A stretch of DNA of 64,000 bases, taken from the NCBI GenBank assembly GCA_903839855.1, contig CAIMEB010000160.1, positions 164-64,163 on the forward strand, written 5' to 3'. This stretch comes from an uncultured Methylococcaceae bacterium (GTDB lineage Bacteria; Pseudomonadota; Gammaproteobacteria; Methylococcales; Methylomonadaceae). How positions within the stretch are numbered: the stretch's first letter is position 1; each line of letters opens with the position of its first letter. The notes beneath the pieces were generated by a model. It was given only the letters and a program-made list of their open reading frames with translations, had not been told where the DNA came from and ran no database searches. Positions 1-64,000 of this stretch are shown here, one piece after another. The translations under genes were made by a program, and so were the position numbers.

Positions 1-89
1 AGGAATATGTAAAGTAAAACGTCGCGGATTATTGACTGACTAGCGATGACTCACCTTCTCAATTTGGGGTAGCTTGTTATTGGATAATA

Positions 90-815
90 TTATCTGTGAT
101 TATAATCAGTATGTTCAGTGTCCAAAAGTTGTAAGGGTGTACGAGGGCTTATAGTTAACTTATGATCATCAGGATTATGTTCTTCAACTTTTACCGGTTC
201 AGCATCATGTTGATGACTGTTTGCTGCATCAGGTGATTGCGTTGATTTAACAGCAACACCGTATTGATAGACCATGAGGCCACCTAAATCAGCACCCTGA
301 ACAATAAGCCCAAACAATAGTGCAGATAATGATAGAAAGAAAGCGTTGGACCAACCATAGATAATCCCACCATTTTTTAAGCGCCAGGCGGCTAATCCAA
401 GGGATAGCGATAAAATTGATATGCCTATGTCTTCATGGTGTTCCATAATGTCATGGACATTCTCACCGTGTGGTACGGTATCAGCCGCTATGAAACCTGC
501 GATGACGGTGAAAATAGCTGATAACGCACCCAGATAAAGAAGCCAACTGAAGGCTTTTCTCCATAGCGTTTTTTTGATAACGGTCGCTATTAAATCCAGA
601 ATGAAAAAGCTAGTTAAGAACGCAATAGGGAAGTGCACCAGTAGAGGATGTATATTCTCCAAACTTGCAATGCCCGGTAATAGTGACGAAAAAATCGTCT
701 CAGGTCCATTAGTTGAAAGTTTCTCAATAGACACCAGTAAGTCAGAAACGATGTCTGCAACGCCACCATTATGGTCGGCACCGCCATGAACTTGGAAAGA
801 TAAAAATTTATTCAT
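90..815 (-). CDS. DUF2231-family membrane protein with His-rich C-terminal tail
   Basis: HPLLVHFPIAF motif, about 4 hydrophobic helices, GADLGGLMVYQYG near the end; His/acidic tail (SHQHD..EEHNPDDH). Confidence 0.7.
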   Translation of the reverse strand: MNKFLSFQVHGGADHNGGVADIVSDLLVSIEKLSTNGPETIFSSLLPGIASLENIHPLLVHFPIAFLTSFFILDLIATVIKKTLWRKAFSWLLYLGALSAIFTVIAGFIAADTVPHGENVHDIMEHHEDIGISILSLSLGLAAWRLKNGGIIYGWSNAFFLSLSALLFGLIVQGADLGGLMVYQYGVAVKSTQSPDAANSHQHDAEPVKVEEHNPDDHKLTISPRTPLQLLDTEHTDYNHR

Positions 816-907
816 TGTTGGCTATCATTATGTATGGAGTATGACAGGACAATCTACTTTAGATTTTTGTAAGTACAAGTAGATTAGCTTAATGTACGGT
901 CATGTTG

Positions 908-1717
908 TTAGTCATGTCGTCGAGCATCGGCAGGTAGTTTATCAAATATCGGGTGCTGAGTCAGGCCATAATAAGCAGGATAATAAACTGCTCCCAGATA
1001 TAAACCATCAGGAGGCGCTGTAACGCCGCCTAGTTTTCTATCTTTTACCTCTAGCAGTTCACGAGTCCATTGAACAGGCTGTTTTTCTGTTCCTATCGCC
1101 ATCAAAACGCCCGCTATGTTTCTAACCATGTGATGCAGAAATGCATTAGCCGAGATGTCGATAATTACTTTATCCTCTTCACGATAGACTTCTATAAAGT
1201 AAATCGTTCGGCAAGGGCTTTTAGATTGACAACCTTGGGCGCGAAATGAAGAAAAATCATGATGCCCAATTAAAGATTGTGCTGCTTGGTGCATTATTAT
1301 TTCATTAAGTGGGACGCGACACCAAGTAACCTGATTACGTAATAATGCTGATTTTATGGGGCGATTAAGAATGATATAGCGATAAAAACGTGCAATTGCA
1401 CTGTATCGGGCATGAAAATCGCCAATAGCTGTATTAATCCAAGAGATTCTGACATCATCAGGTAAATTACTGTTACCTCCTAGCATCCAGGTATGAAGAT
1501 CGCGTTGACTCGTCGTATCAAAATGAACCACCTGTTCTAGAGCATGCACGCCGGTATCGGTTCTGCCCGCACATTGAACTGTCACTGGATGATTCGCGAC
1601 TTTGGACAAGGCCTGCTCAAGCACTTGTTGAACACTGCGATGCTTGGTCTGCCATTGCCAGCCAGAAAAGCCGCTACCATCATATTCAACGCCTAAAACC
1701 AAGCGTATTTTAGTCAT
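908..1717 (-). CDS. truA: tRNA pseudouridine(38-40) synthase TruA
   Basis: EYDGSGFSGWQ, AGRTDTGVHA (catalytic Asp), ANAFLHHMVRNI, APPDGLYL motifs. Confidence 0.97.
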   Translation of the reverse strand: MTKIRLVLGVEYDGSGFSGWQWQTKHRSVQQVLEQALSKVANHPVTVQCAGRTDTGVHALEQVVHFDTTSQRDLHTWMLGGNSNLPDDVRISWINTAIGDFHARYSAIARFYRYIILNRPIKSALLRNQVTWCRVPLNEIIMHQAAQSLIGHHDFSSFRAQGCQSKSPCRTIYFIEVYREEDKVIIDISANAFLHHMVRNIAGVLMAIGTEKQPVQWTRELLEVKDRKLGGVTAPPDGLYLGAVYYPAYYGLTQHPIFDKLPADARRHD

Positions 1718-2225
1718 GAATAAAAACCTTGCGCCCTACGTTGACAGTATTATAAAGTTCGATAAGATCAGAGCTCTTTATCCGAATACAGCCGTGTGAT
1801 TCTGGCATTCCGGTCATTAATTCATCTGGGCAGCCATGGATATAAATATAGCGCCAAGTGGTATCGACAGAACCGTAACGATTTTTATGGGGTTCTAAGC
1901 CACCTAGCCATAATATCCGTGTCAGAATCCAATCCCGTTCAGGGTATTGCTGACCTAATTGAGGCGTATAAATCTCTCCCGTTGAACGTCGGCCAATAAA
2001 GACAGTATTAAGAGGTTGTTCGGCTCCTATTTTTGCCCTAATCTGATGCCAACCTCTAGGCGTACATTGACTGCCTCTGAGTTCACCCAGTCCATTTTTA
2101 GCGGTGGAGATAGGATATTGTCGGACGTTATTACCGTCTTTATAAACAGTCAATTGCTGACTAGCGACGCAAATATCCAGGTAGTTTTGCGTTTCGCGTA
2201 GCGTATGTTTTTCATTTGTTCTCAT
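1710..2225 (-). CDS. L,D-transpeptidase (YkuD family); start probably 2225 (MRTNEK), ORF open to 2270
   Basis: ISTAKNG, TPRGWH and YIYIHG...SHGCIR catalytic His/Cys motif; overlaps the truA start by 8 nt. Confidence 0.88.
   Translation of the reverse strand: MRTNEKHTLRETQNYLDICVASQQLTVYKDGNNVRQYPISTAKNGLGELRGSQCTPRGWHQIRAKIGAEQPLNTVFIGRRSTGEIYTPQLGQQYPERDWILTRILWLGGLEPHKNRYGSVDTTWRYIYIHGCPDELMTGMPESHGCIRIKSSDLIELYNTVNVGRKVFIHD
2131..2195. repeat. Copy A of a 65-bp imperfect direct repeat (inside the L,D-transpeptidase 5' end)
   Basis: Hand alignment to 4192-4256 gives 57/65 identical, including an exact 22-mer taaacagtcaattgctgactag. Confidence 0.9.
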
Positions 2226-2841
2226 TGTCTGATGCTTGCGTTCTTGATCTAAACATATTAATTTCGGCACAGGTGATTATCTGAATCATGTTAACCGTAA
2301 AATTGTCAGGCGCTTTTTCGACAGCGATTTGTAGATCTGATAAGCATTGTCGTCAGCCATTACTTAGTTTCCTGTGATTTAAGTTAAAATTAACATTATA
2401 CTTTGTCAAAGATTAATTTAATGTAACAGTTATGTTGTTTGTTTAATCAGTAGATACTTAGGAATTCAACCGCATAAAATAATAACAGTTGATCAAGCAA
2501 TCACAGGTTATTTTTGTTATTGATACCAAAATTAATTTTAAAGTATATAATCCTACACTGATTTTTTTAAAATCAATAATATATCAACATGGTTGGATGC
2601 TTTGTTGATAATTATGAGTGAGTTAATTTATTTATTTCTAATTGGGCAAATTTTATGCAAATAACTATAAAGATACCCTTTTAAGCATTATTAATCCAAA
2701 AATAGTTGCCTTTGATAGTGAACAATCTAAACTTGCTAGAACAGCATGGAGAAAGTTTGGTAAAGGCAGACATCCTGAAAAATTAAATTTTGGTGACTGT
2801 TACTGTTAAGGTAATCCTAAACTTAAAAAGTAATCTATTTT

Positions 2842-4134
2842 ATGCAACAAACTCAGTGTCCAAAACGTTACTATCAACATCTTTATGCTCAAGTATTAAT
2901 AGCCATTCTATTGGGTGTTTTGTTGGGGCATTTTTATCCTGAAACAGCGATAACGATGAAACCGCTGGGTGATGGTTTTATTAAGCTGATTAAAATGATT
3001 ATTGCGCCTATTATTTTTTGTACCGTAGTAACTGGGATTGCAGGTATGCAGGATATGGATAAAGTAAGTCGAGTCGGTGTAAAGACACTGATCTATTTTG
3101 AAATCGTAAGTACACTGGCATTGATAATTGGATTGATCGTTGTGCATGTAATTCAGCCAGGTGCGGGTATGAATATCGATGTCACCTCATTAGATACTAA
3201 AGGATTGACATCATTTACTGAGGGCGCAAAAATTCAAAGTATTGTTGATTTCTTCCTTAACATTATTCCTCTTAGTGTGGTAGATGCTTTTGCTAAAGGG
3301 GATATACTACAAGTCTTGTTGTTTTCATTATTATTTGGCTTCTCCCTTGCGGCAATGAAGACAAATGGCAATGAGGTCGTGGCTTTTATCACTAAAATAT
3401 CTCATGCACTATTTGGTGTAGTAGAAACGATCATGAAACTCGCTCCTTTGGGTGCTTTTGGGGCTATGGCATTTACAGTAGGAAAATATGGTGTTTCGTC
3501 TTTAGCGCCGCTTGCTTCATTAATGGGCAGTTTTTATTTGGCGTGTTTGCTATTTATTTTTGTAGTATTGGGATTGATCGCAAAGCTGGTGGGATTTAGT
3601 TTAATCAAATTCATTATTTATATAAAAGATGAGTTACTGATTGTTTTAGGGACTTCATCATCAGAGTCTGTGCTACCCAGGATAATAACTAAATTAGAGT
3701 CGTTGGGTTGTTCTAAATCTGTTGTAGGCTTAGTGATTCCAACGGGCTATTCATTTAATCTGGATGGTACTTCAATTTATCTTCCAATGGCGGCAATATT
3801 CGTAGCGCAAGCTACTAATACATCACTTAATTTGACACAAGAATTAACAATCCTGGGTGTTTTGCTGTTAACCTCAAAAGGAGCAGCCGGTGTTACGGGA
3901 AGTGGGTTTATAACACTTGCCGCAACGCTTTCAGCGATTCCGACTATTCCAGTTGCAGGACTTGCCCTGATACTTGGGATTGATCGTTTTATGTCTGAAG
4001 CACGCGCCTTAACTAATCTTATTGGTAATGGTGTTGCCACAATGGTTGCCGCAAAATGGGAGAAAGAGTTAGATGAGGAAAAAATGCACGGGGAACTCAA
4101 CCGGATAAAAAAGGATAATATGGGTTTAAACTAG
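2842..4134 (+). CDS. dctA: C4-dicarboxylate:H+ symporter DctA (DAACS family)
   Basis: [75 protein letters not shown] motifs. Confidence 0.95.
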
Positions 4135-4163
4135 TGCAACCTTATGGATACGATGACCTCTGG

Positions 4164-4262
4164 TTATTTGCTCAAATGTCTACAGGTGCTGTTATCGTCT
4201 TTGTAAACAGTCAATTGCTGACTAGAAGCGCAAATATCTAGGTAATTTTGCGCTTCATACAT
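4164..4262 (-). pseudogene. Truncated 5' stub of an L,D-transpeptidase (32 aa), containing copy B of the 65-bp repeat (4192-4256)
   Basis: ATG at 4262 overlaps the end of the SDR gene and reads MYEAQNYLDICASSQQLTVYKDDN.., versus ETQNYLDICVASQQLTVYKDGN in the intact gene; stop at 4164-4166. Confidence 0.8.
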
Positions 4263-5106
4263 AATCTGTAAGCAATTCTAAATAGCCGCTTTTATAGTTA
4301 GAATACTGAAACATATAACCCAGTGCTTTTAGGCGTTGATTACTGCAACGTTTGTTCATTTCAGTAGTACCGTCAGTCATTTTAACACCCGGTGGCTGAC
4401 AATTCATTTGTGCAGCCAACCACGAGATAACCTCCCACATCGGCGCTGGGTCATCATCACTGGCAACGTAACATTGTTCCAGCTGGATACCGGCTAAGTG
4501 ACATTCACATAAAAAGACTAACACACCAACACAATCTTGCTGATGAATTCGGTTTGTGTAATAGGGTGGGTCTTGTTGAATAACAGGAGATTGGCTAGCG
4601 AGTCTTAATAAATATTCTCGACCAGGGCCATAGATACCTGAAAAGCGCACGATGATATTATGAGTACTTAAAGCCATCAGTTTTTGCTCAGCCTGTCTAA
4701 TTAATTGGCTGGTGATGTTTGCTGGTTGCGAATTTGATAATTCATCAACCCATTCGCCTTGTGATTGACCATAAACACTGGTGGATGATACAAAAATCAA
4801 ACGTGCGGGTGAGTCAGACAGTGAAAGTCTTGAAATTAAGTTATCGAGTCCTGCTTCATAAATAGTTCGATAACTTTCTTCATTACGACCATCAGGTGAC
4901 ACGATAAAATAGACTATCTCAAAATCAAGAGGTAAATCTTTCAACTCGTTTGAAACGGTTATATCGGCGGTAAAGTAATTAATATCGTCAGTCACTCGAC
5001 TGGGTGGATGTCTTTTTAGCCCAGTGACATGATGCCCTTTAGCCGTTAGGGTATTAGCTAATTGCATCCCTATCGACCCACAGCCTACAATTAAAATTTT
5101 TGCCAT
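4255..5106 (-). CDS. NAD(P)-dependent epimerase/dehydratase, atypical SDR (YeeZ-like)
   Basis: N-terminal GCGSIG Rossmann motif, FVSSTSVYG, RFSGIYGPGR, TNRIHQQD. Confidence 0.85.
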   Translation of the reverse strand: MAKILIVGCGSIGMQLANTLTAKGHHVTGLKRHPPSRVTDDINYFTADITVSNELKDLPLDFEIVYFIVSPDGRNEESYRTIYEAGLDNLISRLSLSDSPARLIFVSSTSVYGQSQGEWVDELSNSQPANITSQLIRQAEQKLMALSTHNIIVRFSGIYGPGREYLLRLASQSPVIQQDPPYYTNRIHQQDCVGVLVFLCECHLAGIQLEQCYVASDDDPAPMWEVISWLAAQMNCQPPGVKMTDGTTEMNKRCSNQRLKALGYMFQYSNYKSGYLELLTDYV

Positions 5107-5118
5107 GATTTGATGTCT

Positions 5119-6519
5119 TTACTTAATATCAACTTTGGTTAGCTTTGTAATCGGTTTGTCGTTGTATTCACCGGTTAACGTCTTTAAAAACTCCACTAAG
5201 TTATTAGTTTCAACTTCAGTCAGGTTTTTGTTTCTTTGTACTTTAGCCATTATTTTAACTGCGTCTGCTAAATTGCTGATAGATCCATCATGAAAATAAG
5301 GCGAGGTAAACTCGATATTACGCAGTACGGGTACTTTAAAAAAATGACGATCTTTTTCATTTTTTGTAACGTTAAAACGACCTTGATCAGTTTCTGTTAA
5401 TTGATCACCTCTCAACATAAAGTAATTTTGTTTTACGCCCATTTTTTCAAATGATAAGCCACCTAATGCTGGGCCACTGTGACAAGAAGCACAATTAACT
5501 TTGAATAATTCATAGCCCGCTTTTTCATTACTGGTCAGGGCGTTGTTATTTCCACGCAAGTACTGGTCAAAAAGAGAGTTTGATGTCACCAACGATTGTT
5601 CAAATGTTGCAATAGCCTCTGTGACTGTTTCTTTACTTAAACCTTGTAGCGGATATAGGGAAGCAAAGGCATTTGTATAGTCAGGTACCCGCTTCAGTTT
5701 TTCAATTACAGTATCCCATTGAGCACCCATTTCACCCGGGTTGGCAACAGGGCCAGCGGCTTGTGCTTGTAAGTCTTTGGCTCGACCATCCCAAAATTGC
5801 GCTAGGTTATACATGGCATTATAGACCGTTGGAGAATTAATCGGTCCTTGTTGTCCGTTAATGCCAGTCGCCACTTTTGCTTGATCTGTACCGCCTTTAG
5901 TTAAGTCATGGCAGGATGCACAACTCAATGTATTGTCGCCAGAAAGTAAGGTGTCATGAAATAGATGCTGACCCAGTGCAACTTTTTGGGCATCAAGTTC
6001 TACTGTCAAAGGTAAAGGTTGTATAGGTTCACCTTTTAATGTACTGGTTGAATCATGGCTCCAGGCTAAATGACTACGCTCTTCTTTAATCCAGTCAAGA
6101 ATTGTTTGTTGTTCTTCTGTATCTAAACTATCGTTCCAATGCATAGAGAGATATAAAGCCGGAGGCATGCTATTGTTAAGGATAACACCTTCTATCCTGG
6201 CTAACTGGACAGGTGAAAACTTAACTTTGCCACTGTATAACTCGTTTGTAAGAATCAATCTATCTGAAGCATTTTCAATATCTTTTGCCATTAATCGCTT
6301 AGCAATAGGTAACTTTGCATAAATAGGCATTCGGGTCATGCCAGGAGAATGACAATCAACACATTTATTTTGAAAAATCTCAGTCACTTTTGTAAAATGC
6401 GGGGAGCTTCCCTCAATAACAGCAATGGGCTCATTTTCTCCAGATAGCCCTAATAAATTAGAAACCGGTAAAGCTAAAACAAGAGCAAACAAAGTCAATA
6501 CGACTAATTTAGTTTTCAT
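5119..6519 (-). CDS. ccp: Triheme cytochrome c peroxidase (YhjA-type: N-terminal anchor, extra heme domain, diheme CCP core)
   Basis: Three CxxCH motifs (CVDCH, CASCH, CASCH); NSPTVYNA, QFWDGRA, NPGEM and FKVPVLRNI..PYFHDG CCP motifs; hydrophobic N-terminus. Confidence 0.92.
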   Translation of the reverse strand: MKTKLVVLTLFALVLALPVSNLLGLSGENEPIAVIEGSSPHFTKVTEIFQNKCVDCHSPGMTRMPIYAKLPIAKRLMAKDIENASDRLILTNELYSGKVKFSPVQLARIEGVILNNSMPPALYLSMHWNDSLDTEEQQTILDWIKEERSHLAWSHDSTSTLKGEPIQPLPLTVELDAQKVALGQHLFHDTLLSGDNTLSCASCHDLTKGGTDQAKVATGINGQQGPINSPTVYNAMYNLAQFWDGRAKDLQAQAAGPVANPGEMGAQWDTVIEKLKRVPDYTNAFASLYPLQGLSKETVTEAIATFEQSLVTSNSLFDQYLRGNNNALTSNEKAGYELFKVNCASCHSGPALGGLSFEKMGVKQNYFMLRGDQLTETDQGRFNVTKNEKDRHFFKVPVLRNIEFTSPYFHDGSISNLADAVKIMAKVQRNKNLTEVETNNLVEFLKTLTGEYNDKPITKLTKVDIK

Positions 6520-6540
6520 AATTATTTTAAAGAAATTGAA

Positions 6541-9500
6541 TTAAAGCTCTGTTAATGCATAAACCTGAGTGGATTCATTGGGTTCATTAAATGAACACTC
6601 ACCCACTGAACAAAATCCCCATGAAGAATCAGCAGATAGCTGAATAGACTTGCTAACTGCCAGCGGTTTATGTAAATCTCTAGCAAGTGCGCCTAAGTTA
6701 ACAGCCTGATCAACGGTATGCCCTAAAACAGTGTAGTCCATTTTAATAGACGATCCGATATTACCTTCTATCATAGAATCTAGGGTTAAACCAAAACCAC
6801 ATCGAATAACGCTATAAATAGGGTTTTCTTCTGTTACTAGCTTAAATTTTTTGTACGCATCATTACAAGCTGCGATGGCTATATCCACTTGAGCAGGTAA
6901 AAAATGTGCAACTATACAACCCCCTGAATATTTAGCGACTTGCCCACCATGCTCTATAAATGATGCAGAACAAATCTCTAAAAAGTTATTCAAGGCCTTA
7001 ACAACGTCTTCTAAGGCAAAATCTTTAGATAAGCCTGAAAAATCTGTCATGCTCCCAGAAACGACAATTCTTTCTGTTTTTTTTATGGGAATGGTTAACG
7101 GGTTAATGCCTTCCATTAAATATTTAAGTAATACCGGTTGGGTATAACGCCCCACCATACTATAAGAGTGGGCAATGTTCTGTAACATCATACCAATTGC
7201 CAGCAACATGAGGTCATTGCTTTCGCTCAAGGCGACTGTTTTCATCCCCCATTCAGTAAAAAGGCGTTCTTCACAGCCAGTCTCTGCACTGAGTATCGTT
7301 ATTTCGTGATGTCTTGGATCTCGGCTGATTTTTTCTACCAACTCATCAACGATCGATTCTTCGCCTTCCAAAACTTGGAAGAAATAATCACGAACTGAAA
7401 TAAGTACACCTGTAACGTCCCTGTGTTTATTATTTATACTCGATATTCGTCCAATTTCAAGTATTTCTTCCTCATTAAGCACTGCATTTAATTTGCTTAC
7501 ATAGGTCAACCGCTTCATGCCTAGGGAGAATGTAGTGGCTGTTTCCGTCGCACGATAATTTGATAAATTACGTACTGCTTTACTCATTAACCAACCGCTT
7601 TTGATTAATGCTTTAAGATCCTCTTGTGAAACAATCTTAAGTTCACAATCAGTTAGGCAGCGTACTGTTTCAATACGCCGATTATTGTGTAACGGGAGAA
7701 TTTCTCCAAAATAATCACCTGGACCTAATTCTCGAATTATACGTCCTTCTTGCATGACCTTTAAACGGCCTGAGTCAACGGCATAGGCCATTTCTGCTGC
7801 ATCACCAGAACAAAATACATTATCCCCCGTCTTATAATGTGAGCGTTGTAAATGGGCTGAGGGTGCTTGTGATAAGACTGCAATATCGTTGCGAAACGCG
7901 AGCACTAAAAACCAATCTATAATAATTCGGAGATTTCTTTCTAAACCAGGTACCGAAAATAGATTAATCAAGCGGGATACAAACCAGGCTGGTTTACCAC
8001 CTATAATAACAGCTCCGAAAGCGCATAAAGAGTATTCAGCCATGTTATACGGTTGAATAAAATGAGTTCGTGTCTTAATAGGTCGTGTCTTATAACCTTG
8101 AGATGTGGCCCACGCATTAAAACCAGCCGTATACCCCAACGTGACTAGATCATCAGTAAAAGAAAATGATGGCTGGTTATTAGGTTCTTTTGATTCAGTT
8201 ATCCAAATATTTTCAAATCCCAGTAACCGTAATTCGTCATTAATTGCATATGGCCAGCTTAACTCACCGTAATATTTAAACTTAATATTAGGTAATTTTA
8301 AGGAAGCATTGATGACTAATCCAACTGATTGATTTTCACCATTGGCAAAAAATAAATCTCTTTGGGTAATGCCTGTTATTTCATCATTCAAATGTTCAAT
8401 GACGCCTGCTTTTTTCAAATTACGTGCACGACGCTGCTTGATTTTGTTTTCAAACGCTGACCAACATTGATCTTGCTCTTCAAAAAGATGAACTTGCCAA
8501 CCCACGCTTCGTAATACTGAATAAGAGGATTCTGCAGCGCGTAATATTTGACTTACTTCAACGGCTATTGTAGATGCGCACTCTCCAAAACCAATAATAG
8601 CAAAAGACAGGAGGCGAACTTGCTCGGCGGGATCATTAGCAAACTCAGCTTCTTCTACTAAGTCTAAAACACGCTGTCTAATACGTAAGGCATCGGCAAC
8701 AGAATCAACTAAACACGCATGTGCAAGCATTCCCGGAATGCTTGCAAAATTGGCTTTAGGACTCAGCGCCAGAATTAAACTATCATAAGGTAATTCAACA
8801 CTATCGTTATTCTTCCGCTTTGCAATGACTTTTTTAGCTCTTTCATCAACAGAATCTAAATGCCCCACCACTACATTCGTTTGTTGGATAATACGTCGAA
8901 AGGGATTGACCACATTACCGGGTTGGACTGTTCCTCCGATGACTTCTGGCAAAAAAGGTGCAAACAAAAAATTAGCCTGTTCATGCAACAACGTAATTTT
9001 AACGTTGGAATACTGCCCGATGAGATGTTCAATTTTAATGGCAGCTTGTAAAGCGGAAAGACCTCCGCCGACAATAACAATATGGGCTGATTTATCCCTG
9101 GCAATGGGCCGTTTAAGCTCACCTGCAGAGTTGATCAGGCAAGATAATACAACACCATAAAAAAGAATATGTTCTGTCGGTGTTTCTGGCAATAACAAAG
9201 CAAAGATAGAAAATGCAGAAATTAAAAACAACGATAAGGGACGTAATAAAACCCCAGCAATCATTAGAATACCGGCACTCACTTCAACTAATGCCATTAC
9301 TAAAGTGAAGGCTTCTGGATTAACCGATAAAACAGGCAAATGGTATTGCGTAATAATCCCAATCGAAAGATTAGGTTGCATGACTTTAAAAAAGACCCCT
9401 AAATACAATAAGGTGGTGCCTGTTAAAATACGCATAATCGCTTGAGCACGCAGCCGAGGTTGTTCTGCGAGCCAGGCTTGTAAGGGCTGGAACATGGCGG

Positions 9501-10161
9501 GGGTTGGTAAGGGTAAATAATGTCTACCGGGACCCTGTAGAACCAAATAAATACTCGCACCAATAATTGCACCAGCATAGGCAAATATGGCCTCACCATA
9601 TAGGTAAGCCCCCAAAAAACTTAAACAAATCAGTAAAAAAGAAAAGAAACGAACATAGATGCCAAATAATATGGTCAATCCCAACACGACTTCAGCCCAG
9701 CGTAACCAAGCCCAAGTGATGCCCAATTGAGTTAGATCAAGATCTGGAGCAAAGAAGGTGGGCTGAGTAAAGGGAGCAATTCCAAAACGTGGCTCGGCTC
9801 CTAAGGCGGATGATAATAAAATCCAACCGACACAAACACGCAAAATACGAGGTACATGATCGCCATAAGAAGATAAGCGTGCCTGTAAATCGGGAAATAA
9901 TTCTCTTGCACCGGTAAATCCTAACCACACCCAGCCGACGATAAATGTTACAAATACAGAAATCATTGCCATATTCAGTGGCGACCATTTTGCGAAGAGT
10001 TCGGGGTGCGGTAAAGAATTCCAATACGTAATCTGTACGGGTGTCAAAATCCAGCGCTCGTGAGCAACAGTTGACTCGGAAAATAATAGCAGTCCAGCGA
10101 CATTCAATATTAAAGCTAGAGTACCTAAAAAGCGACGAGATTTTAAAGTTAGGATCATCAT
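6541..10161 (-). CDS. 1206-aa multidomain membrane protein: signal peptide + DoxX-like membrane region (aa ~1-350), NDH-2-like flavoprotein fold (~359-760), cNMP-binding domain (~770-860), BLUF (882-976), degenerate class III nucleotidyl cyclase (~1028-1206)
   Basis: AHERW after a signal peptide and two DoxX-like repeats; IVIVGGG, LPEVIGG, YDSLILAL and RNLRIIIDW of NDH-2; GDYFGE..RRIETV of cNMP domains; MKRLTYVS..NN..TGVL..FFQVLEG..DPRH..WGM of BLUF; EGINPL..IEGNIGSSIKMDYTVLG resembling Beggiatoa bPAC. Confidence 0.88.
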   Translation of the reverse strand: MMILTLKSRRFLGTLALILNVAGLLLFSESTVAHERWILTPVQITYWNSLPHPELFAKWSPLNMAMISVFVTFIVGWVWLGFTGARELFPDLQARLSSYGDHVPRILRVCVGWILLSSALGAEPRFGIAPFTQPTFFAPDLDLTQLGITWAWLRWAEVVLGLTILFGIYVRFFSFLLICLSFLGAYLYGEAIFAYAGAIIGASIYLVLQGPGRHYLPLPTPAMFQPLQAWLAEQPRLRAQAIMRILTGTTLLYLGVFFKVMQPNLSIGIITQYHLPVLSVNPEAFTLVMALVEVSAGILMIAGVLLRPLSLFLISAFSIFALLLPETPTEHILFYGVVLSCLINSAGELKRPIARDKSAHIVIVGGGLSALQAAIKIEHLIGQYSNVKITLLHEQANFLFAPFLPEVIGGTVQPGNVVNPFRRIIQQTNVVVGHLDSVDERAKKVIAKRKNNDSVELPYDSLILALSPKANFASIPGMLAHACLVDSVADALRIRQRVLDLVEEAEFANDPAEQVRLLSFAIIGFGECASTIAVEVSQILRAAESSYSVLRSVGWQVHLFEEQDQCWSAFENKIKQRRARNLKKAGVIEHLNDEITGITQRDLFFANGENQSVGLVINASLKLPNIKFKYYGELSWPYAINDELRLLGFENIWITESKEPNNQPSFSFTDDLVTLGYTAGFNAWATSQGYKTRPIKTRTHFIQPYNMAEYSLCAFGAVIIGGKPAWFVSRLINLFSVPGLERNLRIIIDWFLVLAFRNDIAVLSQAPSAHLQRSHYKTGDNVFCSGDAAEMAYAVDSGRLKVMQEGRIIRELGPGDYFGEILPLHNNRRIETVRCLTDCELKIVSQEDLKALIKSGWLMSKAVRNLSNYRATETATTFSLGMKRLTYVSKLNAVLNEEEILEIGRISSINNKHRDVTGVLISVRDYFFQVLEGEESIVDELVEKISRDPRHHEITILSAETGCEERLFTEWGMKTVALSESNDLMLLAIGMMLQNIAHSYSMVGRYTQPVLLKYLMEGINPLTIPIKKTERIVVSGSMTDFSGLSKDFALEDVVKALNNFLEICSASFIEHGGQVAKYSGGCIVAHFLPAQVDIAIAACNDAYKKFKLVTEENPIYSVIRCGFGLTLDSMIEGNIGSSIKMDYTVLGHTVDQAVNLGALARDLHKPLAVSKSIQLSADSSWGFCSVGECSFNEPNESTQVYALTEL

Positions 10162-10330
10162 ATAGACAACTTCATAAAGAGGTGTAACATCATATTATTT
10201 TACAAAAAGTAAACAGATTGTTCACTTACCTTATCATAAAAAATGTAAATATAGAATTATTTGAAACTTAAAATAATGCTGACCTTATGATCAAGTGTTA
10301 AAAAAAACCATTAACAACAATAAATTGGAC

Positions 10331-11272
10331 TTACAACTGATTAATTAACTGTAATTCTTGAGGATACGGCGACATATAATAAGATTCATCAATGTACGTA
10401 TCCGGGGACTTACGAAAATGGTGTTTAAGCAGTGTCAATGGCACAATCAAGGGTATTTCACCACTACGATAACGTTCAATCAGTTCGCACAGTTCGGCTT
10501 TATCATCAGGCGTTAATTCTTTTTTTAAATAACCTTGAATATGTTGCAAGACATTGACGTGTTGACCACGATTTACAACTGATTTAAGCGTTGTCATTAA
10601 AAGCAGAATATATTGCTCAGCTATTTCCAGTAAATTATCTTTATTGATACGAGATAATAATTGCCCCATTTCACGGTAATCCGCATGGCTCATAATAATC
10701 AACTTGTGCCGAGCATGAAAATGGGTTAGTTTTTGAGGTGTTATTCCTTGTGCTACTAATTGTTTCCAGCGATGTAAGACGTAAACACGTTGAATAAAGT
10801 TTTCACGTAAGCCGGGGTCACCTAAACGACCTTCTTCTTCTACAGGCAGCAGTGGATTATTCTGCATCATAGTGTGAGCGTATACCCCAAAGCCTTCACG
10901 ATTAGGCTGGTGATTACCTGAATAAACTTTAACTCGCTCCATGCCGCAACTGGGCGAATCTTTCTTTAAGATATAACCACATAAATCAGCTTGAAACCCC
11001 TTCTGACTACTCGCATACTCTTTTAAACGGTCAGTCACATCGAATTCCGGATCTTTTACCCCGACACAACGAATCTCGTTATTTATTTTAACTAAATGAA
11101 TAGTCGGTCTAGGTATACCTAAGCCGATAGCCACTTCTGGGCAACAGGGACGAAAGTCAAAATAGTGAGATAAAGTACCGTTTATATAAGCATCCCGCTT
11201 GTGTGAACCATCAAAACGAACCAGCTCTCCCAATAAACAACTGCTAATGCCGATCGGAATCTTTTTTATCAT
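10331..11272 (-). CDS. DUF523/DUF1722 fusion (YbgA; TudS-like Fe-S desulfidase, RudS-type)
   Basis: GISSCLLG..VRFDG, CPEV and KKDSPSCG cysteine motifs; C-terminal FHARHKL..NVLQHIQGYLK..PYP DUF1722 region. Confidence 0.85.
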   Translation of the reverse strand: MIKKIPIGISSCLLGELVRFDGSHKRDAYINGTLSHYFDFRPCCPEVAIGLGIPRPTIHLVKINNEIRCVGVKDPEFDVTDRLKEYASSQKGFQADLCGYILKKDSPSCGMERVKVYSGNHQPNREGFGVYAHTMMQNNPLLPVEEEGRLGDPGLRENFIQRVYVLHRWKQLVAQGITPQKLTHFHARHKLIIMSHADYREMGQLLSRINKDNLLEIAEQYILLLMTTLKSVVNRGQHVNVLQHIQGYLKKELTPDDKAELCELIERYRSGEIPLIVPLTLLKHHFRKSPDTYIDESYYMSPYPQELQLINQL

Positions 11273-11295
11273 AATAGGTGAGTGAGTTTGGTTGG

Positions 11296-12018
11296 TTATT
11301 GCTCATCAACTTCTTCAATGACTAATTCATGTTGTATGGATTTTGACGGTGCGGTTGTCTTTTTAACTTCCAACGGTCTTTGAACAGTCTTCACCCGTAT
11401 TTTTCTAGTACTTGGAATCATCATTTTATGTAACTGCCGGTTTTTTATCCAGACGGCAATGCGGAAACCGAATAATAAAAAAATCAGTATTAAATAAAAT
11501 AAGGGTTCTGCCATATTACCTTTAAGTTGCCAGTAATAATGAATAATAGCGGCAATGGCTGCAAGATAGATAAATCGGTGAAGTTTTTTCCAATTCTTAC
11601 CCAGAAGCTTTTTACCAAATTTAGGCGAGGAAATAGCTAAGGCAAAAATGATCGAATAAGCTAGCACACCCAGCCAAATATAAGGACTTTCAAGGATATC
11701 AATCGCAATAAGGTGCCAGTCCAGACCATGATCAACCAAAATATAAACGAGTACATGTAGGCTTGCATAAAAAAAGGCTACCATACCTAACATTTGTCGA
11801 TAGTCTGCCATTTTACGCCATTTCGTAATGGTTTGAAGTGGTGTAATCGTTAGGGTTAGCCATAAAAAGCGCAACGACCAGTCTCCTAAGCGAATATGTA
11901 ATGTCTGGATAGGGTCGGCCCCTAAATTATTGTTTGCGATATCGAGTAATATCACAATTAGAGGTAAGAAACAGACTAAGGCTATGAATAACCAGCGATT
12001 TTTTGAAGATAAAAACAT
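11296..12018 (-). CDS. msrQ: Methionine-sulfoxide reductase heme-binding membrane subunit MsrQ
   Basis: LGADPI, GDWSL, LTITPL, YRQMLG..FFYASLH, WKKLHRFIY..IHYYW; 1-nt overlap with msrP. Confidence 0.92.
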   Translation of the reverse strand: MFLSSKNRWLFIALVCFLPLIVILLDIANNNLGADPIQTLHIRLGDWSLRFLWLTLTITPLQTITKWRKMADYRQMLGMVAFFYASLHVLVYILVDHGLDWHLIAIDILESPYIWLGVLAYSIIFALAISSPKFGKKLLGKNWKKLHRFIYLAAIAAIIHYYWQLKGNMAEPLFYLILIFLLFGFRIAVWIKNRQLHKMMIPSTRKIRVKTVQRPLEVKKTTAPSKSIQHELVIEEVDEQ

Positions 12019-12980
12019 TAGAAGAAATGCCGCAGATCCATATCGCTATACAGCGAGGCAACTTGGCTTCCATAGCCATTAAATAACTCAGTCTTTCTAC
12101 GGGGTGTAAAAAAACCACTGCCTAATTGGCGTTCACTGTTTTGGCTCCATCTAGGGTGGGGGACTTCAGGATTCACATTAGAATAGAAGCCGTAGTCATT
12201 TGGAGCGAATTTATTCCAGGTAGTCACAGGTGGTTTCTTTACTAACTCAATTTTTACAATGGCTTTAATGCTTTTAAAGCCATATTTCCAGGGTACGACT
12301 AAACGTAAAGGGGCACCATTTTGCTTAGGCATCCTTTCACCGTACATGCCAGCGGCTAAAATAGTTAAAGGGTGCATCGCTTCATCAATACGAAGGCCTT
12401 CAACATAAGGCCATTCCAACATGGCATTATCACGTTGATTGGGCATTGTTTTGGGATCGTAAATTGAGGTAAATTGAACAAATTGTGCGCTGGATAAAGG
12501 TTTTGCTATTTTTAATAAGTTCATTAACGGAAAACCAATCCAAGGGACTACCATAGACCATGCTTCAACACAGCGAAAACGGTAGATATATTCCTGTAGC
12601 GATTGCTGGCTTAAGATATCTTCTAAGTGATAAACAGCCGGCTTTTCTACTTCACCACTGATCTCTACTGACCAAGGATCGGTCGGCAATCTTTGTGCTA
12701 GTTGCGTTGCATCTGTTTTATTAAAAGTAAATTCATAATAGTTAGTATGATTTTTGACAATATCAGCAGGCGTCGCAATTAAGGATTCAGCTGGGACATT
12801 GGCTTTAGGAAGATCAGTCCATACAGACTTGGTTTCAGCTAAAGCAGAAGAAGCAGAAACGCCAGCGGCTCCAGCAGCGAGTGATCCCATCATGGCTTTA
12901 ATAATTTGACGTCTTTGTTTAAATATTAAAGGGTCGGTAATATCACTGCTGGGAATGTCTTTATGTGTTTTAATTATCAT
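12018..12980 (-). CDS. msrP: Methionine-sulfoxide reductase catalytic molybdoenzyme MsrP
   Basis: Twin-Arg leader (QRRQII), NYYEF, RFRCVEAWSM (Mo-ligand Cys), GAPLRLVVPWKYGFKSIK, YGFYSNVNP..HPRWSQ. Confidence 0.95.
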   Translation of the reverse strand: MIIKTHKDIPSSDITDPLIFKQRRQIIKAMMGSLAAGAAGVSASSALAETKSVWTDLPKANVPAESLIATPADIVKNHTNYYEFTFNKTDATQLAQRLPTDPWSVEISGEVEKPAVYHLEDILSQQSLQEYIYRFRCVEAWSMVVPWIGFPLMNLLKIAKPLSSAQFVQFTSIYDPKTMPNQRDNAMLEWPYVEGLRIDEAMHPLTILAAGMYGERMPKQNGAPLRLVVPWKYGFKSIKAIVKIELVKKPPVTTWNKFAPNDYGFYSNVNPEVPHPRWSQNSERQLGSGFFTPRRKTELFNGYGSQVASLYSDMDLRHFF

Positions 12981-13023
12981 GACTTGACCCTAAAGAAAGA
13001 AAATTTTTAAATCCAAGAATAGG

Positions 13024-13890
13024 CTATTGGTTTTTTTTGCCTTTTGGAATCCAGCCTAATAACTTTCTAACTTTCATTTCGGTAATAAAGGCCAAAGAAA
13101 AGAGTTGAATAAAGTTGTCGGCCTGAATTAAATCCAGACCAATGTGTTCAGGCACTAATTCTTTTCGCGTACCAAACACCCGATCCCAGATTGAAAATAC
13201 GATACCGTAATTACTGTCATGCTCAGAGCGCTTTTTGGAATGGTGGGTTCTATGTAAAGCCGGAGTAATAAATACCTGTGAAATTAACTCCTCTTTAGGA
13301 GCTTTAATATTGGCATGATGAAACAGGATAAAGAATAACTCGACAATCTCAATAGAAAGTACCATGTAGGCATTAACACCAATAATGACTACAAACACAC
13401 ACTTGTAGAGAATTTCCAGTAATAAATCGAAAACATGAAATCTAAAGCCAGTCGATACATTAAAGCCTTTGTCGCTATGGTGGACTTTGTGAAAGCGCCA
13501 TAGAAATTCAAATTTATGACTTGCAACATGCCAAAGGTAAATTGCAAAATCAAATAACGCAAAGGCCAAAATCCATTTAATAGGGCCATCTTCCAAACCA
13601 CTTAATAAGCCATGTGAGGCAAATTTCTGTGCGATAAGAAAGAGTGAAGACGCCCTTAAGACAGTTAATATGAGATTATTAACTAAAAAAGCCGTGGTAT
13701 TGGTTACAAACGACTCTTTAAAAACTTTTTGTGGAAAGTCCCTAAAGGGTTGACGTTTTTCAATAACGATTAGCACGATAAAGGCGAGGACAGCCAGGCC
13801 AAATAGCGCTTCATTAAAAAACATCCCATTGCTATTGCTTATAGTCTCTGTTGATTTCATAGATAAAAATTTGTGGTTAGTTATAAGCAA
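13024..13890 (-). CDS. Sterol desaturase / fatty-acid hydroxylase superfamily protein
   Basis: His boxes WHVASH, FHKVHH, HRTHH plus DSNYG..SIWDRVFGT. Confidence 0.88.
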   Translation of the reverse strand: MLITNHKFLSMKSTETISNSNGMFFNEALFGLAVLAFIVLIVIEKRQPFRDFPQKVFKESFVTNTTAFLVNNLILTVLRASSLFLIAQKFASHGLLSGLEDGPIKWILAFALFDFAIYLWHVASHKFEFLWRFHKVHHSDKGFNVSTGFRFHVFDLLLEILYKCVFVVIIGVNAYMVLSIEIVELFFILFHHANIKAPKEELISQVFITPALHRTHHSKKRSEHDSNYGIVFSIWDRVFGTRKELVPEHIGLDLIQADNFIQLFSLAFITEMKVRKLLGWIPKGKKNQ

Positions 13891-13902
13891 ATCGGACTGG
13901 GT

Positions 13903-14358
13903 TTACTCACCGCTGATAGCCGTTAATAATGCATTCAATTCTTTAATCTCGTTATTAGCGTCGACTTGTTTAGTGATATCATACTGCACGCCCAAATAAT
14001 AAATTACCCGGTGTTTGTTATCCAATAAGGGGGTTATTTTTAAATGGTTGTGAAATAATTCACCATCCTTCTTATAATTTCGTAGAGTGACTTCAACCGT
14101 TTCATGATTTTTCATGGCTTCTGCGATAATAAAACGTCCTGGTTGTTCTCTATCTTCGCCTTGTAAGAAACGGCAGTTAAAACCAATGATATCTTCTTGA
14201 GTATAACCGGTTAAACGTTCGAATGCCTTGTTTGCGTAAACAATGGGCGCATCTTCTAAATCAGGATCTGCTAGGGTAACGCCATTGACACATTCATCTA
14301 AAATAGCAGACAGCACTTGTGGTATGAGTGCGTTATCTTTTTTAACAATAAAAGACAT
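13903..14358 (-). CDS. Short (effector-less) LOV blue-light photoreceptor
   Basis: PIVYANKAF..TGY..GFNCRFLQG with the photoactive Cys, RNYKKDG, and GVQ (conserved Gln); only a short helix follows. Confidence 0.92.
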   Translation of the reverse strand: MSFIVKKDNALIPQVLSAILDECVNGVTLADPDLEDAPIVYANKAFERLTGYTQEDIIGFNCRFLQGEDREQPGRFIIAEAMKNHETVEVTLRNYKKDGELFHNHLKITPLLDNKHRVIYYLGVQYDITKQVDANNEIKELNALLTAISGE

Positions 14359-14403
14359 TTATTAAACTCCAAATCTTTAGTAATGATCAATCGATTGGAT
14401 TGA

Positions 14404-14886
14404 TCAGTTTGCATAGGCGAGCATTAAGCTCTTAATATTTTCAACCGTGTTTTCAGCACCTTCTTCTATCGAAGCGCGAATCAATTTTTGAAACGGCCTC
14501 ATGAAAACCTCAATTTCTGATAATTCAAATCGAAACGTCAGGCGAGTAGATTGTTTCTCTTTATCTCCTTCCAGAAGATAACTGTGTACATAAGGTTCAT
14601 TCAAACCCTTAAACCTGAGCTTTTCTACCGGTTGATAATCAGTTATTTCGAATACAGATTCAACTAATGAACCCTGATCCTCTCGAACTTGTTTGGTCTT
14701 GGCTCCAATGAAAGGTTGTTCACCGTCTAATGGTTCTAGTTCAACCACTTCGGGAGCCCATTTAGGGTAGTTATCGTAAAAACGTTCACCGATAAAACAA
14801 AAAACATTTTCAATTGATTGCTCAATATTAACGCTCGCTTCACCGGTAATCGGTTTTGATGAATCAAATGGAAATTTTATTTGCAC
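14404..14886 (-). CDS. SRPBCC (START/polyketide-cyclase-like) family protein
   Basis: IEQSIENVF.F...NYPKW.PEV pattern, beta-rich core and C-terminal helix; GTG start with an AGGAG RBS. Confidence 0.7.
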   Translation of the reverse strand: MQIKFPFDSSKPITGEASVNIEQSIENVFCFIGERFYDNYPKWAPEVVELEPLDGEQPFIGAKTKQVREDQGSLVESVFEITDYQPVEKLRFKGLNEPYVHSYLLEGDKEKQSTRLTFRFELSEIEVFMRPFQKLIRASIEEGAENTVENIKSLMLAYAN

Positions 14887-15123
14887 TTTAATACCACTCC
14901 TTGTTGAGGGCGATTACTCAACTTAATTCTTTTAATGTGTTGTCTCAATGAGTAATCGTTCAACTGGTCTATTTTTTAGAGAGACATAAACTTGAATACC
15001 GTGTTTAATTTACACTGACTTGGTTAAATTGCAAATTTAATTAAGTGACGGTACTTAGATTTGACTCTTTTAGAATTCGTGGAAAAATTAACAGCATGTT
15101 TTTTGCACTTTTAAGAGCCAAGT

Positions 15124-15567
15124 TTGTCTATGACCTTTAAAATTCTTTTTTATATTATTTTTATGACCTTGAGTGGCGCCAATCAAGCTGATTCAGGCTC
15201 AAAAAAACTCTTACCACCGTGTCGTGATACACCTAACTGTGTTTCAAGCCAAACTCAAGATCCAAAACAGTTTGTTGCGCCTTTTAAAATCAAAGGTAAT
15301 ACAACGGAGGCTTGGCAGGCGTTAAAAGACACTCTAAATCAACATAGCCGTATGACGATTACTCACGAAACACCTACTAATATTCATGCGGAAGCGACCA
15401 GTTTAGTTCTTCATTTTGTTGATGATATTGATTTTATTCTCGATGCCGAAAATAAGACCATTCATATTCGCTCGTCCTCCCGTGTGGGTCATAGTGAATT
15501 TGGTGTTAATCATAAACGGATTGAAGCACTTCGTTTGCAATTACAAAAAGCTCAGTTAATCAGTTAA
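15124..15567 (+). CDS. DUF1499 family exported protein
   Basis: LPPC..TPNCVSSQ, FVDD..F, IHIRSSSRVGHSEFGVNHKRIE. Confidence 0.85.
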   Translation: MSMTFKILFYIIFMTLSGANQADSGSKKLLPPCRDTPNCVSSQTQDPKQFVAPFKIKGNTTEAWQALKDTLNQHSRMTITHETPTNIHAEATSLVLHFVDDIDFILDAENKTIHIRSSSRVGHSEFGVNHKRIEALRLQLQKAQLIS

Positions 15568-15590
15568 TCATTCGATCAATACAAAACGTA

Positions 15591-16958
15591 ATGTTTCACT
15601 ATACAAACTCGGTATTTATTTTTCGTCGTGATCTACGTTTACAGGATAATACCGGACTTAATGAAGCGTTGAGACTTTCTAAACAGGTGTTACCGTGTTT
15701 TATATTTGACCCAAGGCAAATTGAGCCTCATCCCTATCAAAGTAAGTCGGCTTTGCAGTTTATGTTGCAGTGTCTTACAGACCTTCAACAGCAATTAAAA
15801 GCACTGGGGGCAGAACTGGGACTTTATCAGGCGCTTCCGTTGCAAGTCATTAGTCAATTGGTACGACAGCAGGCCATACAGGCAGTGTTTATCAATCGTG
15901 ATTACACACCCTTTAGCCGACAACGCGATGATGAGTTAGCGACGCTTTGTAAAGAGTTGGGTATCAGCTTATACATTTTAAATGATAGTTTGCTGACTGA
16001 GCCTGAGCAGGCGCTTAAAAATGATCAAACACCGTATAAGGTGTTTACAGCTTTTTATAAAAATGCTCGCCAATTTCCGATTCCATTGCCTCACGTTTTG
16101 TATAGCCAATCGTTTTTGCTTCCTCAAACGAGTTCAAACATTAAAGACCTTGGTTTATCGTTAACAGAGATAAAGGCTAATGTTTTGCAGGGTGGGCGAA
16201 ATCAAGCCTTGGCAATGCTTGCAACACTCAGTCATCAAGCAGATTATCAGAACATGCGTGACTATCCGGCGCTGGATAGTACCAGCAAGTTGTCGGCTCA
16301 TCTTAAGTTTGGTACCTGTTCCGTGCGCGAAGCTTACTATGCGATTGTTGAGGTGTTGGGTAGTGAACATCCTTTATTACGTCAACTCTATTGGCGAGAC
16401 TTTTTTACCCACATTGCGTATCATTTTCCTCAGGTGTTCGGTCGCGCTTTTATCGATAAGTTTGCCAATTTACCTTGGGATAATAATCGTGTGTATTTTC
16501 AGGCTTGGGCAGAAGGTAAAACGGGGTTTCCTATTGTGGACGCCGGTATGAGAGAACTCAATGAAACCGGGTTTATGCATAATCGGGTCAGAATGATTGC
16601 GGCTTCATTTCTGGTTAAAGATCTACATGTCAGTTGGCGTTGGGGGGAACGTTATTTTGCCCAACATTTGATAGATTATGATCCTTGCGTGAATAATGGA
16701 AACTGGCAGTGGGCTGCGTCAACCGGTTGTGATGCACAACCTTATTTCAGAATCTTTAATCCCTGGTTACAACAACAAAAGTTTGATGCGGATTGCAAGT
16801 ATATTTATCATTGGCTACCCGAACTTAAAGGCTTTTCTACAAAGACCATTCATCAATGGTATAAAAAACATCAACCTTGTAATTATCCAACACCGATTAT
16901 TGATCATGCTTATGAAAGCCAGCTAAGTAAGGCAAGGTACAAAGCCTCAACGGATTAA
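15591..16958 (+). CDS. phr: Deoxyribodipyrimidine (CPD) photolyase
   Basis: FRRDLRLQDN, TSKLSAHLKFG, QLYWRDF, GKTGFPIVDAGMREL..TGFMHNRVRM, DYD..NNGNWQW, YFRIFNP; Trp-triad positions present. Confidence 0.93.
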   Translation: MFHYTNSVFIFRRDLRLQDNTGLNEALRLSKQVLPCFIFDPRQIEPHPYQSKSALQFMLQCLTDLQQQLKALGAELGLYQALPLQVISQLVRQQAIQAVFINRDYTPFSRQRDDELATLCKELGISLYILNDSLLTEPEQALKNDQTPYKVFTAFYKNARQFPIPLPHVLYSQSFLLPQTSSNIKDLGLSLTEIKANVLQGGRNQALAMLATLSHQADYQNMRDYPALDSTSKLSAHLKFGTCSVREAYYAIVEVLGSEHPLLRQLYWRDFFTHIAYHFPQVFGRAFIDKFANLPWDNNRVYFQAWAEGKTGFPIVDAGMRELNETGFMHNRVRMIAASFLVKDLHVSWRWGERYFAQHLIDYDPCVNNGNWQWAASTGCDAQPYFRIFNPWLQQQKFDADCKYIYHWLPELKGFSTKTIHQWYKKHQPCNYPTPIIDHAYESQLSKARYKASTD

Positions 16959-17028
16959 GTATTGTTAAATTTATAGGTGTTAATTTAATTCGCGGATTCA
17001 ATCCTATTTATCTCATATAAACACAAAA

Positions 17029-17059
17029 CCCAGTAAATCAATGGATTAATTTTACTGGG
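17029..17059. terminator. Hairpin between convergent phr and the TIGR02647 gene
   Basis: cccagtaaa (17029-17037) pairs with tttactggg (17051-17059); A-rich on the left flank. Confidence 0.45.
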
Positions 17060-17109
17060 CTGCAACTTTGGCTTACTTTTTAAAGAAAAGGTGCTTCCAG
17101 GTTATTATT

Positions 17110-17346
17110 TTAAGCCGGATTGAGTAGGTTTAATACTGTTTGTGCCTGCTCTGCCGCTTCGTGTCCCAGGCTGGTTAAATAACCACCATCTTCTTGTGTT
17201 AACAGTCCCTTATTGTATAAACGCTTAGTTGCTGCGATGGCTTCCGGGGCTGCCGTTTTATGTACTTTAATACCTTCCTGGGTAGTGCTGAGGTTATAGC
17301 GAACCAGGATATTTATTTCATCTACAAGATCTTTAGTATAGGGCAT
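17110..17346 (-). CDS. TIGR02647-family small putative DNA-binding protein
   Basis: TTQEGIKVH..A..RLYNKGL.TQ.DGGYLT.LG pattern recalled for this family. Confidence 0.75.
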   Translation of the reverse strand: MPYTKDLVDEINILVRYNLSTTQEGIKVHKTAAPEAIAATKRLYNKGLLTQEDGGYLTSLGHEAAEQAQTVLNLLNPA

Positions 17347-17512
17347 AATGAGAGTCCTTATAATGTGTCATTTTAATCCGCTATCATAATGCTATTTCAG
17401 TACAATGCGTATCTTTTTCTCGAACCGTTTGCAATCATTAGCGATAAGGTACTGACAAAAAAGAAAGTACTTTTTAAGCAGGCACTCTTAAGATTGAATG
17501 CTGGGTCTAATG

Positions 17513-17836
17513 TCAATAACGGCGTACCGAACTGTCGGAATTGCAAGACCAGGCATCGATTCCACCCGTTAAATTGGCTATATTTTTAAACCCAGATTGA
17601 ACCAGATAATTGGCAGCCTGTTGGCTACGCATACCATGGTGGCAGATGACGACAATTTCATCGTCTTTATCCAGCTCATTTAAGCGGTTTGGAATTTGGT
17701 TGAGCGGAATCAGTATGCTATGAGCAATATTAGCGTATTTAAATTCATGGGGTTCTCTGACATCCAGTAAGAATAAGCTCTCTTGCTGTAGAATTTTATT
17801 TTTTAGCTCTATTGCTGATAGTTGTTTTACAAACAT
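17513..17836 (-). CDS. Single-domain rhodanese/sulfurtransferase
   Basis: LLDVREPHE, ICHHGMRS active-site Cys loop, NLTGGIDAW. Confidence 0.9.
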   Translation of the reverse strand: MFVKQLSAIELKNKILQQESLFLLDVREPHEFKYANIAHSILIPLNQIPNRLNELDKDDEIVVICHHGMRSQQAANYLVQSGFKNIANLTGGIDAWSCNSDSSVRRY

Positions 17837-18084
17837 AAAAATCCTTATTGATTAATGAATCGTTCTGGTTTAATGTCGATTTCAAAACCTGATTTGAGTA
17901 ATGTATCATATAGAAAATACCTTAGGGTCGCAAATTCTGTTCGTCTACATTTAAGTTCAGCAAGCGTAATGATCTCAGGAAACATGATAAATAAAATTAA
18001 ATGATAGTAATAATACTTGCTAACTGAGCATTATTCTGCTAAAAATGCCCAGTTTTTATTTATCCTGTCTATAGGAGTTAATGG

Positions 18085-18519
18085 ATGACCGATAGTACTA
18101 AAGTGACTACTTCACCTTTTAGTTTTAAGCCTTATAAAGAAGCAGAAGGCGAAGAATATATGAATGAGCTTCAATTGAAACATTTTGAGGCTATTCTTAA
18201 AAATTGGAAAGCAGAATTAATGCATGAAGTAGATCGTACTGTGCATCACATGCAAGATGATGCGGCTAATTTCCCAGATCCTAATGATCGAGCGACGCAA
18301 GAATCAGAATTTAGTCTTGAATTGAGAACCCGTGACCGTGAGCGGAAATTGATCAAGAAAATTGATGACTCTCTTAAAGAGATTGAATCGGGCGATTATG
18401 GTTTTTGTGAGTCCTGTGGCATAGAAATAGGTATCCGCCGCCTTGAAGCAAGACCTACGGCCAGTTTATGTATCGATTGTAAAACGCTTGATGAAATTAG
18501 GGAAAAACAAATGGGCTAA
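18085..18519 (+). CDS. dksA: RNA polymerase-binding factor DksA
   Basis: [11 protein letters not shown] coiled-coil tip; four-Cys zinc finger CESC...CIDC. Confidence 0.97.
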
Positions 18520-18531
18520 CTTAGGTTTGTT

Positions 18532-19416
18532 GTGCCTGATCAACACATTTATAGAGGTCGGTTTGCGCCTTCACCGACCGGTCCTTTACACCTAGGATCA
18601 GTATTTACTGCCTTGGCAAGTTATCTACAGGCACGATCATGCAACGGCAAGTGGTTATTGCGTATTGATGATCTTGATACGCCCAGGAATATTAAAGGGT
18701 CAGTTGATAGTATATTAAGGACGCTGGATAACCTAGGACTGTATTGGGATGAGAGCGTTGCTTTTCAAAGTCAGTCAATTGATTATTACCACGAAATTCT
18801 CGATCGATTAAACAAAGATAAACGTATTTATCCTTGTCGCTGTAGTCGAAAAGTGCAGACGACGGCTCGATATACTGGCTTTTGCCGTGATAATCAGTTT
18901 AACCTTGATATTCCACATGCTTATCGTGTTAAGACGGATGGCTCTGTTATTTCATTTATTGATGAGTTACAGGGCAGTATGATTTACCCGATTGATGAGC
19001 AAGGTGATTTTGTTTTGAAAAGAAAAGATCAGATTATTGCTTACCAGTTTGCAGTAGTAGTTGATGATCATCTACAAATGGTTAACCATGTGGTGAGAGG
19101 TTATGATTTGTTAGATTCGACCCCAAGACAATTGTATCTACAAAAGTTGCTAGGCTTTAAAACGCCAGTTTACATGCATGTCCCTGTCATTATTGATGAT
19201 GCAGGGTATAAACTCAGTAAACAAACAAAGGCTTTACCCGTTGATTTAATAAAATCTAATGACGTTATTTTTGGTGTGTTGCTATTATTAAAGCAGAACC
19301 CACCGAATGGACTCCAACGAGCGACAGTAACAGCGTTGTTGGATTGGGCAGTAGCGCATTGGAATCCAATGGCTTTAAAAAGTTGTAAAGCGATTAATAA
19401 TGAGTGCTTAACGTGA
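18532..19416 (+). CDS. gluQ: Glutamyl-Q tRNA(Asp) synthetase
   Basis: RFAPSPTGPLHLGS, LRIDDLD, YQFAVVVDD, KLSKQ; about 294 aa with no anticodon domain; follows dksA. Confidence 0.93.
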   Translation: MPDQHIYRGRFAPSPTGPLHLGSVFTALASYLQARSCNGKWLLRIDDLDTPRNIKGSVDSILRTLDNLGLYWDESVAFQSQSIDYYHEILDRLNKDKRIYPCRCSRKVQTTARYTGFCRDNQFNLDIPHAYRVKTDGSVISFIDELQGSMIYPIDEQGDFVLKRKDQIIAYQFAVVVDDHLQMVNHVVRGYDLLDSTPRQLYLQKLLGFKTPVYMHVPVIIDDAGYKLSKQTKALPVDLIKSNDVIFGVLLLLKQNPPNGLQRATVTALLDWAVAHWNPMALKSCKAINNECLT

Positions 19417-19562
19417 ATGTAATAAATGGTACTTATCATAAGGTTATTGGAGCAGTGAACTCTAATCATGTTGAAGCTAAATATGTAGTCTCTAGCTTTA
19501 GATTTTAATTATTATGAAAAATAATGAACCGCTATTTGTAGTGGTTTTTCAATTGTAAGCAA

Positions 19563-21308
19563 ATGACAAAAACAAATAAATCCGATTTGGAAAAGGCTTT
19601 AAACTTATGTAAAGGTGCTTTTATATGGGCAGCTGTTTTTAGCATGGTCATTAACCTATTACAGCTTGTTCCAACCATTTATATGTTGCAGTTATATGAT
19701 CGGGTTGTTCCAACCGGTAATCGGTCAACGTTACTGATGCTAACATTAATCATGTTGGTGTTGTTTTTATCATTGGGTGCTTTGGAATGGGTACGCTCTC
19801 AAATCTTAGTTAGGGTGAGTTCACGACTGGAAACCTTGCTTAATGAAAGATTATTTAATATCTGTTATAAACAGGCGCTTTATTCGGGTGGGCAACAGGC
19901 TTCCTCTCAAGCGCTAGATGATCTAACGTCGTTAAGACAATTTTTAACTGGAAATGGCCTCTTTGCTTTTTTTGATGTGCCATGGATACCGGTTTATATC
20001 GCTGTTATGTTTATTTTTCACCCCGCTTACGGGTGGACAGCTATAGGCGTTGCTATTATCTTGATGATTGTTGCGGTAATTCAAGAACGAGTAACTGCTA
20101 AGATATTAGGCGAAGCAAATACCCTGGCAAATATAGGCAGGGGCTTGGTCAATAAAAACCTGAGAAACGCAGAAGTGATTGAATCAATGGGGATGTTACA
20201 GAATATCCAGAAGCGATGGATAGAAGGCACCCGACAGGTTCTTGTCTTACAGGCAACCGCAAGCTCACGTGCTGGATTAGTGAGTGGTTTATCGAAAATT
20301 ATTCGCATGTCTTCACAATCCCTGATTTTAGCGTTAGGTGCATATTTAGTTATAGAGAATGAAATAACCGGCGGCTTGATGATCGCAGGTTCAATCCTAT
20401 TAGGACGTGCACTTGCGCCAATTGATATGATGATTGGTTCGTGGAAAGGTTTTGTAGGAGCGCGGGGGCAGTACCATCGTCTTAACGAACTGTTACGTCA
20501 GATTCCAACAGACCTTGAAAAAATGACTTTGCCAGAACCTGAAGGTTTTTTCCAGCTTGAAAATGCGGTAGTGGTGCCACCAGGTGCAAAAGTGCCGGCC
20601 TTAAAAGGCATTACCATGATGATTGCTAAGGGTGATGTGGTCGGTGTTATTGGACCGAGTGGCTCTGGAAAATCAACATTTGCTCGGGCGCTACTGGGGA
20701 TATGGCCCACAGCGAATGGCAAGGTTCGTTTAGACGGTGCCGAGGTGTTTACCTGGAATCGCAAAGAATTAGGTCCATTTATAGGTTATTTGCCTCAAGA
20801 TATAGAACTTTTTGAAGGTACCATCAGTGAAAACATTGCGAGGTTTGGTGATATAGAGCCAGAAAAAGTAGTTAATGCCGCCAAAATGGCTGATGTTCAT
20901 ACGATGATTTTACATTTACCGCAAGGTTATGATACGCATATAGGCGCCGGTGGCGGCAATCTGTCGGGTGGTCAGCGGCAACGCATCGGTTTGGCTAGAG
21001 CTTTGTATGGAAACCCTGTTATTGTCGTACTGGACGAGCCAAATTCGAATTTAGATGAACAAGGTGAGGCGGCTTTAAGCAGTGCTATTATCCGATTAAA
21101 GCAAAAAAAGGTCACCGTCATTGTCATTACTCATCGTAATAATGTGCTTATTAACGTAGATAAACTGCTCATCCTAAGTGACGGACAGTTATCTGTCTAT
21201 GGACCCAAGGATCAAGTCATTGCTCATCTGCAAAAACAGCAGGTGGTTGCCACACAAGAAAACACACCTCCAGAGTCACCGGCTACTCCTTTGAAATCAC
21301 CTTTATAA
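19563..21308 (+). CDS. Type I secretion ABC permease/ATPase (PrtD/AprD type)
   Basis: YMLQLYDRV, FFDVPW, GPSGSGKST, LSGGQRQR, VVLDEPNSNLD; no C39 domain. Confidence 0.93.
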   Translation: MTKTNKSDLEKALNLCKGAFIWAAVFSMVINLLQLVPTIYMLQLYDRVVPTGNRSTLLMLTLIMLVLFLSLGALEWVRSQILVRVSSRLETLLNERLFNICYKQALYSGGQQASSQALDDLTSLRQFLTGNGLFAFFDVPWIPVYIAVMFIFHPAYGWTAIGVAIILMIVAVIQERVTAKILGEANTLANIGRGLVNKNLRNAEVIESMGMLQNIQKRWIEGTRQVLVLQATASSRAGLVSGLSKIIRMSSQSLILALGAYLVIENEITGGLMIAGSILLGRALAPIDMMIGSWKGFVGARGQYHRLNELLRQIPTDLEKMTLPEPEGFFQLENAVVVPPGAKVPALKGITMMIAKGDVVGVIGPSGSGKSTFARALLGIWPTANGKVRLDGAEVFTWNRKELGPFIGYLPQDIELFEGTISENIARFGDIEPEKVVNAAKMADVHTMILHLPQGYDTHIGAGGGNLSGGQRQRIGLARALYGNPVIVVLDEPNSNLDEQGEAALSSAIIRLKQKKVTVIVITHRNNVLINVDKLLILSDGQLSVYGPKDQVIAHLQKQQVVATQENTPPESPATPLKSPL

Positions 21309-21315
21309 TGTACCT

Positions 21316-22644
21316 ATGAACAAAAGACCAGCATCACTAACCACAGAAAATGGTACTACGATTGTTACTGATGATAGTTCTATACGTGCTATAGGCATTA
21401 TTATTCTTGTTGTCACCCTCGGTATTTTAGGCGGGTGGGGTTATTTAGCTCCGATTGACAGCGCCGCCTTAGCGCCGGGTTTTGTTACCGTCAAATCACA
21501 CAGAAAAACAATACAGCATTTAGATGGAGGTATCGTTAGCCAATTACTGGCTAAAGATGGTGATATTGTCAATGAAGGTGATGTGTTACTCATCTTGGAT
21601 GGCACTGAAGTTAAAGCTCAATTAGACATTCTTCGTGGACAGCAGATAACATTAGAAGCCCAGTTAGCCAGACTGATTGCGGAACGGGATCAGCTTAATC
21701 AAATTATATTTCCTAATGATTTACAAAATATTTCAGACACTCATATAGTCGAAGCCAGACAGGGTGAAACCCAAATATTCAATGCGAGAAAAAATGCGTA
21801 CCAAGGTGAGATTTCGGTTTTAAATCAAAGAGCCAGTCAACTGGTTTCAAAAATTAAAGGGTTAGACGGTCAGCGCCGCAGTAAACAAGAGCTGATAAAA
21901 TCCTATGGGGAAGAAGCTCACGATTTAAAAGAATTATTAGCAGAGGGCTATGCAAATAAGCAAAGACTCCGGGATATTGAGCGTAATTATGAAAACGCAA
22001 CAGGCGAGGTGGCTTCTTTAACCGCTGAGATTGCGAGTAGCGAGATCCAAATCGGCGAAACAAAACTACAGGTTCTACAATTACAAAAGAAATTTCAGGA
22101 GGAGGTGGCCGCAAAACTCGGCGAAACTCAGTCCCAACTGTATGATGTAACGCAGCGTTTAGTGGCTACTAACGATAAAGTACATAGAACAGTCATTAGA
22201 TCTCCAGCCGGTGGACGGGTCTTAGGCTTATCTGTTCATAATTTAGGTGGGGTTATTTCACCGGGTAAGCCTATCCTTGATATCGTCCCACAGCAGGAAG
22301 AGTTGATCATAGATGCGCAGGTATCACCCTTAGATATCGATAGAGTGAGTGTCGGCTTATTAGCAGAAATTAGGTTTAGTGCTTTTAAGCAAGCTATAAC
22401 GCCAAAAATGCAAGGGAAGGTTATTAATTTATCGGCTGATAGATTAACCGATGAGAAAACGGGGGCGCCTTATTATCAGGCTCAGGTTGAATTAACGCCT
22501 GAGAGTTATGAAAAACTGGGGAATTTAGAGCTAGTGCCCGGAATGCCGGCAGAAGTATTTATTAATACCGGAGAACGCACTGTTTTTGAATACTTAATGC
22601 AGCCCATTAGTAATGCCTTTGCCCGTGCCTTTATAGAAGACTAA
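21316..22644 (+). CDS. Type I secretion membrane-fusion protein (HlyD/PrtE)
   Basis: KTIQHLDGGIV, long coiled coil, IRSPAGG, DIDRV, PGMPAEVFI.TGERT..EYL. Confidence 0.93.
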   Translation: MNKRPASLTTENGTTIVTDDSSIRAIGIIILVVTLGILGGWGYLAPIDSAALAPGFVTVKSHRKTIQHLDGGIVSQLLAKDGDIVNEGDVLLILDGTEVKAQLDILRGQQITLEAQLARLIAERDQLNQIIFPNDLQNISDTHIVEARQGETQIFNARKNAYQGEISVLNQRASQLVSKIKGLDGQRRSKQELIKSYGEEAHDLKELLAEGYANKQRLRDIERNYENATGEVASLTAEIASSEIQIGETKLQVLQLQKKFQEEVAAKLGETQSQLYDVTQRLVATNDKVHRTVIRSPAGGRVLGLSVHNLGGVISPGKPILDIVPQQEELIIDAQVSPLDIDRVSVGLLAEIRFSAFKQAITPKMQGKVINLSADRLTDEKTGAPYYQAQVELTPESYEKLGNLELVPGMPAEVFINTGERTVFEYLMQPISNAFARAFIED

Positions 22645-22647
22645 CGT

Positions 22648-23976
22648 ATGATAGCGATGAAAAAAATAAACCGGCTGGTTCTTTGTTTGATACTCATGCA
22701 GGCGAGTACAGGACATACTGAAGACTTATTGACTATTTATCAACAAGCACTTGAAGCCGACCCACAGCTAAAAACGGCAGCCATGAAGGTGCAGATTGGC
22801 ACAGCTCAAAAAGGCCAATCGTTGGGAGCCCTGCTGCCACAGATAAGTGGAAATGCTAACTGGTCTTTAAATAACCAAAAGACAAACTTATCAGGACCAT
22901 CAGCTTCAAAAAATTATCACGGAACTCGCTACACAGTTTCGTTAACCCAGACAGTGCTTGATTTTGCGAAGTTTTGGGATTGGCGGCGTGCTCAAGAGGT
23001 CGAAGATCAATATGCATTAGAAAACATCAGTGCGCAACATGAACTGATGTATAAAGTAGTTGAAAAATATTTCAATGTGCTGGAAGCCCAAGACCAGTTG
23101 TATTTCATTGAGTCTGAACAAGAAGCTACCCTCAAACAATTGGAACAAGTCCAGAAACAGTATGCCAAACAACTCATTTTAGTCACTGATATCTATGAAG
23201 TAGAAGCCAGACTAGATCAAATAAAAGCGTCAGTAATTGAAGCGGAGACTCAGCTGGTTATTGCTAAGGAAAGTTTAAAAGAGCTTACTAATAGTGAACC
23301 AGTGGAACTTTTTAAGTTGCGAGACACTATTGATTTCAAACCGCTGGAGGGCAAGCTGGAAGACTGGATTGCTGTAGCCAAAAGCGAAAACCCGCTGTTA
23401 GCCGCGCAAATTAAAGCCATAGCTGCAGCCAGTGATAATGTAGCGGTGCAAAAATCCAGATATTTGCCAGTGGTTGATATGCAATTAAGTTACAACTCAA
23501 CTAATACGGGCTATCAAAGTATTTCTCTGGGAACCAGTTATGACACGCAAGTTGCCGCAATCAATGTTTCTGTGCCGCTTTTTACCGGTGGTACAACAAC
23601 TAACCGGATGTATGAAGCTCAGTATAGATTATCTATCAGTCAGTATGAAAATGACTCTAAAATCCGAGCGCTAATCAAGGAAACCAGTGATTCGTTTTTA
23701 AGTTCTAATGCCAGTGTTAAACGCATTAAGGCGACGCAAAAGGCCTTGGAGTCTACTATTAAAGCCAGAGAGTCTCTAGAAACCGGATTTCGCTACGGTA
23801 ACCAAACTATTGGGGATGTTATCATTGCTCAGCAAAATGAGTTTAAGGCGAAGCGTGATTTATCTGTAGCAAAATATACTTACATAAAAAATAAAACACG
23901 TTTTCTACAATCCACTGGTTTAATCACCGACACTAATATGCAAGAGGTAAATGATTGGTTGCAAGTAGGCAGTTGA
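22648..23976 (+). CDS. TolC-family outer-membrane channel
   Basis: Signal peptide, DLLTIYQQAL..DPQL, LLPQI, VSVPLFTGG, G..TIGDVI.AQ; third gene of the T1SS operon. Confidence 0.9.
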   Translation: MIAMKKINRLVLCLILMQASTGHTEDLLTIYQQALEADPQLKTAAMKVQIGTAQKGQSLGALLPQISGNANWSLNNQKTNLSGPSASKNYHGTRYTVSLTQTVLDFAKFWDWRRAQEVEDQYALENISAQHELMYKVVEKYFNVLEAQDQLYFIESEQEATLKQLEQVQKQYAKQLILVTDIYEVEARLDQIKASVIEAETQLVIAKESLKELTNSEPVELFKLRDTIDFKPLEGKLEDWIAVAKSENPLLAAQIKAIAAASDNVAVQKSRYLPVVDMQLSYNSTNTGYQSISLGTSYDTQVAAINVSVPLFTGGTTTNRMYEAQYRLSISQYENDSKIRALIKETSDSFLSSNASVKRIKATQKALESTIKARESLETGFRYGNQTIGDVIIAQQNEFKAKRDLSVAKYTYIKNKTRFLQSTGLITDTNMQEVNDWLQVGS

Positions 23977-24026
23977 ATCCCTGCTGTAATTTAAAGGTTA
24001 ATTTATTGCGCGATAGCAGTATTAGT

Positions 24027-25298
24027 TTAAATCGCTTTAAAACCAATATCGGTTCGGTAATAAATGTTGTTCCAATGGATACTATCAGCCAGTTCGTAGG
24101 CTTTGGTTTGAGCTTCCAGAATAGTGTCTCCCAAAGCAACCGCACATAACACCCGCCCGCCTGACGTGACTATATCATCACCCACTTGTTGGGTTCCGGC
24201 ATGAAATATCTTTCTGTCCGCTTGCTCTTCAGTCGATAAGCCAGAGATAACATCACCTTTCTGATAAGCATCCGGATAGCCACCCGCTGCCAGAACAACG
24301 CCCAAGGCGGCCCGTTCATCCCATTCTGTGCTGGTTTTATCCAGATCACCGGTTAGCGCGGCTTCACACAGTTCGACGAGGTCGCTCTTCATGCGCATCA
24401 TGATCGGTTGGGTTTCAGGGTCACCAAAACGGCAGTTATATTCCAGAACTTTAACCGTGCCATCGTTAGCAATCATCAAACCGGCATAAAGAAAGCCGGT
24501 GTAAGGCAGTCCGTCATCGGCCATGCCTTTTAAGGTCGGGTTAATCACGTCACGCATCACAATGTCATAAACCGCTGGCGTTACCACAGGAGCAGGGGAG
24601 TAAGCCCCCATACCACCCGTGTTAGGGCCTTTATCTCCATTATCACGGGCTTTATGATCTTGTGAGGTTGCCATGGGCAGTGCATGTTTACCGTCGGCGA
24701 TGACAATAAAACTGGCTTCTTCTCCTGCTAAAAATTCCTCAATCACTACCCGATTGCCGGCTTCGCCAAATACATTGCCGGACAGCATATCTTCTACGGC
24801 ATCAATGGCTTCCTGTTCGGTTTGGGCGACGATAACGCCTTTACCTGCCGCCAAGCCATCGGCTTTAACCACAATCGGCGCACCTTGTTCACGAATGTAG
24901 GCAACCGCAAGTGCTTTATCGGTAAAAGACTGGTAGTAGGCCGTCGGGATGTGATGACGAATCATAAAGTCTTTACAGAAAGTTTTGGAACCTTCCAGTT
25001 GCGCTGCTTTCGCTTTGGGACCGAAACATTTTAAACCGGCGGCCTGGAATTGATCTACCACGCCTAAAACTAAAGGGACTTCAGGGCCGATAATGGTCAG
25101 ATCAATCTGTTCAGTCTGGGCAAAAGCCAATAACCCAGCGATATCATCCACAGCAATCGCTTTGTTTTCAATACCGGGTTCAAGGGCAGAACCGGGATTA
25201 CCGGGTGCGACAAAGACTTTTTCGACCTTCGGTGACTGTTTCGCTTTCCAGGCGAGGGCATGTTCACGGCCTCCGCTACCAACGATAAGAATTTTCAT
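24027..25298 (-). CDS. purD: Phosphoribosylamine-glycine ligase
   Basis: GSGGREHALAWK, KADGLAAGKGV, QDHK...GPNTGGMGAYSP, EYNCRFGDPETQ. Confidence 0.98.
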   Translation of the reverse strand: MKILIVGSGGREHALAWKAKQSPKVEKVFVAPGNPGSALEPGIENKAIAVDDIAGLLAFAQTEQIDLTIIGPEVPLVLGVVDQFQAAGLKCFGPKAKAAQLEGSKTFCKDFMIRHHIPTAYYQSFTDKALAVAYIREQGAPIVVKADGLAAGKGVIVAQTEQEAIDAVEDMLSGNVFGEAGNRVVIEEFLAGEEASFIVIADGKHALPMATSQDHKARDNGDKGPNTGGMGAYSPAPVVTPAVYDIVMRDVINPTLKGMADDGLPYTGFLYAGLMIANDGTVKVLEYNCRFGDPETQPIMMRMKSDLVELCEAALTGDLDKTSTEWDERAALGVVLAAGGYPDAYQKGDVISGLSTEEQADRKIFHAGTQQVGDDIVTSGGRVLCAVALGDTILEAQTKAYELADSIHWNNIYYRTDIGFKAI

Positions 25299-25326
25299 AA
25301 TAGACTCTTAGGAGTGGGGGTCAAAA

Positions 25327-26889
25327 TTAATGTCTGAAGTGACGCATACCGGTAAAGACCATAGCGATGTTATGTTCATCTGCTGCAGCAATCACTTCAT
25401 TGTCACGCATTGAGCCACCGGGTTGGATGATCGCGGTAATACCGGCTTCTGCAGCGGCATCGATTCCATCTCTAAACGGGAAAAACGCATCCGATGCCAT
25501 GGCAGAACCGGGTACCACTAAACCTTCATCCGCTGCTTTAATGCCCGCAATTTTAGCTGAATAGACACGGCTCATCTGACCCGCGCCGACACCAATCGTT
25601 TGGCCATTTTTACAATAAACAATGGCATTGGATTTAACGAATTTAGCGACTTTCCAGGCAAACAATAAATCGTCTAGCTCTTGTTCGGTTGGAATACGTT
25701 GACTGACGACTTTAATATCATCACGGCTAATTTCACCGATATCTTTATTCTGAACCAATAAGCCACCAGCAATGCGTTTATAGTCCAGTGAGGCTTGTTG
25801 GCTGGTGGATTCCCAAACACCACATTCCAGGACGCGGACGTTTTGTTTTTCGGCCAAAATAACTTGTGCAGCTAAAGTAATAGTAGGCGCAATAATCACT
25901 TCCACAAATTGACGCTTGATTATTTCAGCGGCAGTTTGCTCATCTAAGGCTTGATTAAAAGCGATAATCCCACCGAAGGCTGAGGTAGGATCTGTTGCAT
26001 AGGCTTTATCATATGCAGCAAAGATGTCATCAGCCTCGGCAACGCCACAGGGGTTTGCATGTTTTACGATAACGCAAGTGGGTTTCTCGCTAAATGATTT
26101 CACGCATTCCAGCGCTGCATCGGCATCGGCAATGTTGTTGTAAGACAGTTCTTTGCCTTGTAATTGACGAGCGGCTGCAATGGTTCCTGAAGCCGGTGCT
26201 TTCTCACGATAGAAAGCCGCATTTTGATGCGGGTTTTCACCGTAACGCATGCTTTGGCTCAGATAAAACTGCAGGTTAAGTGTTTCAGGAAATTGGGTGC
26301 CATTAATCTTAGCCAGATAAGTAGCAATCGCTGTATCGTAATGCGCAGTGTGTTCAAAGCTCTTTAAGGCCAGTTGAAAACGGGTTTGTGCAGACAGCGT
26401 GTTCTCATTGCTTTCAAGTTCAGCCAGTATGGCTTTATAGTCGCTGGGGTGAACAACAATTGCCACATCTTCATGATTTTTAGCGGCGGCTCGAATCATG
26501 GTCGGTCCACCGATATCAATGTTCTCGATTGCCGTTTCAAAATCACAATTCGGGTTTGCTATGGTTTGTTCAAACGGATAGAGATTAACCACAACCATGT
26601 CAATGGGTTTAATATCATTGCTAGCCATGATCGAATCGTCAATGCCGCGACGGCCTAAGATGCCGCCATGAACTTTAGGGTGTAAGGTTTTAACTCGACC
26701 ATCCATCATTTCAGGAAACCCAGTGTAGTCAGAGACTTCAGTGACTGGAATATTATGGTCTGCTAAAATTTTGGCAGTGCCACCCGTCGATAAAAGTTCA
26801 ATACCCTTTTGGCTTAATGCCTGACAAAAGTCGACAATGCCAGATTTATCGGAAACACTGACCAGGGCACGAGTTATTTTTTTATTCAT
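25327..26889 (-). CDS. purH: Bifunctional AICAR transformylase / IMP cyclohydrolase
   Basis: [55 protein letters not shown]. Confidence 0.98.
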
Positions 26890-26956
26890 GAATACCTTTG
26901 AATTTTATGTAGGTGTAAAGGGTGAAACGGTTTTGGAAAGTGGTACAACCCTGATT

Positions 26957-27241
26957 TCAGGATATGCCGTATTGATCCAGCTTTTTACGTAGGGTGCTTC
27001 TGCTCAAGCCCAGGGCTTTAGCTGCTTTAGTTTGGTTATAGCCTGAATGTTCCAGAGCGGCTTCCAGTAAGGGTTTTTCAACTTCACTGATGACCAATGC
27101 GTGTAAACCGATCGCGTCGTGACCGTTTAATTGCGAGAGGTATTGTTCTATGGTCTGTTTTACATAGGCAGATAACGGCAATAGCGGCGTTTTTTTGCTA
27201 TCTATGCTTACTATTTCAGCACTTTTATGCGATGCATTCAT
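26957..27241 (-). CDS. fis: Nucleoid protein Fis
   Basis: EVEKPLL..L....NQTKAA..LGLSRSTLRKKL HTH; dusB-fis-purH synteny. Confidence 0.9.
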   Translation of the reverse strand: MNASHKSAEIVSIDSKKTPLLPLSAYVKQTIEQYLSQLNGHDAIGLHALVISEVEKPLLEAALEHSGYNQTKAAKALGLSRSTLRKKLDQYGIS

Positions 27242-27263
27242 ATAAATTAGCGCTATCCGTTGA

Positions 27264-28226
27264 TTAATGATTAAAAGCTGAATTAATCAGCTCTCGTTGT
27301 TGGTTTGGGCATTGGGTCTGATTGATCTTGCTTCTCGTCTCTTGGCTTATTGAACCCAAGTGATTTAAATACCAGCCTATATGCTTTCTTGCTATTCTAA
27401 CACCGCTAACACTGCCATAGAAGCTATATAGTTGTTCTAAATGGTCTTGAAGCGTGCTTTGGATCTCCGATTCTTTGGGTTTCTCCAAGTGCTTTCCGGT
27501 TTTAAGAAAATAGTTTATTTGCTTAAATAACCACGGGTTTCCTTGCGCTGCCCGACCAATCATAACGGCGTCAGCACCCGTTTGTTTTAATACAAAGTGA
27601 GCCTTTTCTGCTGAATCAATATCGCCATTGGCAATAATGGGTATCCCAACGGATTGCTTCACTTTTTTAATGGTTTCGTATTCTGCCTGCCCATTAAATT
27701 TACAGGCTCGCGTACGACCATGTAACGTTAACGCTGTAATGCCGGATTGTTCGGCGATTTTAGCGATTTCTACCGCGTTGCGATTTTCTAAGTCCCAACC
27801 GGTACGAATTTTTAATGTCACCGGGATATCAACGGCATTAACCACGGCATCCAGGATTTTCTTTACCAGGATTTCATTTCTTAACAGCGCTGAACCTGCC
27901 GCGACAGAACATACTTTTTTAGCAGGGCAGCCCATATTAATGTCAATAATTTGGGCGCCACGTTGGGCATTAAATTGCGCCGCCTCAGCCATTTGTTGTG
28001 GATCTGTCCCCAGTATTTGTACTGACCTTAGTCCTGTTTCACCGGTCTGATCCGCTTTTAAAAGCGTCCGTTTATGATGGCGTAACGCGGGGTTTGATGC
28101 CACCATTTCTGATACGGCCAAACCGGCACCGAATTGCTTACACAGTTCTCTAAAAGGCCGGTCAGTGATGCCAGCCATCGGTGCTAAAATTAAATTATTG
28201 GTAAGCGAATACGGGCCTATTTGCAT
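27264..28226 (-). CDS. dusB: tRNA-dihydrouridine synthase B
   Basis: LAPMAGITD, DINMGCPAKKV, LHGRTR, IANGDI, ARKHIGWY. Confidence 0.95.
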   Translation of the reverse strand: MQIGPYSLTNNLILAPMAGITDRPFRELCKQFGAGLAVSEMVASNPALRHHKRTLLKADQTGETGLRSVQILGTDPQQMAEAAQFNAQRGAQIIDINMGCPAKKVCSVAAGSALLRNEILVKKILDAVVNAVDIPVTLKIRTGWDLENRNAVEIAKIAEQSGITALTLHGRTRACKFNGQAEYETIKKVKQSVGIPIIANGDIDSAEKAHFVLKQTGADAVMIGRAAQGNPWLFKQINYFLKTGKHLEKPKESEIQSTLQDHLEQLYSFYGSVSGVRIARKHIGWYLNHLGSISQETRSKINQTQCPNQQRELINSAFNH

Positions 28227-28241
28227 AGGTTTAACATGTCA

Positions 28242-28769
28242 TTATTTATCAGAAGATTCATTCCAGATAGGATTCTCGCGGTCTTCAGGGTCAAGTTTGC
28301 TAGCATCCTCTGGGTAGATATGCCAGAATGATTTATCAATCTTGGCATTGCTGTAACCTTCTTTTTTCTCGTGGGTGAATGGACACCACCAGTTTTCTAC
28401 AATTTTAACCATGTAGGCATGCCATTCAAAGACTGCAACACTGACCGGGCAATACCATGTGCAGTTTAAAATCCAGTACAGTTTTGACTGCGCCAAACTA
28501 AGTTTGAAAGAACCATCCATGGTGATCTGGCTTTTAAGATCATATCGGTGTGAGCTTCTTGCAGGTAGAAAATCAGAAAATGTCTTTATGTTTTTTCCAC
28601 CAATGAGCCTTAAGTGGTAATAAGTCAGATAGGCGCTAATAAATACAAAAGGAAGCGTAATAATCGGCAGGTATACAAAAACCAGACCTATGGCTCTTTG
28701 TAACACAGGGACTTGTTGATGATTTTTGCCGATTTCCGCACGGCCAGAACAGGAGTCACAAGCTTTCAT
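28242..28769 (-). CDS. Uncharacterised Cys/Trp-rich membrane-anchored protein
   Basis: 175-aa ORF with an RBS (GAGGA), N-terminal CDSC, one hydrophobic segment, LNCTWYCP and ENWWCPFTH motifs. Confidence 0.7.
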   Translation of the reverse strand: MKACDSCSGRAEIGKNHQQVPVLQRAIGLVFVYLPIITLPFVFISAYLTYYHLRLIGGKNIKTFSDFLPARSSHRYDLKSQITMDGSFKLSLAQSKLYWILNCTWYCPVSVAVFEWHAYMVKIVENWWCPFTHEKKEGYSNAKIDKSFWHIYPEDASKLDPEDRENPIWNESSDK

Positions 28770-28984
28770 TAGTTAGATATCCTCATTTATCTTGTTATTA
28801 TTGTTTAATTATGGGTTGATTCGCAGCCATTGAGTAGCTGGTAAATACTCTGACAGCCAGCACAGCAAAAATAGAGCAGGCCGTTTTTTGTATTAAGAGT
28901 AAAGCTTTTTAAAACGACTTTTTGCCCGCAAAGAGTACATGATGAATCATATTCTATAATGGTCATAAAGATGTCTCAATCAAT

Positions 28985-30181
28985 TTATAAACTAGACGCT
29001 ACTGAACAAAAAAAGGTTTTTAAATATTCAGTTTCAGGTGCCGCTGGATCAATTGGATGATCGGGGCCTTGTCCACCACTAGCAAAAAATACTAAATGAC
29101 GATCAATATGTTTTCCTGAGCTGCGTAATATTTCATGCAGATTTTCTCTACTGAGGTGAAATGAACAGGATGCTGAAATAAGGATGCCATTCTTGGATAA
29201 AACCTGCAACGCAAGGTGGTTGAGGCGTCTATACGCTTCATAACCGAGTTTAAAATCCTTTTTTCGTTTAATAAGTGCGGGTGGATCAAGGACAATAATA
29301 TCATAAAGTTGATTATCGAGTCGGGCTTGCTTTAAAAATTCAAACACATCACTGCGCTCAAAATGCATTCTATCCGCCACATTATTAAGTACTGCATTTT
29401 CTCTAGCCAATTCTAATGCGCCTTCAGAGGCATCCACGCAAGTGACTTCTGCGGCACCTGCAAGCGCAGCAGGAATACCCCAGGCACCGGTGTAAGAGAA
29501 TAAGTCCAGCACCCGCTGGTTTTTTGACAGGGAGGCTAGCAGGGCACGGCTACTGCGATGATCATAAAACCAGCCAGTTTTTTGGCCTTCTATAATATCG
29601 ATTTTAAATTGTGCGCCATTCTCTTCAATAATAAGGGAGTCCGGTAATACGCCGTAGGCAATTTCAGATGCTTGACTCAGTCCTTCCAGTTGTCGCTGAC
29701 CATTATCGTTTTTAAGAATGATGGCGGTTGGATTTAATAATTCTAGCAGGACACCCAGTAAAATCTCTTTTCGCTGCTCTATGCCTGCCGTAGTGATTTG
29801 TAGAGATAACACGTCACCAAAGCGGTCAATAACCAGACCGGGTAAGCCGTCACTTTCACCGAAAATAAGGCGGTAGTAGGGTTTGTCAAAGAGTTTCTCA
29901 CGGAGTGCCAAGGCGGTGCTTAAGCGTTCTTTAAAGAAATTGCTGCCGAGTTTTAAATTGGCTTTTCTTGAAATAAGACGCGCACAAATCAGGGTTTGCG
30001 GATTGACATAGGCGGTGCCTAAGATCTTACCATCCTCACTTTTTATATTGGCTAAATCGCCAGCGGCAAATTGCTCCAGCGCTGACTTTTTGGTATCAAC
30101 CTCATTACTAAAAACCCAGTGATGTCCCTTACGCAGGCGTTTGTCTTCGTTCTTTTTTAAATAAATTTCGGGTAGGGACAT
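28985..30181 (-). CDS. RlmI/RlmK-like class I SAM-dependent rRNA methyltransferase (start 30181; ORF open to 30238)
   Basis: GHHWVFSNE, ESDGLPGLVIDRFG, GQKTGWFYDHR, VLDLFSYTG, IVLDPPA, SASCS, PETEYLK. Confidence 0.88.
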   Translation of the reverse strand: MSLPEIYLKKNEDKRLRKGHHWVFSNEVDTKKSALEQFAAGDLANIKSEDGKILGTAYVNPQTLICARLISRKANLKLGSNFFKERLSTALALREKLFDKPYYRLIFGESDGLPGLVIDRFGDVLSLQITTAGIEQRKEILLGVLLELLNPTAIILKNDNGQRQLEGLSQASEIAYGVLPDSLIIEENGAQFKIDIIEGQKTGWFYDHRSSRALLASLSKNQRVLDLFSYTGAWGIPAALAGAAEVTCVDASEGALELARENAVLNNVADRMHFERSDVFEFLKQARLDNQLYDIIVLDPPALIKRKKDFKLGYEAYRRLNHLALQVLSKNGILISASCSFHLSRENLHEILRSSGKHIDRHLVFFASGGQGPDHPIDPAAPETEYLKTFFCSVASSL

Positions 30182-30221
30182 AGTGGGATAAAGTGATAGT
30201 GTCGAGTGAGTGAGCAATGAG

Positions 30222-31100
30222 CTAGTGTTTAATGCCATCTAGTCTAATCCAGTCTTCTTGTTGAACTAAGGGATTAAAAAAGATGTGTTCTTGATACGCT
30301 TCGATCACTGCTTCGGCTTGTTCAAATAAAATGCCTGATAAGACCAAATGTCCGCCAGTAGCCACTAAGGCACAAATTTGAGCTGACATTTCAATTAACG
30401 GTTTCGCCAGGATATTGGCTAATACGATGTCGGCTTTAAAGGGTTTAAACTGTTCGGGCAAGTAACAGTGAATCTTATCGCTAACCTGATTTTTTAAAGC
30501 ATTACTTTCGGTGGCGGTAATCGCCTGTGGATCTATATCGACTCCGATGGCAATCTCTGCGCCTAATAACACAGCAGCAACAGCCAATATGCCAGAGCCA
30601 CAGCCGTAATCAATGACGGTTTTGTTGTTAAGGTCGTGACTGGCCAGCCACTCCAGGCATAAGGCCGTGGTAGGATGGGTGCCGGTTCCAAAAGCCAGTC
30701 CAGGGTCCAAGGTTAAGCAGACAGTGCCGGGTTCACGTTGTTCCTGATCGGTAGGGCATACCCAGAGTTTGTCGGCAAACTTCATGGGTTTATAGTATTC
30801 CATCCAGGCTCGTTCCCATTCCTGATCTTCAACGGCTTCATAAAGCCACTGTTCCAGATTAGCATGCCTAAATTGTTGGTAGACTCGATCTTTTATTAAT
30901 ACAGGATCGGCATCCAACTCATAAAGCGCAATGACTTGGGTGTTACTCCATATCTTGGTTTCACCAATAGCCGGTTCGTAAACAGGTTCATCTTCTGCAT
31001 CCATATACGTTACAGAGACAGCGCCCAGATCGCTGAAATAATCAGCTAATTGAGGTGCGGTATTTTCGTCGGTGATAACAGAAATTTGATGCCAGGCCAT
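30222..31100 (-). CDS. prmA: Ribosomal protein L11 methyltransferase
   Basis: DQEWERAWM, LDPGLAFGTGTHPTT, DYGCGSGILA, ANILA, LSGIL. Confidence 0.96.
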   Translation of the reverse strand: MAWHQISVITDENTAPQLADYFSDLGAVSVTYMDAEDEPVYEPAIGETKIWSNTQVIALYELDADPVLIKDRVYQQFRHANLEQWLYEAVEDQEWERAWMEYYKPMKFADKLWVCPTDQEQREPGTVCLTLDPGLAFGTGTHPTTALCLEWLASHDLNNKTVIDYGCGSGILAVAAVLLGAEIAIGVDIDPQAITATESNALKNQVSDKIHCYLPEQFKPFKADIVLANILAKPLIEMSAQICALVATGGHLVLSGILFEQAEAVIEAYQEHIFFNPLVQQEDWIRLDGIKH

Positions 31101-31188
31101 AACTTAGACAGTATATTTAATAAAAGGATGATGATCGATGGGTATAGAGTGGATTTATAGGAACTTGCAAATAAAAGCAAAATCTTGA

Positions 31189-31227
31189 CAGCCCGCTTGA
31201 TTAAAATTTATTCAATCAAGTGGGCTG
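31189..31227. terminator. Strong hairpin between accC and prmA (terminator or processing stem)
   Basis: cagcccgcttgatt / aatcaagtgggctg, 13 of 14 Watson-Crick pairs plus one G-U. Confidence 0.5.
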
Positions 31228-31247
31228 GTATTTATAAAGCGAAGTGA

Positions 31248-32591
31248 CTAATGAATACCCAGTTTCTTTTCAAGGTAGTGGATATTTTGTTGTCCCTGAG
31301 CAAAGGCGCTGTCATTCATAATGTCTTGCTGTAAAGGGATATTGGTTTTAATACCATCAATGATAATTTCACTCAGTGCAGTGTTCATACGGGCAATCGC
31401 ACTTTTACGGTCTTCACCATGAGCAATCAGTTTGCCAATCATAGAGTCGTAATAGGGTGGCACTTTGTAGCCGTTATAGATGTGAGTCTCACAACGAATA
31501 CCCGGGCCGCCTGGCATGTGGAATTGATCAATCTTGCCGGGGCAGGGCATGAATGTTTTAGGATCTTCAGCATTTAAACGACATTCAATTGCATGGCCTG
31601 TTATTTTGACTTGATCCTGAGTAATCGAAAGCGGTTCACCCGCTGCAATCCGCAGTTGTTCTTTTACGATATCAAAGCCTGTGATCATTTCTGTCACCGG
31701 ATGCTCTACCTGAACACGGGTATTCATTTCAATGAAATAGAATTCACCTTTTTCGTATAAGAATTCAAATGTACCTGCACCCAGGTAGCCAATATCGACA
31801 CAGGCTTTCGCACAGCGTTCACCGATAAATTTGCGTTGTTCTTCAGTAATGCCAGGGGCAGGCGCTTCTTCAACTACTTTTTGGTGACGGCGTTGCATAG
31901 AGCAATCCCTTTCGCCCAAATGAATAGCGTTACCAAAAGAGTCGGCCATGACCTGGAATTCAATATGGCGAGGATCTTCAAGAAACTTTTCCATGTATAC
32001 AGTAGGATTGCCAAATGCTGTGCCTGCTTCTGCTTTAGTCATAGAAATAGCATTAACCAATGCTGATTCCGTGTGTACTGTGCGCATGCCGCGACCACCA
32101 CCACCACCGGCTGCTTTAATAATAACGGGGTAGCCAATTTCACGAGCCATTTGCAGGTTGAGTTGGTCGTTATCAGATAAGGGATCATTGTTGCCAGGGA
32201 CGCAAGGGATACCTGCTGCTATCATTGCGTTCTTTGCAGAAATTTTGTCGCCCATCATGCGGATGGTTTCAGCTCTAGGGCCAATGAAGACAAAACCACT
32301 CTTTTTAACTTTTTCAGAGAAGTCAGCATTTTCTGACAAGAAGCCGTAACCGGGGTGAATGGCTTCGGCATCAGTGACTTCTGCTGCACTGATAATAGCA
32401 GGAATATTTAAATAACTGTCGGCTGACGCGGCAGGTCCAATACAGACAGATTCGTCAGCTAAACGGACATGTTTAAGGTCTCGGTCTGCTTCAGAATGAA
32501 CTGCGACCACTTTAATACCAAGTTCCCTGCAAGCACGTAAGATGCGCAGGGCAATTTCGCCACGATTGGCGATGACTATTTTACTAAACAT
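31248..32591 (-). CDS. accC: Acetyl-CoA carboxylase, biotin carboxylase subunit
   Basis: [56 protein letters not shown]. Confidence 0.98.
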
Positions 32592-32605
32592 AAGTGTTCC
32601 GTGTT

Positions 32606-33043
32606 TTATCCAATGACGAATAAAGGCTGGCCATATTCAACCGGCTCAGCATTTCCAACCAGAATTTGGGTAATTGTGCCGCTTTTATCCGCTTCAATCT
32701 GATTAAGAATCTTCATCGCTTCGATAATACATAAGGTATCACCCGCTAAAACCGCTTGACCAATTTCTACAAAGACCTTTGTACCGGGTGATGCAGAACG
32801 ATAGAAAGTACCTACCATCGGTGATTTAACAATGTGACCAGTGATTTTTTCTTCCGCTGGAACGGCGGCGATTACCGGTGCAGCAGCTGGTGATGGTGCT
32901 GGTGCGGGTGCATAAGCTACTGGTGCAGGCGCACTGCCGTAGCGACTAATGCGAATAGCTTCTTCGCCTTCTTTTATTTCAATTTCTGCAATGCCTGATT
33001 CCTCGATAATTTCGATGAGTTTTTTTATTTTTCTAATATCCAT
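32606..33043 (-). CDS. accB: Biotin carboxyl carrier protein
   Basis: [11 protein letters not shown], Ala/Pro linker, SPMVGTFYR; biotinylation motif reads EAMKI rather than the usual EAMKM. Confidence 0.97.
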
Positions 33044-33046
33044 TGA

Positions 33047-33493
33047 TTAGGGTCTCTCGGTTAATATCTGATGAGCGGCCTGTAGGGCCAGTTGGTATCC
33101 TGTTGCGCCTAATCCCGAGATAACACCTATAGCGATATCTGAGAAATAAGAATGTTTTCTAAAAGGTTCACGTGCGTACACGTTTGATAAATGAACCTCT
33201 ATAAAGGGTATTTTTGTAGCGAGTAAAGCATCGCGTATTGCAACACTGGTATGCGTAAATGCAGCCGGGTTGATAATGATAAAATCAACTTTCTGCTCAT
33301 AAGCAGAATGTATCAGCTCAACAATTTGATGTTCTGCGTTGTTTTGATGAAAATGTAGCTGATGATTTAATTCAACAGCCTGTTTTTCAAGAGACTGCTG
33401 TATGTCTGCCAATGTTTTGTTGCCGTAATGCCCCGGTTCCCGAATTCCGAGTAAATTTAGATTCGGGCCATTTAAAACGGTAATAATAGACAT
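33047..33493 (-). CDS. aroQ: Type II 3-dehydroquinate dehydratase
   Basis: [37 protein letters not shown]...REPFR. Confidence 0.97.
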
Positions 33494-34023
33494 ATACAGT
33501 TGTTGAAACAGAGTCAGAACATAAAAAGGTGGCTAATTTTACCGTGTTTAGTCATTTTGTCCAGATATTATGTTTTTAAAGAAGATAGTGACAGGATAGC
33601 CCTTATTTGTCAGGGGTTCTACAATTATGCACTTTAGTTTAAATGGGTTTTAGCTGTTGATAGTTGATAGAACCGACAACCCCCACCCATAGAATATGGG
33701 TTTTAACATATAGTTACTTGTTGATAATTAACAACTTTTAATTTTACTCTTTTCGGTGTAATCTTACTCTACACCCACCACTGTCTATTCGATCGTTACT
33801 GTTTTAGTTGAAACATGAAAACACCGTTCTAAACATAAAACATCATTCACTTATTGAAAGATGGACAAATAAAAATCAAAAATTGTAAATACAGGGTGCG
33901 GAATGTCGGATAGAAGAATCGGTATCTTGATTATTACTCTTAGGACTCAGACAGTAGTGTAAGGCAACATGCCGAGTCCGGTTGTATTGAACCCGGGAAC
34001 TTTGGTCTACAGCGCTTCTGAGT

Positions 34024-34893
34024 TTATAATCTGGATAGAAGCTCCGCTTTCTTCGATGAAAACTCACTATCAGTCAGAATACCTTTTTCTTTAAGAGTCG
34101 CTAATTTTTCAATCGCTTCGAAAATATCAGCTACCTGGGCAGTATCTTGACTAGGGTCTGGTGTTTCTGGAATATAGGGTGCGGCGGATTGAAATTGAAC
34201 TGAAGGTTGCACGGATACGTTATCAATAGAGATTAACGGTAATGAGCTAATATCTATAAGACCGTATTGGCTTGTAAAAGTTACTGAACTGCCACCGGAT
34301 TGTTGCTGCGAAAAGCCACTAATCTGATGATCCAAGGTGTCATAAAGTGATACATGCCCATTGACATCAATCGCGAGTCTTTGGATACTCGCAAAATAGG
34401 CATAGCGCATATTATTTTGTGAGCCAGTGCTAGTTGGAAATTGCAGGCCTGCAGGCCACCAGTTTCCTGAGCTACCTGCAGGTGGAGTTACAAATAAACT
34501 CACTGGACTGGTAGGTCCAAAGCCATTTTGTTGCTGACTATTATTGACCGTAAAATGATCGTTAAAATGACTTTGTTGTTGAGTTCCTTGATTCTGGGAC
34601 TGAAAGCTACCGGTTTGAATTAAGCCCGGTTGATTGGCAATTAAGTTGGATAGCTCTTGACACAAATTACCTACGGTATTTTTTAAGCCATTATTGAACA
34701 TATCGCCTAACATAATCATGCCGCCGCGCATCCATTGACCGGAGCCACCAAATTCAGGGTGACTAAACTGCGCCATTGAGCCATTGCCATTAATGACAGA
34801 TTGCAATAGGCTGAATACCGCATCCGAACTAAAATTATAACGTTGAGCAATAGTGTTGATTATTTGTTGGCCTTCCGGCGTAAGTTGTTTCAT
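34024..34893 (-). CDS. Gln/Ser/Gly-rich protein with C-terminal SHOCT domain (start 34893; ORF open to 34968)
   Basis: FSHPEFGGSGQWMRGG, QSQNQG..QQQ tracts, WWPAGL..P.STGSQN..RYAYF; ends IEKLATLKEKGILTDSEFSSKKAELLSRL. Confidence 0.75.
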   Translation of the reverse strand: MKQLTPEGQQIINTIAQRYNFSSDAVFSLLQSVINGNGSMAQFSHPEFGGSGQWMRGGMIMLGDMFNNGLKNTVGNLCQELSNLIANQPGLIQTGSFQSQNQGTQQQSHFNDHFTVNNSQQQNGFGPTSPVSLFVTPPAGSSGNWWPAGLQFPTSTGSQNNMRYAYFASIQRLAIDVNGHVSLYDTLDHQISGFSQQQSGGSSVTFTSQYGLIDISSLPLISIDNVSVQPSVQFQSAAPYIPETPDPSQDTAQVADIFEAIEKLATLKEKGILTDSEFSSKKAELLSRL

Positions 34894-35345
34894 TGGATAA
34901 AGTCTACTAGATGAGATTGATGTAACTAAGGATAAATCAGGTGTACTATTGACGATTGTTGTTAACACTCGAAATTGATTAGGGTGTCAGTGTAAATGAA
35001 TGATCGACTAAAAGCACTCTTTTAATTTCTAAGCGATTAATCATTCATTTAATCATTCATTAAACGGGCACGTTTTCAGTGCGATTACAGAGGTTATATC
35101 CAATTTGGTGCGTTATTAATGAATACTTATCGGATTTATATAGATTATATTGTGTTACCATTCTTTTGAATGGAAAGCTTAATTACTTAAAAAATCAATA
35201 AATAATCCGCTGCTTGTTAAAGGTAGATACTAAGACAGTAATGATTTAAAAGGGTTAAAATTCATCATATTATTAATGGCATATTGTGTGCTTAAGCTTA
35301 TTACAAATAGAGTGTTTATCACCTGAAATCGGCATCTTATAAACC

Positions 35346-38300
35346 ATGAAATTGAATAACTCCAGAGCCAAACTTGACACTTATTACCAACAGGTTCAAG
35401 ACATCATACTTAAGAGGCAGGACTGGGTCACTGGCTTGCTGCCCGCAAGCACTGCCGTTAATGTTCATGGTAATTATACCGATGCCTGGGTTCGCGATAA
35501 TGTCTATAGCATACTTGCTGCTTGGGGATTGGCTCTAGCTTATCGGCGTGTAGAGGATAAACAGGGTCGGACTTACGTCCTTGAGCAAAGCGTTGTTAAA
35601 TTAATGCGTGGTCTTTTAACAGCCATGATGCGGCAAGCACCTAAGGTTGAAAAGTTTAAGCAATCCCAGAATCCAATGGATGCCTTACACGCTAAATATG
35701 ATACAAAATCGGGGGGTGTAGTTGTAGGTGACAGCGAATGGGGGCATTTGCAACTGGATGCTACCTCCTTGTTTTTATTAATGCTGGCTCAAATGACCGC
35801 TTCAGGTTTACGCATCGTTTTTACTATAGACGAAGTTAATTTTGTACAAAATCTGGTGCACTATATAAGTCGCACTTACCGAACACCTGACTATGGTATC
35901 TGGGAGCGGGGCAATAAAATTAATCATGGGATTGCTGAACTTAATGCCAGTTCAATTGGCATGGCTAAAGCGGCACTGGAAGCCCTTTCAGGATTTAATT
36001 TGTTTGGCAAAGAGGGTGGACAAGCCTCTGTTGTACATGTCATCAGTGATGACATTGCCCGTACACGGATTACTCTGGAATCTCTCTTGCCCAGAGAATC
36101 CATTTCTAAAGAAGTAGACTCTGCCGTTTTGAGTATTACTGGATTTCCTGCTTTTTCAATTGATAATCAAGCCATAAGAGCTAAAACTGAAGCACTTATT
36201 TGTGAAAAGTTAGAGGGTCGCTACGGGTGTAAACGGTTTTTGTTAGATGGTCATCAAACCGTCATCGAAGACAGTAAACGACTGCACTATGATCCGCATG
36301 AACTTAAACAGTTTATGCATATTGAATGTGAATGGCCGTTGTTTTTTACGTATTTGCTACTTAATAATTTATGTTCGGGCAATACTGAAGCCGCTTTGGA
36401 TTATCGCAAAAAGCTAGAAGGCTTGTTAGTTGAACAAAATGGTCAGCGCTTGTTACCTGAACTGTATGTAGTTCCAAGAGAGCTGATAGCTGCCGAAAAA
36501 GCCAATCCCCATAGTCAAGAGCGGATACCCAATGAAAACGTGCCTTTAGTATGGGCGCAAAGTTTGTATATGTTGGGCTGTCTGATTCAGGATGGTCTTT
36601 TAAGTTGTGATGATATTGATCCGTTGGGCCGACATAAAGTTGTTAAAAAGAAGCAGGATTATCATTTACAAATTCAGATATTGGCTCAGGATGAAGCGGT
36701 TCAAGCTCGATTACTTGAGCATGGCATCTCCGCACAAACCTTAGCAGAGGTTGCGCCTATTCAAATAAGAGAAGCCAATGAGTTAGCGCAAGCTTATACG
36801 CATGTCGGTAGAAATGACCGGATTGGCTTAACCGGCAGGCCTTTGCGACAATTACGCACCTTAGCCACCTCAAAGCTCTATACGTTGGCAGGTGAGCCCT
36901 TATTATTTTTGCCCCAATGCCTTAATCAAAAGGGCTTCTATCTGGCATTAGATAATCGTTTACTCATTAAAAGACTCCGGGTTGAGTTATCTTATATCTA
37001 TAAACATTGGGATAGGGAAGGCAATCCGCTGGTCGCCATGACGATTAAGCATAATATGCTGGATAGTCGTCACAGCGATAATTTGATTGATTTTATCAAT
37101 GAATTAAAACAGGGTGAAACGAAAGGGATTCCTGTTCAACTTGGAACCTTGTTGGAGTTTGCTGAGACATCCAGTTATGAAAAGATAAATTATTTGCATG
37201 ATTTTCAGTTCTCACAAGCCTCATGGGAAGACGTTGAGCGACCATTTTCTCAGGTACTACCCTTTAGTACAGAAGCGTCACACCCATTAGAGCCTGTTTT
37301 GTTAAATGAATGGGAGGTTGCGACTGATGATGTTTTACTTGAACACTTAAAATCTAGCGTGAATTTGTATGCGCAACTTGAAGTATTAACCCTTTTGAGT
37401 GGGCGATATAATTTAGCTTATTCAACGGGTTTGGTTAATGCTGAAGGGCTAGTGGCTAGTGTAGGGGATTTACTGGATGAGTTATACGAACGCGCCGGGG
37501 ATCAGCATGTCTGGGCGATAGTTAGGCGCTGTGCGGGGCTGTTGGGTAAATACGATATTAATCTTGAGCAAGCTGCTACAGAAATATTAGTCAGGCAACA
37601 TGCCTTGACTTTAGGTAGGGCTTATAGTGGTAAAGCCACTTTATTGCGTCCTGCTGACTCTTCAGAAATTCTTCAGATTATTCGCACTTATAATAATACG
37701 GACACCAGTGAGCATATTATTATTCAGGAATTGATTCTTTATTTGGGCATGCTCATTAAATCTAATCCTGAATTGTTCACTGATATGCATACGATTCGTG
37801 TGGGCCATATCCTGCAATTAATCATTGTCAGGCAGAAACGTGAATCGGGTAATGACTCGTTGGATCAAGCGTTTAATAGGGTTTTTTCTTTGTCTCCGTC
37901 ACTGTTATCGAGAAAATTAAAGGAAACACTTGAGGACTATAGTAATACAGAAGATCAATTAGGTCAGGTCGAAACGCTCCATTATGAGGGTGAATGTCGT
38001 ACCTTAGGCAGCGCTCGTTTCTCTAAAAAAATTGATCCTAAAGGGGGTGAAGGTATTATTGACTGGTATGACTGGCGCGAACAACAAGGCAGTGTAGGCA
38101 GAGAGAATAACGCTTTTTATGGCTCTGTATGGGATATCTTACATCATTGTAAGGGCTTAATGATGGGTGGTAAACTCAGTAGTAAGAATCGGCTTGATAG
38201 TGAAAATATACTGTCACAAATGACCAAAGGTGAGCAGAGTTTTAAGTTGCAAGTAAGTCACTTACTGAATAAGATTCAAGCTCCGGTCTATCGGCAACTC

Positions 38301-38552
38301 ACTGTTGAGGCATTAAAGGCCTTAGCCTCTATTTTTAGAGATAATGCTCTGTTACACATTGATGATATTCTATTAACCGATATTATTATTGGTCATGCTG
38401 TTAGGATTAGTTGGTTGCAAGCCCATCCTGAACATACAGAAAACTATGAAGCCTATACATCATTAGCCTGGCAAGAATTTTACCGGTTGCCGCCTCATAG
38501 TGTGGCTAATGGAATCCTGGATGCATTAATACATCTACTCGACAATAATTAA
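35346..38552 (+). CDS. GH15-fold protein homologous to phosphorylase kinase alpha/beta subunits
   Basis: TGLLPAS, AWVRDNVY, WGHLQLDATSLFLL.LAQMT.SGL, PDYGIWERG.K.NHG, YGCKRF..DG, ECEWPLF, PLVWAQSLY; 1068 aa. Confidence 0.85.
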   Translation: MKLNNSRAKLDTYYQQVQDIILKRQDWVTGLLPASTAVNVHGNYTDAWVRDNVYSILAAWGLALAYRRVEDKQGRTYVLEQSVVKLMRGLLTAMMRQAPKVEKFKQSQNPMDALHAKYDTKSGGVVVGDSEWGHLQLDATSLFLLMLAQMTASGLRIVFTIDEVNFVQNLVHYISRTYRTPDYGIWERGNKINHGIAELNASSIGMAKAALEALSGFNLFGKEGGQASVVHVISDDIARTRITLESLLPRESISKEVDSAVLSITGFPAFSIDNQAIRAKTEALICEKLEGRYGCKRFLLDGHQTVIEDSKRLHYDPHELKQFMHIECEWPLFFTYLLLNNLCSGNTEAALDYRKKLEGLLVEQNGQRLLPELYVVPRELIAAEKANPHSQERIPNENVPLVWAQSLYMLGCLIQDGLLSCDDIDPLGRHKVVKKKQDYHLQIQILAQDEAVQARLLEHGISAQTLAEVAPIQIREANELAQAYTHVGRNDRIGLTGRPLRQLRTLATSKLYTLAGEPLLFLPQCLNQKGFYLALDNRLLIKRLRVELSYIYKHWDREGNPLVAMTIKHNMLDSRHSDNLIDFINELKQGETKGIPVQLGTLLEFAETSSYEKINYLHDFQFSQASWEDVERPFSQVLPFSTEASHPLEPVLLNEWEVATDDVLLEHLKSSVNLYAQLEVLTLLSGRYNLAYSTGLVNAEGLVASVGDLLDELYERAGDQHVWAIVRRCAGLLGKYDINLEQAATEILVRQHALTLGRAYSGKATLLRPADSSEILQIIRTYNNTDTSEHIIIQELILYLGMLIKSNPELFTDMHTIRVGHILQLIIVRQKRESGNDSLDQAFNRVFSLSPSLLSRKLKETLEDYSNTEDQLGQVETLHYEGECRTLGSARFSKKIDPKGGEGIIDWYDWREQQGSVGRENNAFYGSVWDILHHCKGLMMGGKLSSKNRLDSENILSQMTKGEQSFKLQVSHLLNKIQAPVYRQLTVEALKALASIFRDNALLHIDDILLTDIIIGHAVRISWLQAHPEHTENYEAYTSLAWQEFYRLPPHSVANGILDALIHLLDNN

Positions 38553-38563
38553 AGGAGATTACA

Positions 38564-39535
38564 GTGATTTTAGCGGGTGACATTGGTGGTACAAAAACCG
38601 TTTTATCGCTTTTGACACAAGATTCAGAAGGTCTGTTGAGCTGTTTGAAGGAACAATCATACCCTAGCCAACAATATTCTAAGTTTGATGAAATTTTGAA
38701 TGATTTCTTGTCCGAAGACCAAGAGATTGCTTCTGCCTGTTTTGGAATTGCCGGTCCTGTTGTGAACCAACGTTGCCAGACAACTAACTTACCCTGGTTA
38801 TTAGATGGAAATGAGCTAAAAGCCAGGTTGAATACTAGCAAAGTAAAGTTACTGAATGATTTAGAGGCTATGGCTTTAGGGATGAAATACTTACCTGATG
38901 ATGACCTTGTGGAGTTGAATCCAAATGCAATACCACAAACCGGAAATGTTGCAGTCATTGCGGCGGGTACCGGCTTAGGAGAAGCTATTTTATTCTGGGA
39001 TGGTATCACCCATCATCCCTTGGCTACTGAAGGTGGACATACTGATTTTGCTCCTCAAAATGAATTACAGGATCAGTTATTAAAATATCTTAGAAAAAAA
39101 ATATCTGAACATGTGAGTTATGAACGTATTTTGGCGGGCGTTGGGTTTAGCAATTTATATGATTTTTTATGTGAAGAGGGGCTAGGTAATCCTTGCACAG
39201 AAGTGAGCGAATTAACAAGTGATCAAGATAGAAATGCTTTGATATCCCAGCTAGGTGTAACCGGGGAAGACCCTTGTTGTGTTCAGGTCCTAAAGCTTTT
39301 TGTGGAAATATACGGTGCAGAAGCCGGTAATTTAGCTTTAAAGTCTTTACCTATGGGGGGCGTTTATATCGGCGGAGGTATCGGGCCTAAAATATTACCA
39401 GCACTACAAGATGGAAGTTTTATCGCTGCTTTTAAAGCAAAGGGGCGATTTTTACCCCTATTAGATACCTTGCCTGTCAAATTATCATTAAATCCGCGCA
39501 CTCCTTTGATTGGAGCCATTAACTACTTTTTATGA
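38564..39535 (+). CDS. glk: Glucokinase
   Basis: LAGDIGGT, GIAGPV, TNLPW, LLNDLEA, AAGTGLG, EGGHTDF, GGVYIGGGI. Confidence 0.95.
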   Translation: MILAGDIGGTKTVLSLLTQDSEGLLSCLKEQSYPSQQYSKFDEILNDFLSEDQEIASACFGIAGPVVNQRCQTTNLPWLLDGNELKARLNTSKVKLLNDLEAMALGMKYLPDDDLVELNPNAIPQTGNVAVIAAGTGLGEAILFWDGITHHPLATEGGHTDFAPQNELQDQLLKYLRKKISEHVSYERILAGVGFSNLYDFLCEEGLGNPCTEVSELTSDQDRNALISQLGVTGEDPCCVQVLKLFVEIYGAEAGNLALKSLPMGGVYIGGGIGPKILPALQDGSFIAAFKAKGRFLPLLDTLPVKLSLNPRTPLIGAINYFL

Positions 39536-39583
39536 TGATTGGCGGATTCAAGAGTTTTGTCTTACCTTAGCTCCCAATGCGCG

Positions 39584-42229
39584 TTAACTATCCAACATTT
39601 TTAGTATTTCTCGGTGAATCTGGTGTTGTTTTTTGATATCGACAATCGGTTGTAATTGTTGATCGGTAATGTAAAACATATCTTCAGCACGACTACCGAT
39701 GGTTGTTATTTTTGCACTCAGTAAATTGACATCCTGATTAATAAAAGCACGGCCTATTTTTGACAAAAGCCCGGCATAATCAGTGGTAATAATTTCTATA
39801 ATGGTGTACCGATTTAAAGGGTCTGATATAAATTTAATGCTAGTTGGAATAGGGAAGTGTAGGGCTTGTCTTGATTTTGATTGTCGGTAAACATTGATAT
39901 GATCTTTTATTTCACCGTTTAATAAATTAGTCCGCAAAGCTGAACAGATATGAGCTTCTCGGCAAAACTCGTTAATAGGCTTGCCTGTTTGTTCCAACAC
40001 CTGGAAACTATTAAGTACATAGTTGTCTTGAGTGGTTATGATTCTGGCATCCAGAATAGTAAGACCTAATTGGTCTAGGGTGGCTGTACTAATTGAAAAA
40101 ATAGGCCCTTTATCTTTTGTATAAACAAAGACTTCCGCACTACCCCGTTGATTTTTGGAGCGCAGCAGTACTAAAGGCAGATCTATTTCTTTTGACGAGG
40201 CAATAGCAATGGTATGCCAGGCAATCTCATCCGCTGAATAACGTAAAAAATAATCGTCATTAGTATGTTGCCAGGCACTGTCTATGATTTCATTCGCAAT
40301 GCCGAGTTTAATCAGTTCATTCTTGGCTTCTTGCCTGTTTTCACGAATCCTGTCACATAAAGCAACAGGATTTTGAAGTCCTTGTTTTAGAGCATCTCGG
40401 GTTACCGAATATAATTCATTCAATAATGAGTTTTTCCAGGCGTTCCAAAGTTCTGGATTAGTGGCTCTAATATCAGCACCTGTGAGTAAGTACAAATGAT
40501 TCAGGTATTCAATGCTCCCCATTTTTTGGGCAAATTCATGAATGACATCAGGATCGCTAATATCTTTACGTTGAGCCGTCATAGACATAATCAAGTGGCT
40601 TTTAACGAGCCAGCTCACCAAATCAGTATCGTGACTAGAAAAGTCATGTTGAATACAAAAATTACGGGCAATATCTTCACCAATAACAGAATGATCACCG
40701 TTTAAGCCTTTGGCAATGTCATGGAAAAGAGCGGCAATATAAAGAACTTCGGGTTTTTCAATTTGTTTAAAGACAGTATTGCATAAAGGAAACTCGTTTT
40801 TATGCTCTTCTAATGCAAAACGACGTAAGTTACGAATCACAAATAGAGTGTGCTCATCGACCGTATAAATGTGAAATAGATCATATTGCATACGGGCAAC
40901 AATGTTAGCAAAGTGGGGTAAATACGCGGCGAGTATGTCATAGCGATTCATCCGTCTTAATTCGTGAGTTAAGCCGCGCGGCCTGCGAAATATTTCTATA
41001 AATAATTGATTGGCTTTTTTGTCATTTCTAAAATCTTCATCGATTAAATACAGATTTTTGCGAATGAGGCGTAAGGTATTAGCACGGATACCGATCAACG
41101 ATGGATTGAGTTGGAGCAATAAGAAAACTTCTAGTAAGGTGAGTGGATACTGCTCAAATAAGTTATTATTGACGGCTTCAAGGTAGCCATTAATGGCAAT
41201 AAATTTGTCGTTAATAACGATTGTTTTGCTGACTGCTTCACCCGTGATAAAGCGCTCATTAAAAAGCTGCAATAACATTTCATTAAGTCGTTCAAGTCCT
41301 TGTACCGTTTTAAAATAAAACTGCATAAACTGCTCAACATCCTGGTTGCAACCTTTATTTTCTGAACTAAAGCCGAATTGTTTGGCTAAATCATGTTGAT
41401 AATCAAAAATAAGCCTGTTTTCTGCGCGATTGGTTAATAGATGTAGGGCGTAACGAATTCGCCAGAGTACATCTCGTGCAGAGATGAGTTCGGCATATTC
41501 AGCTTCGGGTAAGAAGCCGTATTTTATGAGTTCTTTTAGTGTTGAAGAGTTGTAGTGGCGCTTAAAAACCCATGCTATCACTTGCATATCGCGCAAGCCG
41601 CCAGGGCCTTCTTTGATGTTAGGTTCCAAGTTATAAGCCGTTTCATGGAATTTTGCGTAGCGCAGTCGCTGCTCTTCCATTTTAGCTGCGAAAAATTGAT
41701 CAGATGACCATATTTTATCGGGTGTAATGCTTAATTTGAGTTCTTGATATAGCGCTGTTGATCCAGCTATCAGGCTTATTTCCATTAGACTGGTCATAAT
41801 CGTTTGATCACTAATAGCCACTGCTATACATTCCTCAACCGTGCGGACACTATGACCAAGTTTGAGACCTATATCCCAGAGAAAGGTGAATAAGTTGCTT
41901 AGCTTTTCCTGATAAGGCGTTGTATCTTCAGAATCCAGCAGAATAACGATGTCGATATCTGAATGTGGAAACAGCTCTCTGCGCCCAAAGCCACCTACAG
42001 CGCATAAAGCCAATTGTTTTGCGTATGATCCTAAAAAATGATCCCAACAAACACTGAGAATCAGATCAATAAAATCTGATTTTTCTTTAAGAAGTTCTGA
42101 AACAGACTGATAGGGATTAAACTTTAGTTTTAATTCAATATCTTTTTGTTTGATGAGTCCTTTGAAATGCGATAAGCAGTCTGTTTTTTCAAAAACACTA
42201 ACATTGATATATTTATTCAAGGTGGTCAC
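39584..42229 (-). CDS. glnD: PII uridylyltransferase/uridylyl-removing enzyme
   Basis: AVGGFGR.EL.PHSDIDI, EPNIKEGPGGLRD, YTVDEH..HD domain (LFHDIAKG), two ACT domains (IGSRAEDMF). Confidence 0.97.
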   Translation of the reverse strand: MTTLNKYINVSVFEKTDCLSHFKGLIKQKDIELKLKFNPYQSVSELLKEKSDFIDLILSVCWDHFLGSYAKQLALCAVGGFGRRELFPHSDIDIVILLDSEDTTPYQEKLSNLFTFLWDIGLKLGHSVRTVEECIAVAISDQTIMTSLMEISLIAGSTALYQELKLSITPDKIWSSDQFFAAKMEEQRLRYAKFHETAYNLEPNIKEGPGGLRDMQVIAWVFKRHYNSSTLKELIKYGFLPEAEYAELISARDVLWRIRYALHLLTNRAENRLIFDYQHDLAKQFGFSSENKGCNQDVEQFMQFYFKTVQGLERLNEMLLQLFNERFITGEAVSKTIVINDKFIAINGYLEAVNNNLFEQYPLTLLEVFLLLQLNPSLIGIRANTLRLIRKNLYLIDEDFRNDKKANQLFIEIFRRPRGLTHELRRMNRYDILAAYLPHFANIVARMQYDLFHIYTVDEHTLFVIRNLRRFALEEHKNEFPLCNTVFKQIEKPEVLYIAALFHDIAKGLNGDHSVIGEDIARNFCIQHDFSSHDTDLVSWLVKSHLIMSMTAQRKDISDPDVIHEFAQKMGSIEYLNHLYLLTGADIRATNPELWNAWKNSLLNELYSVTRDALKQGLQNPVALCDRIRENRQEAKNELIKLGIANEIIDSAWQHTNDDYFLRYSADEIAWHTIAIASSKEIDLPLVLLRSKNQRGSAEVFVYTKDKGPIFSISTATLDQLGLTILDARIITTQDNYVLNSFQVLEQTGKPINEFCREAHICSALRTNLLNGEIKDHINVYRQSKSRQALHFPIPTSIKFISDPLNRYTIIEIITTDYAGLLSKIGRAFINQDVNLLSAKITTIGSRAEDMFYITDQQLQPIVDIKKQHQIHREILKMLDS

Positions 42230-42989
42230 ACTCTTCTTTGCGTAAAGTCAGAATTTCATAGCCGTCCATTGTTACTAAAATAGTATGCTCGAATTGTGCT
42301 GATAAACTTCGATCTTTAGTAACGGCTGTCCAGCCATCAGACAGAACTTTAACCTCTTTTTTACCCAAATTAATCATCGGTTCGATGGTAATGATCATAC
42401 CTGCCTCAAGTTCTAATCCAGTACCTGCCTTGCCGTAATGCAAGACTTGAGGTTCTTCGTGAAACTTCTTGCCAATACCATGTCCACAAAAATCTCTGAC
42501 CACTGAATACCGATTGGATTCGGCATGTGTTTGGATAGCGTGACCGATATCACCTAGTTTTGCACCGGCTTTAACCTGTCTTATGCCCATGAACATCGCT
42601 TCTTCTGTTATTTTAATAAGTCGCCTGGCATGTGGACTGACGTCACCAATACAAAACATTTTGCTAGTATCGCCATGATAGCCATCTTTAATAACGGTAA
42701 TATCGATATTGACAATATCGCCCGATTTAAGTTTTTTGTCGCAAGGAATGCCATGACAAACAGTTTGATTTATTGAGGTACAGATTGACTTTGGAAAACC
42801 GTGATAATTAAGCGGTGCAGGAATTGCCTCCTGATGATTAACGATGTAATCGTGACAAATTTGGTCGATCTCATTTGTTGTTACGCCCGGGACAACAAAA
42901 GGTTCTATCATTTCTAGTACATCAGCTGCGAGTCTTCCGGCAATGCGCATTTTTTCGATTTCAGTAGGGGTTTTTAGGGTGATACTCAT
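42213..42989 (-). CDS. map: Methionine aminopeptidase type I
   Basis: CTSINQTVCHGIP, NIDIT..GYHGDTS, GHGIG, IEPMIN, SAQFEHT. Confidence 0.97.
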   Translation of the reverse strand: MSITLKTPTEIEKMRIAGRLAADVLEMIEPFVVPGVTTNEIDQICHDYIVNHQEAIPAPLNYHGFPKSICTSINQTVCHGIPCDKKLKSGDIVNIDITVIKDGYHGDTSKMFCIGDVSPHARRLIKITEEAMFMGIRQVKAGAKLGDIGHAIQTHAESNRYSVVRDFCGHGIGKKFHEEPQVLHYGKAGTGLELEAGMIITIEPMINLGKKEVKVLSDGWTAVTKDRSLSAQFEHTILVTMDGYEILTLRKEECDHLE

Positions 42990-43137
42990 AGGCGTTTCAT
43001 TATTTTTAAGTGTCAGGGATTAAGGTTCAAGTAATGTGTTTTTTACCTTGTACCCGTAAATGAGGGAATTTTAACAGAGGTTTGCTTGTTGTAAAAAGTA
43101 AATTATGGTATAAAGTTAAGTTCATTTTTGTAAAAAA

Positions 43138-43225
43138 TACTCACGCTTATCGTCACGTTTGATAGGGTGCTGACTTCTTCATTGAAGTTGGTTATCAGAC
43201 GGGGTAGGCGGAGGCATAACCCAAC
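43138..43225 (+). ncRNA. rpsB 5' leader (t44 / ribosomal protein S2 autoregulatory RNA)
   Basis: Conserved agggtgc...ggaggcataacccaac blocks upstream of rpsB; extended -10 TGGTATAA at 43106-43113. Confidence 0.8.
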
Positions 43226-43266
43226 TCGGAATAACAAGTTCCGACTTTAAAACTTAGGAGAAATAA

Positions 43267-44013
43267 ATGGCAGCAGTATCCATGCGTCAAATGCTTGAAG
43301 CGGGTGTTCATTTTGGACATCAAACTCGTTATTGGAATCCAAAAATGGAAACATATCTATTTGGAGCCCGTAATAAAATCCATATTATTAATCTGGAAAA
43401 AACGCTTCCAATGTTTAATGATGCTATGAATTATCTGGGTCAGATGACAGCAAACAAAGGCACTATTTTGTTTGTAGGCACTAAAAAGTCAGCACGTAAA
43501 GTGGTTGCAGAACAAGCAACGCTCTGTGGCATGCCTTATGTTAACCATCGTTGGTTAGGTGGCATGATGACAAACTTTAAAACGATTAAAAAATCGATCA
43601 ATCGTCTTAAAGAATTAGAAGCAATGAAAGCTGACGGTACACTTTATCAACGTTTCGGAAAAAAAGAAGCGTTAGGTATGGAACGTGAACTTGAAAAATT
43701 AGAGCGCAGTCTTGGTGGTATTAAAGATATGAAAGGCGTTCCTGATGTGATTTTTGTACTTGACGTCGGCTATGAAAAAAATGCCATCAGTGAAGCAAAA
43801 AAATTAGGCATTCCAGTCGTTGGTGTTGTTGATTCTAATAATTCACCTGAAAAAATTGATTATATTATCCCTGGCAACGACGATTCTATTCGTGCGGTTA
43901 AGCTTTACTGTGAAAGTGTTTCTTCAGCCGTTTTGGAAGCTAAAGGCGCAACCTTAAGTTTATCATCAAAGCCAGATGACTTTGTTGAGGAAGCAGCGAC
44001 GGCAACAAATTAA
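43267..44013 (+). CDS. rpsB: 30S ribosomal protein S2
   Basis: [38 protein letters not shown]. Confidence 0.99.
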
Positions 44014-44083
44014 TTAAACGTTTAACCTTTAGAGTATTACTTTAAACTTACTTTAAATAAAGGTTAAAGGTAGCTTAGGCAAA

Positions 44084-44110
44084 AAAACGCCTCCTTTTGG
44101 GGGCGTTTTT
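44084..44110 (+). terminator. Intrinsic terminator/attenuator between rpsB and tsf
   Basis: aaaacgcctcc-tttt-gggggcgtttt stem with U-tracts on both strands. Confidence 0.75.
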
Positions 44111-44140
44111 ATAGTGATGATATATTGAGGAAATACAGAA

Positions 44141-45031
44141 ATGAGTATTACAATTAGTGCAGGAATGGTTAAGGAACTACGTGAAAGAACGGGCTCCGGT
44201 ATGATGGAGTGCAAGAAAGCGTTAGTTGAAGCCAATGGTGACATGGAGTTAGCGATTGAGAATATGCGTAAAGCAGGTTTAGCTAAGGCTGATAAAAAAT
44301 CAGGCCGTATTGCTGCTGAGGGTATTATTGGTGTTAAAGTCAGTGAAGATGGTAAAGCAGTCGCTATTGTTGATATAAATTGTGAAACTGATTTTGTTGC
44401 AAAGGCAGATGGTTTTGTTAACTTTGTAAATAGTGTGACCGCTGCTTTATTAAATGCAGATCACATTGATACAGAAGCGGATTTGTTGGCTATGCCTTTA
44501 GAAGACGGTGTCACTGTTGACGAAATACGTCGCGGACTTATTTCAACTTTAGGTGAAAATATTACTGTTAGACGCTTTGAAAGATTTAAAACAGACGAAG
44601 GTGGAACAGCTTGCTATTTGCACGGCAGTAAGATTGGTGTGATTGTAGAATTAGCGACACCTGACAATGAATTAGGTAAAGATATTGCCATGCATATTGC
44701 GGCGAGCAAACCTCATTATGTGGCTGAAGAACATGTACCCACTGATATCATTGAAAAAGAAAAAGAGATTTTTCGTGCCCTATCTGCTGAAAGCGGTAAA
44801 TCAGCTGATATCATAGAAAAAATGATTACTGGACAGATTAGAAAGTTTTTAGCTGAAGTGACTTTATTGGGTCAACCTTTTATTAAAGATGATAAAGTAA
44901 CTGTTGGTAAATTAGTCGAATCAAAAGGTAATAAAGCTGTTCGCTTCACCCGTTTTGAAGTGGGTGAGGGTATTGAGAAAAAAGAAGAAAACTTTGCCGA
45001 AGAAGTCATGGCACAAGTTAGAGGCATTTAA
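44141..45031 (+). CDS. tsf: Elongation factor Ts
   Basis: VKELRERTGSGMMECKKAL, INCETDFV, LLGQPFIKD, RFEVGEG. Confidence 0.99.
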   Translation: MSITISAGMVKELRERTGSGMMECKKALVEANGDMELAIENMRKAGLAKADKKSGRIAAEGIIGVKVSEDGKAVAIVDINCETDFVAKADGFVNFVNSVTAALLNADHIDTEADLLAMPLEDGVTVDEIRRGLISTLGENITVRRFERFKTDEGGTACYLHGSKIGVIVELATPDNELGKDIAMHIAASKPHYVAEEHVPTDIIEKEKEIFRALSAESGKSADIIEKMITGQIRKFLAEVTLLGQPFIKDDKVTVGKLVESKGNKAVRFTRFEVGEGIEKKEENFAEEVMAQVRGI

Positions 45032-45128
45032 GGCAAGTTGTTTTGGGTTGCTACTGGTCAGCAACCCAATTCATGTATCTGTAATTGTTGGATTATAATA
45101 TCCAACCGAAAATTTTGAGCCCGATAAT

Positions 45129-45857
45129 ATGATGAGTAAACCAATTTACCAAAGAATTTTGCTTAAATTAAGCGGCGAAGCTTTGATGAGCGAGACGGGA
45201 GGCAGTATTGATTCTGATATTATCAAACGTTTAGCTAATGAAATCAAAGAACTGTGCGAGTTAGGTATCCAGGTTGGTTTAGTCATTGGTGGTGGCAATA
45301 TTTTAAGAGGCGCAGAAAAAGCTGCCGAAGGTTTAGATAGAGTGACTAGTGATCAAATGGGTATGTTAGCCACTGTTATCAATGCGTTAGCCATGCAAGA
45401 AGCATTAGAGTCTCATGGTCAGCAGGTCAGAGTTATGTCTGCACTTAAAATCAATCAAGTCTGTGAAGATTACATTCGCCGTCGCGCCGTTCGACATTTA
45501 GAAAAAGGTCGTGTGGTTGTTTTTGCTGCGGGTACAGGCAATCCATTTTTCACTACAGACTCAGCTGCAAGTTTGAGAGCCATTGAAATAAATGCAGAGC
45601 TAATGATTAAGGCGACTAAAGTTAAAGGCGTTTACTCGGCTGATCCTGCAAAAGTTAAAGATGCTGTGTTTTATCCACGATTAACCTATGACGAAGCGCT
45701 AGATCAGCGTCTTAATGTCATGGATACCACTGCATTGGTATTATGTAGGGATAACAATGTGCCGATGCGAGTAATGAATATTTTTGAACAAGGCGCTGTC
45801 TTGAGATTAATGATGGGCGAAGAGATTGGCTCACTTATAGAGCGAGGAACAAACTGA
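45129..45857 (+). CDS. pyrH: UMP kinase
   Basis: [36 protein letters not shown]. Confidence 0.98.
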
Positions 45858-46414
45858 TGATTAGTGATATTCAACAAGATGCAGCAACCCGCATGGGTAA
45901 GAGTATTGAATCTTTAAAACATGAGTTTTCAAAAATCAGGACGGGCAGGGCGCATCCTAGTTTGTTAGATCAAATTAGCGTGACCTATTATGGTACAGAG
46001 TCATCTTTGTCACAAGTAGCTAACATAGCCGTTGAAGATGCGCGTACCCTCACTATTACTCCTTGGGAAAAAGGGATGGTGCAGGCCATTGAAAAGGCAA
46101 TCTTAAAATCAGACCTTGGCTTAAATCCTGCGACAAATGGTATGACTATTAGAATACCCTTGCCAGCACTGACGGAAGAACGTCGACGAGCTTTAGTTAA
46201 AGTGGTAAAAAATGAATCTGAAAATGGACGTGTAGCAATTAGAAATATCCGCCGCGATGCTAATTCGGAAATAAAAGAAGCGTTGAAAGAAAAGTTGATT
46301 TCGGAAGATGAGGCTCGCGTAGCAGAAGAAAAAATCCAAAAGATAACAGATCAATATGTTAAAGAAGTTGAAAAACTACTGGAAGCTAAAGAGGCCGATC
46401 TTTTATCTATCTAA
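45857..46414 (+). CDS. frr: Ribosome recycling factor
   Basis: [32 protein letters not shown]. Confidence 0.98.
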
Positions 46415-46420
46415 TGGATC

Positions 46421-47176
46421 GTGATAATGCCTAACGAATTTAAGGAATTACAGTCGGATAATAATCCACGTCATATCGCCATTATTATGGATGGTAATGG
46501 TCGGTGGGCGCAAAAAAGATTTATGCCTAGAGCGATTGGGCATAGAGCGGGTGTAAAAACAGTCAAAAAAATTACAGAATATTGTACTAAAAGCAGTGTC
46601 GAAGTACTGACTTTATTTGCTTTTAGTAGTGAAAATTGGCGTAGACCAGAATCTGAGGTTAAGCTGTTAATGGCGCTTTTTATGTCATCACTGCAAAAAG
46701 AGATTGATAAATTGCACAACAACAATATTCGATTACGGTTTATTGGCGATAGGTCTGCGTTTCCTGAGAGTTTGCAGCAAAAAATGATAGATAGCGAGAT
46801 ACAGACTCGAGCTAATACCGCATTGACATTAGTTATTGCCGTTAATTACGGCGGACATTGGGATATGTGTCAGGCGTTCCAGAAAATAGCTGGAAAAATA
46901 GCGGATGGCGTTTTAGACCAGCAAGACATCAATGAGCAGTTGATTGAGCAACATCTATCCACAGCGGGCTTACCAGACCCGGATTTATTTATAAGAACCG
47001 GTGGAGAACAAAGAGTTAGCAATTTTTTATTATGGCAATTAGCCTATACAGAAATGTATTTTACAACGACACTTTGGCCGGATTTCGATCAAAGTTCCCT
47101 TGAAGACGCTATCAAGAGTTTTAAGGGTCGGCAACGACGCTTTGGACACACCAGTGAACAGGTTCTTAATAAATGA
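46421..47176 (+). CDS. uppS: Undecaprenyl diphosphate synthase
   Basis: HIAIIMDGNGRWA, FAFSSENWRRP, DLFIRTGGE.RVSNFLLWQ. Confidence 0.97.
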   Translation: MIMPNEFKELQSDNNPRHIAIIMDGNGRWAQKRFMPRAIGHRAGVKTVKKITEYCTKSSVEVLTLFAFSSENWRRPESEVKLLMALFMSSLQKEIDKLHNNNIRLRFIGDRSAFPESLQQKMIDSEIQTRANTALTLVIAVNYGGHWDMCQAFQKIAGKIADGVLDQQDINEQLIEQHLSTAGLPDPDLFIRTGGEQRVSNFLLWQLAYTEMYFTTTLWPDFDQSSLEDAIKSFKGRQRRFGHTSEQVLNK

Positions 47177-47213
47177 GTCTCTTTATAACTTTATTACCCA
47201 ATAGCTTACAAAA

Positions 47214-48086
47214 ATGTTAATAAAACGAATTATTACCGCATCAGTTCTTGCTACCCTGATTGCGTTAGCAGTATTCAAACTACCCATAGAATTTTTTTCA
47301 TTATTGATAGGCATAATAACGCTATTGGGTGCATGGGAGTGGACTAATCTTGCTGGCATTTCGTCTACCTACAAACGAATATTGTTTTTGTTGGCATTAA
47401 TTTTACCCATGTTAGGCATTCATTTCTGGACACAACTTCTTGAGTTCGTTGCTCAAATTACCGACTGGCCTGATGTAAGAGACTATTCTGGTGCTTTAGA
47501 ATGGTTAGTTATACCGCCTGTGCTGTTTTGGATATTGGTGATGATTTTAATCAGGAATACTCCTGCAGGTGTATTAAATCTGCAATTAAAAACACGCTAT
47601 AAAGGTTTGATCGGTTGGTTTATTTTATTGTCGGCCTGGATGTTCCTGTCAAGATTAAGAACCTTATATGGTACGGAAATGACCATGTATTTTCTAATCC
47701 TGATTTGGGTTGCCGATATCACTGCATTCTTTGCTGGAAAAAAATGGGGCGTGACTAAACTGGCACCAGAAATAAGTCCTGGTAAGACAGTTGCAGGGAT
47801 GTATGGCGCTCTAATTTCTGGTTTGGTCTGTGGTTCTATCTTAAGTTTGATTTATAAATTTCAACCGATGATTGCCTCAGATTTTATTTTGTTATCTGTG
47901 TTAACAGTTTTGATTTCTATTTATGGTGACTTATTTATTAGCGTTGTAAAGCGTCAATGCGGTGTCAAAGATAGTGGTACATTATTGCCTGGTCATGGTG
48001 GTATTTTAGACAGGATTGATAGTCTAATTGCAGCCATTCCTTTTTTCTACGGCTGTATATATTTCGTTTATAGGTTAGTTTCATGA
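47214..48086 (+). CDS. cdsA: Phosphatidate cytidylyltransferase
   Basis: [33 protein letters not shown]. Confidence 0.95.
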
Positions 48087-49267
48087 AAGGGATCTGCATA
48101 CTGGGTGCGACCGGTTCTATTGGCGTTAGTACGTTAGATGTTGCTGCTAGGCATTTAGACTTATATAACGTAGTTGCTTTGACTGCAAATAACAATATTG
48201 ATTTGCTTTATGATCAATGTCTGGTTCATCATCCTGAATACGTTGTTGTCGTTGATGAGATTAAAGCCTTAGCTTTTTCTGAAAAAATAAAAGACACTAT
48301 TATTGCTAATATTAAAGTCCTTTCAGGAGCAGAGTCATTAGAATTTGTTGCAACGCTGGACGCTGTTGATTCGGTAATGGCTGCAATTGTAGGTGCTGCT
48401 GGCTTGTTGCCTAGTTTAGCCGCAGCAAAAGCGGGTAAAACAATTCTATTAGCGAATAAAGAAGCGTTGGTGATGTCAGGCAATATTTTTATGCAAGCTG
48501 TGGCAGAGTCTGGGGCACAGTTGTTGCCTATTGATAGTGAACATAACGCTATTTTTCAATGTATGCCGGCAGGTTATAAATCAGGTATGCAGGCAAAACA
48601 GGCTAGACGGATTTTATTGACAGCTTCTGGAGGGCCGTTTCGTGAAATGCCGATTGAGCAATTGATTCATGTAACCCCGGCACAAGCGGTTGCTCATCCC
48701 AATTGGGATATGGGTAGAAAAATCTCCGTGGACTCAGCAACGATGATGAATAAAGGTCTCGAAATGATCGAAGCCTGTATTTTATTTGCTATGCAGCCCG
48801 ATCAAATTCAGGTAGTTATTCACCCTCAAAGTATTATTCATTCGATGGTCGATTACATTGATGGGACAGTGTTGGCGCAAATGGGTAATCCAGACATGCG
48901 CGTTCCCATTGCCTATTCAATGGCTTGGCCTGAGCGTTTTGAATCAGGCGTGGAACCTTTAAATATTTTTGACGTCGGACGTATGGACTTTGATGAACCC
49001 AATTTAGAACGCTTTCCGTGTTTACGTCTTGCTTATAAAGCTATACGCCTTGGCGGAATAATCCCTACCGTATTAAATGCAGCCAATGAAATTGCTGTAG
49101 ATGCCTTTTTAAAGGAACAAGTACGCTTCACTGATATTCCATTAATCATCGAGCGTTGTATGGATCAATTTGAAGTAAAGCCAGCTGAAACGTTGACTGT
49201 TATTTTAGAGAGTGATAAACAAGCTAGAATAGTATCTAAACAAGTCATTGCCGAGCTGACCCATTAA
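48083..49267 (+). CDS. dxr: 1-deoxy-D-xylulose-5-phosphate reductoisomerase
   Basis: [47 protein letters not shown]. Confidence 0.98.
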
Positions 49268-50628
49268 TGGATTTACTTCATAAATTATTTTATTTCGTTA
49301 TCACTATTGGTGTACTGGTTTCATTTCATGAATTCGGTCATTTTTGGGTAGCTCGTAAATCGGGAGTAAAGGTTCTTCGCTTTTCAATAGGCTTTGGAAA
49401 GGTTTTATGGTCTTACCAAAAGCATGCTGAAACAACGGAATATGTTTTATCAGCTATTCCTCTGGGTGGTTATGTCAAGATGGTTGATGAAAGAGAAGGT
49501 CCGGTTAAAACCGAAGATTTAGCCTCTGCTTTCAATAGAAAATCCGTTTTGGCAAGGACAGCGATAGTGGCGGCAGGGCCAATATTTAATTTACTTCTTG
49601 CTGTTGTTTTATTTTGGGGAGCTTTAGTGATTGGTGAGACCGGAACGAAACCAATCATTGGTCAAGTCGGGCAGGGCACACTGGCGTATGATTCAGGCTT
49701 TACCGAAGGCGATGAAATTATTTCGGTTAACGAGAAAGCAACGCCAACCTGGACTGAAGCCATAAGCGTCATTATTGCCTCAGCATTAGAGGGCAATCAA
49801 TCGATTACGGTTAACGTCAAAAACCTGGATGAAAAGCAAAGCGTAAAAGTGATTACACCTACTGAAGACAGCATTAAGAATCCAGATTTACTGTATCAAA
49901 AACTGGGCTTTAAGCCTTGGTCCCCTCAATTAAAGCCTATCATAGGTAAGGTGTTACCGGATAGTGCTGCACTTGCGTCAGGTTTAAAAAAGGGTGATCT
50001 ACTTATAAGTGCTAATAGTGTTCCCATTAATGATTGGAAGCAATGGGTTGATATTGTTAGAGCCAATCCTGACATATCTATAGACTTAAAAATAGAACGT
50101 GATGGTGTACAAATTCCGATCAATATTACCCCAAAAAGCGTTCAGGTTGAGCAAAAATCAGAAGGAAAAATTGGAGCTTCTGTATATATTCCCGAAGAGT
50201 TAATCAAGTCAGTTAGCGCTGAATATTCCCTTGACCCCTTGGCTGCGATCCCGGTTGCTTTTGAAACAACCTGGTATTACTCTTCTTCAACATTAAAAAT
50301 GATGAGTAAGATGTTAATAGGCAAAGCTTCTGTAGATAATTTAAGCGGCCCTATCAGTATTGCTCAATATGCTGGAGAATCAGCAGATATGGGTTTCGTT
50401 TCATTCATTAAGTTTATGGCGTTATTGAGTGTCAGTCTTGGGGTTATTAATTTATTTCCTGTGCCTGTTCTTGATGGTGGACATTTAATGTTTTTTGCCT
50501 TAGAAGCGATTCGGAGAAAACCGGTCTCAGAGAAAATTCAAGGCTTTTTTCAACAGGCAGGTATGGTTTTTCTATTATCGTTAATGTCTTTAGCGATGTT
50601 TCTGGATATTCAACGATTATTTCACTAA
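49267..50628 (+). CDS. rseP: RIP metalloprotease RseP
   Basis: HEFGH zinc motif, two PDZ domains, NLFPVPVLDGGH. Confidence 0.96.
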   Translation: MDLLHKLFYFVITIGVLVSFHEFGHFWVARKSGVKVLRFSIGFGKVLWSYQKHAETTEYVLSAIPLGGYVKMVDEREGPVKTEDLASAFNRKSVLARTAIVAAGPIFNLLLAVVLFWGALVIGETGTKPIIGQVGQGTLAYDSGFTEGDEIISVNEKATPTWTEAISVIIASALEGNQSITVNVKNLDEKQSVKVITPTEDSIKNPDLLYQKLGFKPWSPQLKPIIGKVLPDSAALASGLKKGDLLISANSVPINDWKQWVDIVRANPDISIDLKIERDGVQIPINITPKSVQVEQKSEGKIGASVYIPEELIKSVSAEYSLDPLAAIPVAFETTWYYSSSTLKMMSKMLIGKASVDNLSGPISIAQYAGESADMGFVSFIKFMALLSVSLGVINLFPVPVLDGGHLMFFALEAIRRKPVSEKIQGFFQQAGMVFLLSLMSLAMFLDIQRLFH

Positions 50629-50634
50629 TCAAAA

Positions 50635-50663
50635 CTTAATAACATTAAGCTTAATAACATTAA
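50635..50663. repeat. Tandem 14-bp direct repeat (cttaataacattaa x2) upstream of dsbC
   Basis: Exact copies at 50635-50648 and 50650-50663; each contains TTAAT-aac-ATTAA dyad symmetry. Confidence 0.8.
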
Positions 50664-50710
50664 ACTGATATAAAACCATTTAATTATTTAATAAATTATT
50701 TAAGGAAAAA

Positions 50711-51442
50711 ATGAAAGTCATGAAAAAAGTTATTATGTTTATTGCGATAACCGTATTCGGATTGACTCTGTCAATTGCTAAAGCAGATGAAACCACTATT
50801 AGGCAGTCAATCGCTAAATCAATGCCGTCTATTAAAGTTGATTCTGTTAAGTCGTCTGTTATTAAAGGTCTTTATGAATTAACGATTGGTGCCAATTTAT
50901 ATTACGTATCTGAAGATGGTAAGTATTTATTGCAAGGGCACCTGATAGATATAGCCGATAAAAAAGATTTAACCGAAGCAAAGCTAAACGTCATAAGAAA
51001 ATCAGCTATCGCAAAAATGGGGGTAGCTAACATGATTGTATTTAAGCCTAAAATAGCTAAATATACCGTAACTATTTTTACGGATATAGATTGCGGATAT
51101 TGCCGTAAGTTACATTCTGAATTAGATCAATATCTGGCACAAGGCATTACTATTCAATATGTATTTTTTCCCAGAGCCGGCAAAGACTCAGATTCTTATA
51201 ATAAAGCGGTTTCTGTCTGGTGTGCTAATGATCGTAATGCCGCATTAACCGCAGCTAAAAAGGATCAGAATGTCCCAAGTAAAACGTGTGATAATCCTGT
51301 CGATGAACACATGCAACTGGCTGCCGAATTTGATGTAAAAGGCACGCCGATGATTATCTCAGAAAATGGTAACGTCTACCCAGGGTATTTACCAGCAGCA
51401 CAATTGGTTGCAGCATTACAAAGTGAAACTGCTGGAAAATAA
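50711..51442 (+). CDS. dsbC: Disulfide isomerase DsbC
   Basis: Signal peptide, DsbC dimerisation N-domain (SEDGKYLLQG), FTDIDCGYC, FPRAG, GTP cis-Pro loop. Confidence 0.92.
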   Translation: MKVMKKVIMFIAITVFGLTLSIAKADETTIRQSIAKSMPSIKVDSVKSSVIKGLYELTIGANLYYVSEDGKYLLQGHLIDIADKKDLTEAKLNVIRKSAIAKMGVANMIVFKPKIAKYTVTIFTDIDCGYCRKLHSELDQYLAQGITIQYVFFPRAGKDSDSYNKAVSVWCANDRNAALTAAKKDQNVPSKTCDNPVDEHMQLAAEFDVKGTPMIISENGNVYPGYLPAAQLVAALQSETAGK

Positions 51443-51528
51443 GTCATTGTATTATTTGGATTAGACTAACCCATAAATATCACCACTGCTTGGTTAAGCA
51501 GGGGCAGGCGTTAGTATAAAAATGGGTG

Positions 51529-52536
51529 TTAATGATTTGTCCATGACAGTGTGGTTGCTTTACCAAGACGATCATTAATGGCTTGCCAGGCCTCAGTGTT
51601 TGGAGGTTGTTCTATCAGGATGATATCAAGTTCACGACTGTCTAAATCACGCAATGAAGCATATAAGATCTGAGCGTAACTATCTGCCTGCTCGGGCATG
51701 CAAAGCAAATGTAATCCTCTGTTTTCGGGTGGATTGTATTGATATGCGAGTAAACCAATCGTTTTATTTTGAAGATTTAATACCTTTATAAGGTCTGTTA
51801 GTTGATCATGAGGGCAAAGCATAGCTACTGTCAAGGGGGCATAGTGTACGGTCATCATCCCTGGAGCACGGACATCTGAAGAGCTGGCTTGCTCCTTTGG
51901 GATTGCTACATTGATGAGTTCCGTTTGTAAAATGGCCTCTATTTCTTGACGGGTAATATGACCAGGCCTTAATAATCTAGGAATATCTCCACTTAAATCA
52001 ACAATAGTTGATTCTACACCGACTTCACAAACACCACCATCAAGTATCATGTCTACAACGGTACCTAGCTCTTTTTCAACATGGGCAGCCTGAGTAGGAC
52101 TAATTCTGCAAAAACGATTTGCAGAGGGCGCTGCGATTCCGCCACCAAATACTCTTAATAGTTGTAAGGCAACTGGATGATTCGGCATACGTAAGCCGAC
52201 GGTAGTTTGTCCACCGGTTACTTCAAGGGGTACTTCAGGTTTTTTATTTAAAATGATAGCCAGTGGACCCGGCCAAAAATGATTAGCCAGCCTAATTGCT
52301 GCATCAGGTATATTGATAGCCCAGTCGTCAAGGTTATCAATACCAGCAATATGAACAATAAGAGGATGGTCAGAAGGTCGACCCTTAGCTTGAAATATTC
52401 GGTTAATCGCTATGGGGTTTGAGGCATCAGCTCCTAAACCATAGACTGTTTCAGTTGGAAAGGCCACTAAACGACCTTGGCTCAGTAATTTAGCCGCCAC
52501 TTTAATAGCAGCTTCATCGGCAAAAATAGGTTTCAT
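51529..52536 (-). CDS. sua5: L-threonylcarbamoyladenylate synthase, Sua5 type (YrdC + SUA5 domains)
   Basis: AFPTETVYGLGA, KGRP.DHPLIVH, FWPGPL, AAPSAN, GVEST, APGM..HYAP. Confidence 0.93.
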   Translation of the reverse strand: MKPIFADEAAIKVAAKLLSQGRLVAFPTETVYGLGADASNPIAINRIFQAKGRPSDHPLIVHIAGIDNLDDWAINIPDAAIRLANHFWPGPLAIILNKKPEVPLEVTGGQTTVGLRMPNHPVALQLLRVFGGGIAAPSANRFCRISPTQAAHVEKELGTVVDMILDGGVCEVGVESTIVDLSGDIPRLLRPGHITRQEIEAILQTELINVAIPKEQASSSDVRAPGMMTVHYAPLTVAMLCPHDQLTDLIKVLNLQNKTIGLLAYQYNPPENRGLHLLCMPEQADSYAQILYASLRDLDSRELDIILIEQPPNTEAWQAINDRLGKATTLSWTNH

Positions 52537-52679
52537 TTTATAAACTTATAGCTAGTACTAGTAAGGGCGGCAAGTATTTCTACTTAGACATAACAGACAT
52601 AGACAGATATAGAGGGTATTTAAGTCTTTTTCAATTGCTAGGTCTGAAAATATAGCAGTTTAATATTCGGTATATATTA

Positions 52680-52707
52680 ACTTCGTATAATGTATATTAT
52701 GTTAAAT
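52680..52707 (+). other. dif: dif chromosome-dimer resolution site (XerC/XerD)
   Basis: ACTTCGTATAA-TGTATA-TTATGTTAAAT: perfect XerD arm and the same 6-bp centre as E. coli dif, typical XerC arm; intergenic and single copy in the window. Confidence 0.9.
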
Positions 52708-52752
52708 TAATGAATAGGCGAACAAAATAATGCACTCAATAATTTATTGTTA

Positions 52753-54168
52753 CTATTTAAGGAGCGTAGCAGCATCATGAACTGACTCAGATAACGTTGG
52801 TCGCGCATGAATAGTTCTTGCCAGATCTTCGCTACTTGCAGAAAACTCCATGGCCAATACGGCTTCTGCTATAAGTTCTGATGCTTGAGTAGCGATAATA
52901 TGAACACCTAAAATCTTATCAGTTTCTGCATGAGCAATTATTTTAACCATACCTTCTGCTTTATCCAGTGCTAAAGCCCGAACCGTTGAGTCCAATGGAA
53001 AAATCCCAACTTTTATAGGTTCACCTGCAGCACGTAAAGCCTGTTCAGTCTGACCAACCCAAGCTATCTCTGGTTCAGTATAAATAACACTGGGCATGTT
53101 ATTGTAATTAATCTGATTATTTATTCCAGCGATACTCTCCGCAACAAACACGCCCTCCTCTATTCCCTTATGAGCTAACATGGGACCCAGTAAGGTTAAG
53201 TCACCCACTGCATAAACCCCAGGTAGATTCGTTCGACAATTATCATCTACGTAAACATAACCATTATCATCTAATAATAAATCAGCTTCAGGGGCAGCCA
53301 GTTCTGTCGTATTAGGTTTTCGCCCACAGGCCACTATAAGTTTATCAATTCGCAGAGTATGTGTACCCTCTTGGTCTTGATATTCAAGAGTAACTTTTTT
53401 GTTACCTTTCTTTGCTGAAATTACCCGTGCTCCTAAGCGTAAATCAAAACCTTGCCCCTGATATATGCGATAGGCTTCACCGGAAATTTGTTGATCTAAT
53501 ACAGACAAAAAGTTTTCTTGTGCTTCCAATAATATAGTTTCTGAACCTAATCTATTCCAAATACTTGCTAACTCAATACCCACGACCCCTGCACCAATAA
53601 TAGCCAGTTTTTTAGGAACAACTTCTAAATTTAAAGCTGTTTTAGCGTCAATGATAAACTCATTATCTAACGTTAAACAAGGCAACTTAATAGGTTTTGA
53701 GCCAGAAGCCAAAATAACATGAGTGGCACTAATGATGGATTTTACCAGATTATCTTCTGTCGCTATCTCGACTTGACGGTCGCTCAAAAGACGGGCTTTT
53801 GCTAAAATGTGATCTACCTTATGATGCGTAAACAGCCCAAGCATTTTATGACTAATTTCTTCGATGATTTTATCTTTTCGTCGAATCATCTTAGGCATAT
53901 CAATTGAAATAGTAGCGACATTTATACCATGCTTCGGCGCTTCATGAGTCAATTGATAATATATTTTAGCGGAATTTAACAAAGTCATAGAGGCGACACC
54001 GCCCGTATTTAAATGAGAACCCCCTAAGCGCCCCTGGTTATTTTTATCGCGCTTATTATCAATACACGCAGTTTTTAATCCCAGTTGGGCACAACGAATT
54101 GCACTGGCAAAGCCTGCCGGCCCTGCACCAATTACAATGACATCATAATGCGTTTGCTTTTTTAGCAT
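52753..54168 (-). CDS. Dihydrolipoamide-dehydrogenase (E3) homolog lacking the redox disulfide and catalytic His
   Basis: Full-length Lpd fold (GAGPAG, IGAGVVG, GD..MLAHK, EPEIAWVG, GVHII) directly after sucB. LGGTCLNVGCIPSK reads LGGSHLNTGGVASM and HxHPTxxE reads HARPTLSE; I confirmed both from the codons. Confidence 0.9.
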   Translation of the reverse strand: MLKKQTHYDVIVIGAGPAGFASAIRCAQLGLKTACIDNKRDKNNQGRLGGSHLNTGGVASMTLLNSAKIYYQLTHEAPKHGINVATISIDMPKMIRRKDKIIEEISHKMLGLFTHHKVDHILAKARLLSDRQVEIATEDNLVKSIISATHVILASGSKPIKLPCLTLDNEFIIDAKTALNLEVVPKKLAIIGAGVVGIELASIWNRLGSETILLEAQENFLSVLDQQISGEAYRIYQGQGFDLRLGARVISAKKGNKKVTLEYQDQEGTHTLRIDKLIVACGRKPNTTELAAPEADLLLDDNGYVYVDDNCRTNLPGVYAVGDLTLLGPMLAHKGIEEGVFVAESIAGINNQINYNNMPSVIYTEPEIAWVGQTEQALRAAGEPIKVGIFPLDSTVRALALDKAEGMVKIIAHAETDKILGVHIIATQASELIAEAVLAMEFSASSEDLARTIHARPTLSESVHDAATLLK

Positions 54169-54172
54169 AATA

Positions 54173-55432
54173 TTAAATATTAAGTAAAAGATGGGCGGGA
54201 GCTTCCAAGCATTCTTTAATAGTGACTAAAAATTGTACAGCTTCACGACCATCAACCAAGCGATGATCGTAAGATAAAGCCAGATACATGATCGGTCTGA
54301 TAACAATCAGACCATTTTCAACCACGGGACGTTCTTTAATTGCATGCATACCTAAAATGGCACACTGGGGTGGATTAAGTATTGGCGTTGATAGCATTGA
54401 ACCAAAAACACCGCCGTTGGTAATCGTAAATGTTCCGCCTTTTAAGTCATCATAGCTTAAAGTACCTGCCCTCGCCTTTTCTCCAAACGAGGCAATACTT
54501 TTTTCAATACCTGCAAAATCAAGTTGATCTGCATCATGCAATACCGGCACAATTAGTCCTCTTGGCGTACTGACAGCAATACCTAAATCATAATAGCCAT
54601 GATAAATGATGTCACTGCCATCAATAGAGGCATTGATCGCTGGGAAGTGTTTTAAGGCTTCAATTGAGGCCTTAACAAAAAATGACATAAAGCCAAGCTT
54701 AACAGAATGTTTTTGTTCAAACCGGGTTTTATATTGATTACGAAGATCAATAACGTTTTGCATATTGACTTCATTAAAAGTGGTTAACATCGCCGCATTT
54801 TGTTGGGCTTGTAACAAACGTTCAGCGACTTTTGCTCTTAATCGGGTCATTGCAACACGTTGCTCAGGTCTTAACCCTGCAACGGTGCTCGTGGTATCGA
54901 TTGTCGTTTCTGTGACTGTTTTTTGGGGTGATACCGTTTTTTCTGGATCGGCAATCACTTTTTTAGTTGGCGTTTCAATCGCTGCAACAGTAGGCATTAT
55001 TGGCTTATTAAGATGTTCTAAAACATCCGCTTTAGTTAACCGACCGCTCTTACCAGTACCGCTGATCTGCGAAGGATCCAAGGCATTTTCATTAATCAAT
55101 CGACGTACAGAAGGGCTTAGGGGGATGTCTTGATCATTATTTGTAATGCTCAGTGAGGCTGACTTACTTTCATTTGATGCTGTGGATTTAATATTATCCA
55201 CTTCGACATTGGCTAACAACTCACCACTCGTAACAATAGCCCCACTTTCTTTAAAAATTTTACTAAGAATGCCCGACTCAGGTGCAGTTACTTCAAGTAC
55301 AACTTTATCTGTTTCAAGATCAACAAGGTTTTCGTTTTTATTAACGAAATCCCCTGCATTTTTGTGCCAACTAATTAAGGTGGCGTCAGAAACTGATTCG
55401 GGTAGGTTGGGAACTAAGACTTCAATGCTCAT
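54173..55432 (-). CDS. sucB: 2-oxoglutarate dehydrogenase E2 (dihydrolipoamide succinyltransferase); start 55432
   Basis: LPESVSDA, lipoyl [11 protein letters not shown]3-binding domain ([19 protein letters not shown]), [10 protein letters not shown]. Confidence 0.97.
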
Positions 55433-55433
55433 G

Positions 55434-58262
55434 TTATTTTCCTGAAGGATTGCCATATAAAGCTGCGTGTACTACAGCTTTTTGTTGTTCTATATGCACG
55501 TGAAACTTGCCAACAGCTGGCGCTGCAGAAGCATCACGCCCTGCATAAGTAACACTAATATTTGCGGATACATTATCTGTAAAATGGTGTTTAGTTTGGT
55601 ACCAGGCACCCTGGTTTTTAGGTTCCTCCTGACACCAGAAAAACTCTTTTAAATTTGGATATTTTGCCAGCTCCGTTTTGAGTAAGGTTTCTGGAAACGG
55701 ATAAATCTGTTCTAGACGCGCGATAGCAATATGCTCAAGCTTATCCTGGTTTCGCGCTTCCAATAAATCGTAATAAACCTTACCCGCACATAAAACAAAC
55801 CGCGTTACTTTTTTTGGATTCAGCGGATCTTGCTCTCCAATAACCGATTGAAAATGGCCTGCCGTAAGATCCTCAAGAGTTGAAACCGCTAACTTATGTC
55901 GAAGCAGGCTTTTGGGACTCATGACAATCAGTGGCTTACGATAAGGACGTACTATTTGACGACGTAATAAATGGAATATTTGTGCTGGTGTCGTAGGGTT
56001 ACAAACCTGAATATTATGCTCTGCACACAGTTGCAAATAACGCTCTAATCTTGCTGATGAATGTTCTGGCCCCTGCCCTTCAAAACCATGAGGTAATAAC
56101 ATAACCAGTCCACATAATCGTCCCCATTTTGTTTCACCTGAGCTAATAAACTGATCAATCACCACCTGAGCACCATTAGCAAAGTCGCCAAACTGCGCCT
56201 CCCAAATAACCAGTGTATTCGGTGTCGTTGTACTGTAACCATATTCAAAGCCCAACACCCCTGACTCCGATAAAAGAGAGTCGAAGATTTGAGCACTAGC
56301 TTGCTCTTTATCCAAGTGCTTAATAGGTGTGTAGGTTTTATTATTGATTTGATTATGTAACACGGCATGACGATGCACAAACGTGCCCCGTCCTACATCT
56401 TGCCCTGTCAAACGAATCGGATGTCCTTCTAAAAGAAGACTCGCATAAGCCAGATTTTCAGCAAATCCCCAATCCAGAGGTAATGCACCTGCCGCCATTT
56501 TTCGGCGGTTTTCCATCACCTTAGCGACTCTGGGATGCAACTCAAAGCCAGTGGGTAGTCTCTGCATTCTGTCATTACAAAAGCGTAAATAGTCCAAAGA
56601 AATAGCTGTCTTGCAAGGCGTATCCCAATGCTTATTGAGAAACTTATTCCATTGATTAGTATACGAATAGCCCGGATTTTTTAATACAGGTCTTGAAACA
56701 ACCTGACCTGCTTCAAGTAGTTTTTGATAGTCCTGTTCCATCTCAACAGACTGCCTGGAGTCAAGAATTCCTTCGCTGATTAATTTCTGGGCATACAGTT
56801 TTCGTGTTGTTTTGTGCTTGCGGATTTTCTTATACATAACGGGTTGAGTCGTCGCCGGCTCATCCGCTTCATTATGTCCAAGACGACGATAGCAAATTAG
56901 ATCAATAACCACATCTTTATTAAAAGTCATTCTATAATCAAGCGCTAAGCGAGTGACAAAAATAACAGCTTCTGGATCATCACCGTTAACATGGAAAACA
57001 GGCGCCTGAATCATACTGGCAACATCTGTACAATAAAAAGTAGACCTAGCATCTAAGGGATTACTCGTCGTAAAGCCAATTTGATTATTAATGACGATAT
57101 GTACAGTCCCACCGGTATAAAACGCTCGAGTCTGAGACATATTCAACGACTCCATCACAATCCCCTGCCCTGCAAACGCCGCGTCGCCATGAATCAAAAC
57201 AGGCACGACCGTACTCACTCCATCATCTCCTGCTCTATCTTGTCGTGCTTTAACTGAGCCCTCAACCACAGGATTAATAATCTCCAGGTGGGATGGATTA
57301 AAGGCAAGTGTTAAATGCACAGGACCACCGGGTGTTGCTACATCCGATGAGAACCCCATGTGATATTTTACATCGCCTGAACGAGCGCCGGGTAACAAGG
57401 TTGAGGTTCCAGCAAACTCATCAAACAGAGTAGCCGGGCTTTTACCCAAGATATTGACCAGAACATTTAAACGACCGCGATGTGCCATGCCGATAACGAT
57501 CTCTTTTACGCCCTTTTGACCAGAAACCTGGATGAGTTCATCGAGAATAGGAATCAGTGATTCCCCACCTTCAAGTGAGAAGCGTTTTTGACCGACAAAA
57601 CGGTGATGTAAATAGCTTTCAATCCCTTCAGCCGAAGTTAATAACTTGAGCAACCAATGTTTTTTCTCTGCATCCAGATTTAATTTGGCTTGAGTAGTTT
57701 CAAGTCGATTAATCAACCAGCGTCTAATTTTAGTATCCGCAATATGCATATACTCGGAGCCTATGCTACCGCAATAAATCGCTTTTAAATTAGCTATGAT
57801 ATTACGCAAGGGTGAGCGGTCTACTCCCCCATAAAGAGCGCCTGTGTCAAAAAGGGTATCCATATCAAGTTCAGAAAGCCCATAGTAGGAAGGATCCATA
57901 TCGGCTTGTGGCTGTACACTGGTACCCAGTGGATTATTATTAGCAATTTGATGACCTCGAACCCGATAATGATTAATTAATCGAGAAACAGCCGCTTGTT
58001 TTTTGACACTTTCTTCAGTAAACCCCTGTAACTGGGCTAATCTTCCTGGCGATTTAATGGCAAGTTGTGCAAACCGTTGAACAATCGGCCCGTGAGGTGT
58101 TTCGTAAAAAGCATTTTGTTGAATTTCTCTGAATTTTTTTTGCCAACTTAATTCAACTGACTCTGGATCTTCCAAAAACCGCTCATATAAATCCTCAATA
58201 AAACTGGCATTACTGCCCTGTAATGATGAAGAATCTTGAAAAAGTTGAATCAGGTTACTCAT
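55434..58262 (-). CDS. sucA: 2-oxoglutarate dehydrogenase E1
   Basis: [36 protein letters not shown] ThDP motif, [24 protein letters not shown]. Confidence 0.98.
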
Positions 58263-58494
58263 TATGGATATCCAATTATTCTACGGAGTGTGTTTGTATA
58301 TTTAAGTCTTGACCTAGTCGATTGCCAAGAGGAGCAGATTAAAATTATTTGCTACTTGCTTAAGTTTTTTAATTGTTAACAGCAAGAATACTATATTAAC
58401 TATATTGATGTCATGGCTAAAAGGAGGATATACATTATAAACTCATTGTTAACTAATAGGAGCATTCAAATAGACTAAGTTTTGTGGCTGAAGC

Positions 58495-58520
58495 AAAAAA
58501 GCCCCATAAAGGGACTTTTT
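58495..58520 (-). terminator. Probable intrinsic terminator after the CBS gene
   Basis: Minus strand aaaagtccc-tttat-ggggctttttt. Confidence 0.55.
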
Positions 58521-58536
58521 AGTGTATCGAAAGTGT

Positions 58537-59013
58537 TTATGTGTGACTTGTACCAGCAGCTATTCTTTGTTCTCTTTTTTCACTGGATTTTTCTATTTTA
58601 GAAAAAACTCTCAATATATCTGTTGCGGACAAAATACCGACTAATTTATTATCTTTATCGACTACCGGCAACGCTCCAATTTTATGATCAGCCATCAATG
58701 CAGCGGCCTCGGATACGTAAGTGTCTGGATTAACAGTAATGACACCTCTGCGCATGATATGTTGTACTTTTTGAGGAACAACATGTAACTCTGCCGGATT
58801 TTTTTCACTAGAGGATTCAATCGCATTGGAATTATTTTTTGGCCCGAGTGCTTTATATAAATCTCTATCTGAGACAATCGCAATAACTTTGCCTTTTTCA
58901 ACGACTGGCAAATGACGTACTTTTTCATAATGAATCAAAAAAAAGACTCTATCAATCAAATCGTGTTGTTCTACAGTAAATACTTTTGACTTCATTAAAT
59001 CTTCTACACGCAT
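58537..59013 (-). CDS. Stand-alone tandem CBS (Bateman) domain protein
   Basis: VEDLM..VFTV, VRHLPVV..GKVIAIVSDRD; IMRRGVITV, IGALPVV...LVGILSATD. Confidence 0.88.
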   Translation of the reverse strand: MRVEDLMKSKVFTVEQHDLIDRVFFLIHYEKVRHLPVVEKGKVIAIVSDRDLYKALGPKNNSNAIESSSEKNPAELHVVPQKVQHIMRRGVITVNPDTYVSEAAALMADHKIGALPVVDKDNKLVGILSATDILRVFSKIEKSSEKREQRIAAGTSHT

Positions 59014-59202
59014 ATTTATTCTCCTACTAAATCCTAATTAATTGTGTAAGGTTAGAGAAATAATCAGATTTTTACAAGTGATTAAACGGGTTGTGTTATA
59101 AAATAAGCACTCATAATTTTATGTTAAGTCATAAAATCTAACAGCTTTATTTTTTTGTAGTTACATAACTATTTGTTATATATAGTTAATATAACAATGT
59201 AA

Positions 59203-59862
<660 letters not shown>

Positions 59863-59929
59863 TTAATTTTTACTAAAAAATACAAGTTTATCTTGCGATA
59901 TTTAAATTCCAATAAAAAGGTATCAGTCA

Positions 59930-60952
59930 ATGAGTAAAGTTTATAACGTCGCGGTGGTTGGTGCGACGGGTGCAGTGGGTGAAGCGATGTTATCGATTTT
60001 GGAGGAGCGTAATTTTCCTGTCGGTGAAGTTTATGCCTTGGCCAGTAGCCATTCAGTAGGCAAACGAATTCCTTTTAAGGGTGGTTCCCTAAGAGTTGAA
60101 GACTTAGCGACTTTTGACTTTTCTAAAGCTCAAATTGGTTTATTCTCTCCGGGCGCATCCGTCTCTGAAATATATGCTCCCATAGCTGCCGCTGCAGGTT
60201 GTATCGTTATCGATAACACCTCACAGTTTCGTTATGACGATGATATTCCGCTTATCGTTCCTGAAGTTAACCCTGAAAAAATCGCTGATTATAAAAACAG
60301 AGGGATTATTGCAAACCCGAATTGTTCGACTATTCAAATGCTGGTCGCATTAAAGCCTATTCATGATGCGGTAGGAATCACTAGAATCAATGTCTGTACT
60401 TATCAGGCTGTTTCCGGTACAGGTAAAGAGGCCATCGAAGAGTTAAGTAAACAAACTCTTAACCTGCTTAACCTACATCCCATTTCAGCAACCGTGTACC
60501 CTAAACAAATCGCATTTAATGTGTTACCGCAAATTGATGTGTTTATGGACAATGGTTACACCAAAGAAGAAATGAAAATGGTTTGGGAAACTAAAAAAAT
60601 TATGGGGGATGACGCTATTCTAGTGAATGCGACGGCTGTTAGAGTTCCGGTATTTTTTGGTCATTCAGAAGCTGTACATATTGAAACACTCTCAAAAATT
60701 ACTGCTGCCGAAGTGCGTGCCTTACTGGAAAAAGCACCCGGCGTAACAGTGATTGATGAAAGAGTGAATGGTGGATACCCAACCGCAGTAACCGATTCCT
60801 CGGGTAATGATGAGGTATTTGTTGGTAGAATCAGAGAAGATATATCGCATCCACAAGGTATTGATTTATGGGTGGTGAGTGATAATGTCAGAAAAGGTGC
60901 TGCGTTAAATAGTGTTCAAATAGCAGAAGTACTTATAAAAGACTACATTTAA
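59930..60952 (+). CDS. asd: Aspartate-semialdehyde dehydrogenase
   Basis: VGATGAVG, IDNTSQFR, IANPNCSTIQ, QAVSGTG, RVPVFFGHSE, DNVRKGAALN. Confidence 0.96.
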   Translation: MSKVYNVAVVGATGAVGEAMLSILEERNFPVGEVYALASSHSVGKRIPFKGGSLRVEDLATFDFSKAQIGLFSPGASVSEIYAPIAAAAGCIVIDNTSQFRYDDDIPLIVPEVNPEKIADYKNRGIIANPNCSTIQMLVALKPIHDAVGITRINVCTYQAVSGTGKEAIEELSKQTLNLLNLHPISATVYPKQIAFNVLPQIDVFMDNGYTKEEMKMVWETKKIMGDDAILVNATAVRVPVFFGHSEAVHIETLSKITAAEVRALLEKAPGVTVIDERVNGGYPTAVTDSSGNDEVFVGRIREDISHPQGIDLWVVSDNVRKGAALNSVQIAEVLIKDYI

Positions 60953-61021
60953 GACTTCAGAAAAAGTCCAGGTAACCCCATCATCCTTAAAAGGGTTGCC
61001 TAGGCTTAAGATACTCATTAA

Positions 61022-61900
61022 TTACGGCTGATAAGGCATTTCAGATACATTCACCATAACGCTCATTATTGGTGATTGAGGCTGAACATTTGGGGCGATT
61101 GTAAACGAGCCAGATACAGGGGGGACTGACTCAGGATGTCGGCTCACAGCCACGGGGATGTGTTGATTGCCCACTACTTGACCGGATGTGGAGTCAAAGC
61201 CTTTCCAGCCAGCACCTGGCAGATAAACTTCCGACCATGCGTGGGTGGTACCTTGACCTTGCAGAAGCATTGGCGAGTAGAGATAGCCACTCACAAAACG
61301 CGCAGCCAAACCCAGGGAGCGACAGACCTCGATAAACAAGGTTGCAAAATCACGACAAGAACCTGCGTTACGGGACAATGTCGTCGCGGGTGACTGGACA
61401 CCCGGCTCTTCACGCAGTTGATAGGTGAATCCGGTCGCAATCGCTTTATTGATCCATTCCAGCAGCAAATAAGTTTCCACTCTTTGACCGGATTGCCAGA
61501 ATTGATGTACCCAGGTACTCAACTGCACGCGGTCTTGATCAAATAGTATAGACAGATAAGGCTCTAAATCAGCCTGCTCAAAACTATCATAATAAAAAGG
61601 AAACTTCATCGCATAATCTGCCACCAAAAAATTTAGAGGTTCATCATCGTAATGCTGAATCATGATCCTGCTGTCTATCGAGAGTAAACTGCTCGGTTCA
61701 GAAAATGTTACCTCAGCCATAGCATTGTCGTACACGTCACGTTGCCATTGTAGTTGGTGGGTCGGAAAAATAATTAATTCAGCCGATTCAACTCTAATAG
61801 GGTGACCCTCACGGGGACTCAAGAGCAATTTATGCGGTAGCAGAGTGACAAATTCGGTATATTGGTAAGTCGTTACATGCTTTATTAGTAATCGCCGCAT
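61022..61900 (-). CDS. Transglutaminase-like protein (Bact_transglu_N + core)
   Basis: IKHVTTYQY N-domain; triad GSCRDFA (Cys), THAWSE (His), GFDST (Asp). Confidence 0.88.
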   Translation of the reverse strand: MRRLLIKHVTTYQYTEFVTLLPHKLLLSPREGHPIRVESAELIIFPTHQLQWQRDVYDNAMAEVTFSEPSSLLSIDSRIMIQHYDDEPLNFLVADYAMKFPFYYDSFEQADLEPYLSILFDQDRVQLSTWVHQFWQSGQRVETYLLLEWINKAIATGFTYQLREEPGVQSPATTLSRNAGSCRDFATLFIEVCRSLGLAARFVSGYLYSPMLLQGQGTTHAWSEVYLPGAGWKGFDSTSGQVVGNQHIPVAVSRHPESVPPVSGSFTIAPNVQPQSPIMSVMVNVSEMPYQP

Positions 61901-62105
61901 CTATATCACTCCCATTGGGTAATCATTCACACGCCAACTCCACAAATTGGCAACTGATGCACAGAAAGCCCCGCTTGTCTGGTAGTCACACCTATCAAGA
62001 AATCCCAGGGTGAGCATTCAACAAGGACTTTACGCAATTTCACCGTTCCTATCGTTGACAGAATCATCCATCATTATCCCCGCCTTTTTTATAATCCATA
62101 GCTCA

Positions 62106-62240
62106 TTATAGATTGACTGACTCAGGATATAAAGCCTGTTGCTGATCATAATGACCGGATTGACTTTCCAGCCAACCTTGTGCCACTAGCTTTTGGGTAA
62201 TGTAATTTTCCAGATGAATTTCGTGATGATCTTGGTTCAT
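62106..62240 (-). pseudogene. 44-codon stub resembling the N-terminus of a type I restriction subunit HsdR
   Basis: MNQDHHEIHLENYITQKLVAQGWLESQSGHYDQQQALYPE, then an abrupt stop; matches my recollection of the HsdR N-terminal pattern (HxExxFE..I...L...GW.....YD...AL.P). Not in the ORF track (<60 aa). Confidence 0.55.
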
Positions 62241-62317
62241 ATTATGCCGTTAGTCATAAGTCGTTGGTACCCGTTGTAATGCTTGAAATCGTTATAACCG
62301 TTAAAATTGTTTTAACC

Positions 62318-62348
62318 GTAGCCTCGATGCAGCACCGCGGAATCGAGG
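62318..62348 (+). repeat. GTAG-family REP element, copy 1
   Basis: GTAG-CCTCGAT-gcagcaccgcgga-ATCGAGG: 5' GTAG tetramer followed by a palindromic stem. Confidence 0.85.
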
Positions 62349-62370
62349 ATAATTGAACATAATCGTCACA

Positions 62371-62768
62371 TCATTCATCGTGAATTCTCGATATAAATCC
62401 TCGATTCCGCTTTGCTGCATCGAGGCTACCTGTTTTAAAATCAGGTTCGCCTAGTATCATACCATCAAGGTTTTCACCGGCCCAATCAGGCAACAGCAAA
62501 CCTTGTCTGACATAGCGATGAAACGAGGAATATGGCCAATCTACCACACGTGTCACCAATCCATGTTTGACCGGATTATAATGTATATAATTGATGTGCT
62601 GATTCAAATCATTAAGGTCACGTATCGTATGTTCCCAATAACGTCGCTGCCAAATTAACGCACTTCCATCTTTGCGTTTAACAACAGGCACACCGCTTTT
62701 ATCCAACTCGCGAGTAAACAAAGCTTTAATAGCCTTCCACCTTCCAGAATAATCACAGTCGTTACCGT
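62371..62768 (-). pseudogene. 3' half of a REP-associated tyrosine transposase (RAYT/TnpA-REP), interrupted by IS110
   Basis: DYSGRWKAIK..F, IWQRRYWEHTIRD, YIHYNPVKHGLV..DWPYSSFHRYV; the HUH-containing N-half is missing and homology stops near 62767-62772. Confidence 0.85.
62399..62429 (-). repeat. GTAG-family REP element, copy 2 (inverted; forms a REPIN-like doublet with copy 1)
   Basis: Reverse complement gtagcctcgatgcagcaaagcggaatcgagg is 29/31 identical to copy 1; 50-bp spacer. Confidence 0.85.
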
Positions 62769-64000
62769 GAAAGCCTCGAATACTCCAGACAAGCATAACC
62801 CTACTGCCCTAAGCAGTATAATAAAATCAATAAGTTACTGGTCAGGCTAAGGCAGGTTTTGTTACGGGGAACTTGCCGATTTTTTTAAGAGCCTTGATCC
62901 AGCGTGGCGCATTTTTTTGGGCGGACATGGCCTCGTAATCGACCCCGGGATCACAATAGGGCTCATGCCGCGATAGCATAAAATAAATGATACGAATCAA
63001 TTTATGAGCAATGGCAACAATGGCTTTTTTATGACTCTTGCGAGCCATAAGGCTTCGGTATTTCGCAGCCAAAGAACTTTTGGTGTTACGTGCTGCATTG
63101 GCACATTCACATAAAATATAACGGACAATCGCATTGCCCTTGCGTGTCTTGCCCGATTTTCGCTTGCCGGCCGACTCATTGTTGCCTGGACACAAGGCCG
63201 CCCAAGAAGCGAGTCGATCAGCATCGCCAAACTGTGACATGTCGTCACCAATCTCTATCAGGATCATGGCGCTAGCGATGGCATCAATACCGGGTATCGT
63301 TTGCAACAAATTAAACGCCCATTGGTAGGGTTGCATGGCTTCAATCAAATAAGCATCGATTTTGGCTCGCTTTTGTTCAAGCTGTATGACGTGTTCGTGT
63401 AGTTCGGCGAGAATGAACAGGTGGCGTGACGACAGATCACCGTCCAACGACGCGGCCAGATCATCGCGCTTGCTTTTAAGACTACCGCGAGCCATATCAA
63501 GCAGGTCATCAATCGTCTTGCCCGCAATCAGCCCCGCTACCATCTCTCGGGCTGATACGCCCTTGATGTCAGACACCACCGCACCCAGCTTGATACCGGC
63601 ATCGTCTAGTGTCTTATGTAGCCGATTGCTTTCGCTGGCCAACATGGCTGAGAGTTTGCGGCGATAACGCGAAACCAGTCGCAACTCGCGCAAATCTTTA
63701 GGCGGTATGAAACTGCCACGTACCAGCCCAAAGCGTGCCAGTACGGCCAGCCATTCCGAATCGCACATGTCGGTCTTGCGCCCCGGCACATGCTTAATGA
63801 AATGGGCATTGACGACCATGGCAAAAATGCCAGCCCGCTCAAGGTGGGAATAGGCGCTTTTCCAATAAATACCTGTGCTTTCCATGACCACCCGTTCCAC
63901 TTCAAGCTCAAGTAACCAAAGCACCATTGCCTTCATGTCGCGTTTAAAGCCACCAAATGATTGCTGGTGCTTGGTTAGGGCGCCATCTTCGTTTTCAACA
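62769..64000 (-). mobile_element. IS110-family insertion sequence (left end lies beyond the window)
   Basis: Transposase ORF plus a ~70-bp right end with no terminal inverted repeat; visibly more GC-rich than the host; right boundary is approximate. Confidence 0.85.
62842..64000 (-). CDS. IS110 recombinase/transposase (5' end truncated by the window; frame open from 64000)
   Basis: VVMESTGIYW (E), RKTDMCDSEW (DxxD) of the RuvC-like DEDD motif; TIPGID..IGDDMSQF; NESAGK catalytic-Ser region; AIVAIAHKL. Confidence 0.93.
   Translation of the reverse strand, partial: VENEDGALTKHQQSFGGFKRDMKAMVLWLLELEVERVVMESTGIYWKSAYSHLERAGIFAMVVNAHFIKHVPGRKTDMCDSEWLAVLARFGLVRGSFIPPKDLRELRLVSRYRRKLSAMLASESNRLHKTLDDAGIKLGAVVSDIKGVSAREMVAGLIAGKTIDDLLDMARGSLKSKRDDLAASLDGDLSSRHLFILAELHEHVIQLEQKRAKIDAYLIEAMQPYQWAFNLLQTIPGIDAIASAMILIEIGDDMSQFGDADRLASWAALCPGNNESAGKRKSGKTRKGNAIVRYILCECANAARNTKSSLAAKYRSLMARKSHKKAIVAIAHKLIRIIYFMLSRHEPYCDPGVDYEAMSAQKNAPRWIKALKKIGKFPVTKPALA

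Follow-up and report, generated by a model that had tools for sequence, protein, structure and literature searches.

The 64,000-nucleotide stretch of DNA analysed here (the window) contains, at positions 4255-16958, a gene cluster of an uncultured lake-water Methylococcales bacterium, in which three blue-light flavoproteins (a LOV protein, a BLUF protein and a photolyase) are encoded beside repair enzymes for DNA, tRNA, periplasmic protein and peroxide (Table 1). All eleven genes named in the first-pass annotation were recovered at the positions it had given (ORF list, Pfam, NCBIfam), and every function it had assigned was upheld by Pfam, NCBIfam and structure-database matches; a twelfth gene, coding for an SDR-family protein, closes the same minus-strand array 12 bp after the peroxidase gene. 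From first gene to last, the array runs through SRPBCC, LOV, hydroxylase, MsrP, MsrQ, the RudS-type protein, the BLUF fusion, the peroxidase and the SDR, and it is divergent, as had been described, from a plus-strand pair in which the DUF1499 gene precedes the photolyase gene. The Methylococcales taxonomy, which had been left conditional, is borne out: every close relative belongs to Methylococcales, and lake-water metagenomes contain the sequence. The term "island" is not supported in the sense of horizontal transfer, since the GC content of the cluster (0.37-0.40) is like that of its flanks, making it compositionally indistinct, and housekeeping genes surround it.

Table 1. Features of the cluster, ordered by position in the window.
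Feature	Position	Strand	Length	Evidence or remark
NAD-dependent epimerase/SDR-family protein	4255..5106	-	283 aa	Pfam PF01370
YhjA-type tri-haem cytochrome c peroxidase	5119..6519	-	466 aa	Pfam Haem_bd + CCP_MauG
BLUF fusion	6541..10161	-	1206 aa	Pfam and structure matches
BLUF fusion: class III cyclase domain, predicted catalytically dead	6544-7104			residues 1020-1206
BLUF fusion: BLUF domain	7240-7518			residues 882-974
BLUF fusion: cNMP-binding domain	7588-7839			residues 775-858
BLUF fusion: NDH-2-like flavoprotein part	7882-9090			residues 358-760
BLUF fusion: DoxX-type membrane domain	9127-10161			residues ~1-345
Intergenic region upstream of BLUF gene	10162..10330	-	169 bp	left end of 5.2-kb cassette
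RudS-type protein (TudS/DUF523 desulfidase + DUF1722 fusion)	10331..11272	-	313 aa	Pfam PF04463, PF08349
MsrQ, haem-b membrane partner of MsrP	11296..12018	-		NCBIfam NF003831, 166 bits (cut-off 130)
MsrP, periplasmic molybdopterin methionine-sulfoxide reductase	12018..12980	-		NCBIfam NF003767 equivalog, 443 bits (cut-off 207)
Membrane di-iron FA_hydroxylase/sterol-desaturase-family protein	13024..13890	-	288 aa	Pfam PF04116, E 2.4e-28
Short LOV photoreceptor	13903..14358	-	151 aa	NCBIfam YtvA_fam LOV region, E 2e-44
SRPBCC (Polyketide_cyc2) protein	14404..14886	-	160 aa	Pfam PF10604, E 5.8e-9
Divergent intergenic region	14887..15123		237 bp	between SRPBCC array and DUF1499-photolyase pair
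Stem-loop GTTGAG-N8-CTCAAC	14903..14922	-		immediately 5' of SRPBCC Shine-Dalgarno
DUF1499 protein	15124..15567	+	147 aa	Pfam PF07386, E 1e-34
Class I-type CPD photolyase	15591..16958	+	455 aa	Pfam DNA_photolyase + FAD_binding_7

The short LOV protein is made up of an N-cap, a LOV core and a J-alpha helix, without an effector domain. It carries the motif GFNCRFLQG, with Cys62 within NCRFLQG, and its Arg70 and Arg75 are the counterparts of Arg61 and Arg66 of PpSB1-LOV; its top PDB matches are Pseudomonas short LOV proteins (7a6p, 3sw1 and 7r5n; E 1e-30 to 5e-33). The hydroxylase has transmembrane segments and three His boxes (residues 121, 134 and 213), its sole named relative being a weak OlsE match in NCBIfam (91 bits, against a cut-off of 475). 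The stop of MsrP and the start of MsrQ overlap. When aligned to TudS (6z92), the RudS-type protein (family as defined in PMC11417400) keeps all three cluster cysteines (Cys12, Cys44 and Cys109) and the CPE and SPSCG motifs. The top PDB matches of the photolyase are CPD photolyases (2e0i, E 8e-123; 1tez/1qnf; 1dnp), and the DUF1499 protein probably has a signal peptide. The peroxidase has an N-terminal transmembrane helix and three CxxCH motifs (residues 53, 200 and 343), shares 44% identity with E. coli Ccp/YhjA (b3518) over residues 44-452, and matches PDB 9qdt with E 1e-106.

This assembly is not alone in its gene order: we found it in full on three further metagenome contigs, and the conservation survey that the first-pass annotation had proposed showed the core order to be kept in 75 Methylococcales species of several genera. 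Among species loci with enough flank, SRPBCC lies directly upstream of LOV in 75/75 loci and the hydroxylase directly downstream in 72/73, with gaps of 12-45 bp between these three genes in 72-75 species; MsrP follows the hydroxylase in 54/67 loci and MsrQ is present in 49/62 (about 80% for MsrPQ). The LOV protein itself is 74-94% identical across 80 species. Other genes recur nearby in varied arrangements (RudS-type desulfidase, photolyase, lipocalin, SDRs, SOD, MsrA and BLUF proteins), with RudS near LOV in 14/51 loci, photolyase in 10/41, DUF1499 in 10/70 and the BLUF fusion in 2/51, while BLUF genes of four architectures lie less than 10 kb from LOV in 9 of 80 species and in one further locus (L010).

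These comparisons resolve the cluster, which had been presented as one unit, into an old LOV core with later additions in three layers. The first is the SRPBCC-LOV-hydroxylase operon, usually followed by MsrP-MsrQ, which is conserved across the methanotroph family. In the second, a lake clade gained the gene for the RudS-type tRNA 4-thiouridine desulfidase and the SDR downstream and the DUF1499-CPD photolyase pair divergently upstream; the pair is divergent from SRPBCC in 10 species known from lake metagenome-assembled genomes. Methylomonas arrived at this gene set independently and with another gene order, as one same-strand array of SRPBCC-LOV-hydroxylase-MsrP-MsrQ-YfcH-like epimerase-hypothetical-photolyase-lipocalin-RudS. 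The third layer is a recent 5.2-kb cassette, consisting of the BLUF fusion and the tri-haem peroxidase, inserted between RudS and the SDR. In a sister species (L013) only 22 bp separate the RudS stop from the SDR start, and window positions 5110-10329 have no counterpart there; the SDR directly follows RudS in this and four other loci (L014, L016, L017 and L049), follows the peroxidase in three (L006, L007 and L010), and the L012 locus departs from the window order after RudS. A tri-haem peroxidase is the next gene after the BLUF fusion in 5 of 11 distinct genomic contexts. The pair adjoins the LOV core in few lineages only, often lying elsewhere in the genome, and the older cluster may have gained little from its insertion here.

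Could such a mosaic reflect neutral gene-order drift, with no common function? The outer parts (BLUF-peroxidase, photolyase and RudS) are beside LOV in only 4-27% of species, and the cassette is a recent insertion. Nevertheless, we consider an accidental co-localisation very improbable, given that the core order is kept in about 75 species of several genera and that accessory functions were recruited repeatedly, in other orders and even as non-homologous enzymes: in five species without an MsrPQ match beside the core, the gene next upstream, in divergent orientation, is MsrA, and the BLUF genes are of four architectures. By our own estimate, three flavin photoproteins would fall within 10 kb of a genome of ~4 Mb with a chance of ~1e-5 to 1e-4; the recurrent, differently arranged linkages elsewhere are a stronger case against chance than this number. 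Comparative genomics shows the linkage of LOV to methionine-sulfoxide repair, photolyase, RudS-type desulfidase, other oxidative-stress genes and BLUF proteins to be selected, not accidental.

We next consider how the LOV protein might act. In agreement with the first-pass annotation, neither the 64-kb window nor the set of genes recurring near LOV in 80 species includes a LitR/CarH, RpoE-ChrR, ECF or other regulator linked to the cluster, and no MerR-family gene was found in the window or in neighbour families present in at least 3 of the 80 species. With no linked transcription factor, any route from light to transcription is conjecture. A sigma-70 scan of the divergent intergenic region gave nothing above chance, no sigma-E-type promoter was identified, and the sequence upstream of SRPBCC showed no conserved palindromic operator. 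What is conserved there is a stem-loop, probably an RNA element of the 5'-UTR: the hairpin prediction recurs at this position in about 45 of the 62 different upstream sequences, with compensatory changes in 5 of its 6 pairs and G-U pairs that are valid on the sense strand only. No RNA run was found to contain this region of the window. Metatranscriptome contigs from sediment cross three gene junctions (SRPBCC-LOV, LOV-hydroxylase and MsrP-MsrQ) of a Methylobacter tundripaludum-like locus, giving, at low depth and with DNA carry-over possible, a weak indication that the core genes are co-transcribed.

One possible scheme, though a doubtful one, is that of Pseudomonas, with the short LOV protein as anti-repressor of a class II LitR (MerR-type) encoded elsewhere that represses the cluster in the dark, and with SRPBCC and hydroxylase as regulon members rather than LOV partners. 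The closest solved LOV relatives do come from Pseudomonas, and the literature bears out what had been stated of phr and RudS/ybgA-type genes, namely their membership in light-induced regulons of other proteobacteria: in P. putida, PhrB, LitR and RudS (PP_0741) share one blue-light-inducible operon (PMC11417400), and in P. mendocina LitR repression is relieved by a light-activated short LOV, PmSB-LOV binding and inactivating PmlR2 in the light, with a regulon that includes phrB and SDRs (PMC9758184). However, LOV and LitR are adjacent in Pseudomonas, whereas here a MerR-family gene is missing from the regions searched and the conserved upstream element behaves as an RNA hairpin rather than an operator. 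A second scheme, which we hold just as tentatively, makes SRPBCC-LOV-hydroxylase a post-translational module, in which lit LOV would bind SRPBCC or the hydroxylase and switch on a protective membrane-lipid modification (hydroxylation or desaturation of a hopanoid, ornithine lipid, sterol or carotenoid). It would fit the three invariant, closely spaced neighbours amid variation in all else, the hydrophobic ligands of SRPBCC domains and the action of the FA_hydroxylase family on lipids (Pfam descriptions), the similarity, albeit weak, to the ornithine-lipid hydroxylase OlsE, and the lack of a transcription factor on hand as LOV partner; but the known short LOV effectors are transcription regulators, and for neither SRPBCC nor the hydroxylase was a sequence relative with a solved structure found.

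The gene previously annotated as coding simply for a BLUF protein does contain a BLUF domain, but it encodes a five-domain fusion. The DoxX-type domain is multi-pass, with about six predicted segments, and the NDH-2-like part has NDH-2 enzymes as its top solved-structure matches (E 2e-16 to 5e-11). The C-terminal 337 aa (about residues 882-1206) match the photoactivated adenylate cyclases (PACs) OaPAC and bPAC end to end (E 1e-70), and the photocycle residues Tyr887, Gln929, Trp971 and Met973 are invariant in 88/88 relatives. That the fusion is an active photoactivated adenylate cyclase, whose own cAMP binds its cNMP-binding domain, is suggested by this full-length homology directly after the cNMP-binding domain and by the JGI annotation of relatives as class 3 adenylate cyclase. 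Yet four of the six canonical cyclase residues are changed in the window protein (D156S, D200G, N273D and R277N), which removes both metal-binding Asp as well as the Asn and Arg of the transition state; none of the 88 relatives has the first metal-binding Asp, and Pfam Guanylate_cyc stays below threshold on the window protein. The phosphate-binding cassette of the cNMP domain, canonical R-T-A in BLUF-less relatives, is R-[V/I/A]-E in BLUF-bearing forms. With the catalytic metal-binding and transition-state residues lost, cyclase activity is not expected, and this candidate, largely refuted by the sequence, has almost no likelihood left. Conservation is still 38-58% in the cyclase-like domain and 51-91% in the linker that joins BLUF to it. 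Being part of an enzyme, the BLUF domain is more likely to gate that enzyme than to control transcription.

Taken together, we think it reasonably probable that this three-layer cluster protects against blue and near-UV light and the resulting oxidants, with a LOV sensor and a light-switched BLUF quinone reductase feeding a peroxidase. LOV would be a PpSB1-like, probably slow-cycling blue-light sensor acting by protein-protein contact; candidate partners are the SRPBCC and hydroxylase proteins encoded next to it or, on the Pseudomonas model, a repressor whose gene lies elsewhere. The BLUF fusion would be a light-switched NAD(P)H:quinone reductase of the membrane, with the signal passing from BLUF through the dead former adenylate cyclase domain and the altered cNMP-binding domain to the NDH-2 domain. 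Its quinol would supply the tri-haem peroxidase, which would reduce periplasmic H2O2 to water, and possibly MsrQ/MsrP, giving a light-gated route from NAD(P)H through quinone to H2O2; homology and adjacency are the grounds for the NDH-2-like activity, its BLUF regulation and the use of quinol by the peroxidase, and for the related YhjA, which has a predicted transmembrane helix, the quinol pool has been proposed as electron source (PMC10301912). Photolyase, RudS and MsrPQ would protect DNA, tRNA and periplasmic protein, either by repairing damage or by pre-empting it.

Alternatively, the cluster may serve against oxidative or envelope stress in general (H2O2, HOCl, micro-oxic H2O2 respiration), with the photoreceptors as mere neighbours: the outputs of LOV and BLUF would then be unrelated ones, for instance motility or c-di-GMP, and oxidants rather than light would induce the repair genes. 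MsrPQ, tri-haem peroxidase and SOD answer to non-photic oxidants in other bacteria, and they and MsrA, as oxidant defence, have no intrinsic link to light; SodB comes next after MsrQ in M. tundripaludum. In L010 the LOV trio and BLUF genes flank PAS-MCP and GGDEF/EAL signalling genes, a role under anoxic conditions was proposed for YhjA (PMC10301912), and the searches above found no light-responsive regulator. We nonetheless judge this reading unlikely, because photolyase and RudS are specific for UV or near-UV targets and were joined to the LOV core twice, in independent arrangements. Moreover, LOV is the operon member that is conserved best and varies least, it repeatedly has BLUF genes, of four architectures, as neighbours, and a BLUF domain is fused to the redox enzyme itself. 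The conserved core of this LOV-centred cluster has apparently not been described before, and its conservation in at least 75 related species makes the old question of how light affects methanotrophs testable.

Among known systems, the Pseudomonas LitR/PplR-PmlR regulon (PpSB1/PpSB2/PmSB-LOV) shares with our cluster a short LOV of the same subfamily (N-cap, core, J-alpha), a CPD photolyase, a RudS-type desulfidase and SDRs (PMC9758184; PMC11417400). It differs in that here no MerR/LitR gene is present, nor beside LOV in the 80 related species, LOV lies inside an operon between SRPBCC and a di-iron hydroxylase, MsrPQ is a core member, and the ufaM/cfa, folE and FAD amine-oxidase-type genes were not found in the cluster. 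The RpoE-ChrR singlet-oxygen regulon of Rhodobacter and its relatives, induced by photo-oxidative stress, has a similar gene mix of photolyase with lipid-modifying and redox enzymes, but the window and the recurrent neighbours hold no ECF sigma/anti-sigma pair. Residues 882-1206 of the BLUF fusion keep the photocycle residues and linker helices of OaPAC and bPAC; unlike these free-standing proteins of ~350 aa, the module has lost the catalytic residues and forms the C-terminal part of a 1206-aa membrane flavoenzyme. As in NDH-2 (mycobacterial Ndh, yeast Ndi1), to which the NDH-2-like domain is closer than to sulfide:quinone reductases, the fusion has two Rossmann dinucleotide motifs and an NDH-2-like C-terminal amphipathic region, although identity is low, only the N-terminal two-thirds aligns, and a DoxX-type membrane domain and three sensory domains are fused to it. 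Finally, the peroxidase resembles E. coli YhjA/Ccp and the Aggregatibacter quinol peroxidase in its three CxxCH motifs, N-terminal transmembrane helix and extra haem domain, with the 44% identity to YhjA/Ccp extending over the whole mature protein; unlike YhjA/Ccp, it is genetically paired with a photoreceptor-bearing NDH-2-like protein.

The genes that the first-pass annotation had listed for a blue-light and photo-oxidative stress island at 5119-16958 were all recovered in their places by ORF calling together with Pfam and NCBIfam matches (see table). Genes in the minus-strand array are separated by 12-45 bp, with the exception of the 169 bp found ahead of the BLUF gene. The surroundings are made up of housekeeping genes (dksA, gluQ, purD, purH, dusB, accBC, glnD, rpsB-tsf-pyrH-frr and sucAB), and the GC content of 0.37-0.40 equals that of the flanks; these observations do not support a horizontally transferred or compositional island, and the region is a chromosomal cluster. 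A 78-aa DUF5669 protein is encoded at 17110-17346 (minus strand), convergently with the photolyase gene; on L005, a related contig with the full cluster, this gene is not kept at the same position. Just past gluQ lies an unrelated type I secretion trio (ABC exporter, HlyD-family adaptor and TolC-like OEP; 19563-23976).

Features of the cluster and their positions in the window
Feature	Coordinates	Strand	Remarks
SDR/epimerase	4255-5106	minus	12 bp past the peroxidase; overlooked by the first-pass annotation
Haem_bd+CCP_MauG peroxidase	5119-6519	minus	
BLUF-containing protein	6541-10161	minus	1206 aa
DUF523+DUF1722 protein (RudS-type)	10331-11272	minus	
MsrQ	11296-12018	minus	above NCBIfam equivalog cut-off
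MsrP	12018-12980	minus	above NCBIfam equivalog cut-off
FA_hydroxylase-family membrane protein	13024-13890	minus	
Short LOV protein	13903-14358	minus	151 aa; GFNCRFLQG with Cys62
SRPBCC protein	14404-14886	minus	first gene from the divergent intergenic region
Divergent intergenic region	14887-15123		between the minus-strand array and the plus-strand pair
DUF1499 protein	15124-15567	plus	
Photolyase	15591-16958	plus	

Across the genome collection, 80 Methylococcales species encode the short LOV protein, with identities of 74-94%. When the window proteins were searched by tblastn against 20-kb LOV loci (denominators being the loci with enough flank), the SRPBCC gene was found directly upstream of LOV in 75/75 and the hydroxylase gene directly downstream in 72/73, with MsrP nearby in 54/67 and MsrQ in 49/62. 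The other neighbours were RudS (14/51), photolyase (10/41), DUF1499 (10/70), SDR (7/55) and the BLUF fusion (2/51).

Genes for UV, light and oxidant repair, and BLUF genes as well, have been recruited to this core repeatedly. In Methylomonas, SRPBCC, LOV, hydroxylase, MsrP, MsrQ, a YfcH-like epimerase, a hypothetical protein, photolyase, a lipocalin and RudS follow one another in a single same-strand array; in M. tundripaludum MsrQ is followed by SodB, and in five species with no MsrPQ match beside the core, MsrA is the divergent upstream neighbour. In 9 of the 80 species, and also on the metagenomic contig L010, BLUF genes are found no more than 10 kb from LOV. Their products have four architectures: a short form, one of 286 aa, a fusion of BLUF with PsiE, and the large fusion seen in the window. 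The BLUF-PsiE fusion (319 aa; L072:13059-14018, and also at the related loci L049, L075 and L089) joins BLUF to a PsiE-family membrane domain and is found up to about 5 kb from the LOV core. Chance co-localisation is excluded by the recurrence of the gene set, and we give it very little probability. A general oxidant-stress cluster in which the photoreceptors are mere bystanders is unlikely, given that some members are UV-specific and that LOV is constant. The cluster is probably a selected one, serving defence against light and photo-oxidative stress.

The layout of the window, with a divergent DUF1499-photolyase pair and a downstream RudS-SDR pair, is common to lake-water MAGs (loci L012-L017, L029, L038, L045, L051 and L052). 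A test set beforehand, the comparison of related loci, revealed that the gene order is not unique to the assembly from which the window comes. On L013, from a related lake species and 85% identical, nucleotide comparison showed that only 22 bp join the RudS stop to the SDR start (L013:14014-14037); window positions 5110-10329 therefore represent a 5.2-kb cassette gained in the lineage of the window, consisting of an intergenic region, the BLUF fusion and the peroxidase. Neither repeats nor genes of mobile elements came to notice at the two junctions. This cassette occupies the same place on three other contigs, where the BLUF fusion is 97% identical. On L012 (89% identical), homology extends as far as the RudS stop, beyond which lie pgaBCD-like genes.

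L010, a 29.6-kb contig from JGI 3300046008, carries Rep3 and ParA genes and therefore has a plasmid-like appearance. Within 16 kb it encodes the SRPBCC-LOV-hydroxylase trio, a PAS-MCP, two PAS-GGDEF(/EAL) proteins, a 165-aa BLUF protein and a BLUF fusion-peroxidase-epimerase set; the contig is possibly a mobile module for photosensing.

The nearest solved relatives of the window LOV are the short LOV proteins of Pseudomonas: its residues 9-149 align to 7a6p, 3sw1 (PpSB1-LOV) and 7r5n (PpSB2-LOV), spanning the N-cap, the core and J-alpha. The LOV region also matches the NCBIfam model YtvA_fam (E 2e-44), under the whole-protein cut-off because the model has 243 positions and only the first 130 align. 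Arg70 and Arg75 correspond in the alignment to PpSB1 Arg61 and Arg66, the loss of which makes dark recovery about 100-fold faster; replacement of Arg66 shortens it from 2471 to 23 min (PMC6047819). From this match we predict a slow-cycling protein, with putative FMN binding and a putative blue-light photocycle. A second LOV paralogue, 57-67% identical, adjoins the core at three related loci (L018:7628-8077, L024:7631-8080 and L022:4734-5675). At L022 a second SRPBCC gene accompanies this paralogue, and the SRPBCC-LOV pair therefore duplicates as a unit.

The first-pass annotation had noted that neither LitR/CarH nor RpoE-ChrR is encoded in the window, and this holds: some 50 ORFs of the window were scanned with Pfam, among them nearly all non-nested ones of at least 120 aa, and none of these regulators was retrieved. 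These scans also retrieved no sigma or anti-sigma domains and no other dedicated regulator, with only DksA and the DUF5669 protein nearby. We further clustered 579 neighbouring ORFs of the 80 species, annotating the majority of the families that recur in three or more species and inspecting the unannotated ones. No transcription factor, MerR included, appeared among the families so examined; they comprise enzymes, BLUF proteins, and small proteins that are secreted or membrane-bound.

To our knowledge, LitR is the one effector class identified for short LOV proteins. Since LOV in the methanotrophs always lies between SRPBCC and the membrane hydroxylase, with no LitR nearby, a second LOV output mechanism is indicated. 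LOV would signal by protein-protein contact, its partner being either a distant repressor or the neighbouring SRPBCC and hydroxylase proteins. The first option, Pseudomonas-type control by a LitR encoded elsewhere, has a precedent in PmSB-LOV, which acts on the PmlR2 repressor (PMC9758184), and we regard it as rather doubtful. In the second, SRPBCC, LOV and hydroxylase would form a post-translational lipid module, a possibility that we hold with similarly low confidence; sequence searches against solved structures gave no match for the hydroxylase and no meaningful match for SRPBCC.

Footprinting upstream of the SRPBCC gene across genera retrieved no shared operator and no clear sigma-70 or ECF promoter, only an RNA hairpin and genus-specific motifs. 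The hairpin is a stem-loop at 14903-14922 (sense on the minus strand), directly 5' of the Shine-Dalgarno sequence of the SRPBCC gene; about 45 of 62 distinct upstream sequences have it. Compensatory changes occur in five of its six pairs, a count biased by the fact that the sequences compared were picked for having the hairpin, and its G-U pairs are valid on the sense strand only. Carriers include Methylobacter, Methylomonas, Crenothrix-like and lake-clade species; loci of the Methylovulum, Methyloglobulus and Methylomagnum types have no stem-loop and show other conserved motifs, for example AAGTGGATAAATTGAA or TTGCTA-N16-TAGAAT. A promoter and terminator scan gave 45 promoter-like sites against 40.2 +/- 6.8 expected, and is uninformative in such AT-rich DNA.

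We found the window in no RNA run, its carriers being DNA lake metagenomes only. In two sediment metatranscriptomes, low-depth contigs of a M. tundripaludum-like locus span the SRPBCC-LOV, LOV-hydroxylase and MsrP-MsrQ junctions, which is suggestive of co-transcription. One metatranscriptome contig of this type (L048:9247-10153, run X21) begins 190 nt or more ahead of the SRPBCC start; unless it reflects read-through or DNA carry-over, transcription would start a considerable distance upstream of the hairpin.

MsrP and MsrQ score 443 and 166 bits against NCBIfam cut-offs of 207 and 130, respectively, and the MsrP stop overlaps the MsrQ start at 12018. The DUF523+DUF1722 protein, in which a TudS/DUF523 domain (PF04463, residues 7-147) is fused to DUF1722 (PF08349, residues 190-304), has the key residues defined for RudS and TudS (PMC11417400), namely three [4Fe-4S] cysteines, the catalytic Glu and Ser-x-Ser; its Cys12, Cys44 (CPE) and Cys109 (SPSCG) align to TudS Cys10, Cys43 and Cys104. 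It is of the RudS type, a putative tRNA 4-thiouridine desulfidase. The photolyase shows both a photolyase domain (E 2.8e-42) and FAD_binding_7 (E 1.3e-78) in Pfam, and its top PDB matches are the class I-type CPD photolyases 2e0i, 1tez and 1dnp. Against the models of the antenna subtypes (8-HDF, MTHF) it scores below the cut-offs, with 380 bits for TIGR03556 (cut-off 885) and 342 for NF007955 (cut-off 506). Photolyase, RudS and MsrPQ would act as characterised in other bacteria.

The peroxidase combines Haem_bd and CCP_MauG with a TM-like segment at residues 5-23 and CxxCH motifs at 53, 200 and 343. Over residues 44-452, the whole mature length, it is 44% identical to E. coli Ccp/YhjA (b3518), a tri-haem enzyme proposed to take electrons from the quinol pool (PMC10301912). 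By sequence-level criteria it fits the YhjA-type tri-haem class, with putative use of quinol.

The large BLUF protein had been annotated at first pass simply as a BLUF protein. The BLUF domain stands (E 3.4e-25), but the protein is not a simple one: Pfam also finds DoxX, Pyr_redox_2 and cNMP_binding. Its BLUF residues Tyr887, Gln929, Trp971 and Met973 are invariant in 88 full-length relatives, with alignment gaps in the Tyr column in four of them. Over its C-terminal 337 residues the protein matches the photoactivated adenylate cyclases (PACs) OaPAC and bPAC from end to end at E 1e-70 (phmmer against 4yus, 9f1w and 5m27: E 1e-63 to 6e-71 over 322-327 residues). However, OaPAC D156, D200, N273 and R277 are replaced by S1037, G1081, D1151 and N1155; that is, both metal-binding Asp and the transition-state Asn and Arg are changed. 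Since these catalytic residues are missing, the fusion is not classed as a PAC, and an active cyclase, which the same residues exclude, has a negligible probability. The first metal-binding Asp (the D156 position) is absent in 88/88 relatives, and the other catalytic positions vary freely among them. Judged by its residues, the fusion has lost cyclase chemistry and retained that of BLUF. The cyclase-like domain is the least conserved of the protein, yet it is 38-58% identical between distant members, and the BLUF-to-cyclase linker is 51-91% identical; this conservation fits a retained structural role.

The flavoprotein part follows about six hydrophobic segments and carries the motifs VGGGLSA (near residue 364) and IGFGECA (near residue 524), with a Pyr_redox_2 match at E 3.4e-20. 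Its top PDB matches are NDH-2 enzymes, aligning only to the first 250 or so residues of the domain, and sulfide:quinone reductases match more weakly. By motifs and best matches it is NDH-2-like, with a putative quinone reductase activity. In the cNMP domain, the phosphate-binding cassette (window 7663-7710, residues 818-833; FGE...R-I-E-T-V) keeps its Gly, Glu and Arg and has R-I-E in place of the canonical R-T-A. All BLUF-bearing forms read R-[V/I/A]-E-T-V, and the canonical R-T-A-T-V is found in shorter relatives (about 880 aa) that have no BLUF domain. Ligand binding by this domain of the fusion is doubtful; the conserved Glu of the altered cassette may occupy the phosphate site as an intrinsic ligand.

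Methylococcales and Nitrosomonas have relatives of the fusion, for which the annotation goes no further than "BLUF domain-containing protein", and we found no paper in the searchable literature on an architecture of BLUF, NDH-2, DoxX and cNMP-binding domains. Of 11 distinct genomic contexts, five have a tri-haem peroxidase gene right after that of the fusion, namely the window, M. paludis L001, L010, L040/L053 and L096. In the six with no adjoining peroxidase (L003, L004, L008, L093, L094 and L095), MsrA or SodB lies within 3 kb in two. The regions upstream of the fusion, compared over seven distinct contexts, have no common motif, with the exception of a 12-mer common to the window and Methylomarinum vadi. 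This 12-mer, AACAATCTGTTT, is an AACA-N3-TGTT palindrome located at about 10205-10216 in the window and 9806-9817 in the M. vadi locus (L003), upstream of the fusion in both; the two fusions are only 53% identical, and the 12-mer may be an operator or a product of chance.

Taken together, these features suggest how the fusion may work. It would be a light-gated NAD(P)H:quinone reductase, in which the former cyclase and former cNMP domains pass the BLUF signal allosterically and quinol is delivered to the tri-haem peroxidase and perhaps to MsrQ. This specific route from BLUF through quinone to peroxidase is possible, although we place it below an even chance. As one combined statement, a light-stress cluster that includes such a route, the proposal is somewhat favoured. 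More speculative still is a full version of this model: the fusion would be the first respiratory-chain-type enzyme gated directly by a photoreceptor, its former PAC and cNMP receptor domains, both deprived of their small-molecule chemistry, acting as a purely allosteric wire that leads from flavin photochemistry to the NDH-2 and DoxX parts, and a light-opened path from NAD(P)H through quinol to the peroxidase would clear photochemical H2O2 from the periplasm.

Light is repeatedly named as a factor that controls methane oxidation in lakes, and full-text literature searches returned no description of LOV, BLUF, a photoreceptor or a light regulon in methanotrophs. The presence of the LOV operon in cultured Methylomonas, Methylobacter and Methylovulum strains provides tractable genes for studying light effects on methane oxidisers. 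If the light-gated route is real, it would form with the LOV operon a dedicated two-sensor light defence of methanotrophs, and a molecular handle on the light inhibition of methane oxidation. The fusion itself appears to be a natural photoactivated cyclase turned into a pseudo-enzyme that would regulate a redox enzyme, which is relevant to the evolution of signalling, and it is a possible optogenetic scaffold.

Taken singly, clusters of light-stress genes, short LOV proteins, PACs and peroxidases of the YhjA type are already known; the searchable literature appears to have no description of the methanotroph operon centred on LOV or of the pseudo-PAC/NDH-2 fusion. The fusion is homologous to PACs but differs from them at the catalytic residues. 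The LitR/short-LOV regulons of Pseudomonas resemble the cluster in the type of sensor and in having phr, RudS and SDRs. However, those regulons have a defining LitR gene, whereas the methanotroph cluster, which has none, is built on a core of SRPBCC, hydroxylase and MsrPQ.

Follow-up and report, generated by a model that had tools for sequence, protein, structure and literature searches.

Lipoamide dehydrogenases of the LpdG type (P. aeruginosa 5U8U/5U8V, P. fluorescens 1LPF and A. vinelandii 3LAD) are the closest described relatives of the protein encoded directly after sucB in the DNA analysed here, which is 45-46% identical to them. The two have in common the position after sucB, the FAD and NAD motifs, the interface domain and the residues aligned with E2 contacts; in contrast to LpdG, our protein lacks the CxxxxC disulfide, the flavin-side Lys and the catalytic His, carries a Lys at a near-invariant Gly and an extra Thr after a GD motif, and has a shorter C-terminal tail. 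Relatives with impaired disulfides provide precedents for diaphorase and transhydrogenase activity, namely M. tuberculosis LpdA and SthA. LpdA (Rv3303c), an NAD(P)H:quinone reductase, lacks some of the disulfide/His-Glu machinery and operates solely by way of its flavin and its pyridine-nucleotide site. SthA/UdhA (NF003585; 9N4Y) belongs to the same superfamily and, like our protein, has given up the redox disulfide and kept the flavin and NAD(P) sites; SthA retains the first Cys and the Lys. The E. coli Lpd mutants C44S and C49S, which Hopkins and Williams are said to have described in 1995, reportedly lost lipoamide activity and kept NADH-dependent transhydrogenase/diaphorase activity. They too have an E3 fold with FAD and no disulfide, but are single-change laboratory mutants, whereas in our protein evolution has remodelled the si-face site as a whole and fixed the result. 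The nearest conceptual precedent is PDHX, the E3-binding protein of eukaryotic PDH, a dead paralogue kept for binding; PDHX, however, is derived from E2 and recruits an active E3 instead of replacing one. Our search of the literature on lipoamide dehydrogenase pseudoenzymes and on methanotroph and Methylobacter lpd found no earlier description of such a protein.

The organisms concerned present a long-standing puzzle. Gammaproteobacterial methanotrophs have the genes for 2-oxoglutarate dehydrogenase (ODH), yet its activity was 'never demonstrated' (PMC5023229); extracts of the type I methanotroph M. alcaliphilum gave NAD+-linked PDH activity of 120-290 and ODH 'N.D.' (PMC5802761), and a third paper likewise reports no demonstrated ODH activity in gammaproteobacterial methanotrophs with the genes (PMC517821). 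These reports agree with what the sequence-only reading of this DNA had stated of methanotrophs with sucAB. For M. buryatense, 13C work cited in PMC6373157 describes an operating oxidative TCA cycle, which makes a complete ODH block in every type I methanotroph unlikely.

The window is a stretch of 64,000 nucleotides from an uncultured Methylococcaceae bacterium. Its lpd-like gene lies on the minus strand, the plus-strand reading being full of stops, and forms a single uninterrupted open reading frame with neither frameshift nor stop (Table 1), as had been proposed for a full-length protein of 471 residues. The proposed start 4 bp after sucB was also found: the sucB stop TAA (54175-54173) is followed by the spacer and the ATG, and M. 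tundripaludum also has 4 nt between the two genes. The order sucA-sucB-lpd is unchanged in every full locus, and the window has the arrangement of a sucA-sucB-lpd operon, with E1o, E2o and E3 genes in that order on one strand and an intact E3-binding domain in E2o. The neighbouring proteins likewise match their earlier description as catalytically intact, with the GDAAFAGQG...NNQ motif in SucA and the ETDKV lipoyl and DHRLVDG catalytic motifs in SucB. The true start of sucB is likely to be the Met of MSIEV at 55432. Across 13 loci, the SucB E3-binding domain is highly conserved and its flanking linkers are hypervariable. The sucB/lpd junction contained no terminator-like site, promoter and terminator scans around the operon scored shuffled sequence equally well, the surroundings of the operon gave no match to Rfam, and the lpd-like gene of the window appeared in none of the RNA runs searched. 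Contigs from four independent lake-metagenome runs showed zero differences over the sequence, which rules out an assembly error.

Table 1. Features of the sucAB-lpd locus, in coordinates of the window.
Feature	Position	Strand	Evidence or conservation
Lpd-like (pseudo-E3) ORF, 471 aa	52753..54168, including stop	-	ORF list, TIGR01350, Pfam
HARPTLSE, residues 454-461	52786..52809	-	Alignment, codons
Surface patch D417, E441, F442, E447, D448	52825..52920	-	Aligned with human contact residues
Thr325, one-residue insertion after FAD 'GD' motif	53194..53196	-	Column comparison
E215, aligned with human NAD-ribose-binding E208	53524-53526	-	95% E, 5% D
NAD(H)-binding GxGxxG (G192, G194, G197) and E199	53572..53595	-	100% conserved, 234 members
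H107-K108 replacing canonical Gly-Gly	53845..53850	-	Family/canonical column comparison
Degenerate disulfide loop GGSHLNTGGVASM, residues 49-61	53986..54024	-	Alignment to 1lpf/5u8u, codons
FAD-binding GxGxxG (G14, G16, G19)	54112..54129	-	100% conserved, 234 family members
Spacer TATT, 4 nt, sucB stop to lpd ATG	54169..54172	-	Direct reading
sucB (E2o)	54173..55456	-	NF004309, 572 bits; Pfam Biotin_lipoyl, E3_binding, 2-oxoacid_dh
SucB E3-binding domain, about residues 112-146 of the 427-aa ORF	about 55019-55123	-	Pfam E3_binding
SucB lipoyl Lys51 (ETDKV)	55304-55306	-	
sucA (E1o), 942 aa	55434..58262	-	NF006914, 1346 bits, residues 6-935

Residue-by-residue alignment to Pseudomonas LpdG (1lpf/5u8u; 454 bits) places GGSHLNTGGVASM of the window protein opposite GGTCLNVGCIPSK, and HARPTLSE opposite FSHPTLSE. 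H52 therefore occupies the position of the first redox cysteine (Cys1), G57 that of the second (Cys2), A59 that of the Pro and M61 that of the Lys of IPSK (human K54), and R456 stands in place of the catalytic His, with its Glu partner retained as E461. The loss of both redox cysteines and of the catalytic His had been read from the codons GGT TCT CAT TTA AAT ACG GGC GGT GTC GCC TCT ATG and CAT GCG CGA CCA, and we find these at 54021..53986 (-) and 52809..52798 (-), respectively; the missing flavin-side Lys adds to that list. Thus, of the features that go with EC 1.8.1.4, the protein has neither the CxxxxC disulfide (C and C in 206/206 canonical comparison sequences), nor the IPSK Lys (K in 100% of canonical sequences), nor a complete His-Glu dyad of the HxHPTxSE motif contributed by the partner subunit. 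Of the cluster representatives (50% identity) of the protein universe, the 150 best include 136 with the canonical C/C/K/H/E set, and the combination seen in the window is therefore far beyond chance variation. Two further changes set the protein apart. The column of K108 is Gly in 97% of canonical Lpd and K, Q or N in the family of the window protein; the motif corresponds, by hand alignment to human E3 numbering, to the Gly-Gly whose G101 is described in the lipoamide channel (PMC9698468). The inserted residue at 325 is Thr in 92% of the family and absent from 206/206 canonical sequences.

The remainder of the protein retains the character of an E3. It scores 446.3 bits against TIGR01350 (cut-off 408.8), has the Pfam domains Pyr_redox_2 and Pyr_redox_dim, and keeps both the FAD and the NAD Rossmann motifs, as the sequence-only reading had noted. 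Conservation in the family is about 100% at D37, E199, G322-D323 and the PMLAHK motif, and of 70 sites with at least 90% conservation in canonical Lpds 53 are still present, the changed ones including positions 52, 58, 59 and 61 of the disulfide loop and Gly108. An AF2 model built from a deeper alignment (pLDDT 93.5; a shallow family-only alignment gave 71.7 and was not used) predicts the E3 dimer fold to be intact, with a TM of 0.96-0.97 to the LpdG structures and an rmsd of about 1.1 A to P. aeruginosa LpdG. The surface patch aligns with D413, E437, Y438, E443 and D444 of human E3, residues in contact with the E3-binding domains of E3BP/E2b (PMC9698468). All five patch residues are invariant in 234 sequences, compared with 29.5% invariant sites in the domain, which points to a putative docking site for SucB. 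The same five residues also lie near the dimer interface.

The window protein belongs to a family of 234 distinct members, 60-100% identical, all of which lack Cys1 and the Lys. The family includes Methylobacter, Methylovulum, Methylomicrobium lacus and Crenothrix MAGs; neither Methylotuvimicrobium (alcaliphilum/buryatense) nor Methylomonas is among its named matches. The substitutions had been described as coordinated, but the family does not bear this out: Cys1 and the Lys were lost in the family ancestor, followed by the change of His to Arg and then by the loss of Cys2. Cys2, His and Glu disappeared stepwise in sub-lineages, basal members retain Cys2 and the His-Glu pair, and other relatives lost other residues independently. 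The catalytic Glu461 is 80% conserved in the family.

Loss of different catalytic residues in different lineages might be taken for simple decay, in which the gene is becoming a functionless pseudogene after ODH lost importance. The family is indeed about 23% more diverged from the outgroup than canonical LpdG-type proteins (1.13 against 0.92), dN of lpd exceeds that of sucB by a median factor of 1.26 and that of sucA by a median factor of 1.76, and among members the C-terminal tail varies or is cut short. However, lpd in the window and in ten full loci with checked frames has no frameshifts or stops, and its dN/dS in those ten (0.055-0.075) equals that of sucB (0.054-0.086; sucA, 0.022-0.038). 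Member length is near-uniform (475-492 aa from the 5th to the 95th percentile), 116 of 471 sites are at least 99% conserved across 234 sequences, and the cofactor motifs are intact. The earlier suggestion that the gene is retained by selection is in line with these values and with the clade-wide distribution of the trait; relaxed selection beside intact orthologs, by which that reading could have been overturned, was not seen, as all 234 members are degenerate. We therefore reject decay, which is contradicted by the selection analysis and to which we give almost no credence. Absent catalytic residues, purifying selection and wide conservation are together the marks of a pseudoenzyme, and all are found here. 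It is also very improbable that the protein is a working E3 of unconventional chemistry, in which a dihydrolipoyl thiol attacks flavin C4a through the space at Gly57 or, in basal members, pairs with their one remaining Cys in a mixed disulfide. In favour of such an enzyme, the sucA and sucB genes are under strong purifying selection and their products depend on reoxidation of the lipoyl arm; Cys2 and His-Glu are kept in basal members, and some type I methanotrophs are reported to have oxidative TCA flux (PMC6373157). But the window protein has neither Cys and no catalytic base, every member has lost the otherwise universal Lys, and the near-invariant Gly has become K, Q or N. E. coli Lpd with one of its two Cys mutated reportedly has next to no activity towards lipoamide. 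Once lost, the Cys2 position drifts freely among G, S, E, D, P and V, as expected where thiol chemistry is no longer used, and NAD+-linked ODH was not detected in a related methanotroph (PMC5802761).

A neofunctionalised free flavoenzyme, which would pass electrons from NADH at the intact re-face site to a quinone, a dye-type acceptor, O2 or a second pyridine nucleotide, is harder to set aside, and we regard it as somewhat unlikely. A variant of this proposal has a new si-face site (Tyr/His52, His/Arg456', Glu461') accepting a small anionic substrate, and in either form the position in the sucAB operon would be historical. The full conservation of the NAD(H) and FAD motifs, more than a mere scaffold requires, argues for such an activity, as do the constrained replacements (only H, Y or F at 52 and M, I or L at 61, with Arg456 fixed in the derived subclade), the family-specific conserved sites with Thr325 inserted beside the flavin-binding GD motif, and a Methylothermaceae-like contig carrying a related degenerate form away from sucAB. 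Against it stand the operon linkage kept in the core family, with the 4-nt junction shared by the window and M. tundripaludum, the invariance of the residues aligned with E2/E3BP contacts, and the lack of a conserved candidate partner gene downstream. Nor does the protein belong to either known class: it scores 231.6 bits against NF005883 (LpdA; cut-off 479) and 300.1 against NF003585 (SthA; cut-off 465), LpdA is not known to belong to a sucAB operon and has lost different residues, and SthA is not known to be linked to E2 proteins.

We favor the reading that the protein is a pseudo-E3, unable to oxidize dihydrolipoamide, with FAD and NAD(H) still bound and SucB as its docking partner, another Lpd being the real E3; taken as a whole, we give this about an even chance. 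The protein would descend directly from a sucAB-linked lipoamide dehydrogenase of the LpdG type. Without the redox disulfide, the flavin-side Lys and the catalytic His, and with a bulky residue at the near-invariant Gly, it would have lost dihydrolipoamide oxidation, its fold remaining that of an E3 dimer with bound FAD and NAD(H). Docking on the SucB E3-binding domain would persist, as the invariant patch suggests, and the protein would serve the 2-oxoglutarate dehydrogenase complex as a subunit without catalytic activity, structural and/or responsive to NADH. A pure scaffold needs no intact NAD(H) site, which implies some nucleotide-dependent role. The function may not need the full ODH complex, as one relative has sucB-lpd without sucA within a 14-kb locus and the Methylothermaceae-like form lies off sucAB. 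For any reoxidation of the lipoyl arm of SucB, and for the whole of the E3 activity of PDH, the cell would depend on a second Lpd of canonical type whose gene lies elsewhere. A tblastn search of the window and the fetched loci returned the known copy alone, and a lipoyl-domain-fused Lpd (P0127) from the representative search proved irrelevant, its neighbours being OsmC/AhpD-like genes. Methylomonas DH-1 has, according to its gene table, an E3 gene remote from sucAB, which together with the NAD+-linked PDH activity of M. alcaliphilum hints indirectly at such a second Lpd. In the genome paper on M. capsulatus, homologues of E1 and E2 alone are named (PMC517821); this and the DH-1 table suggest that some relatives can do without an E3-like gene linked to sucAB. 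The true E3 borrowed from the PDH locus, the dominant-negative or NADH-sensing cap and the diaphorase put forward in the sequence-only reading are conjectural.

Members of the family pass the TIGR01350 cut-off, so that annotation pipelines name all of them 'dihydrolipoyl dehydrogenase', and metabolic models built on such annotations may assume an activity absent in the pseudo-E3. The protein may help to explain the undetected ODH activity of these methanotrophs. The stronger proposal, that a dead E3 occupying the E3-binding sites of the SucB core is the reason for the missing NAD+-linked activity in type I methanotrophs of this group that express sucAB, and a genetically fixed, possibly NADH-responsive brake on the oxidative TCA cycle, we consider unlikely. 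On that proposal, the repeated independent losses of different catalytic residues in the core family, the Methylothermaceae-like group and the sucB-linked form would reflect selection for a protein that is kept with its chemistry switched off. If the pseudo-E3 reading is true, the family would give nature's own clear case of a pseudoenzyme on the E3 side of a 2-oxoacid dehydrogenase complex. A disabled, selected and clade-wide E3 in the sucAB operon offers a testable molecular handle on the missing ODH activity, and a dead E3 in the complex, perhaps in competition with a second Lpd, may bear on the TCA flux of methanotrophs employed in methane bioconversion.

The disulfide loop of the pseudo-E3, the lpd-like protein encoded after sucA and sucB, reads LGGSHLNTGGVASM, compared with LGGTCLNVGCIPSK in LpdG, the Pseudomonas E3 of the 2-oxoglutarate dehydrogenase complex (ODH), and its C-terminal motif is HARPTLSE instead of FSHPTLSE in the same residue-level alignment (1lpf/5u8u; 454 bits, 46% identity). 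Both redox cysteines are replaced (Cys1 by His52, Cys2 by Gly57), as are the proline (Ala59), the flavin-side lysine (Met61) and the catalytic histidine (Arg456); the glutamate partner of the dyad is retained as E461. The codons, length, 4-nt junction and lost residues reported for this sucAB operon by the sequence-only reading are as we find them; the strand is to be corrected to minus. The gene is covered without differences by contigs of four separate lake-water metagenome runs, and this agreement rules out an assembly artefact as the source of the changes. SucA scores 1346 bits against its profile over its full length, SucB retains the lipoyl lysine, the E3-binding domain and the DHRLVDG motif, and by sequence both appear intact. 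The sucB ORF as listed begins at an upstream ATG overlapping the end of sucA (55433-55456, minus); comparison with relatives points to the Met of MSIEVLVP at 55432 as the true start, one base past the sucA stop codon (55434-55436).

Features of the window and of three contig loci (L015, L016 and L017)
Feature	Position	Strand	Remark
pseudo-E3 ORF, 471 aa	52753..54168	minus	ORF list; plus-strand frame full of stops
sucB	54173..55456	minus	ends TAA, then 4-nt spacer, then pseudo-E3 ORF
sucA	55434..58262	minus	upstream of sucB
Disulfide-loop codons	54021..53986	minus	read directly
HARP codons	52809..52798	minus	read directly
33-nt stretch	52673-52705	plus	in 216-nt spacer downstream of pseudo-E3 gene
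DctA-type C4-dicarboxylate transporter	2842-4134	plus	683 bits
MbnH/MauG-like di-haem enzyme	5119-6519	minus	adjoins 1206-aa ORF
1206-aa ORF	6541-10161	minus	no NCBIfam match
IS110-family transposase	62842-63936	minus	251 bits; close to window end
Degenerate Lpd	L015:6618-8416		away from sucAB
DUF2914 gene, sucB, degenerate lpd	L016:4425-7116		sucB intact
Canonical Lpd with AhpD-like and OsmC genes	L017:5491-8207		N-terminal lipoyl domain

With 446 bits, the pseudo-E3 exceeds the cut-off of 408.8 for TIGR01350, the NCBI model of lipoamide dehydrogenase, despite failing three defining features of that enzyme. It falls short of the models for both known relatives that lack the disulfide, scoring 231.6 where LpdA-type NAD(P)H-quinone dehydrogenase requires 479 and 300 where SthA requires 465. 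An AlphaFold model (pLDDT 93.5, from a 65-sequence input alignment) superposes on P. aeruginosa LpdG with a TM score of 0.96-0.97 and an rmsd of about 1.1 Å. Since the model superposes in this way and the catalytic residues are gone, the protein is predicted to be a complete E3 fold without an E3 active site.

The window derives from an uncultured Methylococcaceae population living in a lake. Closest to its pseudo-E3 are MAG proteins (89% identity), followed by those of Methylobacter sp. S3L5C and M. psychrophilus (79%). Cys1 is absent from all 120 best homologues. Pooling three homologue searches and a representative search gave a core family of 234 distinct sequences sharing 60% identity or more with the pseudo-E3, labelled 'dihydrolipoyl dehydrogenase' throughout in databases, and none of them has Cys1 or the lysine. 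Sequences with the canonical residues (C, C, P, K, H, E) are all at most 55% identical to it. In a representative library of 1.84 billion proteins the core family forms one 50%-identity cluster, beyond which matches begin at 47% identity. The canonical set is present in 136 of the top 150 representatives.

Read at positions 52/57/59/61/456/461, the residue states are HGAMRE for the window type (n=87), YCAIHK for M. tundripaludum (n=43), YCAMHE for Methylomicrobium lacus and sp. Wu6 (n=32), YCSIHE for M. luteus and M. marinus, HCAIHE for Methylovulum and HCAMRE for two intermediates. A neighbour-joining tree gives 100% bootstrap support to the core family and 97.5% to its Arg456 subclade. Mapped on this tree, these states imply that Cys1, Lys and Pro were lost before His changed to Arg, and Cys2 last, after which position 57 drifts (G, S, E, D, P or V). 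A larger clade adds an FCPLYK form and the trio SCPKYD, SCPKFD and CCPKFE, which includes a Methylothermaceae B42 protein; its 94% bootstrap value may be inflated by long-branch attraction. In these sister lineages the histidine went first, with Cys1 partly lost independently of the core family.

Of the 70 sites conserved at 90% or above in 206 canonical Lpds, 53 keep the same residue at that level in the core family. The majority residue has changed at sites including 52, 58, 59 and 61 of the disulfide loop, Gly108 (to K, Q or N) and Gly123 (to A); by hand alignment H107-K108 corresponds to the human G101-G102 pair, of which G101 has been placed in the lipoamide channel (PMC9698468). An inserted threonine follows the FAD 'GD' motif in the core family (92% T) and in no canonical sequence, position 20, a Tyr in 99% of canonical Lpds, holds Y or F, and the protein ends in a variable or truncated tail. 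Both GxGxxG motifs, D37, E199, G322-D323 and PMLAHK are kept at about 100%; E215, whose aligned human counterpart E208 is given as an NAD-binding residue (PMC9698468), is 95% conserved, and catalytic Glu461 only 80%. D417, E441, F442, E447 and D448 align with human D413, E437, Y438, E443 and D444, reported to contact the E3BP and E2b binding domains (PMC9698468), and all five are invariant, against 29.5% invariant sites in that domain. Across the presumed interface, the E3-binding domain of SucB is near-unchanged in 13 loci, between hypervariable linkers.

All nine full genome loci keep the order sucA-sucB-lpd, and so does M. tundripaludum, with the same 4-nt gap between sucB and lpd. The gene downstream of lpd is tsaC in the window and RimK-like in M. 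tundripaludum, so no further partner is conserved. A second Lpd was found neither in the window nor in any examined locus. On a hydrothermal-vent contig carrying the Methylothermaceae B42 protein (L015), the degenerate Lpd has Ser for Cys1, Tyr for His and Asp for Glu, and its start and the end of a 128-aa signal-peptide cupredoxin gene overlap as ATGA. At L016, from a relative, a DUF2914 gene directly precedes sucB and the FCPLYK lpd, in which Phe replaces Cys1, Leu the lysine, Tyr the histidine and Lys the glutamate; sucA was found nowhere in this 14-kb locus. At L017 the canonical Lpd directly follows the AhpD-like (CMD) and OsmC genes, with a TetR regulator near, an arrangement more suggestive of a lipoyl-dependent peroxidase system than of a dehydrogenase complex.

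Nei-Gojobori estimates from pairs whose dS is unsaturated put dN/dS at 0.055-0.075 in lpd, 0.054-0.086 in sucB and 0.022-0.038 in sucA, with 0.11-0.13 in lpd for less reliable pairs (dS >1.4); median dN ratios are 1.26 (lpd/sucB) and 1.76 (lpd/sucA). The core family lies about 23% farther from the outgroup than canonical LpdG-type proteins, with non-overlapping ranges, which indicates faster change on its lineage. Simple decay of the gene has a close to negligible probability given the low dN/dS and the 116/471 sites conserved at 99% or above among the 234 sequences. Decay alongside intact close orthologues is contradicted by these lpd values and by Cys1 in 0/234 core family sequences. What survives of the earlier interpretation is an E3 homologue kept by selection without its active site; its coordinated change gives way to the stepwise loss on the tree.

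In E3, electrons pass from dihydrolipoamide to the Cys-Cys disulfide, with help from the His-Glu dyad that the other subunit contributes; from the proximal thiolate they reach FAD, which hands them on to NAD+ at its opposite face. Of the first half-reaction the pseudo-E3 would retain nothing, and at most the flavin/NAD(H) half would survive; a still-active E3 with unusual chemistry seems highly improbable. We give about an even chance to a non-catalytic E3, predicted still to bind FAD/NAD(H) and still to sit on the SucB core, which fits best because of the invariant cofactor sites and E2-contact patch, the SucB domain, the linkage and the low dN/dS. That the protein is instead a freely acting NADH oxidoreductase, or has a rebuilt si-face site, is unlikely though worth weighing: the constraint on the replacement residues and the Methylothermaceae-like copy away from sucAB speak for it, while the retained operon linkage and invariant contact patch speak against it. 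As a non-catalytic, SucB-bound E3, the protein may be a neutral scaffold, an NADH-responsive element or a competitor of the true E3. For PDH we infer that there must be a true E3, to which two observations point indirectly: extracts of M. alcaliphilum have NAD+-linked PDH activity (120-290) with ODH 'N.D.' (PMC5802761), and in the gene table of Methylomonas DH-1 sucA is RS11995 and sucB RS12000, but E3 is RS00645 (PMC6373157 supplement).

Elsewhere in the window, the single-copy 33-nt stretch TATATTAACTTCGTATAATGTATATTATGTTAA is the only part matched by short contigs of four lake metagenomes, whose flanks are then unrelated on both sides; it therefore occurs in several genomic contexts. Within it, 18 nt (TAACTTCGTATAATGTAT) match one arm and most of the spacer of loxP. 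In a presumed obligate methanotroph the DctA-type transporter comes as a surprise, and it could be relevant to TCA-cycle intermediates.

In its working the pseudo-E3 most resembles a pseudoenzyme subunit, for which E3BP is a precedent within these complexes, though E3BP derives from E2. In its chemistry it is closest to engineered Cys-less Lpd mutants or to LpdA and SthA, which keep only the flavin/pyridine-nucleotide half; by profile cut-offs it belongs to neither the LpdA nor the SthA family. Our literature search found no paper describing the pseudo-E3 family. Type I methanotrophs have long been stated to possess ODH genes with no measurable activity (PMC5023229, PMC5802761, PMC517821), and 13C work cited in PMC6373157 points, by contrast, to an operating oxidative TCA cycle in M. 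buryatense. The pseudo-E3 bears directly on this ODH puzzle and on the 13C contrast to the extent that the strains of those studies carry it, and is known here from the named core family members Methylobacter, Methylovulum, Methylomicrobium lacus and sp. Wu6, and one Crenothrix MAG.
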